Positions 1 to 64,000 of a stretch of DNA of 64,000 bases are shown here, in pieces; the first letter of the stretch is position 1, and the number at the start of each line of letters is the position of its first letter. The translations under genes and the position numbers were made by a program. The notes under the pieces were generated by a model, which ran no database searches, had not been told where the DNA came from, and saw only the letters and a list, made by a program, of their open reading frames with translations. The stretch lies in the IMG/VR virus record IMGVR_UViG_3300042970_000025. One strand, 5' to 3'. The stretch is from a virus (taxonomy: Duplodnaviria; Caudoviricetes).

Positions 1-120
1 GTGAAATATGGATATGCAAGAGTAAGCACGGTGAATCAGGCTGCCAACGGAAACAGTCTGGAGGCACAGAAACGTGAGTTGGAGAATGCCGGTGCAGAAA
101 AGATTTATATTGATCACTTT
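1..120 (+). pseudogene. Truncated small serine resolvase/invertase (N-terminal fragment only)
   Basis: MKYGYARVST..Q.....LEAQ..EL...GAEKIY.DHF is the resolvase catalytic N-terminus. Similarity ends at about residue 40, where the frame runs into the convergent terminator. Confidence 0.7.
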
Positions 121-145
121 GATTGTTTCATACTCTCGAAAAACA

Positions 146-179
146 GAGCAGGCACTCCAGATGGGGCGCCTGCTTTTTA
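146..179 (-). terminator. Intrinsic terminator hairpin after the recombinase operon
   Basis: gagcaggc actccagatggggc gcctgctttt inverted repeat at the end of ORF 177..1745. A hairpin with the same gagcaggc arm occurs at 53103-53146. Confidence 0.55.
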
Positions 180-1745
180 TTCGTTGATGGTGATCTGCAG
201 ACCGGACTTGAACTCGATCATGGCTCTATCCTGGTAGATAATGATCTGCCGGATGAGCTTTCGCACCATGCGCTCGTCGAACTCGGCGATAGCAGTCTGC
301 TGATCTTTCAGGAAGACCTGCAGCTCGGTGATTCTTTTCTTCAGGTCTTCTTGGCTTCTGGCTGAGGCATCGGCCTTTTCCTTTTCTTCCCGCAGACGGA
401 AAATCTCATCGGCGATGGCGTCGTAGTCCTCTTTACTGTTTGCTTTCCTGATGAGCTCCGTCTGCAGTTCATCGAGCCTTAACTGGATGCCTTCCGCGCT
501 GGATGGATCGGATTCGCAGATGGCTTTCGCCATGTTTTCCTGGAGCTGATGCAGGAATTCGTCTTTTCCGGTAAGAATCTGATTGAAGGCTTTTACGGTG
601 ATGTCCTTCAGCCAATCTTCCTTGATGGTGCGGTTTGTGCAGACTTTGACTACGGAAGATGGATCAAGCCGGCTGATGCAGCGCCAGACGATAGAGGTTT
701 TGCCGTGGATATACCAGTGGACTCTTCGGTAAAGATCGCCGCATTCTCCGCAGACGACAATCTGGGAAAAGCAGTTGTTTCCGGAGTAGACTCGCTTCTT
801 GCCGGAAGGGGAGCGGTGGACATTTCGCCTTCGGACGAGCTCCTCCTGAACCTGCATGAAAAGCTCTTTAGGAATAATCGCTTCATGGTCGTCCTCAACG
901 TAGTACTGAGGAAGAACACCGTTGTTCTTGACTCGCTTCTTGGTTAGAAAGTCTGTGGTGACGGTTTTCTGAAGAAGGGCGTCTCCCATATACTTTTCAT
1001 TTCTAAGGATCTTATTGATCGTGGAATCGTACCATTTGGTATTGCCTGCTCCAGTGAGAATGCCGTCTTGTTCCAGGCCGCGCGCGATGGTTTTCATGGA
1101 GTAGCCTTCGAGGTATTCCCGGTAGATTCTGCGTACCACTTCGGCTTGGTCAGGATCAATGACGAGATTTCCGTTTTCATCTTTCGTATATCCTAGGAAG
1201 CGGTTGTGGTTGACCTGGACCTTTCCCTGCTGGTAGCGGTACTGGATGCCGAGCTTGACGTTCTGGGAGAGGGACTGGGATTCCTGCTGCGCGAGGGAGG
1301 CCATAATCGTGATCAGAACTTCTCCCTTGGCATCCATTGTATTAATGTTCTCTTTTTCAAACCAGACGGCGATATTCTTTTCCTTCAGCTGCCGGATGTA
1401 TTTCAGGCAGTCCAAGGTGTTTCTGGCAAACCGGCTGATGGATTTCGTAATCACCATGTCGATGTTTCCGGCCATGCATTCATCGATCATCTTATTGAAC
1501 TGTTCTCGTTTCTTCGTGTTGGTTCCGCTGATGCCGTCGTCTGCAAAAATCCCGGCAAGCTGCCAGCCTTCGTGGCTGTTGATGTACTCCGTGTAGTGGG
1601 AGACCTGCGTCTCGTAGCTGGTTTCCTGTTCATCGGTATCCGTGCTGACGCGGCAGTAGGCTGCAACACGCAGCTTTGGCTTTTCTGCCTGTTTGACGGT
1701 ATTTCCTATCTTTCTTCTTGCAGGAATGATTGTAATATTTCCCAT
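177..1745 (-). CDS. Large serine recombinase (resolvase + recombinase + Zn-ribbon)
   Basis: [39 protein letters not shown]...WRC motifs; 522 aa. Confidence 0.95.
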
Positions 1746-1747
1746 CG

Positions 1748-2164
1748 TTATTCCTCACTTTCAATCAGACTGTACAAGTACTCTGCACGCTTCTTAGGAT
1801 TTCCGGTCGTCTGCTCCGGAGCAGAGATGGTGAACTTCGTTGCTGCAGGCTTCTTTGTTTCGGGCTTCCTGCTTGGGTGAAGCCGTCCCAGCCGCTCAGC
1901 CCGCTGAATCCGTTCTTCGTGGATCCGGTCGAGTGTTTCTTTATCAGTTATGGCAGGGTAGAAGTCATCGCCTTGGTAGTGTCTGTTTTCAAGCAACCGC
2001 TTGATCGAGGAGTGCGTGGCTTCGATTCCAGCGCCGGATGCTGCTTTTGACAAAGACATCCCGGCAAGGTAGTTCCTAAAAAGCTGGTGCAGTTTTTCTG
2101 CTTCTTCCTTGCAGATGACGGCTTTGCCGCCTTTAATCCGGTAGCCGTAGGGTATGGTTCGCAT
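1748..2164 (-). CDS. Small recombinase-domain protein (middle gene of the triplet)
   Basis: PYGY...[16 protein letters not shown] recombinase-domain motifs, no catalytic Ser domain. Start taken at MRTIPYGY. Confidence 0.85.
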
Positions 2165-2168
2165 AACG

Positions 2169-3722
2169 TCACATCCTTTCTTTAAGCTCAAGTCCGCACT
2201 TCAGGCAGAAGGTGATTTCATGCCGGGAATGCACCGTGATATGATCGACGAATTCATTAAACAATTCGCCGTCAAACTCCTGAAGCATTTCACTTTTCTC
2301 GGCGAAGTGGAGAAGGGCTCTTGTCTTTAGCAGCACCTCAGTGACATTGGAAGCGGTGTTTTCCAGGAAGTCAATCTCCTTCCGGATGCCGTCTGAAGCA
2401 GCAAGAAGTTCTGCAGTTTCCCTGCTGTAGAGTGTCTGGTCGATGATGCCCTGCGTCATCAGGTGGGTTAAGGTCTGGCGCTTTCTTGCATTTTCCGAAA
2501 GCTGGCCTTTCAGGGCATCGATCTGGTCCAGTGTTTCTTTTCTTGCGTTATCCTTAAGGCTGTTTGCATAAGGCCTTAAGATCAGCCGGTAGGAATAGAT
2601 CAGTTTGTTCATCATGGTAAGAAACGAACGCTTCAGGTCCTCATCTTTGATGGACTGCATCGGGCATTTCGTTTTTCCCTGCAAATGTGTCTTGCACACC
2701 CAGATCACAGGACGTCCAGAAGAGGAGTAGGCGATACGCCGTTTAAACGTGCTCCCGCAGCATCCGCAGAGGATCTTTCCGGTGAACGTATATCGTTTCA
2801 GGTATTTTTGATTGTCTTTTTCGATGCTCTTTTCTTGCGAACGCTGCCTGATCAGGCGCTGCACATTGTCCCAGTCCTCGCGGCTGATGATGGGCTCGTG
2901 GTGGTCTTTAACGAGAATCGCATCTTTTTCACCGCGGTTAATGTGACGCTTAAAGGAAGAGTCGGTCCAGGTCTTCTGGAAGATACAGTCTCCGGTGTAT
3001 TTCTCATTGGAAAGCACGCAGTGGACAGTGGAGCGCAGCCAGACACGTCCGTTTCTTGCCGGGATGCCTTTGTCATTTAGAAGATCTGCGATTGTATCGC
3101 TTCCGGTTCCCTTGAGTGCTTCATTAAAGATGAATTGAACGACTTCGGCCTGCTTGGGGTTTACCACCATCTGTTCTCCGTTCCATTCATAGCCGTAGGG
3201 CGGGTACACCACTTTGAAGGTTCCGTTTTCAAACCGCTTCCTGGCGCTCCATTTCATGTTCTGTGAAATGGAGTAAGATTCATCCTCTGCCATGCTGGAA
3301 AGAATGGAAAGGAAGAGTTCACTTTTCATGGATCCGGTGTTGATGTTTTCTTTCTCGAACCAGATCGGAATGTTTAAGTCCAGGAGCCTTCGCACGAGGC
3401 TCAGGCAGTCCGCAGTGTTTCTGGAAAAGCGGCTGATGGACTTCGTGATCACCAGATCGATTTTCCCGGCTTCGCAGTCCGAGATGAGATGCTCCAGTTC
3501 AGGCCGGGCGGCTTTTCCTGTCCCACTGATGCCTTCGTCGTAGTAGATGCCGGCAAGCTGCCAGTCGTCTCTGGAATTGATGTAGCGTTCATAGTGGGAT
3601 TTCTGCATATCCAGGCTCTCAAGCTGTGCATCGGTATCCGTACTGACGCGGCAATAGGCGGCAACCCGCAGGATTTTCTTTCTTTTGCTCGTTGCTTTTT
3701 CTATCTTTGTTATTTTTTTCAA
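2169..3722 (-). CDS. Large serine recombinase
   Basis: [36 protein letters not shown] motifs. Likely TTG start at 3722 after a GGAGG RBS. Confidence 0.93.
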   Translation of the reverse strand: MKKITKIEKATSKRKKILRVAAYCRVSTDTDAQLESLDMQKSHYERYINSRDDWQLAGIYYDEGISGTGKAARPELEHLISDCEAGKIDLVITKSISRFSRNTADCLSLVRRLLDLNIPIWFEKENINTGSMKSELFLSILSSMAEDESYSISQNMKWSARKRFENGTFKVVYPPYGYEWNGEQMVVNPKQAEVVQFIFNEALKGTGSDTIADLLNDKGIPARNGRVWLRSTVHCVLSNEKYTGDCIFQKTWTDSSFKRHINRGEKDAILVKDHHEPIISREDWDNVQRLIRQRSQEKSIEKDNQKYLKRYTFTGKILCGCCGSTFKRRIAYSSSGRPVIWVCKTHLQGKTKCPMQSIKDEDLKRSFLTMMNKLIYSYRLILRPYANSLKDNARKETLDQIDALKGQLSENARKRQTLTHLMTQGIIDQTLYSRETAELLAASDGIRKEIDFLENTASNVTEVLLKTRALLHFAEKSEMLQEFDGELFNEFVDHITVHSRHEITFCLKCGLELKERM

Positions 3723-3747
3723 GGTCGAAATTCCTCCTTTCCCGTGT

Positions 3748-3969
3748 CTATACATCACTCTGATCGCTGCACATAGCAAGGGGATGAGGAAAGATTTCCC
3801 AAAACAGGGGAGAGAAAGTTTTGAGAGTGATGTCCATAAATTTGTCATATTCGCTAGAAGTAATCAGGCCGTATTGAAGCATCTGATCAGCGATAACTTT
3901 AGCTCTCTCATAGTTGAGATCACCCTGGATCCGTTCATTCGTGTAAAAGTTGTCATTGTCTTTACTCAT
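3748..3969 (-). CDS. Small SHOCT-like protein
   Basis: MLQYGLITSSEYDKF motif, RBS, typical position upstream of serine recombinase triplets. Conserved in prophage 2. Confidence 0.7.
   Translation of the reverse strand: MSKDNDNFYTNERIQGDLNYERAKVIADQMLQYGLITSSEYDKFMDITLKTFSPLFWEIFPHPLAMCSDQSDV
3749..3780 (-). promoter_or_regulatory. Bipartite motif CTTGCTAT-N11-AGAGTGATGTATA upstream of the recombinase operon
   Basis: Same motif and spacing at 23615, 24204, 25375 and 56718. Confidence 0.65.
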
Positions 3970-4017
3970 GGATATTTTTCCTCCTGCTTTCTACTGGAGA
4001 AAAAGATGTGTTTTGAG

Positions 4018-4058
4018 CAAAAAAATAACGGCTAAAAGGAGATTTTCCTTCTAGCCGT
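4018..4058 (-). terminator. Terminator after endolysin
   Basis: cggctaaaagga gattt tccttctagccg hairpin followed by a T-run on the - strand. Conserved at 56988-57026. Confidence 0.6.
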
Positions 4059-4077
4059 GTTAAGAAGTCATATTCAG

Positions 4078-4944
4078 TTAGAGAAGAGCCTTGATCTTGG
4101 CTCTGGTCTTCGGACCTGCGATGCCATCTGCGGCAAGGCCGTATTTCTTCTGGAAACTCCTCACTGCCTTTTCGGTAGATGGACCAAACAGACCATCCGC
4201 ATTAAGTCCTGCTTTCATGATTTTGTTCAGGCACTTCTGGAGCCGGATGACCTGAGATCCGGTGTCGCCTCGTTTAAGGTCAATAGTAGGGAAGGCAATC
4301 TCATAGGTGGAAGTGCTGCTTTTCTTGTACCCGTTGAACCCGCCCTTTCGGATGATGGAAGGGTAGTCGATGTAGGCGTAGTTCATATCCACGTTTCCGC
4401 TGATTCCCGGGACTCTCCCAGAAGAAGAATACTGCCAGATGCCGTAATCCCCGCGGTAGCTGCATTTCCCTGCGTACTGAGCAACCCAGTGCGCGATGGA
4501 CTTTAGCTTCGAATCATCCAGACGGTTTTCAAATCCGGAGTAGGTGGAAGCGTAAATCCCTGCGTAATACCCGGCTTTCTCTAACTCCTTGCAGAACGCA
4601 AGTGCTGCTTTCGTGGTGCCGGAGCGTTTTGAGACTGGCTGCGCTTCGCAGTCAAAGTACACCGGGTACTCCAGTGTCTTTCCCTTAAGGAGCTTCAGGA
4701 ACCTCTTTGCATCTGCTTTTCCAGCATGCGCCGTCACGCACTTTGGTCCTGTGAAGTAATACGCGCCGACTGCGATGCCATTTGCTTTTGCTCCTTTGTA
4801 GTTTGCTTCCCATCTGCTGTCCGTATAGAAGCCATCATCAGAACCTCCAGCTTTTATGATGGCAAACTTTATTCCCGCTGCTTTTACCTTTTCCCAGTTG
4901 ATGTTTCCCTGCCAGCGGCTTACGTCAATTCCTTTTACCGCCAT
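4078..4944 (-). CDS. Endolysin, GH25 muramidase with C-terminal peptidoglycan-binding domain
   Basis: GIDVSRWQG, YFDCE, WQYSS, VDMN, then LKRGDTG...LQ..L...DGLFGP.T..AV..FQ...GL..DGIAGP.T. Confidence 0.93.
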   Translation of the reverse strand: MAVKGIDVSRWQGNINWEKVKAAGIKFAIIKAGGSDDGFYTDSRWEANYKGAKANGIAVGAYYFTGPKCVTAHAGKADAKRFLKLLKGKTLEYPVYFDCEAQPVSKRSGTTKAALAFCKELEKAGYYAGIYASTYSGFENRLDDSKLKSIAHWVAQYAGKCSYRGDYGIWQYSSSGRVPGISGNVDMNYAYIDYPSIIRKGGFNGYKKSSTSTYEIAFPTIDLKRGDTGSQVIRLQKCLNKIMKAGLNADGLFGPSTEKAVRSFQKKYGLAADGIAGPKTRAKIKALL

Positions 4945-5358
4945 TTATTTTTCCTCCTTTTCTGCCCGGTCATGAAGCTGCTCGAGCACAGCTTTCAGTT
5001 TCACTGGAATCGGAAGGCCCAGATGCCCGGCGTTTTCCAGCAAAGACACACCTTCATTTGAGATATAGAAGAAGAGCACGGCCGTCCGGACGATGGATCC
5101 AGATTTGATGACGTCCACGTCAATCAGATTGGCAAGACCCACGAGCATAAAAATAAGGACCTTCCTGCAGATCCCCTTAAACCCGACAGCAGATGATAAC
5201 CGCTTGTCCGAAATGGCACACATGACGCCTGTGATGTAATCGATGATGACGCACGCGGCGAGAAGAAAAATCAGCCCGTCGCAGCCACCGAGATAATACC
5301 CGATCCACCCGCCGAGTACAGCAAGAACTGCCTGATTAACTGCCCAGAATTCTTTCAT
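4945..5358 (-). CDS. Phage holin (toxin secretion/phage lysis holin family)
   Basis: Hydrophobic helices, DYITG...SS.VGFKGI.RK, NEG.SLLENAG.LGLPIP. Start at MKEFW. Confidence 0.9.
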   Translation of the reverse strand: MKEFWAVNQAVLAVLGGWIGYYLGGCDGLIFLLAACVIIDYITGVMCAISDKRLSSAVGFKGICRKVLIFMLVGLANLIDVDVIKSGSIVRTAVLFFYISNEGVSLLENAGHLGLPIPVKLKAVLEQLHDRAEKEEK

Positions 5359-5374
5359 AGGTTGCTCCTTTCTG

Positions 5375-7600
5375 TTAAGCTGTCCGTTTCCAGACATTTA
5401 CAACGAGGTATGGAGGCATGTTGTTATGCGCCGCTCCTCCTCCCGCATATCCTGTGGTAAAGGAATGCGTATGTGAACCTCCGCTTGCGGTACTGCTTCC
5501 GTGAGAATAGTTCTCCGAGTCTTTGGACCTTGGAAGTTTGTATCCCGATCCGGAAATATTTCCGGAATAAGTATCTGCGCCGGTGTCACCATCTGTGGTC
5601 AGATGCACATATTTACCCGACCCGTAGCTGTGACTGTGAGAACCTCCGCTGTCTGTAGTTCCATTGTGTTGATGTGACGGCATCTCAGAAGCGGTAAGTG
5701 TATGTGCAGCTTCCCCTCCGGTGTCTCCAACTGTATATCCGTTTCCGGATGCCAGCAGGAACTGTCCGCTGACTGGTTCCCAGGTGCCTCCAAAAAGTGA
5801 AGCAGGAGAAACAGAATTAACCGACAGGTAAATTGAGCCTACCGGATAGATCAGATCAACAAGCTCTTTTCCTCTGTAGGATAGCTTGCCGTTGAACCTG
5901 GCATCATACTGGCACTCAAATCCGTCGCCCTCTGAGATTTTCCCGATGGCCATGCCTTTTCCGCCTGCGTGAAAGTCCATAATGACTTCCGCCGTCTGCA
6001 CGATAACCGAAGAAGAGAGTGTCGTGAAATCATCGGTAACCGACAGCGTAAGTTTGTACCTGTTTGTCGAGGAGAAGACTTCGTAGCCACTGTTTCCTCT
6101 GATATCGAGTATTCCGGAGGCATGGTAGGAAGTCAGCGTCAGATTGATCGTTCCATTGGACGAGTCCGTCAGGTTCGTCCAGGTAAGAGTAGCTGCTTTT
6201 GTATTCTTATCATTCAGGGAGCTTATCGTGATATCGTAGGTTATCCGAAGAACCGTTCCTGCATCGTCTATGGCAAGCGATCCGTCAGACTGCACAGACA
6301 TCCTGGTCGTGGTAAAAGTTCGGATCACAGGATTATTGTAAGGAAGAATGGTGACTGTCTTTTCTGCCAGCTCCGATGCTCTTCCTCTTGCGTCCGTAAC
6401 TGAAGCGGTAAAACTGCTGTCGCTCTCTTTGATCACCTGATCGGAAGTAATCACTGACTCAGAAGAAATCATCGATGATCCGCTGATAAAACTTCCGGTA
6501 TAGGTCTTAATCGGAGAGCTGTAACTTGCTGTTCCGGTAACTGTCATTGATGGAACAGATTTCCCTGAGACAAATGCGCCGTAGTGCTGAAGAAGCGTCT
6601 CGGTGCTGTCTTTGCTGCAGGTCACCGTATCAGAAACCGCTGTGATCTCTGCCTTTGGAATGACCGATGCAGGAACGATCAATGTGATTGCCGCGCGGTC
6701 TGTGGCAAGTACGGTATCCTCAAAACAGGTGTCCAGGCGAATTGTGCAGGATGCAGACTCCGCTTCGGTGATATGGTCAAGCAGGCTGAGAGGCGGCGTG
6801 AACGTTGTGCTTCCTACTACAGAAGGATCGGAGATTCCGTCTGTTCCTGTCACATCGTTTACCGTATACGACAGGTGGTGCGTATATCCGGGATAGTTTC
6901 CCTGCGTATAGATTTCTGCAGAGCTTGACCCATCGATCATGCAGGAGGAGTCCGGAAGATACAGCGTGCTTGTCCCCGGCCGGTAAAGTGCCAGGCTGCA
7001 GGTGTTGCTCCCAAGGGATGTATTTCCGTTATATGTGGTGCAGGTGATCGTGCACTTCCCGGAAGATCCTGCGGTGCACCAGGAGAATGGAATCATCCAG
7101 TTCACCGAAGCTTGCGCCGTTTGGGCTGCGATCGTTGTATTTTTTCCATTCCAGGAAGCCGTCAGTGTATGGGTAAAGGATGAGGACTTCCGGTTCGTGT
7201 TGATGGTGATGGCAGACCCTAGTGTTCCTGAAGATGGGCATGTCGGAGCGGATTTTCTAGCGATCGTGGTGAGTGTTTTCGTTAAAGAATCTTTTACGGT
7301 TCCTGAGCTCGTGCTGGTTGCGTATGATGCAGAGACGGTCAGTTTCTTTGACCCGTCAGAGTTATGCTCGATATCCAGTGTTTTGCTGTAGATGGTATTG
7401 CTTCCGCTGGTCGTGCTATTCGGGTTTAAGCTGACGCTTTTCGTGTATTTTATGCCGTCGATGGTGACCGTAAGTTTTGGCGGGTTATGATCGAAAGACC
7501 CACTGGTCCAAGATGCTTTCACTTTAACCGTCACGCTGGATGAGTTATTATCCACCGAGATACTGTTTTCTGTGATCGATGCTGTAATGCTTACTGGCAT
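5375..7600 (-). CDS. Minor tail/baseplate receptor-binding protein (DUF859-like N-part, baseplate-type C-terminus)
   Basis: Ser/Thr-rich beta protein. C-terminal YPVGSIY...GGTW...GGEAAHTLT..EMP.H.H...HNNMPPY.VV..WKRTA. Confidence 0.75.
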   Translation of the reverse strand: MPVSITASITENSISVDNNSSSVTVKVKASWTSGSFDHNPPKLTVTIDGIKYTKSVSLNPNSTTSGSNTIYSKTLDIEHNSDGSKKLTVSASYATSTSSGTVKDSLTKTLTTIARKSAPTCPSSGTLGSAITINTNRKSSSFTHTLTASWNGKNTTIAAQTAQASVNWMIPFSWCTAGSSGKCTITCTTYNGNTSLGSNTCSLALYRPGTSTLYLPDSSCMIDGSSSAEIYTQGNYPGYTHHLSYTVNDVTGTDGISDPSVVGSTTFTPPLSLLDHITEAESASCTIRLDTCFEDTVLATDRAAITLIVPASVIPKAEITAVSDTVTCSKDSTETLLQHYGAFVSGKSVPSMTVTGTASYSSPIKTYTGSFISGSSMISSESVITSDQVIKESDSSFTASVTDARGRASELAEKTVTILPYNNPVIRTFTTTRMSVQSDGSLAIDDAGTVLRITYDITISSLNDKNTKAATLTWTNLTDSSNGTINLTLTSYHASGILDIRGNSGYEVFSSTNRYKLTLSVTDDFTTLSSSVIVQTAEVIMDFHAGGKGMAIGKISEGDGFECQYDARFNGKLSYRGKELVDLIYPVGSIYLSVNSVSPASLFGGTWEPVSGQFLLASGNGYTVGDTGGEAAHTLTASEMPSHQHNGTTDSGGSHSHSYGSGKYVHLTTDGDTGADTYSGNISGSGYKLPRSKDSENYSHGSSTASGGSHTHSFTTGYAGGGAAHNNMPPYLVVNVWKRTA

Positions 7601-7603
7601 TTC

Positions 7604-9262
7604 TTATTCCTCCGTATCTTCAAGTAATTTGAAGGACAAGTTTCCGTTTGGCTGCGGAACAAAAGCAAAGTCATCCTTCCCATCGCTTTCTTCTCCAAAA
7701 CGGATGGACTGAAGGATCCTTGCTTTTGTGATCTTCATCGTATCGGTAGTAAAAAAGGCGGCTGCAGTGCCGCCTGCATAAAGATGCATTCCTTTTTTCG
7801 AGATCGTGACTTTGTAAGGGGATCCTTCTTCACCGATTTCAATCACGAGCTCTCCATCCACCGTTGCTGACCGGATATACTTTAAAGGCTCATGAATAAG
7901 AGTTAAAGCTTCCTGCGAGAAGTTAGAAATGAGAAGAGCTCCTGCTGCGATCTTTTCTGACGTGATCGTTCCTTTAGCAATTTTAGAGCCGTCGATATTT
8001 CCAGATCCGTCATCCAAAGCCCATTCTTTTAAAATCTCTTTTGCTTCCTCTGCGGATGATTTGATGGAAGGAAGCTCTGCCTGATTATCTAGCGCCTGCT
8101 GCGCTTTTCCCGTTGCATCCTGCACCTTCTCATCGATCGCATCGAGCCTTCCTGGGATACGCTCCGTCCGTGCGACTTTTTCCGTGTGCGTTGTCCCGTC
8201 GGAGTCGGTGTAAGTAATCTCATCATACACCGCCTCTCCATTTTCATCGGTTACGGCTTTCGTCTCGCCAATGAGTCCTGTGATGGTCTCCGAGATTCCG
8301 CCATCCCCATAGACATCCTCCTGAAGGGTAGATACCGATCCATCCAGCTCGTCCGCTGTATCTTTTGCACTGTCAGCTGTTTCCTTGGCAGCTTCTGCTT
8401 TGGCGTTGATCTCTTCCAGGGACTCTCTCCAAGGCGTCGCAAGGGCGCCTTCTTCAACTTTCAGGTTCGCAATATCAATGGTCGATCCTTCAGGCATTTG
8501 GGTTAGGTCAAAATATAGACTCTGCATGGATTCAGAGATGCCTAAGGATAGGGCAGTGGAGGAGACATGCACCCATGCATCGGTGTTATCTTTATCCGGA
8601 TCATCAGAAGTATTATCGATTGCATCAAAGGTAATCTGGATATTGCTTCCATCTTCATCCCGGACACTTACTGGAATGGAAAAAATGCTGGACTGGCGGA
8701 TATCAAGGCTTAACGTGTAGCTGCTTCCTTCGGTTTCCTGCGCGAGGACTTTCCGAAGGTTCTCAGAAGAGAAGGCTGCCCATACGTTTCCGGAAGTATT
8801 GCAGGAGATCGTTAGATAATTGGTAGTATCAAGATCAGTGTAGATACTTTCACTGGTTTCGGAAAGGATGAGGGACGAGGGCGCGCTCCATCCGGTCATG
8901 CCTTTGTTCGTTCCAATCAGAAGGTTCACATTTCCAATTTCTGTATCGGCGTTACTTTGCGTTGAAGTAAGGTCTACGTTCGTAGCTATTGAATCTGCAG
9001 AAAGGTCATCCGAGATATCTTCCAGTTCGGAAAGCCGCTCTTCTATATCATCCGCATCTTCTATCGTTTCAGTTTCGTCACTGATGTAGCTCCAGCTGTA
9101 CCTTGCTGGATCTGTTGATTCTGTTTCCAACTGATCACGGTAAGTGCCACGCATAAGGGCATCTTCATACTCGGTCAGAGAAAAGTTCGTTCCGTCTTCA
9201 TCATCTGAAAAGGCGCAGTGTAGATAGTAAACCTGCCCATTAAAGGTTGTTTTTACAATCAT
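7604..9262 (-). CDS. Tail-associated structural protein
   Basis: NLL.GT...K.EEG..ATPW carbohydrate-binding-like segment, coiled coil, FAFVPQPNGNLSF C-terminus; located in tail module. Confidence 0.6.
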   Translation of the reverse strand: MIVKTTFNGQVYYLHCAFSDDEDGTNFSLTEYEDALMRGTYRDQLETESTDPARYSWSYISDETETIEDADDIEERLSELEDISDDLSADSIATNVDLTSTQSNADTEIGNVNLLIGTNKGMTGWSAPSSLILSETSESIYTDLDTTNYLTISCNTSGNVWAAFSSENLRKVLAQETEGSSYTLSLDIRQSSIFSIPVSVRDEDGSNIQITFDAIDNTSDDPDKDNTDAWVHVSSTALSLGISESMQSLYFDLTQMPEGSTIDIANLKVEEGALATPWRESLEEINAKAEAAKETADSAKDTADELDGSVSTLQEDVYGDGGISETITGLIGETKAVTDENGEAVYDEITYTDSDGTTHTEKVARTERIPGRLDAIDEKVQDATGKAQQALDNQAELPSIKSSAEEAKEILKEWALDDGSGNIDGSKIAKGTITSEKIAAGALLISNFSQEALTLIHEPLKYIRSATVDGELVIEIGEEGSPYKVTISKKGMHLYAGGTAAAFFTTDTMKITKARILQSIRFGEESDGKDDFAFVPQPNGNLSFKLLEDTEE

Positions 9263-9273
9263 GACATTCTCCT

Positions 9274-9765
9274 TTACAGCATGGCCATCCAGCCAAAGGC
9301 AGTGTCTGTATCACTGGTCCTATACATGCAAAGATCAAATCCTTTTGTTGTCACGTTGTTTACGCTGCAGGAGATCTTGTTTGGAGCAGAAGAAATCGGC
9401 GTGATGGTGACGGAAGGGATGGTCGTAAAAGCCTTTGGGAAATTCACATGTTTGGTCGCGACCTTGTTTTTCTTTGCGCTAACCAGTACGCGTCCTCTCT
9501 GGATGTTACGCACACTCACATTCTGATTCGCATCAATGCTAAAAGCCGAGAGCCTGGAATCGATGGAATCTCCGATGCTTTCCGTAGCCTGCGTGATCGC
9601 TCCTGAAATCTCTTGGTTCAGATTCGCGGCGTTCAGCTGCGTGCCTTCTGTCGTAACGGTGCCTTCCGAGCGGGTAAGGTCAAATGTCCCGAGCACCTCT
9701 CCGGTATCAGCGTTGGTTAAAGTAAACCTTCCCGGGTGTTCAACCACTCTGTCAATAAAAGCCAT
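9274..9765 (-). CDS. Tail protein with H-type lectin/gp53-like C-terminal domain
   Basis: VNFPKAFTTIPSV...NVTTKGF...W.A motif. Start MAFIDRVVE, matching the prophage 2 copy. Confidence 0.65.
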   Translation of the reverse strand: MAFIDRVVEHPGRFTLTNADTGEVLGTFDLTRSEGTVTTEGTQLNAANLNQEISGAITQATESIGDSIDSRLSAFSIDANQNVSVRNIQRGRVLVSAKKNKVATKHVNFPKAFTTIPSVTITPISSAPNKISCSVNNVTTKGFDLCMYRTSDTDTAFGWMAML

Positions 9766-9778
9766 TGATATTTCCTCC

Positions 9779-10150
9779 TTAGTATCCTGCGACGTACGTA
9801 TCTGCAGCATAAATCAACTCTCCGCTGTAAACAGAAGCCTTCGTCTGATCCAGCAGATAAAGAATCTGATTTCTGATCTGAAGCGTGAGAGTTTCCACCT
9901 GGCTGAACGTTTCGCTCGTCATTTCATCTCCCGGAATCGACTCAGCTATGCCGGTGACAGCAAGCATCGTCTGAAGGACAGATAGTATCTGGTGCCACTG
10001 TGACAGCGTCACGAAATCATTATCGGTATAGTTCTCCTTCAGCTTCCCATCCGGATAGAGGAGATTCAGATTAGAGCAGATGCGGTTCATGTCGGTGCTC
10101 CTGACCCGGTCAGTTCCGGACCAGTCGGTTTTTGGTTCTATCCATGTCAT
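9779..10150 (-). CDS. Phage tail module protein
   Basis: MTW.EPKTDW...DMNRI..N motif typical of siphophage tail genes. Conserved in prophage 2. Confidence 0.6.
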   Translation of the reverse strand: MTWIEPKTDWSGTDRVRSTDMNRICSNLNLLYPDGKLKENYTDNDFVTLSQWHQILSVLQTMLAVTGIAESIPGDEMTSETFSQVETLTLQIRNQILYLLDQTKASVYSGELIYAADTYVAGY

Positions 10151-10152
10151 AG

Positions 10153-11937
10153 TCAGCAGATCCCTTTCCGGTACGTAACCTCCGCCTTCGTACCGCCGCC
10201 TTCGTGGGTCAGCGTGATGGTTTCAATCGTGCAGGTTTCAACGTTTCCATCCAAGCGATGAAAGGAAAAGATGTCTCTAGGCTGCATCCTGGGATCACCT
10301 TTAAATGTGAAGGAGCCGGTGATGTTTGACCGGCTGAAGAGATACGCATAGTCTGGGTAAAGCAGCGTCGTTCCGCCGTAGATTTTCCCGTGCGCTATCG
10401 GATCAACGGACACTGCGCTTCCTGGGCGTTTTCCAGAATGGATGATGGCAGACTGTTCTTTTGTCAGCGTGACTTCTTTTCCTTTTACAACGCACTGATT
10501 CAGTTTCTTTGTAACCGTCCGATAAATCGGTTGTCCCTTCTTTTTCCCGGTCTTGTAGCGTTTCTTTGTCTTCTCTTTTACCTTCTTGGAAACCGTAGAT
10601 TTCTTTGCGGTCCAGACGATCCGGTTTGCGGTGGCGAGAACAGACTTCGCATTGCTTACGGTAAGGTACCACCAGTAGCCGTCCGGATTATGGGAATAGC
10701 CTTCATTCGTCTTTACGCTTTTGGTTTCAAGCGTGACGAGCTTTTGCGATCGGACCGCCTTTGACAGAAGGCCATAGTCAGAATCCGTCTGTATCTTTGC
10801 GATGTTTCTCTCCACGCTCCGCACGACGTCACCGCAGTCCTCTTCGTAGATGTCCCATTTCTTCACTGGTTTGCTCCAGGTGACAGAAGGAATCCCGGCA
10901 TCTACGAAAGCAGGCCAGAAAGATCCGTTATGAGACAGGTTCATGATATCTGCGATGATCTCACGGGAAGACTGCTCGTCAAAGATCAGTGTATAAGGAG
11001 AAGTATTGCTGTTTGTTCCTGGAGCAGTTTCCCGAGAGATAAGCTTTACTCCGGCATCGGTGATGAACTTGATGAACCGGTTGTAGAGCGTCCTTCTTCC
11101 GTTTCCTCCCGTAGAGTTTAAGACCTGAGAAATGTTATTCTTCTCCTCAAGCTTTGCGCTCATGTCTTCTCCCTTGATCGTGATGACGTTGTTTTCCATC
11201 GAGGCTTTCTCTGACAAGTAGAAGGATCGGACCTTGGAATAATCGCCTTCGTATCCGCTGTAGTACCAGACCGGAACATCATCACCGACATTGCTGATGG
11301 CTTCGGAAATGTCATCTGGCCAGTAAGCCTGAATCTCAATTTCAGACACCTGCCAGGAAGGACTGACGATGGATAGATCGGACCGTAAGGCAAGCGTGCA
11401 GGACACCAAGTTTTCATTGTTAAATTCTAAGGTAATTCCAGGCGTGATCGAAGCAATCTCAATCCGGCTTGCTTCATCAAGGCTTTTAGCAGATAGCGTA
11501 ATGGATGTTCCATTGACCGGGATGACTACAATCCGGCCTGCTGCGTAGTCAATTCCGTTTGCGGTAATTGTGCCAGCCGCATCAGAGGTGACGGCGATGG
11601 TAAGTGCGGCAATATCGGTTTTCGCATTCACGGTAACGGTGAGTGTTTTTCCAAGTTCAGACCGCAGACCGAGCTTTCCATTTTCCAGACTTCCCGTTAA
11701 GGCTGGATCATAGAGACTGCAGCTTCCGTCTAGCAAAAACCCACCTCCGGAAAGGTCCGTAAGTGTTCGCATGTCCCAGTGTTCATTGTCCAAAGCCTCA
11801 GAAGCGTTGGAGTCAGTGATGGCTCCGGTGATGCCGGAGAAAGTGAGATCCACTTTTGTATCCCTTCCGGACAGACCGCAGTGGACTTCAAACGGCGTCC
11901 GGATGGATTTTCTGTTTTCTTCATCAATCGTGGGCAT
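10153..11937 (-). CDS. Tail/baseplate hub-like protein
   Basis: 594 aa following the distal-tail gene; C-terminal KGDPRMQPRD motif. Confidence 0.6.
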   Translation of the reverse strand: MPTIDEENRKSIRTPFEVHCGLSGRDTKVDLTFSGITGAITDSNASEALDNEHWDMRTLTDLSGGGFLLDGSCSLYDPALTGSLENGKLGLRSELGKTLTVTVNAKTDIAALTIAVTSDAAGTITANGIDYAAGRIVVIPVNGTSITLSAKSLDEASRIEIASITPGITLEFNNENLVSCTLALRSDLSIVSPSWQVSEIEIQAYWPDDISEAISNVGDDVPVWYYSGYEGDYSKVRSFYLSEKASMENNVITIKGEDMSAKLEEKNNISQVLNSTGGNGRRTLYNRFIKFITDAGVKLISRETAPGTNSNTSPYTLIFDEQSSREIIADIMNLSHNGSFWPAFVDAGIPSVTWSKPVKKWDIYEEDCGDVVRSVERNIAKIQTDSDYGLLSKAVRSQKLVTLETKSVKTNEGYSHNPDGYWWYLTVSNAKSVLATANRIVWTAKKSTVSKKVKEKTKKRYKTGKKKGQPIYRTVTKKLNQCVVKGKEVTLTKEQSAIIHSGKRPGSAVSVDPIAHGKIYGGTTLLYPDYAYLFSRSNITGSFTFKGDPRMQPRDIFSFHRLDGNVETCTIETITLTHEGGGTKAEVTYRKGIC

Positions 11938-12295
11938 CTAAAAATCTCACCTCGACTTTCACATCACTCCAGACCGGATTTCCATCTGCTCCTGTGGATC
12001 TTGTCGCTGTACTGACAGCGGATGATCGGACGATTCGTTCTGTATGGGAGATGCCATCCGCATCCGTAAAGGTAATCGTGCATTCTCCCTGCATGGAAAG
12101 AAGTGCCTCAAGCTGTTCCTGCGGAAGGGTATCCCACTCAAGAGTCATATCCGAATATTTCCATCCGATCCGGTCTGCGATGGTCTTTCCGGTGCAGGTC
12201 GTGATCTCCGCAGCATACAGGTCTTCTCTTTGAGGAGAAAAATCTTCTGGGCGCAGGATGTCTGTACCATTGATCTTTATCGTGCTGTAAATCAT
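11924..12295 (-). CDS. Distal tail-like protein
   Basis: Directly after the tape measure gene; 123 aa beta-rich, RT.TG....DR motif. Confidence 0.55.
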   Translation of the reverse strand: MIYSTIKINGTDILRPEDFSPQREDLYAAEITTCTGKTIADRIGWKYSDMTLEWDTLPQEQLEALLSMQGECTITFTDADGISHTERIVRSSAVSTATRSTGADGNPVWSDVKVEVRFLDAHD

Positions 12296-14736
12296 CAGCC
12301 GAGCCTCCTTTTATACGTGTCATAGGCATGCACGATCTCTTCACCCATCTTCGGGCCGTTCTTAAACAGGTAGACGTCCAGGTGGATATCAGAACCTGTT
12401 TCGCCGCTTAAGGCGATCCGGTTAGCGGTAAGAACGGCATTCGCCACGTCGTTTCCAACACCGGCTACAGCAGTACGAATCATGCTCATCAGGGACTCTG
12501 TTCCAACGACGGTTTCAGATCCGGCTTCACCTCCTGCAAGAAGGCTCTCCGATGATGCACCGAAGATGGTTGGACCGTTAAGGATCATGCCGTTCTTCAT
12601 GGCTTTTGCGTACCAGTCCACGGAAAATTTTGGAAGCGATCCTTTTCCTCCGATGCCAAATGGTGCCTTTCCCCCCTGCACATGGATGTGCGGGAGACGA
12701 AGATTACTGAAAATGTTCCCAATTCGCAAAGGAAAGAAGCTGCGGATTGCATTTAAGATGCCTCGGATCCTGTCCCTTGCAGAATTGATCGGTGTCAGCA
12801 TCGCAGACTTGATGCCGTTCCAGACGCGCGAGGTCGTGGACCGAATCGCCGTCCAGGCTGAGGTAACTGCAGACCGGATCGCCCGTACAGGTGAAAGAAC
12901 GGCTGCCTTGATTGCACCCCAGGTGGTGACTGCGAGCTTTCTGATTCCGCCCCAGACCTTTGCGGTGAATGCTCGGATGCTGCTCCAGATTGCGATGATC
13001 CCATTTCTGAACTTTGCATTCGTCTTCCAGAGGTAAATGAACGTACCTGCAAGAAGAGCCACTGCTGCAATCACAAGCCCCACCGGATTTGCAAGCATAA
13101 CAGCATTTAACGCGGCCATGCCTGTTCGAACCAGTTTGACCGCGGCTACAATCTTTGGCGCAAGAGTCATAAGCGTTCCTACGCCTGCAGCTATTTTTCC
13201 GATGATGATCAGTACCGGACCGATAGCGGCGACGATTCCGATCAGGGTGAGGACGATTCTCTGCACTGCCGGGTTCATGTTCATAATCGCATTCATGGTG
13301 GAAATGAGCTGAGTAAAGAACTTCTGAAGCACCGGTGCAAGCATCTGGCCGATAGTAACGACCAGCACGTCAAAGGTGGATTTCAGCTGCTCAATGGTTC
13401 CTCCGGTACCTGACATCAGGGCCTTGGACATTTTTCCAGCGGACCCTCCCGCATCGTCTAAAGCGTTTCGCAGGGAGCTGACGTCTTTCGGAGAGGTTTG
13501 GATCAGGGTCAGCCACTTGGACATCTGCTCTTTTCCAAAGATATTAGAAGCGGCTTCCAGTTTTTCCTGATCAGAAAGGCCGGAGAAGGCTTTGTTCAGG
13601 TTCTTTAAGACATTCGGCATGGATTTGAGCGTTCCGTTGTCGTTAAAGATGGAGTAAGTTTGGCCGGTGGATAATTTCAGCTGGTCCATAGCGGCTGCTC
13701 CAGACTTGGCAGGGGAGGCTAGCCGGGCAAGACCAGTCTTTAAGGCGTTCGCACCTTCAGAACCAGAGATACCGGCATTTCCAAACACGTCCGTGATGGT
13801 CGCTAAGTCCTTTACATCCCATCCGACCGTCTTACAGATCGGGCCTGCAACAGAAATTGCTTGGAATAATTCCGAGGTGTTGGTGTTCGCTTGCGCCTGA
13901 GCCTTTGCCAAAATGTCTGAGTAGGAGGCAGCTTCTGAAGAGTTCGCTCCAAACATCTTCATCGCGTTTCCAAGGCCGGATGTCACTTCAGAAAGATCTG
14001 TACCGGTGCCTGCAGCAAGGTTCATGGCAGGAGTCAGCATATCTGTCGCCTGCTTGGCCGTAAAGCCCTGGCGGGCAAAGTTCAGCGTGGCGTCTGCAGC
14101 GTCCTGCATCCCAAAGACAGAAGCCTTGGCGGACTCGCCGATCTGGTTCCACAGTCCCTTAAAATCTTCGGCAGAGTTTGCTGTACTTCCCATTGTCTGC
14201 TTGACCAGGTTAAACTGCTTGTCGACATTGCCGTAGGAGTTGACCGCAGCAGTCGCACCGGCGACGACAGGCGCGGTGAAGCCGACCGTCATCTTTTCAC
14301 CGGCATCAGACATCTTCTCACCGACAGACTTTACCTTTTCACCAGCGGCGGCAATCCTCTGTGAAGAGACGGACCCGAAGCTCTTGGACTCTTTTTCCAG
14401 GCTCTTAAGTTTAGACTCTGTCTCGGCAATCTCACGCTGGAGGGCGTCATACTTGTCTTTACCGAGACTTCCGTTTTCCATCTGCTGCTTGGCCTGGACC
14501 TGGGCATTCTTTAATCCTTCGAGCTTCTCTTTCGTCGCATCGATGGATGATTTCAGCAGCTTCTGCTTCTGGGTAAGGAGCGTGGTGTTCTTCGGGTCAA
14601 GCTTCAGGAGCTTGTTTACATCCTTGAGGGAAGACTGGGTGGTGCGGATCGTGCTGTTCACGGATTTCAGCGCTTTTTCAAGACCGGTGGTATCACCTCC
14701 GATCTCTACGGTTATTCCTTTGATCCTGCTCGCCAT
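12295..14736 (-). CDS. Tail tape measure protein
   Basis: MASRIKGITVEIGGDTTGL N-terminus, TP901-type core, W-spaced repeats, LPKFSVDWYAKAM..G.I. Confidence 0.95.
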   Translation of the reverse strand: MASRIKGITVEIGGDTTGLEKALKSVNSTIRTTQSSLKDVNKLLKLDPKNTTLLTQKQKLLKSSIDATKEKLEGLKNAQVQAKQQMENGSLGKDKYDALQREIAETESKLKSLEKESKSFGSVSSQRIAAAGEKVKSVGEKMSDAGEKMTVGFTAPVVAGATAAVNSYGNVDKQFNLVKQTMGSTANSAEDFKGLWNQIGESAKASVFGMQDAADATLNFARQGFTAKQATDMLTPAMNLAAGTGTDLSEVTSGLGNAMKMFGANSSEAASYSDILAKAQAQANTNTSELFQAISVAGPICKTVGWDVKDLATITDVFGNAGISGSEGANALKTGLARLASPAKSGAAAMDQLKLSTGQTYSIFNDNGTLKSMPNVLKNLNKAFSGLSDQEKLEAASNIFGKEQMSKWLTLIQTSPKDVSSLRNALDDAGGSAGKMSKALMSGTGGTIEQLKSTFDVLVVTIGQMLAPVLQKFFTQLISTMNAIMNMNPAVQRIVLTLIGIVAAIGPVLIIIGKIAAGVGTLMTLAPKIVAAVKLVRTGMAALNAVMLANPVGLVIAAVALLAGTFIYLWKTNAKFRNGIIAIWSSIRAFTAKVWGGIRKLAVTTWGAIKAAVLSPVRAIRSAVTSAWTAIRSTTSRVWNGIKSAMLTPINSARDRIRGILNAIRSFFPLRIGNIFSNLRLPHIHVQGGKAPFGIGGKGSLPKFSVDWYAKAMKNGMILNGPTIFGASSESLLAGGEAGSETVVGTESLMSMIRTAVAGVGNDVANAVLTANRIALSGETGSDIHLDVYLFKNGPKMGEEIVHAYDTYKRRLG

Positions 14737-14759
14737 TGATTTTCACCTCCTTCAGGGCA

Positions 14760-14790
14760 AAATAAAAGCACCTCCGAAGAGATGCTTTAA
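14760..14790 (-). terminator. Terminator of the moron inside the late operon
   Basis: Minus strand aaagcatctc TTCG gaggtgcttttattt. Confidence 0.75.
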
Positions 14791-14803
14791 ACCCATAATG
14801 ATG

Positions 14804-14980
14804 TTAGTCTATACGTTCCCACCTTGGGTGGTGCTTACCATCCGGACTACTAACACATTTACCACTAGGCATTGGTGGATTCATGGAAGGAGCTCCGCTG
14901 TAATCCAGTCTTCTTTGTCCAGCGGGATTAGATTTCCCACAAAAGATACAAACACTTTTCCATAAGATTTGATTTGCCAT
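14804..14980 (-). CDS. Small 58-aa Cys/His protein (moron, absent from ORF track)
   Basis: MANQILWKSVCIFCGKSNPAGQRRLDYSGAPSMNPPMPSGKCVSSPDGKHHPRWERID*. Purine-rich RBS (ggaaagaaggg), own promoter and terminator. Confidence 0.75.
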   Translation of the reverse strand: MANQILWKSVCIFCGKSNPAGQRRLDYSGAPSMNPPMPSGKCVSSPDGKHHPRWERID

Positions 14981-15023
14981 TACTACCCTTCTTTCCTAAA
15001 TAACACGAAATATTTTCAATTTC

Positions 15024-15057
15024 ATGGTACCCCCCCCCCCCCCGGGTATTCTGTCAA
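15024..15057 (-). promoter_or_regulatory. Sigma70-type promoter with poly-G (G14) spacer tract
   Basis: Minus strand TTGACA-gaataccc-G14-TACCAT. Spacer currently 22 nt. Confidence 0.65.
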
Positions 15058-15099
15058 GAGTAATTTTCATACTATTCCATTCTCTTATCTATTGGGTAC

Positions 15100-15294
15100 C
15101 TAAAACCGGTCAAAATCTTCCTGAGTCGCGACTCTACGGTATTTCACGCTGTCATTTGCTTTCTCTGTCCAGATGTCTAAGACAAGCCCAATGGAAAGAA
15201 GGTCCAGGTCGCGGATGGAGATTCCAATTTCTGTGCAGCGCAGAAGAAAAAGCGGGGTGGTCATTTCCCGCTCACTTCTGCGCGTCCTTTTTTT
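15100..15294 (-). CDS. Tail assembly chaperone C-terminal extension (GT-like, -1 frame)
   Basis: Frame ...KKRTRRSEREMTTPLFLLRC...QEDFDRF overlaps the chaperone end and is reached by -1 slip at A AAA AAA. Confidence 0.7.
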   Translation of the reverse strand, partial: KKRTRRSEREMTTPLFLLRCTEIGISIRDLDLLSIGLVLDIWTEKANDSVKYRRVATQEDFDRF

Positions 15295-15635
15295 GCCTGC
15301 ACATCTGTCACAAGGTTGCTTCCCCAGAGCTCTAAGATCTCCGGAAGCACCTGGTAGATGGAAAACATCTCGAACTGGTCGAGCCATTCGTCGATGGTCT
15401 TTGGAATCGTCGGATCCGCATGATAAGCCATGATGTAGGCGACGTTTTCAAAAATCTCAAGGTCGTCGATTTCAAGCTCTTCAGAATCTGTCGCTTTAGC
15501 CCGGTAGGATTTTTCGAGCTTCGACAGGTCCTTAAAGATGTCCCGCTTGAATTTGAGCCGGTAAATACGTGGAATTGCAGCAGACGAGCGGAACGTGACC
15601 GGTTTTCCGCTGATCTCGATTGTCTTTTCAAGCAT
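15261..15635 (-). CDS. Tail assembly chaperone (G-like)
   Basis: Between major tail and tape measure genes; IPRIYRLKF.RDI, EWLDQFEMFSIY. Confidence 0.85.
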   Translation of the reverse strand: MLEKTIEISGKPVTFRSSAAIPRIYRLKFKRDIFKDLSKLEKSYRAKATDSEELEIDDLEIFENVAYIMAYHADPTIPKTIDEWLDQFEMFSIYQVLPEILELWGSNLVTDVQAKKGRAEVSGK

Positions 15636-15647
15636 ATCCTGCCTCCT

Positions 15648-16268
15648 TTACTTTCCACTTGTCGATGTCGATGCCGAAGTTGAAGACGTGGATGCAGCCG
15701 TCTCCGTCGGAAGATAGACGGCCTTGTACCAGTTGTCATAGGCAGTTGTATCCGTCGTGTCACCTGATCTTGCTTTTACCAGCCCATCGGAACGTGGGTC
15801 TGCGGTGATGGAGAGCTTCTCTGTGCCAGGCTCAATGGTATCTTCCTTGGTTTCTGATTCCAGGGATGGTCTTGATGCGGTGCAGTAATAGAGTACGTGC
15901 CGAATAGAACGGACGTCTCCGTCAAACTCAAAGAGCAGCGCGAACTTCACCGTGTCACTAAGGCCGCTCTTTTCCACCAGCACGCCTTTGTCGTCCAGCA
16001 CCTCCTGCAGAATCTCTGTCCGAAACCACTCCGGAATCAGGGCGATCTCAAGATCACCGGAGTATCCGTTATTTGTAACGGAGCGGAAGTAGACGATGCC
16101 ATCTGCATAGAATGCTTTTGTCTCTCCCTCAGCATCCAGGCTGATGGATACGGCACCAGGGATCGCTTTTGGCGTATCGTAGGTAAAGGTGGTGACGCCG
16201 TCTTTAACAGTCTCCGTCAGCTTTGCCGCGTAGACATTCTTTAGATTATATTTGACTTTGTTTCCCAT
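15648..16268 (-). CDS. Major tail protein (phi13 family)
   Basis: NKVKYNLKNV, PGAVSISLD, FYADGIVY, NNGYSGDLEIA, FALLFEFDGD. Confidence 0.92.
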   Translation of the reverse strand: MGNKVKYNLKNVYAAKLTETVKDGVTTFTYDTPKAIPGAVSISLDAEGETKAFYADGIVYFRSVTNNGYSGDLEIALIPEWFRTEILQEVLDDKGVLVEKSGLSDTVKFALLFEFDGDVRSIRHVLYYCTASRPSLESETKEDTIEPGTEKLSITADPRSDGLVKARSGDTTDTTAYDNWYKAVYLPTETAASTSSTSASTSTSGK

Positions 16269-16591
16269 ATTGCTTGATCCTCCATTTCAAAAATGTAGAG
16301 CACCTCAAAAAGTTGCTCGGTTTCGATCCAGACTTCGGACTTGCTGTAGAAGATGTCGTTATCATCTAAGGCGTCCTCGATCATTTTCTCAGAAGCAAGA
16401 TCCTTCCTATCCGTGTACAGCTCGAGGTGAATTTCGCTGATCTTTAAATACGTACTTCCATCTGCAGAAAAAGGATCACTCTGGGAGGTCATCCAGCAGA
16501 GGAACGGGGGAGCAGGTGAGTCTCCCTCAGCAAAATGATCATAGGCAAAGGGAATTCCTGTTTTTTCTAACAATGAGGTGATACCATTCAT
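16241..16591 (-). CDS. Tail terminator/completion protein
   Basis: PFAYDHF...ADG..Y....ELYTD.KD; position in neck module. Confidence 0.75.
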   Translation of the reverse strand: MNGITSLLEKTGIPFAYDHFAEGDSPAPPFLCWMTSQSDPFSADGSTYLKISEIHLELYTDRKDLASEKMIEDALDDNDIFYSKSEVWIETEQLFEVLYIFEMEDQAIWETKSNII

Positions 16592-16968
16592 TTTTCGATT
16601 CCCTTTCTGATCATATTTTCTAGCTGTTTTTCTCCTCGTTCTTCAGCTGGAGCGATATGTGGCCTTGCTGCGACTCTTCCTCCGCCGCGTTTTGCATGGC
16701 CATGCTCTAACAGATGCGCAAGCTGGTAGCGGTTCCTCGAATAGACCGTGACCTGAAGAGAAGTTGAGGTCTCCTTCGTTGTTTTTACAGACCAGCTCTT
16801 TGCGTAAGCGCCTGTCCTTTTTGGAGCAGCATCAGAGATATCCTTACGGACAGACTTTCCGGTTTTCTTGACCGCATCCTTTACAGATTCTGAGGTGGAT
16901 TTTGCGTATTCCTTTAGCTCTTTGTTGATCGCATCCGCAAGACCATCAACCGTTACTTTCTGACTCAT
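16588..16968 (-). CDS. HK97 gp10-family tail component
   Basis: APKRTG.Y.KSW, HLLEHGHAKRGGGRV..RPHI.PA. Confidence 0.88.
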   Translation of the reverse strand: MSQKVTVDGLADAINKELKEYAKSTSESVKDAVKKTGKSVRKDISDAAPKRTGAYAKSWSVKTTKETSTSLQVTVYSRNRYQLAHLLEHGHAKRGGGRVAARPHIAPAEERGEKQLENMIRKGIEK

Positions 16969-17297
16969 GACGTTAATCTCCTGCAGTGAAGCTTGATTGT
17001 TTTTTTCTTAAAGTTCATATGGTCAATGCCTTCGACGTTGTAAATAGAATCCTTGAAGCAGACCCGATATTCCTTAGAATTAACTATTGAAGTTTCTTTG
17101 CACCAGCGGACCGTAAAGTCGATCATGCTTTCATCCCAGGTGACACCTGCAGCCGTTTCTTCTTTTGGTGATTCTGAGCTTATCGTCGCGTAGCAAGAAC
17201 AGTAATCCTTCCATGAGCTGATGCGGTTTCCGATGGCATCAGAAGAAACTTCTGATTTCTGAATCATGATCCGTTCATTTAGAAGTGAAATCTTCAT
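16965..17297 (-). CDS. Head closure (head-tail adaptor) protein
   Basis: LNERI.IQ...D.IGN...W, FTVRW, YNV..ID. Confidence 0.85.
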   Translation of the reverse strand: MKISLLNERIMIQKSEVSSDAIGNRISSWKDYCSCYATISSESPKEETAAGVTWDESMIDFTVRWCKETSIVNSKEYRVCFKDSIYNVEGIDHMNFKKKTIKLHCRRLTS

Positions 17298-17563
17298 TAG
17301 AATTCCGCCTTTCTGTCTCCAAACAGGAGGGCTCGCAGCGTGATGATAAGAGCGTGATGATCGGCTTCTTCTCGGTGTTCATAAAGATAGGCCGCTGCGT
17401 ACATCACAGCGACCTTTGTATTTTCCTGGCTTGGAAGTTCCTCGACTCTTAGAATATCAGCGCAAAGCTTCTCCGAAGATCCGATGATGCTTTTGATCAG
17501 ATCATCGTCTGCATCATCGTCTACACGAAGATAATTCTTCATTTCATCAACCGTTACGATCAC
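17297..17563 (-). CDS. Head-tail connector protein (gp6-like)
   Basis: EMKNYLRVD..DDDLI, YLYEHREEAD. Confidence 0.88.
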   Translation of the reverse strand: MIVTVDEMKNYLRVDDDADDDLIKSIIGSSEKLCADILRVEELPSQENTKVAVMYAAAYLYEHREEADHHALIITLRALLFGDRKAEF

Positions 17564-17580
17564 GCCAATCCCTCCTTAAA

Positions 17581-18774
17581 TTAGGCGCTCTTTACGCCAA
17601 GTGTCTGTACAGCCTCTGGAAGCACAAGCTTACCGTCAACACGTTCTTTTGCCACGTATCCGATCATGCCATTACCCGCAAAAAGCTCGCGGAGTTCCTG
17701 CATGGATCTTGTTCCGCGGTCTCCAATGTTGTAGTAAGAGAAATCTCCGAAAGCAATGGCGCTCTTTCCAGCTTCCAGTCCCGGACAGTAAGCGGAGGTA
17801 AGAACAGAGTATCCGCAGAGTCTGTCCGGCTCTCCAGCCTGATAGGATGGCTGCCAGATGTAGGCGCCGTTTGTATCCTTGAGCTTACGCAGTGATGCAA
17901 GGGTAGAGTCGTTTAAAATGAAACGTGCGTTCTTTCTGTACGGACGCTTCAGGGAATAGATGAGGGTCAGCACATCATCCGTGCTTATCTTCACATTGTC
18001 AAGCGTAACGGCTTTCTCGCCGCCACCAGTCTCTGCGAAGATTCCGAGCGGTTTGCCGGTTCCATCGCCGTTCAGAAAGGCGTCTTCTTCTGCGTTTCCG
18101 ATAGCTTTTCCAAACTGGTCGATGATGTAACCTTCCAGATTGAATGCATTGTCGTAGAGCAGTTCCTCGGTGACTTTGATTGCTACATGGAGCTTATGCG
18201 CGTCCAGCACGATCTGATCGAAAGTGGCGTCTCCAAAAGTCAGTGCTCCGCCTTCCTCAATCCATGCAGCAGCTGGTTTTGTTCCTGCGATATTGATTTT
18301 ATGCTCTCCGGAAGTAGTGATGGTGGTGGCAAGGCCACGGAAGATGTTCTCTTCCTCCAGTTTGTCAATCAGGCGGCTGTCCCATTCCTCTGGGACGAGG
18401 TATCCGCCGTTTGCATCGTTTCCTTCCTCTAAGACATCGGATACCTGATGGAATCCGGTACGCATGGCAGCGATCATCGCTTTCGCATAAGCCTTGGAAG
18501 CGCGGCCATGTTTTTTCACTTCATCCTTCATGCCTGCACCTGGTTTTCCAGTGAGGGGAGAAGCAGTCGGTTTTCCCATCTGCTCCTCGATCACTGCCTG
18601 ACGGTTCAGGCGCTCGATTTCTTTCGTGTAATCGGTGATTTCCTTTTCCATGCGGTCATAGGTCTGGCCATCTTCTGCAGAAAGAAGTCCATCCGTGTTT
18701 CTGTGAGAGTCAAGAAATGCCTTTGCAGCTTCCCAGGCTACAGCTCTTTTGTTCATAAGTTCCTGTAAAGTCAT
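17581..18774 (-). CDS. Major capsid protein (HK97 family)
   Basis: Coiled-coil delta domain, GGYLVPEE, AAWIEEG, FLNGDG.GKP.G, FGDFSYY, ERVDGK. Confidence 0.95.
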   Translation of the reverse strand: MTLQELMNKRAVAWEAAKAFLDSHRNTDGLLSAEDGQTYDRMEKEITDYTKEIERLNRQAVIEEQMGKPTASPLTGKPGAGMKDEVKKHGRASKAYAKAMIAAMRTGFHQVSDVLEEGNDANGGYLVPEEWDSRLIDKLEEENIFRGLATTITTSGEHKINIAGTKPAAAWIEEGGALTFGDATFDQIVLDAHKLHVAIKVTEELLYDNAFNLEGYIIDQFGKAIGNAEEDAFLNGDGTGKPLGIFAETGGGEKAVTLDNVKISTDDVLTLIYSLKRPYRKNARFILNDSTLASLRKLKDTNGAYIWQPSYQAGEPDRLCGYSVLTSAYCPGLEAGKSAIAFGDFSYYNIGDRGTRSMQELRELFAGNGMIGYVAKERVDGKLVLPEAVQTLGVKSA

Positions 18775-18788
18775 AATGTCTGTCCTCC

Positions 18789-19643
18789 TTAAATGAACTG
18801 TTTCATGAGATCGAGTCTCTTTTCGAGGTCATCGACCCGGTGTAAGTGAGAAGTATCATTTGTCTGCGGAATCTGAGATTCCTTTTCCGCAGGGTGGTGC
18901 TTTGCGTAATCGCAGAGTTTTTTGTTGATAGCGGCAGCGATCTGATGGCGGGAGAAGAGCATGCCGGAAGGCAGATCTACATTCTCCGCCGGATTCTCTT
19001 CCTGTCCATCAGGGTGATCCTTGCCTTGATCCGGCTCGGGTACCGTTTTGGTATTGTAGAGTTCATCGCGAGAAGTCACGCCATCTGCAAAGTGAAGCTC
19101 GACCGCTTTGCCGGCGTCCATCCAGGTCTCCTCATCCATGAGCCTCGAGAGCTTGTTTCTGGAAAGGCCGGTCTTTTCCTGGTAGGCGTTGATGATAGAA
19201 GCCTTCACTTCAGAAAGCATTTCGATTGCCTTCTGCATCTCTGCTGTATCACCCATCGCAATAGTTGAAGGGTTATGGATCATGATCATTGAAACAGGGG
19301 AGACGAGAACCTCATCGCCTGCCATTGCAATGACCGATGCTGCCGATGCGGCAAGCCCATCAATTTTTACGGTGACCTTTCCTTTGTAGTCACGGAGCAT
19401 GTTATAGATTTGTGCTGCCGCAAAGCAGTCACCTCCAGGGCTGTTCACCCAGACCGTGATATCACCCGTGCCGCTTTCAAGGTCGGAACGAAAAAGAGCC
19501 GGGGTGACATCATCGTCAAACCAGCTCTCTTCAGCAATTGTACCGTTTAAAAACAGCGTCCTTGATTCAGTTACTTCGTTTGGATTGTTTGGAGCGGGTG
19601 TTTTGTTTCTTACCCATTTCCAGAACTTCTTCTGTGGATTCAT
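18789..19643 (-). CDS. Head maturation protease, ClpP-like
   Basis: NSPGGD, IDGLAASAASVIAMAGD, MIHNP, ETWM.A..AVE..FAD. Start at MNPQKKFW. Confidence 0.93.
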   Translation of the reverse strand: MNPQKKFWKWVRNKTPAPNNPNEVTESRTLFLNGTIAEESWFDDDVTPALFRSDLESGTGDITVWVNSPGGDCFAAAQIYNMLRDYKGKVTVKIDGLAASAASVIAMAGDEVLVSPVSMIMIHNPSTIAMGDTAEMQKAIEMLSEVKASIINAYQEKTGLSRNKLSRLMDEETWMDAGKAVELHFADGVTSRDELYNTKTVPEPDQGKDHPDGQEENPAENVDLPSGMLFSRHQIAAAINKKLCDYAKHHPAEKESQIPQTNDTSHLHRVDDLEKRLDLMKQFI

Positions 19644-20904
19644 CCGAGTCCTCCTTTTCTTCTGATGTTGTATTCTGCGTGTAGGCGGAGCCTGCATCTT
19701 TCAGTTTCACGACATTTCCGTTTAAGATGTGAAGGTTGCCGCCTTCCTCGTCGGAAAGCAGATCCATGTTTTCAAGTTCCCGGACATCGTTGATGGAGTA
19801 GATGCCATTCTGGATGCCGGTCGCGTATCCGCTCATCCGGCTGCTGTAGTCACCACGGAGCAGGCCGTCCACGTTAAAGCGGATGAAGTAGTTATCCTTT
19901 TCTTCTGGGAGAAGGAGGGAACGCTGCATGGACTGCTCCCAGCGGGCGAGCCAAGGTTCCAGGGTGTAGGTCACAAATTCCAGTGACTGTTCCTCGATAT
20001 TCGAAAACGTCGCGTGCTCAAGGTCCCCAATAAGGTGAGGTGGAATCCGAAAGATTCTCGCGATCTCATCGAGCTGGAACTTACGCGTTTCTAAAAACTG
20101 CGCCTGCTCCGGTGAAATGGAGATTGGCGTATACGTCATGCCTTCTTCAAGAATTGCCACCTTGTTTGCTTTGTGGCTTCCTCCGAATCCTGCCTCCCAG
20201 GAGGAGCGGATCTTTTCCGGGTCCTTCACGGTTCCTGGCATGGAAAGCACGCCAGATGGATTCGCGCCGTTCTTAAAGAAGGACGCACCGTATTCTTCGG
20301 TTGCCATTGCCATGCCAATGGAGTTTTTCGCCATCGCAATCGGGGAGTAGCCGACAAGGCCGTCAAATCCAAGTCCAGGTACATGCAGCACTTCGCTTGG
20401 AGAAAGCCTCACCGTTCCGGTTTTCATGGTAGGAGCATCCGATGTATTCATCTGGTACTCATAGTAAATGTGACCGTTTTCATCACGGTCGACTTTCATA
20501 CGGTTTGCCATAAGCGGATAGAGGCTGGCGACTTCACCGCGACCGTTCCGGATTATCTGTGCGTAGGCATTGCCCCATAGCAGGAGGTGCGTCATCAGCG
20601 TTTCCCTGAAGATATACGAAGTCATTTCTGGATTCGGTTCATCATGTAGAATCCTATATAGGGGATGTTTTAACGCCTTAGTCTTACTGCCCTCGTCTGC
20701 ATATTCATAAAGGTGCAGCGGCAAACTTGCGATAGCCTCTGATAAAACTCTTATGCAAGCATAAACTGCAGATATCTGCATAGCAGAACGTTCTGTTACG
20801 GTGTTTCCGGAAGTTGTGCCGCCAAAGTAATATCTGTAGCCAGACCCGTTCGTGGAATCTTGCGGCTTGTCTCTTGATTTAAATAGCTTTGAAAATACAC
20901 TCAT
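19567..20904 (-). CDS. Portal protein (HK97 family)
   Basis: AVYACIR.LSE.IASLP, LLLWGNAY, GLVG.SPI, QFLETRKF, IARIFRIPPH. Confidence 0.95.
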   Translation of the reverse strand: MSVFSKLFKSRDKPQDSTNGSGYRYYFGGTTSGNTVTERSAMQISAVYACIRVLSEAIASLPLHLYEYADEGSKTKALKHPLYRILHDEPNPEMTSYIFRETLMTHLLLWGNAYAQIIRNGRGEVASLYPLMANRMKVDRDENGHIYYEYQMNTSDAPTMKTGTVRLSPSEVLHVPGLGFDGLVGYSPIAMAKNSIGMAMATEEYGASFFKNGANPSGVLSMPGTVKDPEKIRSSWEAGFGGSHKANKVAILEEGMTYTPISISPEQAQFLETRKFQLDEIARIFRIPPHLIGDLEHATFSNIEEQSLEFVTYTLEPWLARWEQSMQRSLLLPEEKDNYFIRFNVDGLLRGDYSSRMSGYATGIQNGIYSINDVRELENMDLLSDEEGGNLHILNGNVVKLKDAGSAYTQNTTSEEKEDSDESTEEVLEMGKKQNTRSKQSKRSN

Positions 20905-21617
20905 ACGATATCCTCCATTCTATTTCTGAGACATCCCTGTTCACCTTTATTAGGAAAGTTCAGACAGGCAAAATTGCCAAAATAAAAGCGAGCGGCTTCA
21001 TCATAAGCCCTCGCTGCGTCTTCAGCTGTGTCATAATAGCCAAGATGTTTAGTTTTGTCGTGCAGACTGATGTATGCCCGATATTTTCCTCTATCCTTCC
21101 TGTAACTGACTCCTTTAAACCCAGATGAGTTATGGCTTGGCAGCCGCATATTCCTGATATTTTGTATTGGGGTAGCTACTCTTAGGTTACACCGTCTGTT
21201 GTCTCTTGGGTTCCCGTTGATATGATCAACATAATTACTGTCACCGATTCCAAGAAGGTACCGTGTAAGTCTTACGTTCTTTTCTTTAATTCTGGCAATC
21301 GCATATCCATATTTGTCTATATACCAGCAATGCTTCTCAATTGCTTGCCGATCGCTTGTATCAAAAATAAAAAAGTCACCGTTTTCTGTGACATAACGTA
21401 AGTGATCATTGTCAGATTCAATGCGACAGCAATGGCAACATGTCGTCTGTCTGCCGCTAATCAGAAGTTTTCTGCAGACTTTTACATGATTTCCGCAATC
21501 GCATGTGCAGTTGTAGAAACTTCGGCGTTTCTTTTCGTTTGCATAGAAATCGGATCCAGCATATGAATCCACATGTAGTTTTCCAAACCTGCATCCGACA
21601 ACATCGTTAACATCCAT
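20901..21617 (-). CDS. HNH-AP2 homing endonuclease
   Basis: C.CDCG, VDHINGNPRDNRRCNLR, NSSGFKGVS...YRAYI...HLGYYDTAEDAARAYD..A (AP2). Start at MDVNDVVG after GAGGTG. Confidence 0.9.
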   Translation of the reverse strand: MDVNDVVGCRFGKLHVDSYAGSDFYANEKKRRSFYNCTCDCGNHVKVCRKLLISGRQTTCCHCCRIESDNDHLRYVTENGDFFIFDTSDRQAIEKHCWYIDKYGYAIARIKEKNVRLTRYLLGIGDSNYVDHINGNPRDNRRCNLRVATPIQNIRNMRLPSHNSSGFKGVSYRKDRGKYRAYISLHDKTKHLGYYDTAEDAARAYDEAARFYFGNFACLNFPNKGEQGCLRNRMEDIV

Positions 21618-21627
21618 ATGAATCACC

Positions 21628-23229
21628 TCACAGAAATAAAATACCGTGCTCATCATAAACAGATGAGCCGTCATCGTTACCGCCACGGAGTGCACGGTCA
21701 AGCCCCATCACTAGAGCAATTGCTCCGTCAATCTTTTCCGTTGATTTTTCCTTATCCATCTTGATATTGCCTGCTGGGTCACGCCGGATAAAGATGTTGT
21801 CCATCATCCAGCGAAGCACAGGATGACCACCGTGGGCGATCCTTTGTTCCAACGTTAACTTCATGAGTTCTTTTGTGGGACCGGTCATATCTTTGAACCC
21901 CTGTCCGAATGGAACGACCGTAAATCCCATGCCCTCAAGGTTCTGGACCATCTGAACTGCTCCCCAGCGGTCGAAGGCAATCTCCCGGATATTGAATCGT
22001 TCACCAAGGTTTTCGATGAACTTCTCGATGAATCCGTAGTGGATGACGTTTCCTTCTGTTGTTTCTAAGTATCCTTCCTTCTCCCAAAGATCGTATGGCA
22101 CATGATCTCTCCGAACCCTGAGGTCCACATTATCTTCCGGAATCCAGAAGTAGGGGAGCACGACATATTTGTCTGTCTCGTCTCTTGGAGGAAAAACAAG
22201 AACGAATGCCGTGATATCTGTAGTGGAGGAGAGGTCAAGACCACCATAGCAGACGCGGCCTTCCAGGTCATCTTCATCCACAGAAAATGCACAGGCATCC
22301 CACTTGTCCATCGGCATCCAGCGGACGGCCTGCTTCACCCATTGGTTCAGCCGAAGCTGCCGGAAGGCGTTCTCTTCACCGGGGTTCTGCTTTGCTGAGT
22401 TGCAGGCAGCTTGTACTTTATCGATGCCGACCGTGATGCCAAGAGAAGGATTCGCCTTTTTCCAGACCTTTGGATCGGTCCAATCCTCAGATTCTTCAGC
22501 GCCGTAGATCACCGGATAGAAGGTGGGATCGATTTTCCTACCTTCGATGATATCAAGCGCCTTCTGATGGACTTCGTAGCAGATGCTGTTCGTATCCGTT
22601 CCAGCGGTCGTAATCAAAAAGTATAGTGGCTGCGTTCTGGCGTCGCCGGATCCTTTCGTCATAACGTCGTAGAGCTTCCGGTTCGGCTGCGTATGCAGCT
22701 CATCAAAAATGACGCCACTGGTATTAAATCCATGCTTGTTCGCCACATCTGCAGAAAGTACCTGATAGGTGCTGTTAGTTGGAAGGTAGATGAGCTTCTT
22801 CTGGGATTCCAGAATCTTCACCCGCTTATCAAGAGCAGGGCAGAGGCGCACCATATCGACAGCCACGTCATAGACAATCTTTGCCTGGTTTCGGTCCGCT
22901 GCGCAGCCGTAAACTTCAGCACGCTCTTCTCCGTCCCCGCAGGTAAGAAGCAAGGCGACCGCTGCGGCAAGCTCAGACTTGCCTTGTTTCTTTGGAATTT
23001 CAATGTAGGCCGTGTTGAACTGCCGGTAGCCATTCGGCTTTAGGATTCCGAAGACGTCGCGGATAATCCGTTCCTGCCAGTCGATCAGTTCAAAGGGCTT
23101 TCGGTACCAACTGCCTTTGGTATGACGGAGACTTTCGATAAATAGCACGGCATAGTCTGCGGCGTCCTTGCTGTACTTTGAGTCTTCTGCCATGAAACGT
23201 GTCGGCTTGTAATTCTTTAGTTTTCGCAT
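21628..23229 (-). CDS. Terminase large subunit
   Basis: IPKKQGKSEL (Walker A), FDELH, ITTAG, GLDLSSTTD, EKIDG. Start at MRKLKNY. Confidence 0.95.
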   Translation of the reverse strand: MRKLKNYKPTRFMAEDSKYSKDAADYAVLFIESLRHTKGSWYRKPFELIDWQERIIRDVFGILKPNGYRQFNTAYIEIPKKQGKSELAAAVALLLTCGDGEERAEVYGCAADRNQAKIVYDVAVDMVRLCPALDKRVKILESQKKLIYLPTNSTYQVLSADVANKHGFNTSGVIFDELHTQPNRKLYDVMTKGSGDARTQPLYFLITTAGTDTNSICYEVHQKALDIIEGRKIDPTFYPVIYGAEESEDWTDPKVWKKANPSLGITVGIDKVQAACNSAKQNPGEENAFRQLRLNQWVKQAVRWMPMDKWDACAFSVDEDDLEGRVCYGGLDLSSTTDITAFVLVFPPRDETDKYVVLPYFWIPEDNVDLRVRRDHVPYDLWEKEGYLETTEGNVIHYGFIEKFIENLGERFNIREIAFDRWGAVQMVQNLEGMGFTVVPFGQGFKDMTGPTKELMKLTLEQRIAHGGHPVLRWMMDNIFIRRDPAGNIKMDKEKSTEKIDGAIALVMGLDRALRGGNDDGSSVYDEHGILFL

Positions 23230-23343
23230 GGCCAAGGGTCGTTCACTTCCTTTGTGGCATAAAAATAACCGCATTGCTGCGGCCTTCGTTTCATCTATTC
23301 TGTACGAGAAACAGAGCCCTAAGCTCCGCTTCCTTTTGTTTTC

Positions 23344-23571
23344 TTAGTTATATTCGTGAATCAGGATTCCGTAGGCCAGCTGGCTTGCTTCATCCTCCGG
23401 CTCGATATCCCAGCCTCTGTCGTAGTTCAATGTGGTTTTTCCATCCACCTTGATCATCAACTTGCTGATTCTTCCTCCGTCGATGCCGTAGTCTTCGCTC
23501 GGCTCTTCATAATGCTTTATCCAGTAATTACAAATCGTGTTTTCAATCTCGATGCTTCCCTTGCTCCACAT
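23344..23571 (-). CDS. Small conserved phage protein (DUF7678-like)
   Basis: YGIDGGRISKL.I.......NYDRGWD..P motif; own RBS and upstream motif. Confidence 0.65.
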   Translation of the reverse strand: MWSKGSIEIENTICNYWIKHYEEPSEDYGIDGGRISKLMIKVDGKTTLNYDRGWDIEPEDEASQLAYGILIHEYN

Positions 23572-23614
23572 AGTTTTCTTCCTCCTTGCTTTGTGCGCTT
23601 TTCTTTTGGTATGT

Positions 23615-23646
23615 GTATATTCGCTCTGATGCGCACATATAGCAAG
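23615..23646 (-). promoter_or_regulatory. Bipartite motif copy
   Basis: CTTGCTAT-atgtgcgcatc-AGAGCGAATATAC. Confidence 0.65.
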
Positions 23647-23728
23647 CGGTATCTTTCGGATATGAAGTATTTATTCATAGACTTCCTGTACGAGAAAAAG
23701 CCCGTTTATGGGCTCCTTCCGGCATCCT

Positions 23729-24163
23729 TTAGCAGATGCTCATCTTGAAGGCATGCGCCTTTTCGTAGCCTTCTCCGAAGAAGGCTCTCCGAACGTTTAC
23801 CTCGATCATCTCGCCGATCCTGCAGCCGGCTTCTTTGAAAAGCCAGAGGGTTTCAACCGCGTCGGTTGCCTGGCAGGAGTAGGTGAATTCCTTGATTCCG
23901 TTTTCCTTAAGGCAGGCTGTGATGGCTTCCACATCCCGATCCCAGATGACGTCGTCGAAGTTTAGGATTTCGTTCTCGTTGTCTTTTGACTTCTCAAAGG
24001 CTCTCCAGATGGTGTAGGCGACATCTCCCTGGTTTCTGAGTTTATCCATCGCTGCGTTTGCGGTTTCCCTTGCGATGTCTCTTTCTTCTGCGGTTTCCGC
24101 TTTGTCATAAGCTTTCTTTGCTTCCTGGATGGTTCTGTAGGTTTCTTCGAAAATGTTCTTCAT
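23729..24163 (-). CDS. Conserved phage protein (DUF7698-like)
   Basis: NEILNFDDVIWD.DVE.I...LKENGIKEFT.S motif; RBS GGAGG. Confidence 0.65.
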   Translation of the reverse strand: MKNIFEETYRTIQEAKKAYDKAETAEERDIARETANAAMDKLRNQGDVAYTIWRAFEKSKDNENEILNFDDVIWDRDVEAITACLKENGIKEFTYSCQATDAVETLWLFKEAGCRIGEMIEVNVRRAFFGEGYEKAHAFKMSIC

Positions 24164-24203
24164 GGTTTGCCTCCGTTTGTTTGGTGTGTTTCTTTTGTTA
24201 GTG

Positions 24204-24235
24204 TATATATCACTCTAAACGGATGTAATAGCAAG
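24204..24235 (-). promoter_or_regulatory. Bipartite motif copy
   Basis: CTTGCTAT-tacatccgttt-AGAGTGATATATA. Confidence 0.65.
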
Positions 24236-24262
24236 TCATTTATCGGAGAAAATGTGTATTTT

Positions 24263-24457
24263 TCAGGCGTTTTCGCTATCTCCATGAAGAATGAAATGGA
24301 CGTATTCTCTGCGGTGAAATGTGAGGTAGAGGACCAAGTCGTAGAAATCCCGCTCGTAGGCGAGACGCTGCACCATGTTCAAGTCGAACATGTTCGTAAG
24401 GCCGGTGCCTTGGATCGCGAGAATCTGTTCTTTTACTTTTTTGTCCATGTCATTCAC
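24263..24457 (-). CDS. DUF5049-like small protein
   Basis: EQILAI..TGLTNMFD...VQ.LA......LV..L......Y..FIL.G. Confidence 0.75.
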   Translation of the reverse strand: MNDMDKKVKEQILAIQGTGLTNMFDLNMVQRLAYERDFYDLVLYLTFHRREYVHFILHGDSENA

Positions 24458-24674
24458 CGACCTTTCTTACGATGTCCTCACCGTAGATCACATTCAAGCC
24501 AGAACCGTCGTCCCAGCTGACAAGCAGGGAACCGGTGTCGTCAATGCCGTTGACCGTGCCACACGTTCCTTCAGGTGGTGCTTGGACATCGTCCATCTGA
24601 AGAAGCTCCACGCGGGTTCCGTCAGGGTACTGTTTTCTTAAGTCTTCAAGCTGCTCTGCACTGATCGTTCTCAT
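24450..24674 (-). CDS. DUF4314-like protein
   Basis: YP.GTRVEL..MDD.QAPP.GT.GTV..IDD.GS..V.WD.GS.L....GED. Confidence 0.8.
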   Translation of the reverse strand: MRTISAEQLEDLRKQYPDGTRVELLQMDDVQAPPEGTCGTVNGIDDTGSLLVSWDDGSGLNVIYGEDIVRKVGE

Positions 24675-25336
24675 GCCTGCACCTCCGTTTCCGGAGCGCC
24701 GTTTTTCCAGCTGGAATTTCCGGAGAGATTCTCAAGCAGGATTTTCCGTTCCTTCTTGTACTCTGATCCGATGAATCCGAGCCGAAGAAGGAAGCAGCGG
24801 AACGTGTACTTCTCATTGGTTACCGGCATCTCTCTGCTGCTTGCCCGCTTAAGTTCCTTAGTGAGTTTACAGAGCTTGGAAATGAAATCCGTATAGGCTT
24901 TCGCTTCCTCTGCCTCCGGCATTTCAGAAAACCATGGGAATGCAATCCGGTCTTCCTTAATCTCAAACCCAAGGTCACTGATCCCAAGGGCATGACGGAT
25001 CAGCGTTCCTTTTGCCTGAAGGATGTTGGAAAGGTTGCCGACGCTTACTTTATCGAGCGGAACCTCGATGGTAAGTCCGCATTTTTCTTCCTCGACCTTT
25101 TCGTCCTCAACATTGTCTGATGGTACAAAGGCGACTTTCTTCAGTTCTTCTTCGATGTGACGGAGCTTTTCTTCATCTTCGCAGAATACGGTTCCGGTTT
25201 TATCCACCGTGACATCACCGATCTTGTAGGCGCAGGTCGGCATGTACTGGTACTCGGATACATCTCCGGTGATCCGGCAGATCTCTGTAACCAGGGATTT
25301 CCGTTCTTCTCCTGTTGCGTTATAGCTTAATTTCAT
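24671..25336 (-). CDS. Conserved phage protein ('virulence-related protein' family)
   Basis: RKSLV..I, FPWF, NEKYTFRCFLLRLGFIG.EYK..RKILL.NLSGNS. Start at MKLSY. Confidence 0.75.
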   Translation of the reverse strand: MKLSYNATGEERKSLVTEICRITGDVSEYQYMPTCAYKIGDVTVDKTGTVFCEDEEKLRHIEEELKKVAFVPSDNVEDEKVEEEKCGLTIEVPLDKVSVGNLSNILQAKGTLIRHALGISDLGFEIKEDRIAFPWFSEMPEAEEAKAYTDFISKLCKLTKELKRASSREMPVTNEKYTFRCFLLRLGFIGSEYKKERKILLENLSGNSSWKNGAPETEVQA

Positions 25337-25374
25337 GTTGCGTACCTCCTTGTGATGTGTTCTTTTGGTACGTA

Positions 25375-25406
25375 CATATATCGCTCTAAAAGCCTTAAAT
25401 ATCAAG
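25375..25406 (-). promoter_or_regulatory. Bipartite motif copy
   Basis: CTTGATAT-ttaaggctttt-AGAGCGATATATG. Confidence 0.6.
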
Positions 25407-25423
25407 CTTTATGTGAGAATTCT

Positions 25424-26686
25424 TCAGGCGGTTTCGACTTCTTTGACCAGGTCAGAATATGGGATTTTCTTCCCGCCACGTTCGACAAACACGTGCTCGG
25501 AATCACCGGTATCTTCCACGTATCGACGGAGGATGACCGATGCGTATTTCGGGTCGAGTTCCATTGTCATGCAGGTCCGGTTCATCTGCTCGCAGGCCAT
25601 CATCGTGGAACCGGAGCCACCGAAGGTGTCGAGCACGATCGCGTTTTCCTGACTGGAATTTTTGATCGGGTAGGAGAGAAGATCAAGCGGTTTAGATGTC
25701 GGATGGTCCTTGTTACGTTTCGGTTTGTCGAAGTTCCAGATCGTCGTCTGTTTCCGGTCAGAGTACCACGGATGTCTGCCATTCTGTAAGAATCCGTAAA
25801 GGATCGGCTCATGCTGCCACTGATAATCCGACCTTCCAAGTACCAGTGAGTTCTTTACCCAAATACACACACCGGCTAAGTGAAATCCTGCATCGATGAA
25901 GGCCTTCCGGAAGTTGAGCCCTTCCGTATCTGCATGAAACACATACGCAGCACCACCTTTCTCTAAGTGATCCGCCATGTTGGTAAATGCAGCAAGCAGG
26001 AACTGATAAAATTCATCGCCTTTTAAGCTATCGTTTTCAATCGTAAGTCCGTCGGACGCCTTGAACGAGACTCCATACGGCGGATCCGTTACGATAAGGT
26101 TTGCGGTCTTATCACCCATAAGTGTATCTACATCTTCAGAGAAAGTAGCGTCTCCGCAGAGCAGCCGGTGCTTTCCGACTGTCCAGAGATCACCTTTTTC
26201 TACGAAGGAGGCTTTCTCAAGAGCAGCAGTCAGATCGAAATCATCGTCCTTTGCACCTGTATCATCGGGATTCATCATCAGTTTTTCCAGATCCTTTTCA
26301 TCGAATCCGAGAAGCGACAGATCATAGTCGTCAGCCTGAAGATCAGATAGTTCTACAGAGAGCATGTCCTCGTCCCATCCGGCATTTAAAGCCAGCTGAT
26401 TGTCAGCGAGGGTATAGGCACGCTTCTGGGCATCGGTCAACCATTTTTCTTTCACGCACGGTATCTTTTTAAGTCCAAGCTGCTGTGCCGCATAGTACCT
26501 GCCGTGACCACAGAGAATCGTATTGTCATCCGATACAACTATTGGAGAAAGGAAGCCAAATTCCTTAATTGATGCGGCGATCTGAGCGATTTGTTCCTTG
26601 GAGTGTGTTCTGGCGTTTCTGGCGTATGGTATGATCGTATCTATATCAGCGAGATAGTACTGTGTTTGCTTTTCTTCGTTATCCAT
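25424..26686 (-). CDS. ParB-domain N4/N6 DNA methyltransferase
   Basis: PYARNAR.H...GF..PI...GHGR (ParB), TDPPY, HPTSKP, LDTFGGSGST. Confidence 0.92.
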   Translation of the reverse strand: MDNEEKQTQYYLADIDTIIPYARNARTHSKEQIAQIAASIKEFGFLSPIVVSDDNTILCGHGRYYAAQQLGLKKIPCVKEKWLTDAQKRAYTLADNQLALNAGWDEDMLSVELSDLQADDYDLSLLGFDEKDLEKLMMNPDDTGAKDDDFDLTAALEKASFVEKGDLWTVGKHRLLCGDATFSEDVDTLMGDKTANLIVTDPPYGVSFKASDGLTIENDSLKGDEFYQFLLAAFTNMADHLEKGGAAYVFHADTEGLNFRKAFIDAGFHLAGVCIWVKNSLVLGRSDYQWQHEPILYGFLQNGRHPWYSDRKQTTIWNFDKPKRNKDHPTSKPLDLLSYPIKNSSQENAIVLDTFGGSGSTMMACEQMNRTCMTMELDPKYASVILRRYVEDTGDSEHVFVERGGKKIPYSDLVKEVETA

Positions 26687-27274
26687 TTATCGTCCTTTCC
26701 GTGAGCGGAGGAGCTGCTCCATCGTGTCATTCGGATTATCCGTAAACTCCTCGGTGCAGTTCTGCTTTACGATGTCATAAATCTCCATCCAGATCAGGTT
26801 GGCGGATTTCTGAAACTGAGAAGCCATCTGAACGAAGGGGGAGGAGATTACGCCGCCAGTCGTCGGGTGCTTGCCGAGGAGTCCGTAGGTCGATATCGCA
26901 TCTTCGCACTGAATGTATCTGGCGAAGTTCTGTGCATAGGACTCGATGAGACGCTTGTTCACGAGATTCTCGCAGTGACGTTTCTTGAGCCAGAGCCAGG
27001 TTTCTTTGTAGATGGCGTCCGCGCCGAGCGGCTTGCCATTTTTCTGCTTTGCGGACAGATACTCATCAGGCTTCGGCATGTCGGCTCCTTGAAGCACAGC
27101 GCCTTCCGGAAGATCCACGGCATCCAGTTCTTCTGGTTCGAGATCCGGAATGTCATTTCTCATGATCAGAGGTCTCTGTCCTTTTGCTATTTTCTCAGCG
27201 GCAGATGCCGGTTTGTCACCGGCACGTATTCGTCTGCCGCCGCGGTAGGTTCCATCTCTTGCCACGCTTTTCAT
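26687..27274 (-). CDS. Terminase small subunit (P27-like)
   Basis: RGGRR..AG.K N-terminus, KHPTTG....SPFV; located just downstream of the cos region. Confidence 0.8.
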   Translation of the reverse strand: MKSVARDGTYRGGRRIRAGDKPASAAEKIAKGQRPLIMRNDIPDLEPEELDAVDLPEGAVLQGADMPKPDEYLSAKQKNGKPLGADAIYKETWLWLKKRHCENLVNKRLIESYAQNFARYIQCEDAISTYGLLGKHPTTGGVISSPFVQMASQFQKSANLIWMEIYDIVKQNCTEEFTDNPNDTMEQLLRSRKGR

Positions 27275-27299
27275 CTCCTTTCTGAAGTTGGCAGGGTTT

Positions 27300-27392
27300 A
27301 ATCACCCGTTTGAACCGGAAAAAATTCACGCGATAGGGGGCGCCGGTCTTTTGGCTGATTGCCTTTAGAGATTCAGACCGCCCCTACCGACA
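27300..27392 (-). other. Putative cos/packaging initiation region
   Basis: GC-rich GGTAGGGGCGGTC..AATCTCT...GACCGGCGCCCCCT..CGCGTG between the HNH gene and terS, the usual cos position in HK97-like phages. Confidence 0.5.
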
Positions 27393-27409
27393 GAATATTA
27401 TCATTTTGA

Positions 27410-27438
27410 TTGACAACGTAAACCAAACGGGCTATAAT
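27410..27438 (+). promoter_or_regulatory. Perfect consensus sigma70/sigmaA promoter of the TA operon
   Basis: TTGACA-17 nt-TATAAT. Confidence 0.9.
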
Positions 27439-27462
27439 CTGAGCTGAAAGGAGATGATTTAT

Positions 27463-27735
27463 ATGTCTACAGTTCCAACTCAGATCCGTATTGATTCCGG
27501 TGTCAAAAAGCAGGCGAACGAACTCTTTAATGAACTCGGTCTGGATATGTCCGGCGCTGTCAATATTTTCTTAAGACAGTGCATTATGAGAGGCGGACTT
27601 CCTTTCAAGGTTGAGGTTCCACAGTACTCTAAAGAATTGCTCAGCGCTGCCGATGAGGCAAAGCGCATTTCCCGTGACCCTGACGTGCCGGGATACACCA
27701 GCATGGAAGATCTTAAGAAAGCTCTTGAAGCCTGA
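27463..27735 (+). CDS. dinJ: RelB/DinJ-family antitoxin
   Basis: IRID..VK.QA..LF..LGLDMS.AVNIFLRQ.....GLPF. Confidence 0.9.
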   Translation: MSTVPTQIRIDSGVKKQANELFNELGLDMSGAVNIFLRQCIMRGGLPFKVEVPQYSKELLSAADEAKRISRDPDVPGYTSMEDLKKALEA

Positions 27736-28017
27736 ATGAACTTAAACGTCAAATTTACTTCGGCTTATAAGAAAAGCTATAAGCTGATGAAGAAGCGTGG
27801 GCTGGACCTTTCTCTTCTTGATGACGTCATCAACACTTTACGTCAGGGTAAAGCACTGGAGGAGAAGTACCATGACCACGAACTGAAGGGAAAACTCAAA
27901 GGCTTCCGTGAATGTCATATTCAGCCGGACTGGCTTCTCGTCTATCTGATAGAGAACGACATCCTCACACTGACATTGGTAGACACTGGAAGCCATGCGG
28001 ATCTCTTTAACATGTAA
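27736..28017 (+). CDS. yafQ: YafQ-family mRNA interferase toxin
   Basis: YKKSYKL..KRG, DHELKG...GFRECHIQPDWLLVY, TGSHADLF. Confidence 0.92.
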   Translation: MNLNVKFTSAYKKSYKLMKKRGLDLSLLDDVINTLRQGKALEEKYHDHELKGKLKGFRECHIQPDWLLVYLIENDILTLTLVDTGSHADLFNM

Positions 28018-28018
28018 C

Positions 28019-28049
28019 AAAGACCGCCTGCAATGGGGCGGTCTTTTTA
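28019..28049. terminator. Bidirectional terminator between yafQ and HNH gene
   Basis: aaagaccgcc tgcaatgg ggcggtctttt. Confidence 0.8.
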
Positions 28050-28400
28050 TCTGTCACCGCGTTTCCCGTGGATCTTCTCGTGACAGCTCCGGCATAAACT
28101 TTCGAGGTTACTTTCGTCGTTCGTTCCACCTTCGGAGATCGGAATGATATGGTGGACCTCCTCAACTGGAACGTAGCGCCCTTGCTTTAGGCACTCCTCG
28201 CAGAGAGGGTGCTTTTTTACGTAGCGGGTCCTTATCTTTCTCCACTGACTCCCGTAACGCTTATGTCCGTTGTAGCCGCGGGTGAAGTGGTCGTAGTGCT
28301 GCTGCATCTGTTTCTTATGAGCAGGGCAGTACTGCTCACCATCTTCAGCGAGGTTGCTGCAGCCTGGGTAGCGGCAGGGACGCTTAGGTTTCCTTGGCAT
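28047..28400 (-). CDS. Packaging-associated HNH endonuclease (gp74-like)
   Basis: MPRKPKRPC..PGC, PLCE.C, EVHHI.P...GG.....NL.SLC..CH...H. Confidence 0.92.
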   Translation of the reverse strand: MPRKPKRPCRYPGCSNLAEDGEQYCPAHKKQMQQHYDHFTRGYNGHKRYGSQWRKIRTRYVKKHPLCEECLKQGRYVPVEEVHHIIPISEGGTNDESNLESLCRSCHEKIHGKRGDR

Positions 28401-28482
28401 GACTTTCACTCCCTTGCATAACAAAAGCCCCGGAAGGGATTAACCTTTCGAGGCTTGTCTTACTATCTTGCTTTTCGCTAAG

Positions 28483-28531
28483 TATATATTACCACGAATG
28501 ACAGGTGGACATTTTAGGGCATTTCGGGCGA
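28483..28531 (-). promoter_or_regulatory. Late promoter with activator-binding direct repeats
   Basis: Minus strand gcccgaaat-gccctaaaat-gtccacc then TGGTAATAT extended -10, right after the ArpU/RinA-like gene. Confidence 0.55.
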
Positions 28532-28532
28532 A

Positions 28533-28970
28533 TTACAATTTTTTGATGGTGATTGGATCATCCGGAACCTTTACGTGCTGCAGTGCGTCGCCGTGCCATC
28601 TGCGAACGGTCCTGGCATCCGCATTCAGTAAGGTCCCGATCATTTCCCACGTGTAATTATGAACGTAGCGGTAGCGCAGGACCATCTGCTCATCGGTGTT
28701 CTCGACCTTGGAAATGACGGAACGGATCTGATCCTTTAAATCAACGTAGAGATCAATCTCTTTGTCGATCTGGTGCTCCAGCTCGATGATCTTTTCAATC
28801 GAATGGACAAAAGGTGCATCACCGTTGTGGCTGGTCTGGACACGTTCAGTAAAAGCAGGGGATGAAACAGAAGCAGACATGCTCCGAAGTCTTCCGACCT
28901 CTTCAATATCACTGTTAATCCTCTGGTCCAGCCGGTACGACTGACGAAGGTATTCTTTCGGTGTCATCAT
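28533..28970 (-). CDS. ArpU/RinA-family late transcriptional activator (DUF1492-like)
   Basis: KEYL.Q...LD.RI, VLRYRY....TWE.I...L......V.RWH..AL. Confidence 0.85.
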   Translation of the reverse strand: MMTPKEYLRQSYRLDQRINSDIEEVGRLRSMSASVSSPAFTERVQTSHNGDAPFVHSIEKIIELEHQIDKEIDLYVDLKDQIRSVISKVENTDEQMVLRYRYVHNYTWEMIGTLLNADARTVRRWHGDALQHVKVPDDPITIKKL

Positions 28971-29185
28971 AATTTTTCCTCCTCATATAGTTTCTGAAGC
29001 AGTGCGTTTCCGTCGACCGTTGTTAGAAAGTAGAACCACTTCGACTTGAAAAACTTTTCGGTATCGTGTTGTAGTCGCTGTCCTGCTAGGCTGTTTGGAT
29101 TTCGGTGGATTAACATGGCTGCATGCCTCCAGTCCTTGACCGCCTGCAGGACGATGGCATTAATCAATGCTTCATAAGGATTCAT
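28967..29185 (-). CDS. Hypothetical phage protein
   Basis: YE.L.NAIV.QAVKD.R...EKFF.S.W...LT.VDG motif; RBS; coupled to neighbours. Confidence 0.7.
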   Translation of the reverse strand: MNPYEALINAIVLQAVKDWRHAAMLIHRNPNSLAGQRLQHDTEKFFKSKWFYFLTTVDGNALLQKLYEEEKL

Positions 29186-29627
29186 TATTACCTCCAGATT
29201 TAGGATCACCGGTTTCATGACAATCTGTTGTAAAGTAACGGATCGTGCGTCTTCGTCTGATGGCACGGTTGTATTCTGTCTGCATGCCGGACGAATAGTC
29301 TCCATCAGAAAAGATCCAGATCTGATCACACTTGTCCATCAGGAGCTTCCCAAAGAAAAGACCTAACCTACGTTCATTCGGATCGTCATCCTTGAGAAAC
29401 TGTGGGTAGAGAAGATGACTGCATACAGGGATTGCACCTTGATTTACAGCAAAACGGCAGTAACGTTTGGCATCGTTTACATTCTCTTGGATGTCACCGG
29501 CATAACGACTTACGATGTAGACGAGCGGACGGTAGCGTTTTTTCTTTTCTTCTGCAGCCACGTGAGACAGGGCGATGCTTGCAGTCGGATCGCTATATCC
29601 TTCGCTGTTCTGATAGACATTACGCAT
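29172..29627 (-). CDS. DUF4406/nucleoside deoxyribosyltransferase-like phage protein
   Basis: NSEGY.DPTA, VYI.S.YAGD, HLLYPQF, S.GM..E...A. Confidence 0.7.
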   Translation of the reverse strand: MRNVYQNSEGYSDPTASIALSHVAAEEKKKRYRPLVYIVSRYAGDIQENVNDAKRYCRFAVNQGAIPVCSHLLYPQFLKDDDPNERRLGLFFGKLLMDKCDQIWIFSDGDYSSGMQTEYNRAIRRRRTIRYFTTDCHETGDPKSGGNNESL

Positions 29628-30027
29628 GGCGTTCCTCCATTTTATGAATTTCAATTGAAATACCAGTCGGCTCATCGGACCAGCGCTTTTCGGCAGTCTC
29701 TTTCACGACCTGGGCATCATCTTTCCAATAGCCACAACGGGTCATGCAGTCTTTTAGCATCTTTTCGAGGTTGTCGGTGTCTGGACGGGTAATGCGCCAT
29801 TCACCGTGCTTGTGAGATTTACCCTTCGGAAATAACCATATGACGTGAAGGGAAAGGGGACCAGTAAGCGGTTTATTGGGGCGGTGCAATATTAGTTTTT
29901 CTGTCAGGAGATGCTTGGCTTTTTTAAGTTTTGCTGGTTCGTAGAAGATCGGCTTTCCATGTATAATGCGCACCTGCTTTTCCTGAGCAGTCGCAGTAGG
30001 TGGGATCATTTCGATAAAAAATTTCAT
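29620..30027 (-). CDS. rusA: RusA-family Holliday junction resolvase
   Basis: RPDTDNL.K.LKDCMT..G.W.DDAQV. Confidence 0.88.
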   Translation of the reverse strand: MKFFIEMIPPTATAQEKQVRIIHGKPIFYEPAKLKKAKHLLTEKLILHRPNKPLTGPLSLHVIWLFPKGKSHKHGEWRITRPDTDNLEKMLKDCMTRCGYWKDDAQVVKETAEKRWSDEPTGISIEIHKMEERHA

Positions 30028-30084
30028 AAAGTGTTCCTTTCCGGACATTTTATCCATTCGAATTGTCAGCCGCAGCGTTCCGTT

Positions 30085-30250
30085 TCAGTGTGTGGAAGGA
30101 CGGACGTTTACGTCCTTCCACCACATGGAACGTCCACAGGCGGACAATATATCTATATATATAGGCGGTTGACTATAAATGGACAAACGAGAAATAATCG
30201 GTTGTCGTCCATATCCGGACAACCGGGATTTACTTCGGTTGTCCATCTGG
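30085..30250. other. Putative replication origin: inverted repeats, GGACAA repeats, AT-rich core
   Basis: tggaaggacg..cgtccttcca and ggacaaccg..cggttgtcc inverted repeats, repeated GGACAA/TTGTC, tatatctatatatata; at the end of the primase-helicase gene. Confidence 0.45.
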
Positions 30251-32257
30251 TTTTGTGAGACGTTTTACAACGCCGTTTGTACAGTTATAAAATTCCTTCA
30301 GCTCGGACAGATACCGTTTTACTGTGCGGGATGAGATATCAAGGTATTCAGCGATATCTTTTACCGTAATCTGGATATTCTCATCTGTGCAGAGTGCATC
30401 ATAAGCATTGTCTACTGAGGCGTGGCGGCTTTCCGGAGTGGAGTAGTTCCCGGACTTCGTCAGGTTTGCAATCGGACTTCCTTCAGCGCCCAGCCGGGCA
30501 AGTTCGCCAGTTGTATCGAGCCGGTGGATTGGATATTCAAACCAGAAATTTACTGGAGAGATATTCGCAAATTCACGAAGGGATGACTCCATCCGCCAAG
30601 CTGTGGCACCACTGTCTGCAACATGATTTTTCAGATCATCTGAGAGTTCAAGCTGAATCATGTCAAGCTGCGCATCAGGGTCTCTCGCAAATACACCTGA
30701 GCCACTTGCTCGATCCATTGCCTTCTTCATTCCTTGTGCACCCTTGCTGTGGTGATGACAGTAGATGGTCGAGCATCCGGTTTCCGTGCAGATCTTATCG
30801 AATTGGTTACAGAATGCACCCATCTCAGATGCATTGTTTTCATCGCCCGTGATCACCTTGTAGATTGGGTCGATAATGATCGCATCTAAGTGCTGGTCTT
30901 TTACTCTTCGGATGAGTTTTGGTACCAGTTGATCCAGAGGGACAGCGTGGCCTCTGAGGTTCCAGATTACGATGTCTTCGGTATGCTTCTTTGGCAGGCC
31001 AAGTGCATCATAGATTCTTAAAAATCGAACGATTGCAGATGCCGGATCAATCTCCAGATTGACATAGAGGACCCGGCCTTTTTTACATTCAAATCCGAGC
31101 CATTTTTTTCCTTCAGCGATAGCAATGCAAAGTTCCATCAAGAGAAAAGATTTTCCAGCCTTTGAGGAACCGGAAACGAGCATTTTGTGGCCACGCCTGA
31201 GAATTCCTTTGATCAGTTCCTCAGGAAGTTCCGGCGGGCTGTCTTTGTACTCGGAAAGTGAGACCATACCTGGAAGTTCATCGCTTATTCCTTCGACGAA
31301 GTCCATCCAATCGGTCCATGATTTCCTACCGATATTTGTGGCGACAAGATACTGTCTGTTGCCGCTCCTCGTTACGCCGGGCATCCGGGAAAGGCGGGAA
31401 GGGTTTCTGTTCTGCTTGTCGATTGAAACATTGTGCTTTTCAAGAAAATCATAGAGAAATTCGACGCGTTTCCGGTATTCCTCGTAATTGTCTGCATCGA
31501 CATGAACGATCGCATGCAGGCTTTTTCCGCCAGAGTGGACGAGGGCAGCAATCGGAAGCTCAAGCTTTCTAAAAAGGACATCCTGTTCCGAAACCGGAAT
31601 GGAATCTGACTCCACCAGTGCATAGGTAAAGCGGGTAATATTATCGTTCTTAACGCTTTCACCATCCACTGGATTGAAACGGATCCACGCACCAGCTTCT
31701 TCCTTCCAGTCACCGATCGTTGCTCCGAGGTCATCTGGGTGCTTTTTTAATGATTCGATCAATTCTCCGGCTGTGCGGTCATAGACACCTTTACTCGGAA
31801 GCCATTTGCCGTCCTTATCCTGCCAGACGTCGTTTGTCACATAGCCGACACGCTCGTCAGGCTTAAAGAGAATAGAAAGGTAGGTAATAAGATCTTTGAC
31901 CGGATCCCATGCGTCGGGAGCGGTGAACCCGTTAAATCCGTCGTTGCCGTCATACTCGATTGCATCATCCCAATTCATTACCCCGTCTTCACCGAGAAAC
32001 GGTTTCCATCCGCGCTCTTTAGCCATCTGTACGATAGTGCCGCCTTTCACAGGGTTGTGACTTCCGTGAAAGCCTGCCCATTTCTGCTCGCACTCACCCG
32101 GCTTATACCTGGGGTCGTTTCTGCTCCAGTCGTCCCAGATGGAGCATGGAAGTCCTTCCTCTTTTAAGGCCATGCCGACTGCAATCCAGTCTGCGCGGGA
32201 GAGGGAAGAGACGTCTATGGACTTAAGAGCAGAAAGTAAAATTGTGTTATTTTCCAT
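30230..32257 (-). CDS. Primase/helicase (PriCT-2 + AAA_25 RepA-like)
   Basis: WIAVGMALK...WDDWS, SGGKSLHA, GSSKAGKS, IIIDPIYK, HHHSKG, RASGSG. Confidence 0.9.
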   Translation of the reverse strand: MENNTILLSALKSIDVSSLSRADWIAVGMALKEEGLPCSIWDDWSRNDPRYKPGECEQKWAGFHGSHNPVKGGTIVQMAKERGWKPFLGEDGVMNWDDAIEYDGNDGFNGFTAPDAWDPVKDLITYLSILFKPDERVGYVTNDVWQDKDGKWLPSKGVYDRTAGELIESLKKHPDDLGATIGDWKEEAGAWIRFNPVDGESVKNDNITRFTYALVESDSIPVSEQDVLFRKLELPIAALVHSGGKSLHAIVHVDADNYEEYRKRVEFLYDFLEKHNVSIDKQNRNPSRLSRMPGVTRSGNRQYLVATNIGRKSWTDWMDFVEGISDELPGMVSLSEYKDSPPELPEELIKGILRRGHKMLVSGSSKAGKSFLLMELCIAIAEGKKWLGFECKKGRVLYVNLEIDPASAIVRFLRIYDALGLPKKHTEDIVIWNLRGHAVPLDQLVPKLIRRVKDQHLDAIIIDPIYKVITGDENNASEMGAFCNQFDKICTETGCSTIYCHHHSKGAQGMKKAMDRASGSGVFARDPDAQLDMIQLELSDDLKNHVADSGATAWRMESSLREFANISPVNFWFEYPIHRLDTTGELARLGAEGSPIANLTKSGNYSTPESRHASVDNAYDALCTDENIQITVKDIAEYLDISSRTVKRYLSELKEFYNCTNGVVKRLTKPDGQPK

Positions 32258-33850
32258 TTATCTGCCTCCGTGCGGTATATAGCCAGAAGGTGTAATACCA
32301 TAAGGTACGCGCCAGTGATTATTGGCAAGCGCTGAGATTAAGCTGCTTGCGTCAGAAAACTGCCACGTCCCGACTTGCCTGAAACCGTACCTTTCGAGGC
32401 AGCGGATCTGTTTTGGAGTGGCAAGTCCGGCCTCTTGACGACGTTTCAATTTGTCGATTAAGAGTGACGCCATACCAGCATTGGAAACGGAATCCGGAAA
32501 GATCCCACGGCGTTCCAGAAACTGAAGTTGCTTTTCTGTAGGTGGAGCCATCTCCCATGCAAAAGTAGGTTCATAATTCGCTAAATCCTCAGCTGCAATT
32601 GAGAGTGCATATTGAATCGGGTCCACAAGCTTCCGTTTTCTGCCACGCATTTCTGCAAGCTGTCTGGCAAGGGATTCCTCACGTTCTGCCAAGACATCAC
32701 GCTCGGCCTGTTCCTCGGATTCGATGAGATCGATACCGTCAGCGTTATCCTGCATTCTCTTATCGATTTTCTTGGAAATGATTTCGTCCTTACTGATTAA
32801 AGACGATGGCTTGCAGAGGTCGTGCCGCTGTGTCATCCAGAGAAAATCAAGAAGCAAGAGATTCTTTTTCCCAGGTGCAAGCCTCATGCCGCGGCCTACC
32901 ATCTGTTGGTAGAGAGAGCGGACTTTTGTCGGGCGAAGGACCACAATACAATCGACAGATGGGCAGTCCCAGCCTTCGGTAAGAAGCATCGAGTTACAGA
33001 GAACGTCATATTTTCCGTCTTCAAAATTCTTCAGGATATCGGAACGGTCATCAGAATTTCCGTTCACTTCCGCAGCTCTAAGGCCCACATCATTCAGCAG
33101 CTTACAGAACTTCTGGCTCGTCGCGATAAGTGGGAGGAAGACGACGGTCTTTCTGTTCTTGCAGTAGTTTTTCATTTCCTCGGCAATCTGCATGAGATAA
33201 GGTTCCAATGCGCAGCCAATTTCACCAGCAGCAAAGTCACCGCTTGAAATTCCAACCTTGCTGATATCGAGGTTAAGTGGAATAAGCTGTGCTTTGATCG
33301 GGCAGAGGTAGCCTTCTTTGATGGCATCCGTCATGGAGTATTCATATGCCTTGGAATCGAAAAAATCACCGAGGCTTTTCATATCTCCGCGGTCCGGGGT
33401 TGCTGTGACACCGAGGATATTCGCTCTTGGAAAATGATTCAGAACGCGCAGATAGGAATCCGATGTGCAGTGATGCGCTTCATCAACTACGATGTCCTGA
33501 AAGTAGTTTTCCGGAAACCGGGACAGTCTCTTTTCCTGTGCGAGGGACTGCACAGAGCCGACCGTCACTGGAAGCATATTTCCGAGGCTAGTAGAATCTG
33601 CTTTTTCAAGGCAGGAGTCGATACCGGTGGCTTCCTTCAGTTTATCCGCTGCCTGTTCAAGAAGCTCTCCACGGTGTGCCATGATCAAAACCCGGTGTCC
33701 TTTATTTACCTGATTTTCAGTGACAGAAGCAAATACAACTGTCTTGCCACATCCCGTCGGGAGGACAAGGAGCGTCTTCCGATGCCCCTCATCCCACTCA
33801 TTCAGGATGGCCTGCTTCGCTTCAGCCTGATAAGGTCTAAGATGAAACAT
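32258..33850 (-). CDS. SF2 DEAD/DEAH-box helicase
   Basis: LRPYQ, LPTGCGKT, DEAHH, TATP, LTEGWD, QMVGRG.R. Confidence 0.93.
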   Translation of the reverse strand: MFHLRPYQAEAKQAILNEWDEGHRKTLLVLPTGCGKTVVFASVTENQVNKGHRVLIMAHRGELLEQAADKLKEATGIDSCLEKADSTSLGNMLPVTVGSVQSLAQEKRLSRFPENYFQDIVVDEAHHCTSDSYLRVLNHFPRANILGVTATPDRGDMKSLGDFFDSKAYEYSMTDAIKEGYLCPIKAQLIPLNLDISKVGISSGDFAAGEIGCALEPYLMQIAEEMKNYCKNRKTVVFLPLIATSQKFCKLLNDVGLRAAEVNGNSDDRSDILKNFEDGKYDVLCNSMLLTEGWDCPSVDCIVVLRPTKVRSLYQQMVGRGMRLAPGKKNLLLLDFLWMTQRHDLCKPSSLISKDEIISKKIDKRMQDNADGIDLIESEEQAERDVLAEREESLARQLAEMRGRKRKLVDPIQYALSIAAEDLANYEPTFAWEMAPPTEKQLQFLERRGIFPDSVSNAGMASLLIDKLKRRQEAGLATPKQIRCLERYGFRQVGTWQFSDASSLISALANNHWRVPYGITPSGYIPHGGR

Positions 33851-33864
33851 TTGTACCTCCTTTG

Positions 33865-34359
33865 TTAAAACGGAAGCGTTTCCTGACCGTCATCGACCGG
33901 GATCCAGTCATCTTCTTCCGGGAAATTCTTCGGATCGTAATCATAGAAACGGTCGACGTCATTTGCCTGACGTTCATTTCCGTCACGGTCTGTATAGGTG
34001 CGCGGCTTAAAGTGCGCCCGTCCACGGCTTCCTACAACTTTGTTCCAGTCCATGACAAGGCGCTCGCCATGCTTTTTCTGGCCAATGCAGCGGAAGAAAG
34101 CAGAAAGACGCCACTCTACGAGACGGTTTAAAATGAGATCGGTGCGAACATTGGCCACTCCGTCGTCGGTCTTCACCTGCAGAGTAAGAGTTGCCTTGTT
34201 GCAAGGGGACATCTTTGCACTTCCAGGGAAGCGCCCGCGCTCAAAATTCGTGACCGTGAAGTTGTAGTCTCCTTCCGGCAGAATGATATATTCCTGACCA
34301 TCTGTCTCGAGAGCATCATTCCAATCCATCCCGGCGTTCATGTTCGTGTTGTCAATCAT
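33865..34359 (-). CDS. Single-stranded DNA-binding protein (DUF669-like)
   Basis: LPEGDY.F.V, acidic C-terminus ending LPF; follows Sak4. Confidence 0.75.
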   Translation of the reverse strand: MIDNTNMNAGMDWNDALETDGQEYIILPEGDYNFTVTNFERGRFPGSAKMSPCNKATLTLQVKTDDGVANVRTDLILNRLVEWRLSAFFRCIGQKKHGERLVMDWNKVVGSRGRAHFKPRTYTDRDGNERQANDVDRFYDYDPKNFPEEDDWIPVDDGQETLPF

Positions 34360-34373
34360 AAGTTAACCTCCAT

Positions 34374-35333
34374 TTAATGCTGGGCTTCCTTGCCCTTGTG
34401 AATAAGCTTTAAAATCTGCGGCCAGTATTTAATAAGCCAGCCGTTGATGAAACGGTCCTCGTATTTATCAATTGGAACCGTGATATCGTAATGTCCTTTG
34501 GATGTGACGACCTTCCGGATTTCTGCATCCGTTACATGCGATTCCTTCATCAGCTGATGAAGTTTCTGAATGGACGTGGCCTCTTCAGTGGCAGAAGCTT
34601 CTTCAGGTTTGGCAGTTTCCGGGCGCTCATAGATAAAGGCGATGTTCTTGTAGTCAAGATCTACAATCATTGGCATCTTGACCCTTGTCTTCGCGTCCCA
34701 GGCCGGATGGTGGGTTGTGTAGATTACCCGCTTACCACCCTGCGGTTTCTTCGCATTACTTTCGGATGTGACGACGTATGTCTGGTAGTTGCAGAAGAAG
34801 AGGTGATCGCACCATTCCTTCAGAAGCGGGGCGACCTGCTTGCTGAGTTTTAACTCCCAGCGGTCATAGGCACCCATTTCATCCGGCTGCTCGAATTTCC
34901 TCATCTTGGCATGAGCCGTGATCGTCACATTGATTCCGGCTGCAATCACCTGATCGCAGGCAGAAAGAAGTCTTGCGAATTCTTCGGCCAGATACGTGTA
35001 ACCTTTTCCGTAACCGAAGCTTTCAATTGAGCTCTGCTTGTACTTGGTGCAGAGATAGGTAGTGACAAGCTGCTCCGCCCAGTCAGCGGTATCAATTACC
35101 AGCGTCTTGCAGATGCCCGGTGTGGCAGCGACTTCCTTGACGATACCGAGGAGTTCCTCCCAGGAAGCTGGTTTATCGATACGACGTACGTCCATGAAGG
35201 CAGTACCACCTTCGGTATCGATAACAACCGGATCCGGAAAATGGGCGGCAAGCGTTGTTTTGCCGATGCCCTCGGGACCGTAGATGACCGTCTTCTGGGC
35301 GCGGTCTACTTTCCCCTTGGTGATGTTAAGCAC
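34374..35333 (-). CDS. Sak4-like recombinase (AAA_24)
   Basis: YGPEGIGKTT, IDTEGG, LVIDTADW, GYGKGY, HPAWDAK.R. Confidence 0.88.
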   Translation of the reverse strand: MLNITKGKVDRAQKTVIYGPEGIGKTTLAAHFPDPVVIDTEGGTAFMDVRRIDKPASWEELLGIVKEVAATPGICKTLVIDTADWAEQLVTTYLCTKYKQSSIESFGYGKGYTYLAEEFARLLSACDQVIAAGINVTITAHAKMRKFEQPDEMGAYDRWELKLSKQVAPLLKEWCDHLFFCNYQTYVVTSESNAKKPQGGKRVIYTTHHPAWDAKTRVKMPMIVDLDYKNIAFIYERPETAKPEEASATEEATSIQKLHQLMKESHVTDAEIRKVVTSKGHYDITVPIDKYEDRFINGWLIKYWPQILKLIHKGKEAQH

Positions 35334-35348
35334 GTTTATGACCTCCTT

Positions 35349-35864
35349 TTATTTAAGTGAGCAGCTGTAATCTTCGACCACGCTGCAGCCCGGCACATTG
35401 ACGCCGGAGTTGATGAGTTTCTTGACCTCAGTTTTGGCAACTTCTGGAGCAGGGATACGGAAGCAGTCCTTGTACTTGTTCCGCTTCAGCCAGCGCACAG
35501 CTTCCCCTGAGTCCTTCACATCGAGATGCGATGTCTTCCGATAGGAAAAGGTTGCAATTCCGAGGTCTGTCTTCTGACCGGCGCATTCGCGGTCGAGGAT
35601 TTTCATCAACCGATCTTCCTTTTTACTGAGCTGATCTCTTCTATTTTTCAGGCGCATTTCTTCCGCTTTCAGGGAGGCGGACTCGGACCTGAGATTTAAG
35701 ATCAGTTTCGCCAGCCAGGTGAGGATAGATTTCTTTTCCATCTGAAGAGAATCGATCTGCTGAAACAGCTCATCTGTATCACCTAAGATTTCTCCGGTTT
35801 CCGGATCAAACTCCATCGAGTCGGCCAGCCTCTGAATCTCTGCATTGATTTCGTAGAGCCTCAT
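35349..35864 (-). CDS. Siphovirus Gp157-family protein
   Basis: M.LYEI, D.ETGEI, coiled coil, SYRK, K..VK..I..G..VPG. Confidence 0.85.
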   Translation of the reverse strand: MRLYEINAEIQRLADSMEFDPETGEILGDTDELFQQIDSLQMEKKSILTWLAKLILNLRSESASLKAEEMRLKNRRDQLSKKEDRLMKILDRECAGQKTDLGIATFSYRKTSHLDVKDSGEAVRWLKRNKYKDCFRIPAPEVAKTEVKKLINSGVNVPGCSVVEDYSCSLK

Positions 35865-36055
35865 GACCTGCCTCCTTCTGGAACTTCTTTGATAGCAAGC
35901 TCCTCAACGCTGTCACCTGGGACGATGACCGTAAGGCCTGTTTTCTTTCCAAGCAGGAGACGAAGAAAACGCTCCCGGATAGAAAGGTGACGGCAGCTCA
36001 CGATTCCGCCATTTTTCGGTTTCTTCGATACGCTGATCTCCAGTTCATGTTTCAT
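35861..36055 (-). CDS. Small hypothetical phage protein
   Basis: MKH.L.ISVSK.P...GIV.CR...RERFLR.LLG...IVPGDSV; RBS GAGG. Confidence 0.7.
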   Translation of the reverse strand: MKHELEISVSKKPKNGGIVSCRHLSIRERFLRLLLGKKTGLTVIVPGDSVEELAIKEVPEGGRS

Positions 36056-36143
36056 AGTCGTTACCTCGCTTTCTGTAAAATACCGAGGAGGATTAATTTC
36101 CTCCTCGATATACGGACATTCCTGAGCCATTTTGATGGGGGCG

Positions 36144-36539
36144 TTACCGAAAAAATTTCTTGAATTTTTTCTTGGCGGCTGCGATAGACTCGTGCACGGA
36201 CTTATAATCCCTGCCTTCACGACGAGCGATCTCGCGCTCAGAAAGACCGCCTAAAAAGTGCTGGATCAACCGGCGCTGCTGTGTATCAGTGAGGTGGGAG
36301 AAAGCGGTCCTCATTTTGGCATCGCGCTCATCTGTGTCATTGAAAAGATTTTCTGTAGGATCAGGCAAACCATACTCTTTGCCCGCATACTTAATGCCGT
36401 CCAAAGAAATGCAGTGCCTGCGTTCCTTCCGGTCTGCAGAGTCTTCAGCACGGCGGCTTGCCGTGATGAATTCACCAATATCGGCTGTGGCTTCAACTGC
36501 TGTGACTTCGCCAGTGACTGATTTATAGCTGATCTTCAT
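36144..36539 (-). CDS. Sigma-70 region 4-like regulator, first gene of the early operon
   Basis: LTD.Q.RL....F..GLSEREIARREG....SV.ESI..A.KK HTH. Start at MKISY. Confidence 0.8.
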   Translation of the reverse strand: MKISYKSVTGEVTAVEATADIGEFITASRRAEDSADRKERRHCISLDGIKYAGKEYGLPDPTENLFNDTDERDAKMRTAFSHLTDTQQRRLIQHFLGGLSEREIARREGRDYKSVHESIAAAKKKFKKFFR

Positions 36540-36660
36540 AAAAAACCTCCATTCGCTTGTGCGGAATGGAGGAATCATCACGATCGGCTGCAAAAGGCAT
36601 AAAAAGGCCACTACAGTTTCTGAAGGAGAGTGCTCTCTCCATTCCGAAATTGCAGCAGCC
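36540..36660 (-). promoter_or_regulatory. Structured leader with two terminator-like hairpins and alternative pairing
   Basis: Hairpin 36606-36660 plus U5. Hairpin 36546-36572 plus U6, containing the RBS. 36637-36646 is complementary to 36562-36571. Confidence 0.65.
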
Positions 36661-36877
36661 TGCTCAAAAGACAGCTGGTTTCACTATTCAGTTTTTCCGC
36701 CTCGTTCAGTTGAGCGACAGGTGATCAATCCGTCCAGAACAGAGGTGGTTGCTCCGTGCATAACTCGAACAATATTTTTGAGCTATGAATCGACTTGTGT
36801 TAAACTATAAACATATGTCAACGTTAACATTCCATCGATCTGGAACTATCTGGATTATATGACAGGGCTTTGTTTTC

Positions 36878-36905
36878 TTGGGTCTTGTTTGGGTCAGGTT
36901 GGGTC
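36878..36905. repeat. Three phased TTGGGTC direct repeats (candidate operator)
   Basis: TTGGGTC at 36878, 36889, 36899 (11 and 10 bp spacing) in the divergent intergenic region. Confidence 0.6.
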
Positions 36906-36940
36906 AGCGTGGTTCAAAACGTGAGAAGGGAGAAAACTTC

Positions 36941-38053
36941 GTGGATTTCAAAACATTGTTTGCCGTTTTGAAAAAATATCTGTCTGACGGTGCAGATGTC
37001 CCTGAATTTATGAGAACTCTCATTTCAATGATTACAGAGCTTTCTGAGGAGGATTGGGATGTAAAAAGAGATCCATTAGGAATTGTAAGAGATGCGACTC
37101 TACGGAATTATGCGAAACGAGGATTATCCAAAAAGTTTGCGAAACAGGTCGCCTATAGGTTGAACAGGGAGAATATGATTGCCTGGATCGGGGGAAGCGA
37201 CATCTCTAACCGTGAAATGATGGCACAAGACTTTCACCCTTATGATCCTTCTGTAAATGCAGATAATGTGGCAGAGAAAGTTGCGGATTGGATGACAGAC
37301 TGCATTCGCAAACTGGCAGGTCTTGTTCCTGCAGCTGAAATGAATCAGCAGAAACAAGAGAAGCAGGCGTCTGATTTAAAAAGTAAATATGGTAACTATC
37401 TATTAGCCGAGTCAGATCATCACTGTCCAAACTGTGGCAGGCGGTTGATTATTTCCAGAAATGGGGAAACGGTTCCTGTATATGAAGTCAGCATCATTGA
37501 TCAATCAAAGGCTCCGGAGCCGCAGAACCTGCTTGCCATGTGTCCGAACTGTGCAGCTGTTTATCAAATGGACGATGATGCCAAGCTTCAGAAAGAATTG
37601 AAGGCGAAAAAGAATATTCTTTCCACTCATGAACAGAGTATGGAATTGCTGGAAGATCTTCCGTTGGAGCGGGGCATTACGGGTGTCGTGACAAGGATTA
37701 AGAAATTGAAAGAAAAGGATATTGCTGAATCTAAACTTGATCCGAAGGAGCTGACACAAAAGCTCGATCCTTCGAAGGATATGGCGATTTATCTTTCGGT
37801 GAAATTATATGTTACGACCTATTTCAATAAGATAGATCAGATTATGATCAACCTGGATAAGAAGAAGCAAATTGATTATGACGAAGTCCAGAGACAGATG
37901 AATGGAATGTACCGAAGACTTAACAAGACAAAAAAATCCAAAGCAGAAATCTTCAATGAGATCTCAAGGAAAGTGCAGCGGGTAACGCTGCAAGAGGATG
38001 TTTTTTGTCAGATTGTTGTTTCCTACTTTATTCAGAAATGTGAGGTGTTCTAA
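36941..38053 (+). CDS. ABC-three-component (Lamassu-like) effector: N-terminal helical domain + Zn/HNH-like domain + CTD
   Basis: CPNCG...NLLAMCPNC motif, C-terminal IVVSYFIQKCEVF typical of ABC-3C CTDs. Likely GTG start at 36941. Confidence 0.75.
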   Translation: MDFKTLFAVLKKYLSDGADVPEFMRTLISMITELSEEDWDVKRDPLGIVRDATLRNYAKRGLSKKFAKQVAYRLNRENMIAWIGGSDISNREMMAQDFHPYDPSVNADNVAEKVADWMTDCIRKLAGLVPAAEMNQQKQEKQASDLKSKYGNYLLAESDHHCPNCGRRLIISRNGETVPVYEVSIIDQSKAPEPQNLLAMCPNCAAVYQMDDDAKLQKELKAKKNILSTHEQSMELLEDLPLERGITGVVTRIKKLKEKDIAESKLDPKELTQKLDPSKDMAIYLSVKLYVTTYFNKIDQIMINLDKKKQIDYDEVQRQMNGMYRRLNKTKKSKAEIFNEISRKVQRVTLQEDVFCQIVVSYFIQKCEVF

Positions 38054-38283
38054 TGCAGCTGCCGAACAAACTTTATTCATATGAAAAAAGCACCCTCTAT
38101 TATGTTCCGATGGTGCTGCAGCTACTGAAAGATGGCCCAATGAAGGTAATGGACTTATATGACTCTATGCGTCATTTGCTTAAAGATCCGACTGATTTTC
38201 TGGCAGTAATGGACTGCCTTTATGCATTGCGTGCGGTTGATATTAATTCAGATGAAGAGGTATATTCATGCTTAAAGAAATGA
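38053..38283 (+). CDS. ABC-three-component middle component
   Basis: M.LPNKL.SY..S.L...LD.LYAL small protein coupled between effector and ATPase. Confidence 0.75.
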   Translation: MQLPNKLYSYEKSTLYYVPMVLQLLKDGPMKVMDLYDSMRHLLKDPTDFLAVMDCLYALRAVDINSDEEVYSCLKK

Positions 38284-39911
38284 GTTCTCCAGTATTTATA
38301 GAAAAAGGTGAAGTTCGACCACCGATCGTATTCAAGCGAGGACTGAATGTAGTGCTTGGTAAAGAGGATGCGGCAAACTCCATAGGAAAATCATCTGCCT
38401 TGCTTGCAATAGATTTTGTGTTTGGAGGAAATACCTATTTAACAAGTGATGGTATAAGGCACATGGGCCATCATACGATTTACTTTACGTTTGAATTTGA
38501 TGGAAGAGATTTCTACTTTGCCCGAAATACAGCAGATGCGGAGCAGATTCAGATCTGTGATATGAATTACAATCTGACAGGCAATGTCTGGACAAAAGAA
38601 CACTTTACCAACTGGCTGAAGCAGAAATATCATATGGATTTTCCGGGATTAAAGTTCCGCCCGGTGCTAAGCAGCTTCTTTCGTATTGCCGGAAAAGAAA
38701 ATACAAATGAACGCAGACCACTGGTCGGTCTTCCCGGTGATAGCATGGAAAAATCAATAAATAGATTGATCACGCTTTTCAATCGCTATGAGGATATCGA
38801 GGATTACTCGAAGCGGAAAGATGAGCAGAAGGAAAAACTGAAAGCTTACAATAAGGCACGGGACTATCAGTTCATATCAAATCTTGTCGGCGGCAAAGAA
38901 CAATATGAAAAAAATGAAGCAGAAATTAAATCCCTTCAGGTTCAGTTAGATACATTAACTTCCGCACAGGCGGAAGCTAGTTCTGAGGAAGATATCCAAA
39001 AGAATATGCAAAAAGCGGAGCTAAAAGACAGAAAGCTGAGATTGGAAGAGCAGATCGATTCCCTACGTAGGAGACTATCTCTTCTGGATTTAAGTATTGA
39101 GTATGGTGTTTATCCGACAGAGAATGATCTTTCTGCGCTTCAGGAATTTTTTCCGGAAGTAAATTTGAGAAAACTGTATGAAATAGAAAAATACCATAGG
39201 AAGCTTGCAAAAATACTCGACGGACAGTTCACTGCCGAACGGGACAATGTTCAGGCTGAATTAGAGGGATTGGTAGAACAGCGGCAGTCTTTGGTTAATC
39301 AAATTCATGAGCTTGGTTTTGTCGGAGGACTTTCAAAGGAATTCTTAGACAAGCATTCTGAGATTAAAGGAAAAATGGATGCACTGAGAATACAAAATCA
39401 GGCATATGTGATGAAGAAAGAACTGGAGGATCAGAAGAAGGCAGCAGATGATATGCTGAAGCGAGCAATCGCATCCATTCTTGCAGATATTGAACAGTCT
39501 GTTAATACGAAAATGAAAGAATACAACGATATGTTATTCGCGGAAGAACATAAACCGCCGATTCTGCATTTTAACGATTACAACAGTTATCGATTTGAAA
39601 CACCAGGTGACAGAGGAACCGGTTCGAATTATAAGGGGATGGTTATCTTTGATCTGTCCATTCTAGCGTTAACAAATCTTCCTGCGATTGCACATGACTC
39701 ACTGATCTTAAAAAATATTAGCGATGGGTCAATTGATGGTATAATGAAGATCTACGAACAAAGCAGGAAACAGATATTTATTGCTTTCGATAGACAGCGT
39801 ACCTATAGTAAAAGTACTCAGAAAATATTAAATGATAATACCGTGCTGAAGCTTTCTGATCAGCACTGTGAATTATATGGGGATTCTTGGAATGTAGAGG
39901 TAAAACGGTGA
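38268..39911 (+). CDS. SMC/ABC-like ATPase (DUF2326 family)
   Basis: F..GLNVVLG....NSIGKSS Walker A, long coiled coil, GTGS.YKG signature, IAHDS Walker B. Confidence 0.85.
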   Translation: MLKEMSSPVFIEKGEVRPPIVFKRGLNVVLGKEDAANSIGKSSALLAIDFVFGGNTYLTSDGIRHMGHHTIYFTFEFDGRDFYFARNTADAEQIQICDMNYNLTGNVWTKEHFTNWLKQKYHMDFPGLKFRPVLSSFFRIAGKENTNERRPLVGLPGDSMEKSINRLITLFNRYEDIEDYSKRKDEQKEKLKAYNKARDYQFISNLVGGKEQYEKNEAEIKSLQVQLDTLTSAQAEASSEEDIQKNMQKAELKDRKLRLEEQIDSLRRRLSLLDLSIEYGVYPTENDLSALQEFFPEVNLRKLYEIEKYHRKLAKILDGQFTAERDNVQAELEGLVEQRQSLVNQIHELGFVGGLSKEFLDKHSEIKGKMDALRIQNQAYVMKKELEDQKKAADDMLKRAIASILADIEQSVNTKMKEYNDMLFAEEHKPPILHFNDYNSYRFETPGDRGTGSNYKGMVIFDLSILALTNLPAIAHDSLILKNISDGSIDGIMKIYEQSRKQIFIAFDRQRTYSKSTQKILNDNTVLKLSDQHCELYGDSWNVEVKR

Positions 39912-39914
39912 GAA

Positions 39915-40136
39915 ATGAAAACGAGTTATAAAAAGTTATGGAAGCTGCTGATCGATCGTGACATGACAAAAACGCAGCTTCGGAAAGCATCAGGGATAAG
40001 CTCGTCATCCCTTGCAAAGCTGGGAAAAGATGAGAACGTAACAACAGCCGTTCTTGTTAAAATTTGCGAGGCTCTTGAGTGCGATGTATCGGATATCATG
40101 GAGATAGTGCCGGAGGGGGATGCTTTGGACCAATAA
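39915..40136 (+). CDS. XRE/Cro-CI HTH regulator
   Basis: SYKKLWKLLIDRDM.K..L....GIS....AKLGKDENV....L.KIC..L.C...DIME. Confidence 0.9.
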   Translation: MKTSYKKLWKLLIDRDMTKTQLRKASGISSSSLAKLGKDENVTTAVLVKICEALECDVSDIMEIVPEGDALDQ

Positions 40137-40163
40137 TTCACTTACTGATGGAAGGATGCTTGA

Positions 40164-43100
40164 ATGGAAACGTTTAATAATACTACCAGGGTTGTCAAAG
40201 ATGACCTTGTTAAGAAAATTAAATCCGGCAGCAAGGTGTCAATCGCATCAGCCTGCTTTTCTATCTATGCGTATCAGGCACTGAAGGATGAACTGGAAGC
40301 CTGCGATGAATTCAGGTTCATCTTCACGTCGCCGACTTTTGTGGCAGAAAAGACGCCAAAAGAACGCCGGGAATTCTATATTCCGCGTCTCAATCGTGAA
40401 AAGAGCCTTTATGGTACAGAGTTTGAAGTACGCCTTCGGAATGAACTGAAGCAGAAAGCGGTAGCAAAAGAATGTGCTGCCTGGATGCGCAGGAAAGCGT
40501 CCTTTCGAACCAACACCACAAGAGAAGGGATGAACAATTTCCTTGTTATTGAAAATCCTGAAGATGCCTATACCTACATGCCGATGAATTCTTTCACGGC
40601 AGTCGATATCGGGTGCGAACGAGGCAACAATATCAGTAATATGGTGACTCGTTTGGAAAATCCCGCCAGCAGAGAGTTTCTGAATCTCTTTGAGACGGTC
40701 TGGAACGATAAGGAAAAACTCACCGATGTAACTAATGACGTCATTGATATGATCAGTACAGTTTATCAGGAAAATCCCCCGGAACTGATCTATTTTATGA
40801 CACTCTATAACATCTTCAGTGAATTCCTGGATGATATTTCAGAGGACGTTCTTCCGAATGAGGCTACCGGATTCAAAAACAGTGTGATCTGGAATAAACT
40901 GTATAATTTCCAGAAAGATGCAGCGCTTGGAATCATCAACAAACTGGAACAGTATAACGGATGCATCTTGGCAGACAGTGTTGGCCTTGGTAAGACATTT
41001 ACCGCTCTTGCTGTCATTAAATACTATGAAGGGCGGAATAAGAATGTTCTTGTGCTCTGCCCGAAGAAACTGTCTGAGAACTGGATGACATACCGTGGAA
41101 ATCTCGTTAATAATCCACTGGCCGCAGACCGTTTCCGTTATGATGTGCTGTATCATACAGACCTTTCCAGGAACAGCGGAATGACACCAATCGGTCTTCC
41201 GATAGACCGGATTAACTGGGGAAACTATGACCTTGTTGTAATCGACGAGAGCCATAATTTCAGAAATGGCAACGGAACCAACACACATGGCGGCGAGAAG
41301 GAAAACCGCTATATGCGTCTGATGAACCGGGTAATCCGGCCGGGAGTACGGACCAAGGTCCTGATGCTTTCCGCGACACCGGTTAACAATCGTTTTAACG
41401 ATCTCAAAAATCAGATTGCGCTGGCGTATGAAGGAAACCCGGAAGAAATCAATGACAAGCTGAATACAAAGTCTGATATCGATACGATCTTCCGACGGGC
41501 ACAGAAAGTCTACAATTTATGGTGCAAGCTGCCGGAGCAGGAAAGGACAACAGAGAATCTTCTTTCCCAGCTCGACTTTGATTTTTTTGAAGTGCTGGAT
41601 GCAGTCACTATTGCAAGATCCCGTCATCATATTCAGACCTATTATGATACCAGTGAAATCGGGACGTTCCCTAAACGAAACAAACCGATTTCCCTTTATC
41701 CGAAACTGACCGACAGGAAGGGAGCGATCAATTACAAGGAAGTTTACGAGTGCCTTTCTGATCTGAAGCTGACGATTTACACACCGACGCAGTACATTCT
41801 GCCGAGCAAACTGTCGAAGTATCTGTCGGAGGAGGAAACGGAGAATTTCCGAAAGGGGCGAGAGACTGGAATCCAGAAACTCATGAGCATCAACCTCCTG
41901 AAGCGGATGGAAAGCTCTGTACACTCATTTCTTTTGACGGTAAAGAGAGTGTATCGATATCTTTATGATACAGACCAGATCATCAACGATTTCATTCAGA
42001 ATGGCAGCGGAAATTTGGATGAGATGACCGATCTGTCCGGGGCAGCGGCAGATTTTGATGATGACGATCAGAACACGGACTTCTTCTCTGTCGGAAAGAA
42101 AGTCAAAATCGACCTTCATGATATGGACTATATTTCATGGAAACGGGATATAGAGATGGATCTGGAGACATTGGCTGTTCTCATCGGCATGGTGGAGGAT
42201 ATTACTCCGGAATATGACTTTAAACTGAACCAGCTGATTCAAGTGATTCAGAATAAAGAAGAAAATCCAATTAATCCAGGAAATCGAAAAGTGTTGATTT
42301 TTACAGCATTTGCAGACACAGCAGAGTATTTATATGAGAATATCGCGCCAAAAGCGAAAGCGCTGGGCTTAAACACCGCTCTTGTCACAGGAACAGTTGA
42401 AGGAAAAACGACCATTCCGGGATTTAAGGCGGAAATGAATCATGTGCTTTCCTGCTTTTCGCCTTTATCCAAAGACAGAGATGTGCTGTACCCGGAAGAT
42501 ATGAACAACAATATTGATATTTTGATCGGCACAGACTGCATTTCAGAAGGACAGAATCTGCAGGACTGTGATTACTGTATCAACTATGATATCCACTGGA
42601 ATCCGGTGAGAATCATTCAGCGGTTCGGAAGAATCGACCGTATCGGAAGTAAGAATAAGGTGATTCAGCTGGTAAACTTCTGGCCGGATTTGACCTTGGA
42701 TGAATATATTAATTTAAAAGCAAGAGTAGAGACGAGAATGCGGATCTCCGTCATGACTTCCACAGGCGACGATGATCTGATTAATCCAAACGAGCAGGGA
42801 GACCTGGACTACCGAAAAGAGCAGCTGAAGAAGCTACAGGAAGAAGTCATGGATCTGGAAGAGATGAATTCCGGTGTTTCCATTACCGACCTTGGACTGA
42901 ATGACTTTCGGATGGATCTTCTTGCGTACATGAAAGATCACAAGGATATCGATCATATTCCGCTTGGAATCCATGCTGTAGCGCATGGAGAGAAACCAGG
43001 TGTGATCTTTGTCTTGAAAAATGTAAACTCAAAGATCAACATCAAGAACCAGAACCGTCTGCATCCGTTCTATATGGTGTATGTGGGAATGGACGGTGAG

Positions 43101-43394
43101 ATTATTACCAATCATTTGCAGCCAAAAGACACGCTGGATGAGATGCGGCATATTGCAAGAGGGAAAACAGAACCGGATAAAGAGCTGTGTAAAAGATTTA
43201 ATACGAAAACAAAGGACGGCCGGAATATGAGCACGGTTTCGAACCTCCTGGAAGATGCCATCGGTTCGATCATCGATGCAAAGGATGAGGAAGATATTGA
43301 CAGCTTCTTTACGTCCGGTGAGACGACCTTCCAGTCCGGCGGGTTTTCCGGACTTGAAGACTTTGAATTGATCTGTTTTATGGTGGTGATGTAA
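40164..43394 (+). CDS. SNF2-family helicase associated with type III RM
   Basis: ADSVGLGKT, DESHNFRN, SATPVNN, TDCISEGQNLQ, QRFGRIDRIGS. Confidence 0.92.
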   Translation: METFNNTTRVVKDDLVKKIKSGSKVSIASACFSIYAYQALKDELEACDEFRFIFTSPTFVAEKTPKERREFYIPRLNREKSLYGTEFEVRLRNELKQKAVAKECAAWMRRKASFRTNTTREGMNNFLVIENPEDAYTYMPMNSFTAVDIGCERGNNISNMVTRLENPASREFLNLFETVWNDKEKLTDVTNDVIDMISTVYQENPPELIYFMTLYNIFSEFLDDISEDVLPNEATGFKNSVIWNKLYNFQKDAALGIINKLEQYNGCILADSVGLGKTFTALAVIKYYEGRNKNVLVLCPKKLSENWMTYRGNLVNNPLAADRFRYDVLYHTDLSRNSGMTPIGLPIDRINWGNYDLVVIDESHNFRNGNGTNTHGGEKENRYMRLMNRVIRPGVRTKVLMLSATPVNNRFNDLKNQIALAYEGNPEEINDKLNTKSDIDTIFRRAQKVYNLWCKLPEQERTTENLLSQLDFDFFEVLDAVTIARSRHHIQTYYDTSEIGTFPKRNKPISLYPKLTDRKGAINYKEVYECLSDLKLTIYTPTQYILPSKLSKYLSEEETENFRKGRETGIQKLMSINLLKRMESSVHSFLLTVKRVYRYLYDTDQIINDFIQNGSGNLDEMTDLSGAAADFDDDDQNTDFFSVGKKVKIDLHDMDYISWKRDIEMDLETLAVLIGMVEDITPEYDFKLNQLIQVIQNKEENPINPGNRKVLIFTAFADTAEYLYENIAPKAKALGLNTALVTGTVEGKTTIPGFKAEMNHVLSCFSPLSKDRDVLYPEDMNNNIDILIGTDCISEGQNLQDCDYCINYDIHWNPVRIIQRFGRIDRIGSKNKVIQLVNFWPDLTLDEYINLKARVETRMRISVMTSTGDDDLINPNEQGDLDYRKEQLKKLQEEVMDLEEMNSGVSITDLGLNDFRMDLLAYMKDHKDIDHIPLGIHAVAHGEKPGVIFVLKNVNSKINIKNQNRLHPFYMVYVGMDGEIITNHLQPKDTLDEMRHIARGKTEPDKELCKRFNTKTKDGRNMSTVSNLLEDAIGSIIDAKDEEDIDSFFTSGETTFQSGGFSGLEDFELICFMVVM

Positions 43395-44027
43395 ATGATA
43401 GATTTTCCGGAAAGCACACTGGTGCATAAACGCATACCGAAAGAAGCGTTTTACAGACATCTTCCGTTGTCTGCAGCGTTGAAGGCGAAATTTGTGTCAG
43501 ATGTTGACAGCATCGTTGTGGCAAACAGTTTGACAAAGGATAATCTGAACCTGGCAAAGGAATCAGAGATCAAGGAAATAATGCTTTTGTCCATAACTTT
43601 AAGGAAGCAGAACTTTGACGGAAAAGTAGTGGAGGCAATCGCAAGGCAGAATCCGCATAAGCTGGTATTCCTGCTTGTTTATGAAGACGAACGTCAGCTG
43701 GCCGTTTACCACAGCAAACTGTACCGTACAGAATGGATGAAGAAAGAAGACCTGTCGCTGACACTTGCAGGGAACACCCTTGATGAAATCTGGGATGACC
43801 TTGTTAGGCAAGTTGCCATCTCATCTGAAGCTGTATTGCAGAAAAAGGACCAGACGGTAAGCGAACAATTAAAAGCGCAGGATGAAATCAACCGGCTGAA
43901 TAAATTGATCAAGAAAACAGAAACCGCCGCATGGAAAGAACAGCAGCCAAAGAAGCGGTTTGAATTATACAAGAAGCTGCAGAATTATAGAAAACAACTG
44001 GAGGAAATCACACATGGAGAAGCTTAA
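43395..44027 (+). CDS. DUF4391-family protein
   Basis: P.ST...KRIPKE.FY, C-terminal coiled coil E.QPKK.FEL; canonical position before mod. Confidence 0.82.
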   Translation: MIDFPESTLVHKRIPKEAFYRHLPLSAALKAKFVSDVDSIVVANSLTKDNLNLAKESEIKEIMLLSITLRKQNFDGKVVEAIARQNPHKLVFLLVYEDERQLAVYHSKLYRTEWMKKEDLSLTLAGNTLDEIWDDLVRQVAISSEAVLQKKDQTVSEQLKAQDEINRLNKLIKKTETAAWKEQQPKKRFELYKKLQNYRKQLEEITHGEA

Positions 44028-45945
44028 GATGCATACAAAGGATCTGGCTGAAGAGAATTATAAGAAGTTGGCAGAAATATTCCCGGATGCAGTTACAGAA
44101 ACCGTTGATGAAGACGGTAATGTAGTCCGTGCGATTGATAAGGATGTCCTGGTGCAGGAAATTAACGCAAAGGTTGTGGACGACGGTCAGGAACGCTATC
44201 AGTTTACCTGGCCGGACAAGAGAAAGGCAATAGTACTTGCAAATCAGCCGATTGCAAAGACACTGCGCTTTGAAAAAGAGAAATCTGTAGGAAAAGACGG
44301 AACTCCAGGAGGAACGGATTCGGAGAATATCTATATTGAAGGAGATAATCTGGACGCACTGAAACTGCTTCAGGAGACATATCTGGGAAAGGTGAAGATG
44401 ATCTATATCGATCCACCTTATAACACAGGAAACGATTTTATATATGAAGACGATTTTTCTCAGAGTGCTGTTGAGTATGCTGAAAATAGTGGTCAGGTAG
44501 ATGAAGAAGGAAATCGTTTAGTACCAAACAGTGAGAGTAATGGACGGTTTCATACAAATTGGTTAAATATGATTTATCCCAGATTAAGATTAGCAAAAGA
44601 TTTATTGAGAGATGACGGAGTTATTTTTATTAGTATTGATGATAATGAAATAGATTCTCTAAAAAATATTTGTAATGAAATTTTTGGCATGAATAATCTG
44701 GTAGCAGAAATTCCGTGGCAATCAAGAGCATCAGTACAGAATGATACGGATTTTAGTGTAAATCATGAATATATTTGTGTTTATGCAAAACGAAGAAGAC
44801 GGGAAAATCGAAGATTGAAAGAAAGCAACTATAAAGAATGGCATAAACGGGATAGTTTTGTATGCAAACCGTTACCCCTTGACAAAAGTAAATTTGACAA
44901 CCCTGATAACGATCCAAGAGGATTATGGAAAGCCGATCCATTCGATGCCCCGAATGTTAGACCAAATCTTACATATGAAGTAACAAATTCTATCACTGGG
45001 GAGAAGCACCTTCCACCAAGAGGGAGGCACTGGAGAATTTCTCCTGAAAAATTCTCCAGTGCTTTAGCTGATGGGCGAATAATCTTTGGCAAAGATGGGA
45101 AGGGTCGCCCTCAGATAAAATCCTTTTATGAGGAAAAAAAGGAATTTGGATCAATTGACAATTCGTGGTTTAGTGCAGAAAAAGTAGGAACCACAACAAA
45201 TGGAACAAAAGAAGTGATGAAGATTTTTGATGGAAAATCTTTCTTTGATAAACCAAAGCCAACAACTTTATTGTACAAATTAATTGATTTAGCAAATACT
45301 ACAAACGATGATATCATACTTGACTTTTTCTCAGGCTCTGCGACAACTGCTCATGCCGTTATGCAATTGAATGCTGAAGACGGCGGTAATCGTAAATTCA
45401 TTATGGTCCAGCTTCCGGAAGAGACAGCAGAGAAATCAGAAGCATATAAGGCCGGCTATAAAACAATCTGTGACATCGGCGAAGAACGCATCCGCCGTGC
45501 AGATAAGAAAATTAAGGAAGAAACCGGCGCTGATATTGATTATGGTTTCCGTTGTTTTAAGGTGGATTCTTCTAACATGAAGGATGTATATTATCGACCT
45601 GCAGAAGTTGGCCAGATGAGCCTTGATCAGTTCACGGATAATATCAAGGAAGATCGTACGCCGGAGGATTTGCTGATCCAGGTGATGCTGGATCTTGGCG
45701 TGCTTTTATCTTCCAAAATCGAACAGACAGAGATCGCCGGGAAAAAGGTTTTCTCCGTAGAAGATGGATATCTGATTGCCTGCTTTGATCAGAATGTAAC
45801 GGAAGACGTTGTTACAGAAATTGCTAAGCAGCACCCGTTTTATGCAGTGCTCCGTGATAGTTCCATGGCGGACGATAGTGTGGCTGCGAATTTTGAACAG
45901 ATCTTTGAGACGTACAGCCCTCAGACAGTAAGAAAGGTACTTTAA
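44014..45945 (+). CDS. mod: Type III restriction-modification methyltransferase (Mod)
   Basis: ERY.FTWP.K, IEGDNL, IYIDPPYNTG, F..PKP, LDFFSGSATTAHAV. ATG at 44014 after GGAGG. Confidence 0.95.
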   Translation: MEKLKMHTKDLAEENYKKLAEIFPDAVTETVDEDGNVVRAIDKDVLVQEINAKVVDDGQERYQFTWPDKRKAIVLANQPIAKTLRFEKEKSVGKDGTPGGTDSENIYIEGDNLDALKLLQETYLGKVKMIYIDPPYNTGNDFIYEDDFSQSAVEYAENSGQVDEEGNRLVPNSESNGRFHTNWLNMIYPRLRLAKDLLRDDGVIFISIDDNEIDSLKNICNEIFGMNNLVAEIPWQSRASVQNDTDFSVNHEYICVYAKRRRRENRRLKESNYKEWHKRDSFVCKPLPLDKSKFDNPDNDPRGLWKADPFDAPNVRPNLTYEVTNSITGEKHLPPRGRHWRISPEKFSSALADGRIIFGKDGKGRPQIKSFYEEKKEFGSIDNSWFSAEKVGTTTNGTKEVMKIFDGKSFFDKPKPTTLLYKLIDLANTTNDDIILDFFSGSATTAHAVMQLNAEDGGNRKFIMVQLPEETAEKSEAYKAGYKTICDIGEERIRRADKKIKEETGADIDYGFRCFKVDSSNMKDVYYRPAEVGQMSLDQFTDNIKEDRTPEDLLIQVMLDLGVLLSSKIEQTEIAGKKVFSVEDGYLIACFDQNVTEDVVTEIAKQHPFYAVLRDSSMADDSVAANFEQIFETYSPQTVRKVL

Positions 45946-45946
45946 A

Positions 45947-48900
45947 ATGGCTGAGATGAAATTCAAATTTACTATACAAAATTACCAGACGGAAGCGGTA
46001 AACAGTGTCGTGAAGGTCTTTGCCGGTCAGCCGTTCCAGGATAAAGTTGGATATCGTCGTGATACAGGAACGCAGAAAATCGAGCGAAACCTATTTAACT
46101 TGAATCTGTCTGATGAAGAACTGTATATGGGATTTGCCAATGCTCCTGTTGCGCTGGCGCCGGGACAGCTATTAAAGAATATCCGCGATGTTCAGAATGA
46201 CAATAATATTACGACGTCATCTTCTTTGGCTAAGCACATGGGGGCTTGCTCTCTCGATGTTGAGATGGAAACCGGAACCGGTAAAACATATGTTTACATC
46301 AAGACCATGTTTGAGCTGAATAAGCAGTATGGCTGGAGTAAATTCATCGTGGTCGTCCCTTCAATTGCGATCCGCGAAGGAGTCCAGAAAAGCTTTCAGA
46401 CCATGCAGGATCATTTCATGGAACAGTATGGCAAGAAGGCCCGGTTCTTTGTCTATAACTCTAAGAATCTGACGGATATCGATAACTTCAGCTCCAGTGC
46501 TGATCTTTCTGTCATGATCATCAATGTACAGGCATTCAATGCCAGAGGCAAGGATGCCAGAAGAATCCGGATGGAACTGGATGAGTTCGGAAGCAGAAAA
46601 CCAATTGATGTAATTGCGGCCAACCGTCCGATTGTCATTTTGGATGAACCTCAGAAAATGGGTGGAAAGAAGACACAGAAGTCACTGGAAGAATTCAATC
46701 CGCTTTTTACTCTGAATTATTCAGCTACGCATAAGGAGCATCATGATCTTGTTTACGTCCTGGATGCGCTGGATGCTTACCAGATGAAACTCGTAAAGAA
46801 AATCGAAGTAAAGGGGTTTGATATTAAGAATCTCCGTGGAACGGACGGCTATCTGTTCCTTGAAGAAATCGTAATCTCTCCGAATAAGCCGCCAAGGGCC
46901 CGGCTGGAGTTTGAGATCGGTTATGCAAAATCCATTAATCGGGAAACACGTATTGTCGGCGTGGATGATGATCTCTATGCTCTTTCTAAAGGAATGGAGC
47001 AGTATCAGGGATATCATATAAATGACATTGATCCAATCAAAGGTGTTCTGACATTTACAAATGGAGTTGAGATTCACACAGGTGAAGTACAGGGAGATGT
47101 AAGCGAGAAGGATATCCGCCGGGTTCAGATCAGAGAGACGATCCGTTCTCATTTTGAGAAGGAGAAGGAACTCTACAACCGCGGAATCAAAACACTTTCT
47201 CTGTTCTTTATCGATAAGGTTGAGAACTACCGGAAATATGACGAGGACGGAAATGAGGTCAATTCTGAGTACGGCCAGATGTTCGAGGAGGAATATACTT
47301 CGATTCTCAATGAGTATCTGAACTTGTTCAATACGCCGTATGAACAGTATCTGCGCAGTATCGATGTGCATTCTACGCATGCCGGTTATTTCAGCATTGA
47401 CAAGAAAGGACGAAAGGTCGATTCCAAGATCAAGCGTGGATCTGATATCAGTGATGACGAATCTGCTTATGAACTGATCCTGAAAGATAAGGAGCGGCTG
47501 CTTTCCTTCGACAATCCGGTTCGCTTTATCTTTTCTCATTCCGCTCTGCGAGAAGGTTGGGACAATCCGAACGTTTTCCAGATCTGTACATTGAAACATG
47601 GCGGAGACAGCACAACGAACAAGCGTCAGGAAGTGGGACGAGGCCTTCGTATCTGTGTAAATCAGTCCGGCGATCGTATGGATGAGCACGTTCTCGGATC
47701 TGAAGTGCAGGAGGTCAATAAACTGACTGTAATTGCAAGTGACGGATATAAGGATTTTGTCTCATCTCTTCAGAAGGAAATCAAAGACGATCTGTATGAA
47801 CGTCCGACAAAAGCTGCACCTGAATACTTTGCGGGCAAGAGGCTTAAGCTCGGGAACGATATTGTCACGATTACAGATGACCAGGCTCAGACGATCTATT
47901 TCTATTTGGTGAAAAATGATTACATCGACGAGGATGGCCATGTAACAGATAAATATCGCACGGATGAAGAGAATAAAGCTTTTGCACCGATGCCGGAGAA
48001 GATCAAAGATATTGAAGATGGTGTTCATGCCCTTGTAAGGGGTATCTTTGACGAACATGCCCTCGATGGAATGATTGATGACGGGCACAAGACTAAAGTT
48101 CCAGAGAATGCGCTCAACGATAATTTCTATAAGAAGGAGTTCCAGACTCTCTGGAATTACATCAATCACAAGTGGAGCTATACGGTGCATTTTGACAGCG
48201 AGGAGCTGATTGGGAAGGCTGTTAGACATATTGATGAGAAACTCTTTGTCGCGCGGCTGCAGTACACTGTGACCAAGGGAATGCAAGGAGAAGACTGGAG
48301 CGCAGATACGGTGAAGTCAGGCACCGGATTTATTTCGGAAAAAAGCCATACATATAATCTCAAACGAGGGGAAACCTCGCAGGTGAAGTATGATCTGATC
48401 GGAAAGGTTGGAGCAGGTACGCATCTTACCAGAAGAACTGTAACTGCGATTTTGAAGGGCATTTCTCCTGAAAAGTTTGCCATGTACAAAAACAATCCAG
48501 AGGAGTTTATCTCCAAGGTCATTAAAATGATCAATGAAGAGAAGGCAACGATGATCGTGGATGACATCACTTACAACAAGACAGATGGAACCTATGATTC
48601 TTCGATTTTTACAGCAGAAAAGAACAAAGATTTTTCCAAGGCTTATCAAGCAAAGAAGAATGTGCAGGACTATGTATTTACTGATGGTACTGCAGAGAAG
48701 TCCGTTGAGAGAAAATTTGCCGAAGACATGGATCTTGACGACAAGGTAGTTGTGTACGCGAAGCTGCCTCGTGGCTTCCAGATTCCGACTCCGGTAGGCA
48801 ACTACGCTCCTGACTGGGCAATCGCTTTTAAGAAGGGAACCGTAAAGCATATTTATTTCATTGCCGAGACCAAGGGATCGATGGAGAGCATGGATCTGCG

Positions 48901-49024
48901 TCCGATCGAGCAGGCGAAGATCAAGTGCGCGAAGAAGTTGTTCAATGAAATATCGACGGATGATGTGGTCTATGATCAGGTGGACTCGTATCAGAATCTG
49001 CTCAGTCTGATGGAAGCGATATAA
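45947..49024 (+). CDS. res: Type III restriction endonuclease (Res)
   Basis: EMETGTGKT, DEPQ, YSATH, LREGWDNPNVFQIC, QEVGRGLR, YAPDWAI...ETKG nuclease. Confidence 0.95.
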   Translation: MAEMKFKFTIQNYQTEAVNSVVKVFAGQPFQDKVGYRRDTGTQKIERNLFNLNLSDEELYMGFANAPVALAPGQLLKNIRDVQNDNNITTSSSLAKHMGACSLDVEMETGTGKTYVYIKTMFELNKQYGWSKFIVVVPSIAIREGVQKSFQTMQDHFMEQYGKKARFFVYNSKNLTDIDNFSSSADLSVMIINVQAFNARGKDARRIRMELDEFGSRKPIDVIAANRPIVILDEPQKMGGKKTQKSLEEFNPLFTLNYSATHKEHHDLVYVLDALDAYQMKLVKKIEVKGFDIKNLRGTDGYLFLEEIVISPNKPPRARLEFEIGYAKSINRETRIVGVDDDLYALSKGMEQYQGYHINDIDPIKGVLTFTNGVEIHTGEVQGDVSEKDIRRVQIRETIRSHFEKEKELYNRGIKTLSLFFIDKVENYRKYDEDGNEVNSEYGQMFEEEYTSILNEYLNLFNTPYEQYLRSIDVHSTHAGYFSIDKKGRKVDSKIKRGSDISDDESAYELILKDKERLLSFDNPVRFIFSHSALREGWDNPNVFQICTLKHGGDSTTNKRQEVGRGLRICVNQSGDRMDEHVLGSEVQEVNKLTVIASDGYKDFVSSLQKEIKDDLYERPTKAAPEYFAGKRLKLGNDIVTITDDQAQTIYFYLVKNDYIDEDGHVTDKYRTDEENKAFAPMPEKIKDIEDGVHALVRGIFDEHALDGMIDDGHKTKVPENALNDNFYKKEFQTLWNYINHKWSYTVHFDSEELIGKAVRHIDEKLFVARLQYTVTKGMQGEDWSADTVKSGTGFISEKSHTYNLKRGETSQVKYDLIGKVGAGTHLTRRTVTAILKGISPEKFAMYKNNPEEFISKVIKMINEEKATMIVDDITYNKTDGTYDSSIFTAEKNKDFSKAYQAKKNVQDYVFTDGTAEKSVERKFAEDMDLDDKVVVYAKLPRGFQIPTPVGNYAPDWAIAFKKGTVKHIYFIAETKGSMESMDLRPIEQAKIKCAKKLFNEISTDDVVYDQVDSYQNLLSLMEAI

Positions 49025-49083
49025 TATATCGAGGGAAATATAGTGTTTAAAGCGTTGGGCAGGGAGTAAGGAGAAGAAAAACG

Positions 49084-50925
49084 ATGATCAAGCAAGTAGT
49101 GCATCCTCCAATTGAGGATATTTTTCATGGGGAAAAAATATATCGGATTCCCAAATACCAAAGAGAATATACGTGGGGCATCAAAGAGTGGGATGCTCTA
49201 TTTAATGACGTTACTGAAAATGAAAACGGATATTTTCTCGGCTCTTATATCTGTGTAAATAATGGATCCCTGGAAGGAACCGTTCTTGAGATAATCGACG
49301 GGCAGCAGCGATTTACGTCTCTTATGCTTTTGCTAACTGCTTTATACGAAAAGCTGCACGATCGAAAAAAGCAGATGGATGAAGAAGAAAATTTCGACCT
49401 CGCCCATCTGCGAGAAGAGCTTGCAATAAAAAAGATATCTTATAATCCTGATGGTACCAAGAAGACAGAATATCAGCAGCGCCTTATTCTGCAGAAACAG
49501 AACATGAATGATGAAGACTTTGCTTTTATTCTTGCTGATAAGGGAATTACTACAGATGTTAAGTCTTCTCCGCTTTATTTTGGAAATCGACGTATTTCGA
49601 AGGCATATAAACACTTCGGGAAATTAATTGATGAAGAATTAGCTGATTTAAAAACGCAAAGTCCAAATATCAGTGAGATAGGAGTTCTGTTTGGGATCGT
49701 CCGGAAATTTCAGTCTGCCATAATGGTTGGAATTGAAGTTGATACAAACAAAGATGCCTAGATGCTTTTTGAATCCCTGAATCATCGAGGTGTTCCTCTG
49801 TCTGCTTTAGACCTGATAAAGAATACATTGATATCACAGGCTGAAACAAAATCCGATGCTGACAATAGCTATGAGGTATGGAAGCAGATTTTAGCGAATG
49901 TCGGACAGGATGATTATTCGGTGCAAGAACGTTTCTTCCGTCAGTATTACAATGCTTTCAGAGAAAAACTTAATGAACCATATAGTGTTTCTGACAGAAA
50001 ATATTACCTTGGTTATCTGGCTACGAGAACTACTCTACTCGATATTTATGAGAAAATGATCAAGAGCGACTATAAGAAACTTCTGGATGATCTGCTTGAA
50101 AAATCGAAGGTTTATTCTGTAATTACTAACAACAGTGAGGATACTTATATATATAGTTCGGCCCTTCAAGATCTGGCAAGGATAGCAGGAGCACCATCAT
50201 ATATTCTTCTCTTGTATATTATTTCAAATCAAACTGAAATGGCACTTTCTGATGAAAACCTGAACACAGTCATTACAATCTTAATCACATTTTTTGTACG
50301 TCGTAATATCACCGATGTTCCAAATACCAGGAGGTTGATACAGCTTTTTATAGATATCATTTCTGAAATAAAAAATTTAAAAGGTAATGAAGCTGTGGGA
50401 TCAATCCAAAGCCGACTTAAAGTTGTGTCTGCTCCGGATGATTTGTTTGAGAGCAAACTCAGAGGATCTATTTACGATGAAAATCCAGAAGCTACAAGAT
50501 TTCTATTGTGCAGCATAGAAGCTCAGCACCAGACAAAGGAAATTTATTCAGATCTATGGATGAGAGATAATAGTAAAAAGTATATTTGGACTATCGAACA
50601 CATTTTCCCGGAAGGCGAGAATATCCCTGAAAGCTGGGTAAAGATGATTGCTGGCGGAGACAAGGGACTCGCTGAAAAGTATCGTTCTGATTATGTACAT
50701 ACACTTGGGAATCTTACAATTACCGGATATAATCAGAATTTGTCGAACATGTCATTTGAGCAGAAAAAGAATCGCAAGTCCAAAGACAAGTCGAAAGACA
50801 TTGGATACAGGAATGGACTTTTTCTTAATCAGTCGGTTGTAAATGAGGATACTTGGACAGTTGAGAAGATTAAAGCACGTACTGATATGCTTGTGAAAAT
50901 ATTGCTTGAAATGTTTAGGTGGTAA
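49084..50925 (+). pseudogene. GmrSD-like DUF262-DUF1524 nuclease interrupted by an in-frame TAG at 49759-49761
   Basis: IPKYQREYTW, DGQQR, then DA*MLFESLNHRG in the same frame; C-terminal TIEHIFP...GNLT...N HNH. Confidence 0.8.
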
Positions 50926-51174
50926 TCGATGCAATGTATTTTTCGATATTGCTCTACACTATTTAAGAATTCCACACATTTTAATCATTTCACTCGGAGG
51001 GTGTTGTATTGTGTGATCAGTATTGACTGGTGAGGATATGAATACTAGAAGTTCAACGCTTCGATGGAGAAAAAAGGCGACAGTGAAAATCTCGGAAATG
51101 GCGCAAAGCAACGCTATTTCCGGCTTTTTGCCATCAGGAAATGTATAAGGCCCTTGTATCAAAGAAAGCGTTTT

Positions 51175-51358
51175 AATAGAATGAAAGATATGATCGCAAC
51201 ATTTTCCAAGTTTGGGGACGCCGGTCATGGCGGAATTACACAATATACACTTTCGCCTGCGGCAATTCAAGCAAGAAAAGAAATCAGCAAGCGGATGGAA
51301 AAAGATTGGAGCAATTATTGAGATTGACGATCTTGCCAATATGTACGCTATCTTTCCG
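51175..51358 (+). pseudogene. N-terminal fragment of M20 N-carbamoyl-amino acid/allantoate amidohydrolase (frameshifted)
   Basis: RMKDMIATFSKFGDAGHGGITQYTLS...ARKEISKRMEK, frameshift, then KIGAIIEIDDLANMYAIFP. Confidence 0.6.
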
Positions 51359-51581
51359 CGAACGGCATCCGGAGTCCACGTTTAATAAATTTATGAAGAT
51401 TTCAATTTTTACCCCGGACAGCAATCTTACGATCGTCGGTAACACATTCAAGATCTATCGGGATTCCAAAGTGGAATGGAGGGAGGATCTCCATACGAAT
51501 GAAAAGGCTGTGAAACTGCTGATGGACAAATTCGGCATTTATGTTCCGAAGACTTACCATCAGTTTCTATATGAAAAATGA
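51359..51581 (+). pseudogene. C-terminal fragment resembling arylamine N-acetyltransferase
   Basis: HPESTFNK...SIFTPD...TI.GN.FKI.......L..KFGI; no plausible own start. Confidence 0.45.
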
Positions 51582-51595
51582 AGGAGAATAGAACG

Positions 51596-52072
51596 ATGAA
51601 AAAAATGAGACGATTTAAACAGCAGCTGGAAGACATTGACGCGAAAAACGTACTGAAAAACGGTCACAGAGGAACTTTGTCGCTGCTTGGGGATGAAGGA
51701 TATCCTTATGGAGTGCCGGTCAACTATGTCGTTGGGGATGACGGACATATCTACATTCATTGTGCAGGCGAGGGGCATAAGGTTGATGCTGCGAAAAACT
51801 ATGACAAAGTATCATTTACAGTTTTGGAAGATCAGCCACGCGAAGCTGGAGATTTCGGTTTATATGTAAAAAGTGTCATTGTCTTTGGCCGCATACATAT
51901 GTTGGAAGATCGCGAAAAAGTGCTGAAAAATGTGATGAGACTTGCGGAGCATATCTATCCGGATCATATTGAAGATTTCTACAAGGCGGATCTTGAAAGA
52001 AATCGGAAGAAGGTTCAGATGCTTGAAATCGTACCTGAGTATATTACTGGCAAGAAGATTCATGAACAATAA
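51596..52072 (+). CDS. Pyridoxamine 5'-phosphate oxidase-like / Nim-family flavin-binding protein
   Basis: MRR.KQQL, G.LSL.GD.GYPY.VP.NY, YIHCA.EGHK.D, VSF.V, SVI.FG, GK. Confidence 0.85.
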   Translation: MKKMRRFKQQLEDIDAKNVLKNGHRGTLSLLGDEGYPYGVPVNYVVGDDGHIYIHCAGEGHKVDAAKNYDKVSFTVLEDQPREAGDFGLYVKSVIVFGRIHMLEDREKVLKNVMRLAEHIYPDHIEDFYKADLERNRKKVQMLEIVPEYITGKKIHEQ

Positions 52073-52369
52073 CAGGCAATTTCGGCTTAACGAATACAAT
52101 TAAAAACTATTATGCTGATGAATTGCAGGGGGGTTGAGACGATGGGAAATCAGACAGTTTCCCGCAAACCTTACTCTCGAGACGATGGGAAAAATCTACG
52201 ATATGCATTATAATAAGAAGAAACGAGTCTTTTGACCAGTTCCCGAAAACGGTCAGACGTAAAAACACAGTAATTTAGACCCGATTTTTCCTTGGACTTG
52301 TTTCCTTGAACGGAGAGAGGACTTTTTCCCGTAAACGGGAACTTATCCGACATCCATTCTTAAAGCTCG

Positions 52370-52411
52370 GGCCACGTTGAGACGGTAGCGTTGATGTCGA
52401 AGAAAAAATAA
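52370..52411 (+). other. Attachment junction: displaced 3' end of rlmD/rumA-type 23S rRNA methyltransferase gene
   Basis: ggc cac gtt gag acg gta gcg ttg atg tcg aag aaa aaa taa = GHVETVALMSKKK*, with no upstream coding frame. Confidence 0.75.
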
Positions 52412-52654
52412 GACGAGGCCGGAACCTGCTGAAATCAGCGGGGTCCGGGAATCGTGGAAAATTTCAGCGTCCCTGAAATCTGGCTGAAAAACAGCACATA
52501 GGGAAGTTATCCAAGGCGTTTTTTACAGGGTTGTGTGTCGCGATTAAATAATCGGGCAGGTTGCGGCTCGTGATTAGATGTAGGGTAGGGGTTGGATGTC
52601 AAAGCGATTCAACTTTAGCTAGATAAAGCTAAATCAGAATTTATGGAGAGGAAC

Positions 52655-53077
52655 ATGGATTATATCAGAGACAGAAAAAGTAATATCCCCTTTAGTTTAC
52701 ATGACAGTCGGATAATACAGTTTGAAATTAATGAAACGACTTTAACTTTGAAGCTAGATCGGATATTTCAATATGCTGGCGATGAAGAAAAATGTTATCA
52801 GGGAATCATTGAGTTTACAAAGGCTGATATAGAAGAGTGCGACATCATGGTGTTTAAGAGGCCGTATGGATATGATGGGGAGAAATCGTTCAGCGGGGAA
52901 TCGATGTCTCTTGCTGAGTTTAACGCAAAATATCCTGATGCAGACTTTGAGATCGTTACGGAAGGGTACTCTGGATATGACACAACATTTCAGGGGTGGA
53001 TTTGGCAAGGAGAAGATGGTCCGATCTTTGGAATTATGCGTATATGGAATACGGGGGATATGATCTATCGGATTTAA
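52655..53077 (+). CDS. Hypothetical cargo protein of prophage 2
   Basis: RBS GGAGAGG, 140-aa ORF with SLHDS motif, convergent with the recombinase. Confidence 0.7.
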   Translation: MDYIRDRKSNIPFSLHDSRIIQFEINETTLTLKLDRIFQYAGDEEKCYQGIIEFTKADIEECDIMVFKRPYGYDGEKSFSGESMSLAEFNAKYPDADFEIVTEGYSGYDTTFQGWIWQGEDGPIFGIMRIWNTGDMIYRI

Positions 53078-53100
53078 CAAAATCCAGCGTATTGATTAAA

Positions 53101-53147
53101 GAGAGCAGGCCGCTCTGGGAGAAAATCCCTTGAGCTGGCCTGCTCTT
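53101..53147. terminator. Hairpin terminator between cargo gene and recombinase
   Basis: gagcaggccgctc...gagctggcctgctc. Confidence 0.65.
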
Positions 53148-54714
53148 ACTGGTTGATGTCGACCTCAAGCCCGGACTTGAATTCAATTACGGCTTTATCC
53201 TGATAGATGGTGATCTGCCGGATGAGCTTTCGCACCATGCGCTCGTCGAACTCGGCGATATCAGTCTGCTGATCTTTCAGGAAATCCTGCAGCTCGGTGA
53301 TTCTTTTCTGCAGGTCTTCCTGGCTCCTGGCTGAGGAATCGGCCTTTTCCTTTTCTTCCCGCAGTCGGAAGATCTCATCGGCGATGGCGTCGTAGTCTTC
53401 TTTACTGTTTGCTTTCCTGATGAGCTCCGTCTGCAGTTCATCGAGCCTTAACTGGATGCCCTCCGCGCTGGATGGATCGGATTCGCGGATGGCTTTCACC
53501 ATGTTTTCCTGGAGCTGATGCAGGAATTCGTCTTTTCCGGTAAGGAGCAGATTGAAGGCTCTTACGGTGATGTCCTTCAGCCATTCTTCCTTGATGGTGC
53601 GGTTTTTGCAGACTTTGACTACGGAAGATGGATCAAGCCGGCTGATGCAGCGCCAGACGATGGCGGTTTTGCCGTGGATGTACCAGTGGACTCTTCGGTA
53701 GAGATCGCCGCATTCTCCGCAGACGATGATCTGGGAAAAGCAGTTGTTTCCGGAGTAGACCCGCTTCTTGCCGGAAGGGGAGCGATGGACGTTTCGCCGT
53801 CGGACGAGCTCCTCCTGAACCTGCATGAAAAGCTCTTTAGGAATAATCGCTTCATGGTCGTCTTCGACGTAGTACTGAGGGAGAACGCCGTTGTTTTTGA
53901 CTCGCTTCTTGGTCAGGAAGTCCGTGGTTACCGTCTTTTGGAGGAGGGCATCTCCCATGTACTTTTCATTCCTTAGGATCTTGTTGATCGTGGAATCGTA
54001 CCATTTGGTATTGCCTGCTCCGGTGAGAACGCCATCCTGCTCCAGATGCTGCGCGATGGTTTTCATGGAGTAGCCTTCGAGGTACTCCCGGTAGATCCTG
54101 CGCACCACCTCGGCCTGCTTGGGATCAATGACGAGGTTTCCGTTTTCGTCTTTCGTATATCCTAGGAAGCGGTTGTGGTTGACCTGGACCTTTCCCTGCT
54201 GGTAGCGGTACTGGATGCCGAGCTTGACGTTTTGGGAGAGGGACTGGGATTCCTGCTGCGCAAGGCTTGCCATAATTGTGATCAGAACTTCTCCCTTGGC
54301 GTCCATCGTGTTGATGTTCTCCTTTTCAAACCAGACGGCGATGTTCTTTTCCTTCAGCTGCCGGATGTATTTCAGGCAGTCCAAGGTGTTACGGGCAAAT
54401 CGGCTGATGGATTTTGTTATGACCATGTCGATGTTTCCCGCCATGCATTCATCGATCATTTTATTGAACTGTTCCCGTTTCTTGGTGTTGGTTCCGCTGA
54501 TGCCGTCGTCGGCGAAGATGCCGGCAAGCTGCCAGTTTGGATGGCTGTTGATGTACTCCGTGTAGTGGGAGACCTGCGTTTCGTAGCTGGTTTCCTGTTC
54601 CTCGGTATCCGTGCTGACGCGGCAGTAGGCTGCAACACGCAGCTTTGGCTTTTCTGCCTGTTTGACGGTATTTCCTATCTTTCTTCTTGCAGGAATGATT
54701 GTAATATTTCCCAT
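53146..54714 (-). CDS. Large serine recombinase (prophage 2)
   Basis: Near-identical to 177..1745. Confidence 0.95.
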
Positions 54715-54716
54715 CG

Positions 54717-55133
54717 TTATTCCTCACTTTCAATCAGACTGTACAAGTACTCTGCACGCTTCTTAGGATTTCCGGTCGTCTGCTCCGGAGCAGAGATGGT
54801 GAATTTCGTCGCTGCAGGCTTCTTTGCTTTGGGCTTCCTGCTTGGGTGCAGTCTTCCCGTTTTCTTGGCCCGCTGCATCCGTTCCTCGTGGATCCGGTCG
54901 AGTGTTTCTTTATCAGTAATGGCAGGGTAGAAGTCATCGCCCTGGTAGTGTCTGTTTTCAAGCAGCCGTTTGATCGAGGAGTGCGTAGCCTTGATTCCTG
55001 CGCTGGATGCTGCTTTTGACAAAGACATCCCGGCAAGGTAGTTCTTAAAAAGCTGTTGCAGTTTTTCTGCTTCCTCTTTGCAGACGACAGCTTTGCCGCC
55101 TTCGATCCGGTAGCCGTATAGTATGGTTCTCAT
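54717..55133 (-). CDS. Small recombinase-domain protein (prophage 2)
   Basis: Homolog of 1748..2164. Confidence 0.85.
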
Positions 55134-55137
55134 AACC

Positions 55138-56691
55138 TCACATCCTTTCTTTAAGCTCTAGCCCGCACTTCAGACAGAAGGTGATCTCATGACGGGAATG
55201 CACCGTGATATGATCGACGAACTCATCAAACCGTTCGTCGTCAAACTCCTGAAGCATTTCACTTTTCTCGGTGAAGTGAAGAAGGGCTCTTGCCTTTAGC
55301 AGTACCTCTGTGACATCGGAGGCGGAGTTCTCCAGGAGGCCAATCTCCTTCTGGATGCCTTCTGAAGCCGCAAAAAGATCTGCAGTTTCTCTACTGTAGA
55401 GCGTCTGGTCGATGATTCCCTGCGTCATCAGGCGGGTTAAGGTCTGTCGCTTTCTGGCATTTTCCGAAAGCCGTTCCTTCAGAGCATCGATCTGGTCCAG
55501 CGTTTCTTTTTTTGCGTTATCCTTCAGGCTGTTTGCATAGGGCCTTAAGATCAGCCGGTGGGAGTAGATCAGTTTGTTCATCATGGTAAGAAACGAACGC
55601 TTCAGGTCCTCATCTTTGATGGACTGCATCGGGCATTTCGTTTTTCCCTGCAGATGTGTCTTGCACACCCAGATCACAGGACTTTCAGAAGAGGAGTAGG
55701 CGATACGCCGTTTAAACGTGCTCCCGCAGCATCCGCAGAGGATCCTTCCGGTAAAGGTGTAGCGGCTTAAGTATTTCTGGCTGTTCTTTTCGATATTCTT
55801 TTCCTGCGAACGCTGCTGGATTAGGCGCTGTACGTTCTCCCAGTCCTCACGGCTGATGATGGACTCGTGGTGGTCTTTCACGAGGACCGCATCTTTTTCA
55901 CCGCGGTTCATGTGACGCTTGAAGGAAGAGTCGGTCCAGGTCTTCTGGAAGATACAGTCTCCGGTGTACTTCTCATTGGTTAGCACGCAGTGGACAGTGG
56001 AGCGCCGCCAGGCACGTCCGTTTCTTGCCGGGATGCCTTTGCCGTTTAGAAGATCGGCGATTGTATCGCTTCCGGTTCCCTTGAGTGCTTCGTTAAAGAT
56101 GAATTGAACGACTTCAGCCTGTTTCCTGTTGACCACCATCTGTTCTCCGTTCCAGTCGTAGCCATAGGGTGGGTACACCACTTTGAAGGTTCCGTTTTCA
56201 AACCGCTTCCTGGCGCTCCATTTCATGTTCTGTGAAATGGAGTAGGATTCATCTGCAGCCATGCTGGAAAGAATGGAAAGAAAGAGCTCGCTTTCCATGG
56301 ATCCGGTGTTGATGTTCTCCTTTTCAAACCAGATCGGGATGTTCAGGTCTAAAAGCCTTCGCACGAGGCTCAGGCAGTCCGCAGTGTTTCTGGAAAAGCG
56401 GCTGATGGACTTCGTGATCACCAGATCGATTTTTCCGGCTTCGCAGTCCGAGATGAGATGTTCTAGCTCAGGCCGGGCGGCTTTTCCTGTTCCGCTGATG
56501 CCTTCGTCGTAGTAGATGCCGGCAAGCTGCCAGTCGTCTTTGGAACTGATGTAGCTTTCATAGTGAGATTTTTGCGTATTCAGGCTCTCAAGCTGTTCAT
56601 CGCTATCCGTACTGACACGGCAATAGGCTGCAACCCGCAGGATTTTCTTTCTTTTGCTTGTCGTTTTTTCTATCTTCGTTACTTTTTTCAA
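55138..56691 (-). CDS. Large serine recombinase (prophage 2)
   Basis: Homolog of 2169..3722; TTG start at 56691. Confidence 0.93.
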   Translation of the reverse strand: MKKVTKIEKTTSKRKKILRVAAYCRVSTDSDEQLESLNTQKSHYESYISSKDDWQLAGIYYDEGISGTGKAARPELEHLISDCEAGKIDLVITKSISRFSRNTADCLSLVRRLLDLNIPIWFEKENINTGSMESELFLSILSSMAADESYSISQNMKWSARKRFENGTFKVVYPPYGYDWNGEQMVVNRKQAEVVQFIFNEALKGTGSDTIADLLNGKGIPARNGRAWRRSTVHCVLTNEKYTGDCIFQKTWTDSSFKRHMNRGEKDAVLVKDHHESIISREDWENVQRLIQQRSQEKNIEKNSQKYLSRYTFTGRILCGCCGSTFKRRIAYSSSESPVIWVCKTHLQGKTKCPMQSIKDEDLKRSFLTMMNKLIYSHRLILRPYANSLKDNAKKETLDQIDALKERLSENARKRQTLTRLMTQGIIDQTLYSRETADLFAASEGIQKEIGLLENSASDVTEVLLKARALLHFTEKSEMLQEFDDERFDEFVDHITVHSRHEITFCLKCGLELKERM

Positions 56692-56716
56692 GGTCAAATG
56701 TCCTCCTTTCCCGTGT

Positions 56717-56938
56717 CTATACATCACTCTGATTGCCGCACATAGCAAGAGAATGAGGGAAGATTTCCCAAAACAGGGGAGAGAAAGTTTTGCGATTGAT
56801 GTCCATAAATTTGTCATATTCGCCGGGACTTAACAGGCTGCAATGAAGCATCTGATCTGCGATTGCTTTGGCTCTCTCATAGTTGAGATCATTCTGGATC
56901 CGCTCATTTGTGTAGAAGTTGTCATTGTCTTTGCTCAT
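56717..56938 (-). CDS. SHOCT-like small protein (prophage 2)
   Basis: Homolog of 3748..3969; contains the bipartite motif copy at 56718-56749. Confidence 0.7.
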   Translation of the reverse strand: MSKDNDNFYTNERIQNDLNYERAKAIADQMLHCSLLSPGEYDKFMDINRKTFSPLFWEIFPHSLAMCGNQSDV

Positions 56939-57045
56939 GGATCGTTTTCCTCCTACCTTCTACTGGAGAAAAAGAAGCATTTTGAGCAAAAAAATCACGG
57001 CTAAAAGGAGTTTTCCTTCTAGCCGTATCAAGAAGTCATATTCAG

Positions 57046-57912
57046 TTAGAGCAGAGCCTTGATTTTGGCTATGGTCTTTGGGCCCGCAATTCCGTCAATT
57101 GCAAGTCCATGTTTCTGCTGGAAGATCCTCACTGCCTTTTCGGTAGCAGGGCCAAATAGACCATCGACATCAAATCCTGCCTTCATGATTTTGTTTAGGC
57201 ACTCCTGGAGCCGGATGACCTGAGAACCGCTGTCGCCTCGTTTCAGGTCGGTGGCAGGAAGGCTCATTTTACTAGCAGAAGTACTGCCTTTGTGATAGCC
57301 GTTGAATCCTCCTTTTTTGATGATGGAAGGATAGTCGATGTAGGCATAGTTCATATCCACGTTTCCACTAATCCCTGGGACCTTCCCAGAGGAGGAGTAT
57401 TGCCAGATGCCGTAATCCCCGCGGTAGCTGCATTTACCTGCGTACTGCGCTACCCAGTGGGCGATGGAATGGAGCTTCGCATCGTCCAGGCGATCCTGAA
57501 AACCGGAGTAGGTTGAAGCGTAGATTCCGGCATAGTAGCCTGCTTTTTCTAGCTCCTTGCAGAAAGCCAGGGCGGCCTTTGTGGTGCCGGAACGTTTTGC
57601 TGCCGGCTGCGCTTCACAGTCAAAGTAAACCGGATACTCCAGCTTTTTTCCTTTTAGAAGCCTGATGAACCTCTTCGCGTCAGCTCTTCCAGCTTCCGCT
57701 GTCACGCACTTCGGGCCGGCAAAGTAGTACGCACCGACTGCAATGCCGTTTGCCTTCGCTCCTTTGTAGTTGGCTTCCCATTTGCTGTCCGTATAGAAGC
57801 CGTCATCGGAGCCTCCAGCTTTGATGATCGCGAATCTGATACCAGAAGTCTTTACCTTTGCCCAGTTGATGTTTCCCTGCCAGTGGCTTACGTCTATGCC
57901 TTTACCTGTCAT
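57046..57912 (-). CDS. GH25 endolysin with PG-binding domain (prophage 2)
   Basis: Homolog of 4078..4944. Confidence 0.93.
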   Translation of the reverse strand: MTGKGIDVSHWQGNINWAKVKTSGIRFAIIKAGGSDDGFYTDSKWEANYKGAKANGIAVGAYYFAGPKCVTAEAGRADAKRFIRLLKGKKLEYPVYFDCEAQPAAKRSGTTKAALAFCKELEKAGYYAGIYASTYSGFQDRLDDAKLHSIAHWVAQYAGKCSYRGDYGIWQYSSSGKVPGISGNVDMNYAYIDYPSIIKKGGFNGYHKGSTSASKMSLPATDLKRGDSGSQVIRLQECLNKIMKAGFDVDGLFGPATEKAVRIFQQKHGLAIDGIAGPKTIAKIKALL

Positions 57913-58326
57913 TTAATTTTCCTCCTTTTCTGCCCGGTCATGAAGCTGCTCGAGCACAGCTTTCAGTTTCACTGGAATCGGAAGGCCCAGATGCCCGGCG
58001 TTTTCCAGTAAAGATACTCCTTCATTTGAGATGTAGAAGAAGATCACTGCAGTTCGTACAACGGAACCGGATTTTACGACGTAGATGTCGATCAGATTCG
58101 CAAGACCGACAAGTAAAAAAATGAGGACCTTCCTGCAGATCCCCTTAAACCCGACAGCAGATGATAACCGCTTGGCCGAAATGGCGCACATGACGCCTGT
58201 GATGTAATCGATGATGACGCATGCGGCGAGAAGAAAAATCAGCCCGTCGCAGCCACCGAGATAATACCCGATCCACCCGCCGAGTACGGCAAGAACTGCC
58301 TGATTAACTGCCCAGAATTCTTTCAT
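57913..58326 (-). CDS. Holin (prophage 2)
   Basis: Homolog of 4945..5358. Confidence 0.9.
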   Translation of the reverse strand: MKEFWAVNQAVLAVLGGWIGYYLGGCDGLIFLLAACVIIDYITGVMCAISAKRLSSAVGFKGICRKVLIFLLVGLANLIDIYVVKSGSVVRTAVIFFYISNEGVSLLENAGHLGLPIPVKLKAVLEQLHDRAEKEEN

Positions 58327-58342
58327 AGGTTGCTCCTTTCTG

Positions 58343-60568
58343 TTAAGCCGTCCGTTTCCAGACATTTACAACGAGATACGGCGGCATATTGTTGTGCGCC
58401 GCTCCGCCTCCCGCATATCCCGTGGTAAAGGAATGCGTATGGGAACCTCCGCTTACGGTACTGCTTCCGTGAGAATAGTTCTCCGAGTCTTTGGACCTTG
58501 GAAGTTTGTATCCCGATCCGGAAATATTTCCGGAATATGTATCTGCGCCGGTGTCACCATCTGTGGTCAGATGCACATATTTACCTGACCCGTAGCTGTG
58601 ACTGTGAGAACCTCCGCTGTCTGTAGTTCCAGTGTGCTGATGTGACGGCATCTCAGAAGCAGTAAGTGTATGTGCAGCTTCCCCTCCGGTATCTCCTGCT
58701 GTATATCCGTTTCCGGATGCCAGCAGGAACTGTCCGCTGACTGGTTCCCAGGTGCCTCCAAAAAGTGAAGCAGGAGAAACAGAATTAACCGACAGGTAAA
58801 TTGAGCCTACCGGATAGATCAGATCAACAAGCTCTTTTCCTCTGTAGGATAGCTTGCCGTTGAACCTGGCATCATACTGGCACTCAAATCCGTCGCCCTC
58901 TGAGATTTTCCCAATGGCCATGCCTTTTCCGCCTGCGTGAAAGTCCATAATGACTTCCGCCGTCTGCACGATAACCGAAGAGGAGAGTGTCGTGAAATCA
59001 TCGGTAACCGACAGCGTAAGTTTGTACCTGTTTGTCGAGGAGAAGACTTCGTAGCCACTGTTTCCTCTGATATCGAGTATTCCGGAGGCATGGTAGGAAG
59101 TCAGCGTCAGATTGATCGTTCCATTGGACGAGTCCGTCAGGTTCGTCCAGGTAAGAGTAGCTGCTTTTGTATTCTTATCATTCAGGGAGCTTATCGTGAT
59201 ATCGTAGGTTATCCGAAGAACCGTTCCTGCATCGTCTATGGCAAGTGATCCATCGGACTGCACAGACATTCTGATTGCGGTAAAAGTTCGGATCACAGGA
59301 TTGTTGTAAGGAAGAACGGTGACTGTCTTTTCTGCCAGCTTTGATGTTCTTCCTCTTGCATCCGTAACTGAAGCAGTAAAACTGCTGTCGCTCTCTTTGA
59401 TCACTTGATCGGAAGTAATCACTGAACTTGAGGAGGTTACTTCTGCTTCATCGGAAAAGCTTCCGGTATAGGTCTTAATCGGAGAGCTGTAACTTGCTGT
59501 TCCTGTGACTGTTATCTCTGGGATAGACTTTTCTGAGACAAATGCGCCGTAGTGCTGAAGAAGTGTCTCTGTGCCGTCTTTGCTGCAAGTCACGATATCA
59601 GAAACCGCTGTGATCTCTGCCTTTGGAATGACCGATGCAGGAACGATCAATGTGATTGCCGCGCGGTCTGTGGCAAGTACAGTATCCTCAAAACAGGTAT
59701 CCAGGCGAATTGTGCAGGACGCAGACTCCGCTTCGGTGATATGGTCAAGCAGGCTGAGAGGCGGCGTGAATGTTGTGCTTCCTACTACAGATGGATCGGA
59801 GATTCCGTCTGTTCCTGTCACATCGTTTACCGTATACGACAGGTGGTGCGTATATCCGGGATGGTTTCCCTGCGTATAGATTTCTGCTGAGCTTGACCCA
59901 TCGATCATGCAGGAGGAGTCCGGAAGATACAGCGTGCTTGTCCCCGGCCGGTAAAGTGCCAGGCTGCAGGTGTTGCTCCCAAGGGATGTATTTCCGTTAT
60001 ATGTGGTGCAGGTGATCGTGCACTTCCCGGAAGATCCTGCGGTGCACCAGGAGAATGGAATCATCCAGTTCACCGAAGCTTGCGCCGTTTGGGCTGCGAT
60101 CGTTGTACTTTTTCCATTCCAGGAAGCCGTCAGTGTATGGGTAAAGGATGAGGACTTCCGGTTCGTGTTGATGGTGATGGCAGACCCTAGTGTTCCTGAA
60201 GATGGGCATGTCGGAGCGGATTTTCTAGCGATCGTGGTGAGTGTTTTTGTTAAAGAATCTTTTACGGTTCCTGAGCTCGTGCTGGTTGCGTATGATGCAG
60301 AGACGGTCAGTTTCTTTGACCCGTCAGAGTTATGCTCGATATCCAGTGTTTTGCTGTAGATGGTATTGCTTCCGCTGGTCGTGTTGTTTGGATTTAAGCT
60401 GACAGATTTGGTATATTTGTCTCCGTCAATCACGACGGTGAGTTTCGGCGGGTTATGATCAAAAGTTCCGGAGGTCCATTTTGCCGTGACTTTGACCGTG
60501 ACGTTTGAGCTGTTCGAAGAGACCGAAGTACTGTTTTCGGTAATTCCAATGGTAATCGATGCTGGCAT
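58343..60568 (-). CDS. Minor tail/receptor-binding protein (prophage 2)
   Basis: 741-aa homolog of 5375..7600, largely identical. Confidence 0.75.
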   Translation of the reverse strand: MPASITIGITENSTSVSSNSSNVTVKVTAKWTSGTFDHNPPKLTVVIDGDKYTKSVSLNPNNTTSGSNTIYSKTLDIEHNSDGSKKLTVSASYATSTSSGTVKDSLTKTLTTIARKSAPTCPSSGTLGSAITINTNRKSSSFTHTLTASWNGKSTTIAAQTAQASVNWMIPFSWCTAGSSGKCTITCTTYNGNTSLGSNTCSLALYRPGTSTLYLPDSSCMIDGSSSAEIYTQGNHPGYTHHLSYTVNDVTGTDGISDPSVVGSTTFTPPLSLLDHITEAESASCTIRLDTCFEDTVLATDRAAITLIVPASVIPKAEITAVSDIVTCSKDGTETLLQHYGAFVSEKSIPEITVTGTASYSSPIKTYTGSFSDEAEVTSSSSVITSDQVIKESDSSFTASVTDARGRTSKLAEKTVTVLPYNNPVIRTFTAIRMSVQSDGSLAIDDAGTVLRITYDITISSLNDKNTKAATLTWTNLTDSSNGTINLTLTSYHASGILDIRGNSGYEVFSSTNRYKLTLSVTDDFTTLSSSVIVQTAEVIMDFHAGGKGMAIGKISEGDGFECQYDARFNGKLSYRGKELVDLIYPVGSIYLSVNSVSPASLFGGTWEPVSGQFLLASGNGYTAGDTGGEAAHTLTASEMPSHQHTGTTDSGGSHSHSYGSGKYVHLTTDGDTGADTYSGNISGSGYKLPRSKDSENYSHGSSTVSGGSHTHSFTTGYAGGGAAHNNMPPYLVVNVWKRTA

Positions 60569-60571
60569 AAG

Positions 60572-62230
60572 TTATCCTTCCTGATCTTCCAGAAGTTTAA
60601 AAGACAGATTCCCATTTGGCTGAGGGACAAAGGCAAAGTCGTCTTTTCCGTCACCTGAGCTTCCAAAGCGGATAGATTCCAGGATCCTTGCCTTTGTGAT
60701 CTTCATGGTGTCCGTATTAAAAAAGGCGGAGACAGCTCCGCCTGCGTAAAGGTTCATTCCTTGTTTGCTGATCGTCACTTTGTAGGGCGATCCTTCCTCT
60801 CCAATCTCAATCACCAGCTCTCCATCCACAGTAGCTGACCGGATGTACTTCAGCGGTTCATGAATAAGCGATAAGGCTTCTTTTGAAAAGTTGGAAATGA
60901 GGAGAGCTCCCGCTGCGATTTTTTCCGAGGTGATGGTCCCTTTTGCAATCTTGGAACCGTCGATACTGCCGGAGCCGTCATCTAAAGCCCATTCTTTTAA
61001 TATTTGCTTGGCTTCTTCTGTAGATGACTTGATGGATGGAAGCTCGGCCTGACCGTTAATGGCCTGCTTGGCCTGGTCAGATGCTTCCTGCACTTTACTG
61101 TCCAGATCATCCAGCCTTCCCGGAATGCGCTCAGTTCTTGCGACCTTCTCAGTGTGCACCGTTCCGTCAGAATCGGTGTAGGTGATTTCATCGTAGATGA
61201 CTTCTCCTGTTTCATCAGTGACGGTTTTGGTCTCTCCAACGAGCCCTGTGATGGTCTCGGTGATTCCGCCATCTCCGTAGACGTCATCCTGAAGGCCTGT
61301 GACAGAACTATCCAGGCTGTCTGCCGTTTGCTGGGCCTCATCAGCTGCCTGTTTTGCCGCGTCTGCTTTTGCGTTAATCTCGGAGAGCGACTCTCTCCAG
61401 GGCGTCGACAGGGCGCCTTCTTCCACTTTAAGGTTCGCAATGTCTAAGCTAGCGCCAGAAGGCATATTGGAAAGGTCAAAGGATAGATTCTGGGAAGATG
61501 CGGCTGCTCCAGGAGATAATGCCGTGGAGGAGTAGTGAACCCAGACGCCAGAATTATCGGTATCGATATCCGCAGCAGTATTGTCAATGTCAGAGAAGGC
61601 GATCTGAATATTGCTTCCATCGCTGTCCTGCATACGGACAGGAATCAGAAAAAGATCTGACATCCGGATGTCTGCTGATAGGGTGTAGCTGTTTCCTTCC
61701 GGCTGACTGGACAGCACATTTCTAAACTCTGCTGCGGAAAAGGAAAGGCTGTTTTTTCCTGAAGTATTGCAGGTCACAGTCAGGTAATTGACAGCATCTA
61801 AATCCGTGTAGATTCCTTCTTCATTTTCTGAAAGTGTAAGATTTCCGGAAGCGGACCAGCCGGTTATTCCTTGGTTTGTAGAAACGAGGAGGTTCACATT
61901 TCCAATCTCCGTGTCGGCGTTTCCCTGGGTTAAGGTGATGTCCATGGAGTTGATTTCCGTATCTGCAGAAAGGTCATCTGCCATATCTTCCAGTTCTTCC
62001 AGACGTTCTTCGATGTCATCGAAAGAGCCTGGATCATCGTCGGACTTTTCTATTTCTTGCCAGATGTATTTTGCCGGGTCCGTTGACTCGTCACTAGACT
62101 GGTCGGTGTAGCGCCCAATAAAAAGGGCATTGCTTGATTCTTCTAGGCTTAAGTTCGTCCCAGCTTCATCATCAGCCCAGGCGGCATGAAGGAAGAAATC
62201 TTGCTCATTAAACATTGTCTTTACTACCAT
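60572..62230 (-). CDS. Tail-associated protein (prophage 2)
   Basis: 552-aa diverged homolog of 7604..9262. Confidence 0.6.
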   Translation of the reverse strand: MVVKTMFNEQDFFLHAAWADDEAGTNLSLEESSNALFIGRYTDQSSDESTDPAKYIWQEIEKSDDDPGSFDDIEERLEELEDMADDLSADTEINSMDITLTQGNADTEIGNVNLLVSTNQGITGWSASGNLTLSENEEGIYTDLDAVNYLTVTCNTSGKNSLSFSAAEFRNVLSSQPEGNSYTLSADIRMSDLFLIPVRMQDSDGSNIQIAFSDIDNTAADIDTDNSGVWVHYSSTALSPGAAASSQNLSFDLSNMPSGASLDIANLKVEEGALSTPWRESLSEINAKADAAKQAADEAQQTADSLDSSVTGLQDDVYGDGGITETITGLVGETKTVTDETGEVIYDEITYTDSDGTVHTEKVARTERIPGRLDDLDSKVQEASDQAKQAINGQAELPSIKSSTEEAKQILKEWALDDGSGSIDGSKIAKGTITSEKIAAGALLISNFSKEALSLIHEPLKYIRSATVDGELVIEIGEEGSPYKVTISKQGMNLYAGGAVSAFFNTDTMKITKARILESIRFGSSGDGKDDFAFVPQPNGNLSFKLLEDQEG

Positions 62231-62239
62231 AGCGGCCTC

Positions 62240-62731
62240 CTACAAAACAGCGATCCAGTAAAACGAGGTGTCCGTGTCGCTGGAGCGGTAAAGGCAGAGG
62301 TCAAAACCCTTGGTCGTGACGCTCTTAACGCTGAAGGACACCATGTTGGGAGCCGCGGTGATCGGGGTGATGGTGACCGACGGGACAGAAGTAAAAGCCT
62401 TCGGAAAGTTCACGTGCTTGGTCACCACCTTGTTTTTCTTTGCGTCAACACGGGCGGACCCTCTCTGAAGGTTCCTTACCTTTACATTCTGACTCGAGTC
62501 GATCGTAAAAGGAGAAAGTGCCGTGCTTACTGCATCACTGACATTTTCGTTTACTTCGGTAATGACGCTTTGAAGCTCGCTGTTTAGGTTCGCCGCATTT
62601 AGCTGCGTTCCTTCTGTAGTGATGGTGCCTTCCGCACGGGTAAGGTCGAATGTGCCGAGGACTTCTCCGGTCTCAGAATTGGTCAGGGTGAAGCGCCCTG
62701 GATGCTCGACGACGCGGTCAATAAATGCCAT
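62240..62731 (-). CDS. Tail protein with H-type lectin-like domain (prophage 2)
   Basis: Homolog of 9274..9765. Confidence 0.65.
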   Translation of the reverse strand: MAFIDRVVEHPGRFTLTNSETGEVLGTFDLTRAEGTITTEGTQLNAANLNSELQSVITEVNENVSDAVSTALSPFTIDSSQNVKVRNLQRGSARVDAKKNKVVTKHVNFPKAFTSVPSVTITPITAAPNMVSFSVKSVTTKGFDLCLYRSSDTDTSFYWIAVL

Positions 62732-62743
62732 GATATAGCCTCC

Positions 62744-63115
62744 TTAATATCCACTCGAATAGCTTTCTGCTGCGTAAATCAGATCGCCGCTGTAGGAAGA
62801 TGCTTTCGTCTGATTGAGAAGTACCTCAATCCGGTCTTTAAACATCTGCGTTAGTTCTTCGACCTGGTTAAAGATCTCTGCGGTCATGTCGCTTCCTGGA
62901 AGAGGGGCATTGAGCCCGGTAACAGCGCTAAGCTGATTTAACGTAGTTAGAATCTGATTCCATTCAGTTACAGTCACAAAGTCATTTAAGCTGAAGTTCT
63001 CTTTCAGGTTTCCAGTTGGAAGAAGGACGTTTAGATTTCCGCAGATGCGGTTCATGTCCTCTGTAGTGACGCGATCTGAAGCAGTCCAGTCGGTTTTGGG
63101 TTCTTTCCATGTCAT
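62744..63115 (-). CDS. Tail module protein (prophage 2)
   Basis: Homolog of 9779..10150. Confidence 0.6.
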   Translation of the reverse strand: MTWKEPKTDWTASDRVTTEDMNRICGNLNVLLPTGNLKENFSLNDFVTVTEWNQILTTLNQLSAVTGLNAPLPGSDMTAEIFNQVEELTQMFKDRIEVLLNQTKASSYSGDLIYAAESYSSGY

Positions 63116-63126
63116 ATTCCACCTCG

Positions 63127-64000
63127 TTAACAGATCCCTTTCCGGTAGGTAACTTCCGCTTTCGTTCCTCCGCCTTCGTGAGTCAGGGTGATTGTTTCAA
63201 TCGTGCAGAGCTCCTCGCTTCCATCAAGCCGGTGAAAAGAAAACACGTCTCTAGGCTGCATGCGTGGGTCTCCCTTAAAGGTAAAAGAACCCGTGATGTT
63301 TGACCGGTTAAATAGATAGGCGTAGTTTGGGTAGAGCAGGGTGGTTCCACCGTAGATTTTCCCGTGAGAAATGGGATCAACCGTGATTGTTGTTCCTGGC
63401 CTTTTTCCAGAAGGAAGAATGGAGGAGTTCTCCATGGTTACCGTGACGGATTTTCCTTTGACGACGCACTGGTTCAGCTTTTTCGTCACCGTCTTATAGA
63501 TCGGCGTTCCTTTCTTCTTTCCCGTTTTATATTTCTTCCCGGATTTAACTTTCACCTTCTTAGAAACCGTCGTTTTCTTTGCGGTCCAGACGATCTTGCT
63601 TGCAGTAGCTAAGACGGACTTTGCGTTAGAAACCGTTAAATACCACCAATAACCTTCAGGCGAATGGGAATACCCTTTTCCAGCTTCTACGGATTTTGTC
63701 TCCAGAGTCTCTAGTTTATTAGACCTCACGGCTTTGCTGTGAAGGCCGTAGTCTGCGTCTGTTATGATTTTGGAGATATTCCGCTCGACGCTCCGGACGA
63801 CATCTCCACAGTCTTTTTCGTAGATGTCCCATTTTTTGATGGGCTTGCTCCAGGTGACTCTTGGAATCCCTGCATCTACAAAGGCTGGCCAGAAAGTCCC
63901 GTTATGCGATAAGTTCATGATGTCAGCTACGATCTCACGGGAGGACTGCTCGTCAAAGATCAAGGTGTAAGGAGATGAATTGCTGTTCGTATCCGGAGCA
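63127..64000 (-). CDS. Tail/baseplate hub-like protein, 3' part (prophage 2; 5' end outside window)
   Basis: Homolog of the C-terminal half of 10153..11937. Confidence 0.65.
   Translation of the reverse strand, partial: APDTNSNSSPYTLIFDEQSSREIVADIMNLSHNGTFWPAFVDAGIPRVTWSKPIKKWDIYEKDCGDVVRSVERNISKIITDADYGLHSKAVRSNKLETLETKSVEAGKGYSHSPEGYWWYLTVSNAKSVLATASKIVWTAKKTTVSKKVKVKSGKKYKTGKKKGTPIYKTVTKKLNQCVVKGKSVTVTMENSSILPSGKRPGTTITVDPISHGKIYGGTTLLYPNYAYLFNRSNITGSFTFKGDPRMQPRDVFSFHRLDGSEELCTIETITLTHEGGGTKAEVTYRKGIC

Follow-up and report, generated by a model that had tools for sequence, protein, structure and literature searches.

Homopolymer tracts that separate the hexamers of a promoter are textbook switches for the surface antigens of Neisseria, Haemophilus and Bordetella. 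The locus described here raises the question of whether a temperate phage carries a switch of the same kind, with a run of guanines controlling expression of a single accessory gene. We addressed this question by examining the anatomy of the cassette, its distribution among related phages, the length of its tract in other copies, the promoter spacing that each length imposes and the family to which the encoded microprotein belongs.

Organization of the cassette

The window is the whole 64,000-nt stretch of viral DNA (Caudoviricetes) that was analyzed. Inspection of the window reveals a compact cassette between the tail chaperone and tape measure genes. The cassette, its elements and its neighbors, all encoded on the - strand, are as follows.

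14737..15099, - strand: moron cassette of 363 bp, from the stop of the chaperone T frame to the start of the tape measure gene
15052..15057, - strand: candidate -35 hexamer TTGACA, 6 of 6 consensus positions, read from the sequence
15051-15044, - strand: gaataccc, between TTGACA and G14, read from the sequence
15030..15043, - strand: G14 tract within the promoter spacer, read as C14 on the + strand; the sister allele has G9
15024..15029, - strand: candidate -10 hexamer TACCAT, 4 of 6 positions with A2 and T6 kept, read from the sequence and with a scanner
14986..14997, - strand: RBS-like AGGAAAGAAGGG, moderate, 5 nt before the ATG, read from the sequence
14804..14980, - strand: P0001 gene, encoding a 58-aa microprotein of predicted CCCH zinc-knuckle type, identified by homologues, invariant residues, an AF2 model and an RNA contig
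14756..14788, - strand: intrinsic terminator with a 10-bp stem, UUCG loop and U-run, from folding; 3' boundary of the slot
15635-15261, - strand: tail assembly chaperone, G frame, with chaperone matches to phrog_709 and phrog_3033; 5' border of the slot
to 15100, - strand: tail chaperone, -1 T frame, ending at 15100, frames read from the sequence
15294-15288, - strand: A7 slippery run in the chaperone gene, joining the G frame to the T frame
14736-12295, - strand: tape measure protein, 813 aa (PHROG tape measure match, 1.7e-114; Pfam PhageMin_Tail); 3' border of the slot
16268-15648, - strand: major tail protein, neighbor of the chaperone gene

A preliminary description of the window had placed an AT-richer insert between the tail chaperone and tape measure genes, reading TTGACA-gaataccc-G14-TACCAT, a ribosome-binding site, ORF 14980-14804 and a cUUCGg terminator, and every element was found where that description had put it. 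Coordinates and base composition agree as well, with a GC content of 41.6% for the cassette (39.3% without the tract) versus 50-53% in the flanks. The tract had further been singled out as the sole long G/C homopolymer, and indeed no other G/C run in the 64 kb exceeds 6.

The spacer from TTGACA to TACCAT measures 22 nt in the G14 allele of the window, and a further 43 nt, AGGAAAGAAGGG included, lead from the end of TACCAT to the ATG of the microprotein gene (14980). The terminator hairpin, AAAGCATCTC-TTCG-GAGGTGCTTT followed by a T-run (14788-14756), forms 10 pairs with an energy of -17.3 kcal/mol and a z-score of -4.8 versus shuffles. The microprotein gene and the late operon share the same orientation. 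In the neighboring chaperone gene, the slippery site is a canonical A_AAA_AAA (-1) sequence at 15288-15294 and is kept in L003, the IMG/VR contig that carries the sister allele.

The cassette occupies a variable cargo slot

Related loci were collected with the chaperone protein as query, and 160 of them were fetched from species genomes and IMG/VR. The gap that separates the tape measure start from the T-frame stop was measured in 133 loci, a number that includes the window and L101, which is the L003 contig fetched a second time. The slot is unoccupied in 64 of these 133 loci, where the gap is 11-108 nt, and filled in the other 69 by inserts of 341-1983 nt that represent 47 unrelated cassette types (loci in the range L015-L174). 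Close relatives lack the cassette altogether, with 11-24 nt between the chaperone and tape measure genes (14 nt in NatCom_3357), and a contig in run X13 presents the empty site directly, with 14730 joined to 15099. Phages whose flanks are 94-99% identical carry different cassettes or none. Runs X2 and X6 contain a second phage variant with other sequence between ~14787 and 15140, as judged from loose contig ends; a search of IMG/VR and of the 160 fetched loci for a 30-mer of this alternative cassette, GTAAACAAAACTATTCACTTAGACAAACTT (+ strand), came up empty.

Comparison of the inserts reveals a common 3' end. The last 30-55 nt, consisting of the terminator hairpin and the tape measure RBS, are common to at least 20 otherwise unrelated cassettes, and the exact hairpin ends two very different ones (L097, at 3950, and L151, at 4280). 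This shared end may act as a recombination anchor for the swapping of cassettes. Empty-site phages are without the block of hairpin and RBS, and in occupied sites late transcription has to pass through the slot's terminator hairpin.

The cargo of the slot is mostly composed of toxin-antitoxin, Abi and TIR genes. A Pfam tally returned RelB/ParE, YoeB, PIN, SocA/Panacea, Abi_2 (AbiD), TIR and an Mrr-type nuclease, along with SUKH immunity accompanied by a GHH nuclease toxin (Tox-GHH), GNAT acetyltransferases, SMR efflux and a group II intron RT. Given such company, a conflict-related role in the lysogen would fit the microprotein as well. Many slot-cassette ORFs match no family, and the diverse slot, with its conserved terminator as a 3' border, would be a place to look for new genes of defence and counter-defence.

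A moron is defined by insertion between genes that are adjacent in relatives (Juhala et al. 2000, per PMC3594210), by deviant base composition, by a promoter and terminator of its own and by expression from the repressed prophage (PMC3594210). The preliminary description had used this term for the cassette, and the name is borne out by the 11-24 nt gap of the relatives, by the lower GC content and by the clear terminator, together with a promoter that is called, at 10/12, in the G9 allele alone. That the cassette is a moron and the microprotein gene real is, in our estimation, very probable.

Tract length differs between near-identical alleles

The same cassette is present in the IMG/VR contig L003 with a tract of G9, where the promoter region reads TTGACA-17 nt-TACCAT. 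Additional copies were found in sequencing runs, for which the evidence consists of Logan contigs, an assembly form in which minor variants within a sample are dropped. Wastewater run X13 contains the G9 allele, with 5 bases missing at 15030 and with I57M as in L003, while a 412-nt contig in the sludge runs X2 and X6 covers 14758-15169 with 0 differences from the window, G14 included. The preliminary description had predicted G9 in homologous prophages, and it is this length, with a 17-nt spacer, that the sister allele has. Tract length is thus polymorphic between near-identical alleles (G14 versus G9), one of which provides optimal spacing.

Alignment of the window with L003 localizes the differences precisely. 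Between the stop of the T frame and the terminator end, the two differ by the 5-nt tract indel, one substitution (I57M) and nothing else; 3 further substitutions all fall in the tape measure leader. Identity over the whole cassette is 98.9%, in contrast to 87-92% for the flanking genes (87.3% for the major tail gene, 92.3% for the chaperone and 87.6% for the T-frame end). A near-identical cassette amid flanks of this divergence indicates that the cassette recently moved or recombined between diverged phages. With a single SNP in 335 nt against a change of 5 nt in the tract, the tract evidently mutates far faster than single bases, and it is hypermutable relative to the rest of the cassette.

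The only lengths seen are G14 and G9, 5 nt apart and each tied to its own SNP (I57 and M57, respectively), and no length between them occurs among the window, L003, X2, X6 and X13. Given two lengths without intermediates, separate SNP backgrounds and a G14 tract that is the same in three assemblies, the locus looks like two fairly stable alleles rather than one engaged in rapid switching.

A tract of this length is far beyond chance expectation, and runs of its kind are scarce in the wider setting of the locus. Across 828 kb of related loci, G/C runs of at least 8 are confined to this cassette and one G8, and Eubacterium sp. F2, host to a sister phage, has no G/C run of at least 9 anywhere in its complete 2.4-Mb genome. 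The lone other G8 (L048:3041-3048) lies in the RBS region directly upstream of the tape measure gene of an empty-site relative. Eubacterium sp. F2 was also considered as the host species of the window and rejected, the host genes being just 67% identical. A search of genome contigs with the gapped promoter pattern returned no match.

Tract length determines the spacing of the predicted promoter

We next consider what the two tract lengths imply for the predicted promoter. The homopolymer lies between the gene's -35 and -10 hexamers, which is the porA/opc type of arrangement, here for a promoter that is itself predicted. A consensus scanner called TTGACA-17-TACCAT at 10/12 in the G9 allele and called no promoter in the G14 allele. 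Modelling of tract lengths from G5 to G16 yielded a 16-18 nt spacer from G8-G10 only. The best alternative available with G14 is a weak 8/12 pair, TAGATA-17-GAAAAT, which the G9 allele shares. The -10 hexamer TACCAT is itself weak, with 4/6 matches and without a TG. By chance, the share of 113-nt regions that contain a site of at least 10/12 is expected to lie between 0.6% under the window Markov model and 4% under the cassette composition, and such a site with a perfect -35 arises in 0.1% of simulated 113-nt regions.

Under the rules for sigma-70-type promoters, a spacer of 22 nt is expected to be inactive. The 5-nt difference would rotate the hexamers about half a helical turn relative to one another, and from these spacing rules the G14 allele should be OFF. 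The gene points the same way as the late operon and would therefore be read during lytic growth at any tract length, without needing a promoter of its own.

RNA evidence comes from a bioreactor metatranscriptome (X16), where one contig of 165 nt, at a depth of 2.3, covers 14811-14975, inside the ORF. It is the only RNA-library contig on the 4 kb, and the tail genes are without any. The contig is a hint that the microprotein gene is expressed; the run was located through this very stretch, the contig leaves its allele and strand open, and uncovered parts of the stretch are not in themselves a sign of silence. Four further RNA runs (X17-X20), with small word shares, carry no weight here.

Explanations for the tract

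The reading that we favor is a moron with one gene and a sigma-A-type promoter whose spacer consists mostly of slippage-prone poly-G, such that tract length would fix the distance from -35 to -10. With G9, the distance would be the optimal 17 nt and the promoter active in the lysogen. With G14, the hexamers would lie 22 nt apart, out of phase by about half a helical turn, and the promoter would be silent, leaving read-through from the late operon as the gene's only source of transcript. That is to say, tract length would gate a real promoter, with G9 and G14 as its ON and OFF states. The reading further takes the phage to be a temperate siphovirus that infects Clostridia and has the Ca. Heliusvirales gut phages as relatives, and P0001 to be a cytoplasmic CCCH zinc-knuckle protein of an undescribed family, with metal binding that is predicted. 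We assign this reading as a whole a probability of about 0.5 and describe the locus as probably a spacer switch of the porA type, carried by a Clostridia phage. Tract changes that are frequent and reversible would be required for phase variation used as bet-hedging, and this stronger proposition we regard as doubtful.

The main rival reading is a mutational accident, whereby a once-working G9-type promoter was disabled by a one-off expansion to G14, or the tract drifts neutrally while the gene is expressed from the late transcript. Such an accident would suit the presence of two lengths only, each fixed on its own SNP background with no intermediates, as well as a G14 tract unchanged across three assemblies (window, X2 and X6) and a gene co-oriented with the late operon. 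It would also suit the absence of the homopolymer from every other family member, none being found upstream of the gene at ten other family loci. What makes the accident rather unlikely in our judgment is that long G runs are purged elsewhere, yet a tract of at least 9 persists in both lineages at the position where its length matters most, that one of the two lengths gives the 17-nt optimum, and that the 5-nt change, set against a lone SNP in 335 nt, reflects a much higher mutation rate in the tract.

The remaining alternatives dispense with a promoter switch altogether. The hexamers may be a chance match and the microprotein an extra late gene, expressed through lytic read-through from the chaperone gene; the -10 hexamer, with just 4/6 matches and no TG, the frequency of 10/12 sites in up to 4% of AT-rich 113-nt regions, the late-operon orientation and the gene's own RBS all lean this way. 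This is nonetheless improbable given a perfect -35 with optimal G9 spacing, a strong terminator that closes the cassette as in independent transcription units, other slot occupants that are typical of lysogen-expressed cargo, and an RNA contig on the ORF with none on the adjacent late genes. Alternatively, the tract could serve the + strand, where ATG-GTA-C14, starting at 15024, opens a 103-aa ORF (15024-15335) and C9 closes the frame after ~25 codons, so that length would switch the frame. The ORF has no Shine-Dalgarno sequence upstream and no Pfam match, and past 15100 it runs antisense to the conserved chaperone T frame; such long antisense ORFs are common, and a role for the + strand is very improbable. 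Least credible of all is a tract length that reflects a sequencing or assembly artefact. Several sequencing platforms are error-prone at homopolymers, and the preliminary description had itself raised this concern, but G14 is reproduced base for base in the independent Logan assemblies of two other runs (X2 and X6) and G9 is found both in X13 and in the IMG/VR contig.

Relation to known contingency loci and morons

The class of mechanism represented by the favored spacer switch is already known from the porA and opc promoters, and phage contingency loci are a recent addition, in the form of coding-frame tracts of lytic phages. The spacing of -10 and -35 controls expression from the porA promoter (van der Ende et al. 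1995, J Bacteriol 177:2475, cited in PMC5084427), and opc is under poly-C promoter control (Sarkari et al. 1994, Mol Microbiol 13:207, cited in PMC5084427). As these Neisseria meningitidis genes are presented in the citing article, the present locus resembles porA (poly-G) and opc (poly-C) in having a G/C homopolymer between the hexamers that sets their spacing, and in having natural alleles at optimal and at clearly non-permissive spacing. It is unlike them in that the carrier is a temperate phage of a Clostridia host instead of the chromosome of a Gram-negative pathogen, and in that the product is a cytoplasmic microprotein instead of a surface antigen. The step seen here is also 5 nt rather than +1/-1, and both switching and expression that follows tract length are predicted for this locus.

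With regard to its position, the cassette is akin to gene 15 of HK97, the founding moron (Juhala et al. 2000; Cumby et al. 2012; PMC3594210). Both occupy the same slot between chaperone and tape measure, with their own promoter and terminator and a deviant GC content, and both encode a small protein with chromosomal homologues outside prophages, gp15 being similar to YebO (PMC3594210). In contrast to HK97 gp15, an inner-membrane YebO-like exclusion protein, P0001 is without a membrane segment and belongs to an unrelated CCCH family. The HK97 promoter, for its part, is without a homopolymer.

Hypermutable tracts on phage genomes have been described as poly-G tracts in the receptor-binding genes of Fletchervirus (Sorensen et al. 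2021, Cell Rep 35:109214) and as SSRs in T2/T4 and other phages (bioRxiv 10.1101/2025.10.21.683753). These share with the present tract the property of being hypermutable mononucleotide runs on phage genomes, interpreted as bet-hedging. The Fletchervirus and T2/T4 tracts are mostly coding-frame tracts that act by frameshift in lytic phages, which contrasts with the transcriptional spacer tract considered here, placed on temperate-phage cargo that would be expressed in the lysogen. Within a limited literature search, no paper on a promoter-spacer tract on temperate-phage cargo was found. If true, a spacer switch on Clostridia-phage cargo would extend bet-hedging to prophage accessory genes and to anaerobic communities, and this group of Clostridia phages is widespread. 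The G9 and G14 alleles constitute a testable natural pair.

The microprotein belongs to a conserved family

The microprotein had been described as unannotated, and this held: P0001 has no significant model in PHROG, Pfam-A or PADLOC, with Pfam noise only (DUF4074, E 0.095). A word-indexed protein search returned P0002, the I57M allele, as its single match, and the exact P0001 sequence is absent from the protein collection. The orphan status suggested by the word-indexed search was overturned by an exhaustive phmmer search of 1.84 billion representatives with P0001 as query. This search recovered one tandem duplicate and ~25 small homologues of 52-64 aa that match P0001 end to end with 36-56% identity; source records call family members 'hypothetical protein' only. 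Six large matches (P0003, P0005, P0021, P0024, P0027 and P0032) were discounted as repeat-inflated chance matches to the CxxCGK stretch; four of the six are Ig-like/Calx-beta repeat or low-complexity repeat proteins, and the Pfam matches of P0027 are weak and unrelated.

Conservation of the ORF, on which the preliminary description had let its proposal depend, is therefore evident from ~25 homologues with invariant C, C, C and H. Inspection of the 26-sequence alignment identifies C11, C14, P35, C42, H50 and W54 as invariant and G15, P31 and G40 as nearly so, with the family consensus W-x-x-V-C-x-x-C-G-K ... G-x-P-x-x-x-P-P-x-x-x-G-K-C-P-S-S-P-D-G-K-H-x-P-x-W-E. Among the zinc ligands suggested beforehand, C11, C14, C42 and H50 coincide with invariant positions and H51 does not, leaving four conserved Cys/His ligands on two knuckles.

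An AF2 model built with the family alignment (pLDDT 87) presents a beta-hairpin with the CxxC at its turn, a Pro-rich loop bearing C42 and H50, and a C-terminal strand. A PDB profile search gave matches confined to Zn-knuckle motifs, and Foldseek returned no match with E below 1 for the P0001 model. The best VIA Z, 3.4, denotes a weak likeness to bL33-type ribosomal zinc ribbons, the aRF1 C-domain and MCM N-terminal Zn domains, and the fold and PDB searches identified no specific relative of P0001. The Atlas yielded unnamed small clusters with weak leads to putative zinc-binding DUFs and nothing more. The result is a newly delimited, conserved and unnamed 55-aa CCCH microprotein family.

JGI metagenome contigs and genome contigs gave no match to P0001 patterns, and annotated phage and plasmid collections gave none to P0001 by tblastn. 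The absence of the family from these annotated collections indicates that the phage copy is a rare capture of a chromosomal microprotein, comparable to the relation of HK97 gp15 to YebO.

Chromosomal relatives and their neighbors

The family was followed to ten loci in Anaerovibrio, Lachnospiraceae, rumen MAGs and one Synergistales genome (three copies), and their surroundings resemble variable islands. In L006, the family member belongs to an operon-like row that also includes an HNH-like protein and a GTPase-DUF697 protein, adjoined by a PD-T4-6-type kinase. In L010 (1541-5803), it lies between a LeoA-like GTPase directly upstream and homologues of BnzA/BnzB (Bunzi) downstream. Other family loci have DUF697-like proteins, a resolvase, ImmA/IrrE and TerB nearby. 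No neighbor is conserved at every one of the fetched loci, and a small downstream partner is common to two of them only.

The position of the chromosomal relatives beside GTPase/DUF697, kinase and Bunzi-type defence genes suggests that the phage copy may modulate such systems, and its own context would be compatible with a defence or exclusion function for P0001. A broader proposal, which we advance tentatively and consider unlikely as a whole, is that temperate phages of Gram-positive anaerobes carry promoter-spacer poly-G contingency loci through which lysogens would bet-hedge a moron, the phage copy being a defence or counter-defence factor that modulates the systems neighboring its relatives.

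Two further arrangements were noted among the chromosomal loci. In Anaerovibrio (L006 ~2830-2980 and L007 ~735-885), a second, divergent CxxC...C...H mini-ORF (MANPFIEYMCSHCGAKK...GRCPKRKNGKPHVW) lies immediately upstream, so that mini-ORF and family gene form a tandem zinc microprotein pair. In the Synergistales paralogues (L012:234-485, L013:2902-3153 and L014:2866-3153), the domain is in frame with a lipoprotein-type signal peptide (MKKLMLSVF..LLVGC) in ORFs preceded by a strong RBS, and by sequence the domain may be exported in this lineage.

Follow-up and report, generated by a model that had tools for sequence, protein, structure and literature searches.

A conserved leader RNA in Ca. 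Heliusvirales-like prophages is very probably a two-state switch on the first early regulator and carries a candidate kissing loop

Introduction

What controls the early operon of a prophage that seems to lack a recognisable CI/Cro pair? This question is raised by a 64,000 nt stretch of viral DNA (IMG/VR record IMGVR_UViG_3300042970_000025, Caudoviricetes; hereafter the window), for which an earlier note, made from the sequence alone, had proposed an RNA switch in the minus-strand leader of the early operon. The phage group to which the locus is related is widespread, as Heliusvirales phages were present in 96.9% of one cohort (PMC9226167). A repressor or lysogeny control for Ca. Heliusvirales is not mentioned in the Heliusvirales papers searched or in the GuFi preprint.

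Results

Genomic context of the leader

The leader precedes a leftward operon with the order sigma-4 gene, Gp157, AAA_24, helicase and primase. Presumably head, tail, lysis and serine recombinase genes then follow, an assignment made by ORF order. The features flanking the leader are:

36144-36539, minus strand: sigma-region-4 HTH gene, 131 aa, heading the early operon (PF08281, E 3.5e-6)
36878-36905, minus strand: three GACCCAA repeats one helical turn apart, a candidate operator (from sequence)
36944-38053, plus strand: divergent ABC-3C CTD11 gene with an uncharacterised helical N-terminal domain (domain matches)
39915-40136, plus strand: Cro/C1-type HTH gene, 73 aa, before type III R-M cargo (PF13443, E 1.5e-20; phrog_3)

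The fold matches of the 131-aa protein were sigma-4 domains and a sigma-2 domain was not found in it; we infer that it acts as an activator. The top matches of the terminase share 82-87% identity with it; most are PV0364xx records, and the records examined are classed as Ca. Heliusvirales. Judged by the relationship of the terminase and the head module, the element that hosts the leader is probably a Ca. Heliusvirales-like prophage. The Gp157 and AAA_24 genes stand here in the early-module place of the Heliusvirales markers (nine, including DUF2800, DUF2815 and Pol I), and complete genomes of the Ca. Heliusvirales group carry the same leader.

Upstream and divergent of the leader lie an ABC-3C operon, the 73-aa HTH gene and type III R-M and GmrSD cargo. 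The genes at this place differ among the homologues and none is conserved across leaders. The N-terminal domain of the divergent protein was considered as a possible CI-like HTH: its structural model reached a pLDDT of 74, Foldseek gave no match, the best Z of the fold comparison was 5.3 and no fold was assigned. The claim of the earlier note that a CI/Cro pair is missing stands in part: a peptidase-bearing CI flanking the early operon was not found in the gene annotation of the window, but a Cro/C1-type HTH gene lies 3.4 kb upstream of the operon, and its product might be a repressor.

Several further observations were made in the window. The ABC-3C (Lamassu-like) operon spans 36944-39911 and the helical N-terminal domain of its effector is conserved; 3' of it lie type III R-M genes here and BREX genes in the near-identical locus L803. 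Two related tail/lysis/recombinase prophage modules stand in tandem at 168-11026 and ~53140-64000, being 85% identical over 10.9 kb, and the leader of the second falls outside the window. The gap separating the sigma-4 gene from the ORF that follows it contains a short hairpin with a GAGGAGG run (36085-36108, minus strand), with a promoter-like spacer 5' of the hairpin. Judged from the translations, a RelB/YafQ-looking toxin-antitoxin pair (27454-28017, plus strand) is placed in opposite orientation within the late operon.

The leader belongs to an Rfam family

An Rfam search, which the earlier note had proposed, identified the leader as the DUF2800 RNA:

36581-36748, minus strand: RF02960 DUF2800 RNA, whole model, ending before the SD hairpin (88.7 bits, gathering score 60.2)

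The match covers model positions 1-158. RF02960 was the sole scoring family, and a c4-type match was not found in the leader up to E 5. The consensus of RF02960 consists of a 5' hairpin (P1), hairpin 1 and the outer stem, which together correspond to the OFF fold described below; the SD hairpin, the X:Y helix, P2 and the pseudoknot are outside the model. Rfam classes the family as cis-regulatory. We take it to go back to Weinberg et al. 2017. No function for the DUF2800 RNA is given in searchable papers, from which the family name and accession are absent. The RNA is unnamed in the main text of PMC5737381, the supplement of which lay outside the search and may already note the pseudoknot or parts of the structure. 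Literature searches returned no comparable RNA switch of Firmicutes prophages, and the extended two-state model, the palindromic loop and the interchangeable leader set reported here were not found in the literature searched.

For comparative analysis, leaders were gathered in two ways, with DNA patterns and through the protein encoded downstream, and 69 leaders less than ~92% alike were aligned. All 69 stand 5' of an ORF, and sigma-4/HTH matches are among these ORFs. Covariation E-values were obtained with our own R-scape-like script with a tree-based null, not with R-scape itself. A subset of 22 leaders found by protein only was used as a check. In a genome-order scan with our own leader model, matches were found in 3 of 151 genomes. 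The contigs of two metatranscriptome runs held fragments of a relative's neighbouring genes only, the leader lying outside the coverage.

The OFF fold buries the Shine-Dalgarno sequence

The two hairpins and the strands that they share with the alternative fold are:

36606-36660, minus strand: hairpin 1 of the OFF fold, trapping strand X, with U5 at 36605-36601 (from folding)
36540-36572, minus strand: hairpin 2, burying GGAGG (36550-36546), then U6 (95.4% paired among homologues)
36637-36646, minus strand: strand X, anti-anti-SD (X:Y helix 99.0% paired)
36562-36571, minus strand: strand Y, anti-SD, the 5' arm of hairpin 2, pairing with X or with the SD strand

Both hairpins had been described in the earlier note and were found again at the same positions. 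Hairpin 1, given there as ~25 bp, has 24 bp (-32.1 kcal/mol, z -5.3). The stem of hairpin 2 (36572-36546; -16.9 kcal/mol, z -4.6) carries GGAGG in its 3' arm, and the U6 is followed by the AUG at 36539. The folding z of the leader as a whole is -5.3. Across the 69 leaders hairpin 1 was 90-94% paired and hairpin 2 ~95%, which bears out the view that hairpin 2 hides the ribosome binding site of the sigma-like gene; the spacing between SD and AUG is 7-8 nt in 54 of them.

At least five U follow hairpin 1 in only 10/69 homologues, so that its role as a conserved terminator, also part of the earlier reading, was rejected: the 24-bp length and the U5 are features of this lineage. At least five U follow the SD of hairpin 2 in 41/69, the same stretch being the spacer between SD and AUG. 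From these counts (10/69 versus 41/69), SD burial is the common output, and any termination at hairpin 1 would be limited to particular lineages. Hairpin 1 may act as a terminator in this lineage, and hairpin 2 with its U-run is possibly a weak one. Taken as a whole, the switch probably exerts its control mainly through access to the SD.

The ON fold frees the Shine-Dalgarno sequence

As the earlier note had seen, X (36646-36637) is the exact 10-nt complement of Y (36571-36562). Taken by itself this match was rejected as evidence, since 25% of the shuffles of the 241-nt stretch contain one, and homologues were therefore needed. Nine X:Y pairs were 99.0% paired across the 69 leaders. Two of the columns are compensatory (AU in 37 and GC in 30 leaders; CG in 50 and UA in 18), with 5 and 6 parsimony changes, and rank 3rd and 5th among all column pairs (E ≤ 0.025, tree-based null). 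In the 69 leaders the X:Y pairs rank above both the matching Y:SD pairs and the identity between X and SD, a result in favour of direct pairing. X:Y pairing also holds in the 22 protein-only leaders, where X-SD identity is about equally kept. An AUG within X, the sole start surveyed as a possible uORF start, is present in 18/69 leaders only.

Upstream of X, a 5' domain missed by the earlier note was found, which comprises:

36697-36747, minus strand: P1, the 5' hairpin, whose bulge bears the pseudoknot 5' strand (upper stem 93% paired; strongest covarying pair 36730:36720)
36710-36715, minus strand: pseudoknot 5' strand GCUCAA in the P1 bulge (covaries with 36667-36662)
36662-36667, minus strand: pseudoknot 3' strand UUGAGC in the P2 loop (92.6% paired over 5 pairs, compensatory variants)
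36653-36677, minus strand: P2 hairpin of the ON fold (pair 36676:36654 99% paired, 5 swaps on the tree)
36721-36729, minus strand: P1 apical loop of 2 nt, the palindrome UGAUCA (36727-36722) and 1 nt, a candidate kissing loop

The pseudoknot between P1 bulge and P2 loop covaries with E 0.025, and a conserved A-rich linker joins P1 and P2. Throughout the 5' domain, structure is conserved more than sequence. The 3' arm of P2 doubles as the 5' arm of the lower stem of hairpin 1, and the 5' domain is thereby coupled to X; the pseudoknotted 5' domain is likely the sensor of the switch. Taken together, covariation in the 69 leaders shows that two mutually exclusive folds exist, one hiding and one freeing the SD, as the earlier note had expected for an antiterminator-type pairing. 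Very probably the leader is a conserved RNA switch with two states that acts on the first early regulator.

The P1 loop is palindromic in diverse leaders

In 51/69 leaders, compared with ~5 expected, 9 nt separate the centre of the loop palindrome from the pseudoknot strand that follows, and the loop register is 2+6+1 in 55/59. A parsimony count of the palindrome changes was set aside, since several rows were mis-anchored. Among 58 leaders, the hexamer is a fully Watson-Crick palindrome in 40 and closed by G-U in 5, while only the inner 4 nt are palindromic in 13; any loop palindrome is missing in 2-3 leaders. The cores found are GATC, GGCC, TGCA, GCGC and CTAG, with counts of the GATC class inflated, as some alignment rows were collected with patterns that include the P1 loop. 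Loop and pseudoknot strands are alike in the GATC and GGCC classes, and part of the palindromy could thus stem from pairing in cis; in several members with divergent cores the loop is unlike these strands. Self-complementarity that is kept through sequence change suggests, by analogy with the HIV-1 DIS, a loop-loop homodimer.

A different reading would take the palindrome and four related 8-mers as sites in DNA, either operators or methylation sites, with the alternative pairing following from the repetition of the sites. GATC, GGCC, GCGC and similar sequences are typical methyltransferase sites. X forms a direct repeat with the SD strand, and the 22-leader subset keeps the identity of the two about as well as the X:Y pairing; over all 69 leaders, however, the match of X to Y as a complement is closer than X-Z identity (G 56 and 53 versus 26 and 37). 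G-U pairs are kept in the helices, a pseudoknot is seen to covary and the position of the palindrome within an RNA loop is off-centre, and we regard the reading as DNA sites as highly improbable.

Leaders whose 3' platforms are 96-98% identical bear 5' parts that are 53-59% identical, with a different loop and pseudoknot, which indicates that 5' domains are swapped as modules. In addition, leaders L161, L799 and L801 precede sigma-4 proteins 67-68% identical to that of the window and have quite different 5' domains, again a sign of module exchange.

Unrelated leaders, designated types B-F, also stand before genes of the same family; judged by eye and by folding, the last element of each appears to be an SD-burying hairpin. 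An Rfam search down to E 0.05 gave no match for types B, C, D and F, and type E had none at gathering score. Type C has a loop palindrome of at least 6 nt in 22/22 anchored loops, comprising seven hexamers; its members include leaders found with an HMM that excluded the loop, for which a palindrome is expected by chance in ~24% each. One leader has GUGCAC as an eighth hexamer. An obvious palindromic loop was not found in types B, D and F. The type C leaders (L175, L236, L318, L637, L756, L790-L792 and L795) lie ~200 nt upstream of the sigma-4 gene and have a 5' hairpin with the palindromic loop, a long central stem and an SD-burying hairpin. Further leaders were assigned to type B (L163, L189, L308), F (L232, L266), D (L179, L347), E (L238, L268) and G (L271, L272), most of which have a terminator-like hairpin and an SD-burying hairpin.

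This variety also bears on a metabolite or ion riboswitch, in which the pseudoknotted 5' domain would be the aptamer and induction would be coupled to host physiology. The combination of an aptamer-like pseudoknot with an expression platform and the cis-regulatory listing in Rfam agree with it, and a Heliusvirales-related prophage was found to be induced without mitomycin C (bioRxiv 10.64898/2026.01.26.701711). It is nevertheless very unlikely, considering that few bases of the 5' domain are invariant, that loop and pseudoknot vary freely, that the domain is swapped and that several unrelated folds serve the same gene.

Energetics of the two folds

For the full leader, OFF is at most 1 kcal/mol above the minimum in 61/69 and is more stable than ON by a median of 15.7 kcal/mol, the energy of the pseudoknot being excluded. 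With Y made and the SD strand not yet made, ON minus hairpin-1 energy has a median of -0.5 kcal/mol, again excluding the pseudoknot, and when Y emerges X:Y is part of the minimum free energy structure in 42/69. As the two paths are level at this point, the pseudoknot could tip the outcome during transcription. The window's own copy is unusual among the 69: it is biased by ~12 kcal/mol toward OFF at the decision point, of which the pseudoknot duplex repays only -6 to -8.

Since the finished RNA is OFF by such a median, something may have to hold ON. A protein could do so by binding to the 5' domain of the same switch and stabilising ON in the manner of LicT or HutP; it might be encoded by the phage, for instance the sigma-4 protein or a zinc-ribbon protein from upstream, or be an RNA-binding protein of the host, and the conserved A-rich linker between P1 and P2 is compatible with such a trigger. 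Upstream genes are not conserved across the leaders, though, and a bound protein would conserve the sequence of the loop rather than its self-complementarity across at least five different sequences, so that a protein trigger appears unlikely.

Promoters and nearby DNA

A sense sigma-A promoter was not found by consensus in the window, and 2/69 leaders have one overall. In ~25/69 loci, a strong sigma-A promoter lies ~100 nt upstream of P1 and is directed away from the leader, and many loci have short TTCGCA-like repeats, candidate operators, between this promoter and P1. Some 30 nt upstream of P1, ~13-15/69 loci (e.g. L209, L424, L013 and L387) have a compact pseudoknot-like motif abutting the 5' end of the leader, often directly 3' of a 64-aa ORF. 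The motif might serve to mark a processed end or to protect it.

Divergent promoters with operator-like repeats nearby are also what would be expected if a protein repressor at upstream promoters decided between lysis and lysogeny, and if the leader were a kinetic switch without a trigger, in which random partition or polymerase speed sets how often induction occurs spontaneously. The HTH gene at 39915-40136 and the level energies of the two paths at the decision point fit this as well. Such a switch would leave the conserved palindromy unexplained, and the divergent gene is a variable defence gene without a clear HTH fold, making this distinctly unlikely.

The earlier note had also suggested a search for an antisense RNA. 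A separate antisense RNA from the opposite strand could drive attenuation as in pIP501 and pT181, whose attenuators have the same platform layout. In a consensus sigma-A scan, however, a strong antisense promoter inside or below the leader was present in 1/69 only, which speaks against this proposal, and an antisense partner would not require a palindromic loop. We therefore consider it extremely improbable.

Discussion

A model for the switch

In the model that we favour, P1, P2 and the pseudoknot would occupy in the ON state the strand needed by hairpin 1, X would pair with Y and the SD would be free. In the OFF state hairpin 1 would trap X, Y would bury the SD and the U-run that follows may also end transcription; by computation the finished RNA relaxes to OFF. 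Leader copies that have accumulated in a lysogen or in a multiply infected cell would kiss the nascent leader through the palindromic loop, block the formation of the pseudoknot and so force OFF, leading to dormancy and to a P4-like superinfection immunity. Palindrome and pseudoknot sequence would then define specificity groups.

Self-recognition in trans between leader RNAs is, on the sequence data, a possible trigger, to which we assign a chance slightly short of even. Palindromes of the inner 4 nt only, types B, D and F without a palindrome and the OFF-biased copy of the window argue against it, and so does the lack of a consensus sense sigma-A promoter, which makes the source of leader RNA in a lysogen doubtful. 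IsrK, discussed below, activates, and the sign of the trans effect here is uncertain for that reason; given self-recognition as the trigger, repression appears the likelier sign. The switch would set lysis versus lysogeny and replace a protein repressor.

In its widest form, the proposal is that the most prevalent gut phage lineage counts its own copies through a set of leader RNAs that can replace one another, that two or more of these have palindromic kissing loops which have diversified, and that a CI-type protein is dispensable. We put this forward tentatively and consider it rather doubtful. If true, self-recognition by RNA homodimerisation would serve as a bacterial gene switch that sets lysis or lysogeny as well as immunity groups, and the self-complementary loops would be a specificity code readable from sequence, from which immunity groups could be predicted. 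An orphan Rfam motif would gain a concrete two-state mechanism with named base pairs, and at least four further leader classes missing from Rfam are exposed.

Comparison with known systems

The CI RNA of P4 (seqA/seqC) and IsrK of Gifsy-1 are RNAs derived from leaders that act in trans on their own transcript (PMC4825925). As in these systems, an RNA from the leader of an early phage operon would decide the expression of a downstream regulator, with action in trans being conjectural here. The leader has no sequence or Rfam relation to either RNA, and its hosts are Firmicutes. In P4 the complementary sites are separate and lie on either side of CI, whereas one self-complementary loop would suffice here.

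An antisense-controlled attenuator with the same layout as that of pIP501 is found in pT181. For pIP501, control of this kind has been described in PMC4981023. In both plasmids, as here, a strand lying upstream takes up the 5' arm of a hairpin adjacent to the start codon before the hairpin can form, and the outcome is set during RNA synthesis, and the mutually exclusive anti-terminator/anti-SD pairing of these attenuators is also present in our leader, as judged by covariation. Unlike pIP501 and pT181, the leader showed no conserved antisense promoter in the consensus sigma-A scan and has a pseudoknotted 5' domain, and its target is a phage regulator instead of a plasmid Rep.

The apical loop of the HIV-1 DIS has a 2+6+1 register, and its palindrome varies between subtypes. 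The leader would resemble it in a self-complementary apical loop kept through sequence change, for which kissing is predicted, and one type C leader has the same GUGCAC hexamer. In the DIS, too, the palindrome in the apical loop is six nucleotides long (PMC7357161). The two are unrelated in origin, and the bases flanking the palindrome are mostly pyrimidines in the leader compared with the conserved purines of the DIS. The DIS serves packaging, whereas the leader loop would serve gene control.
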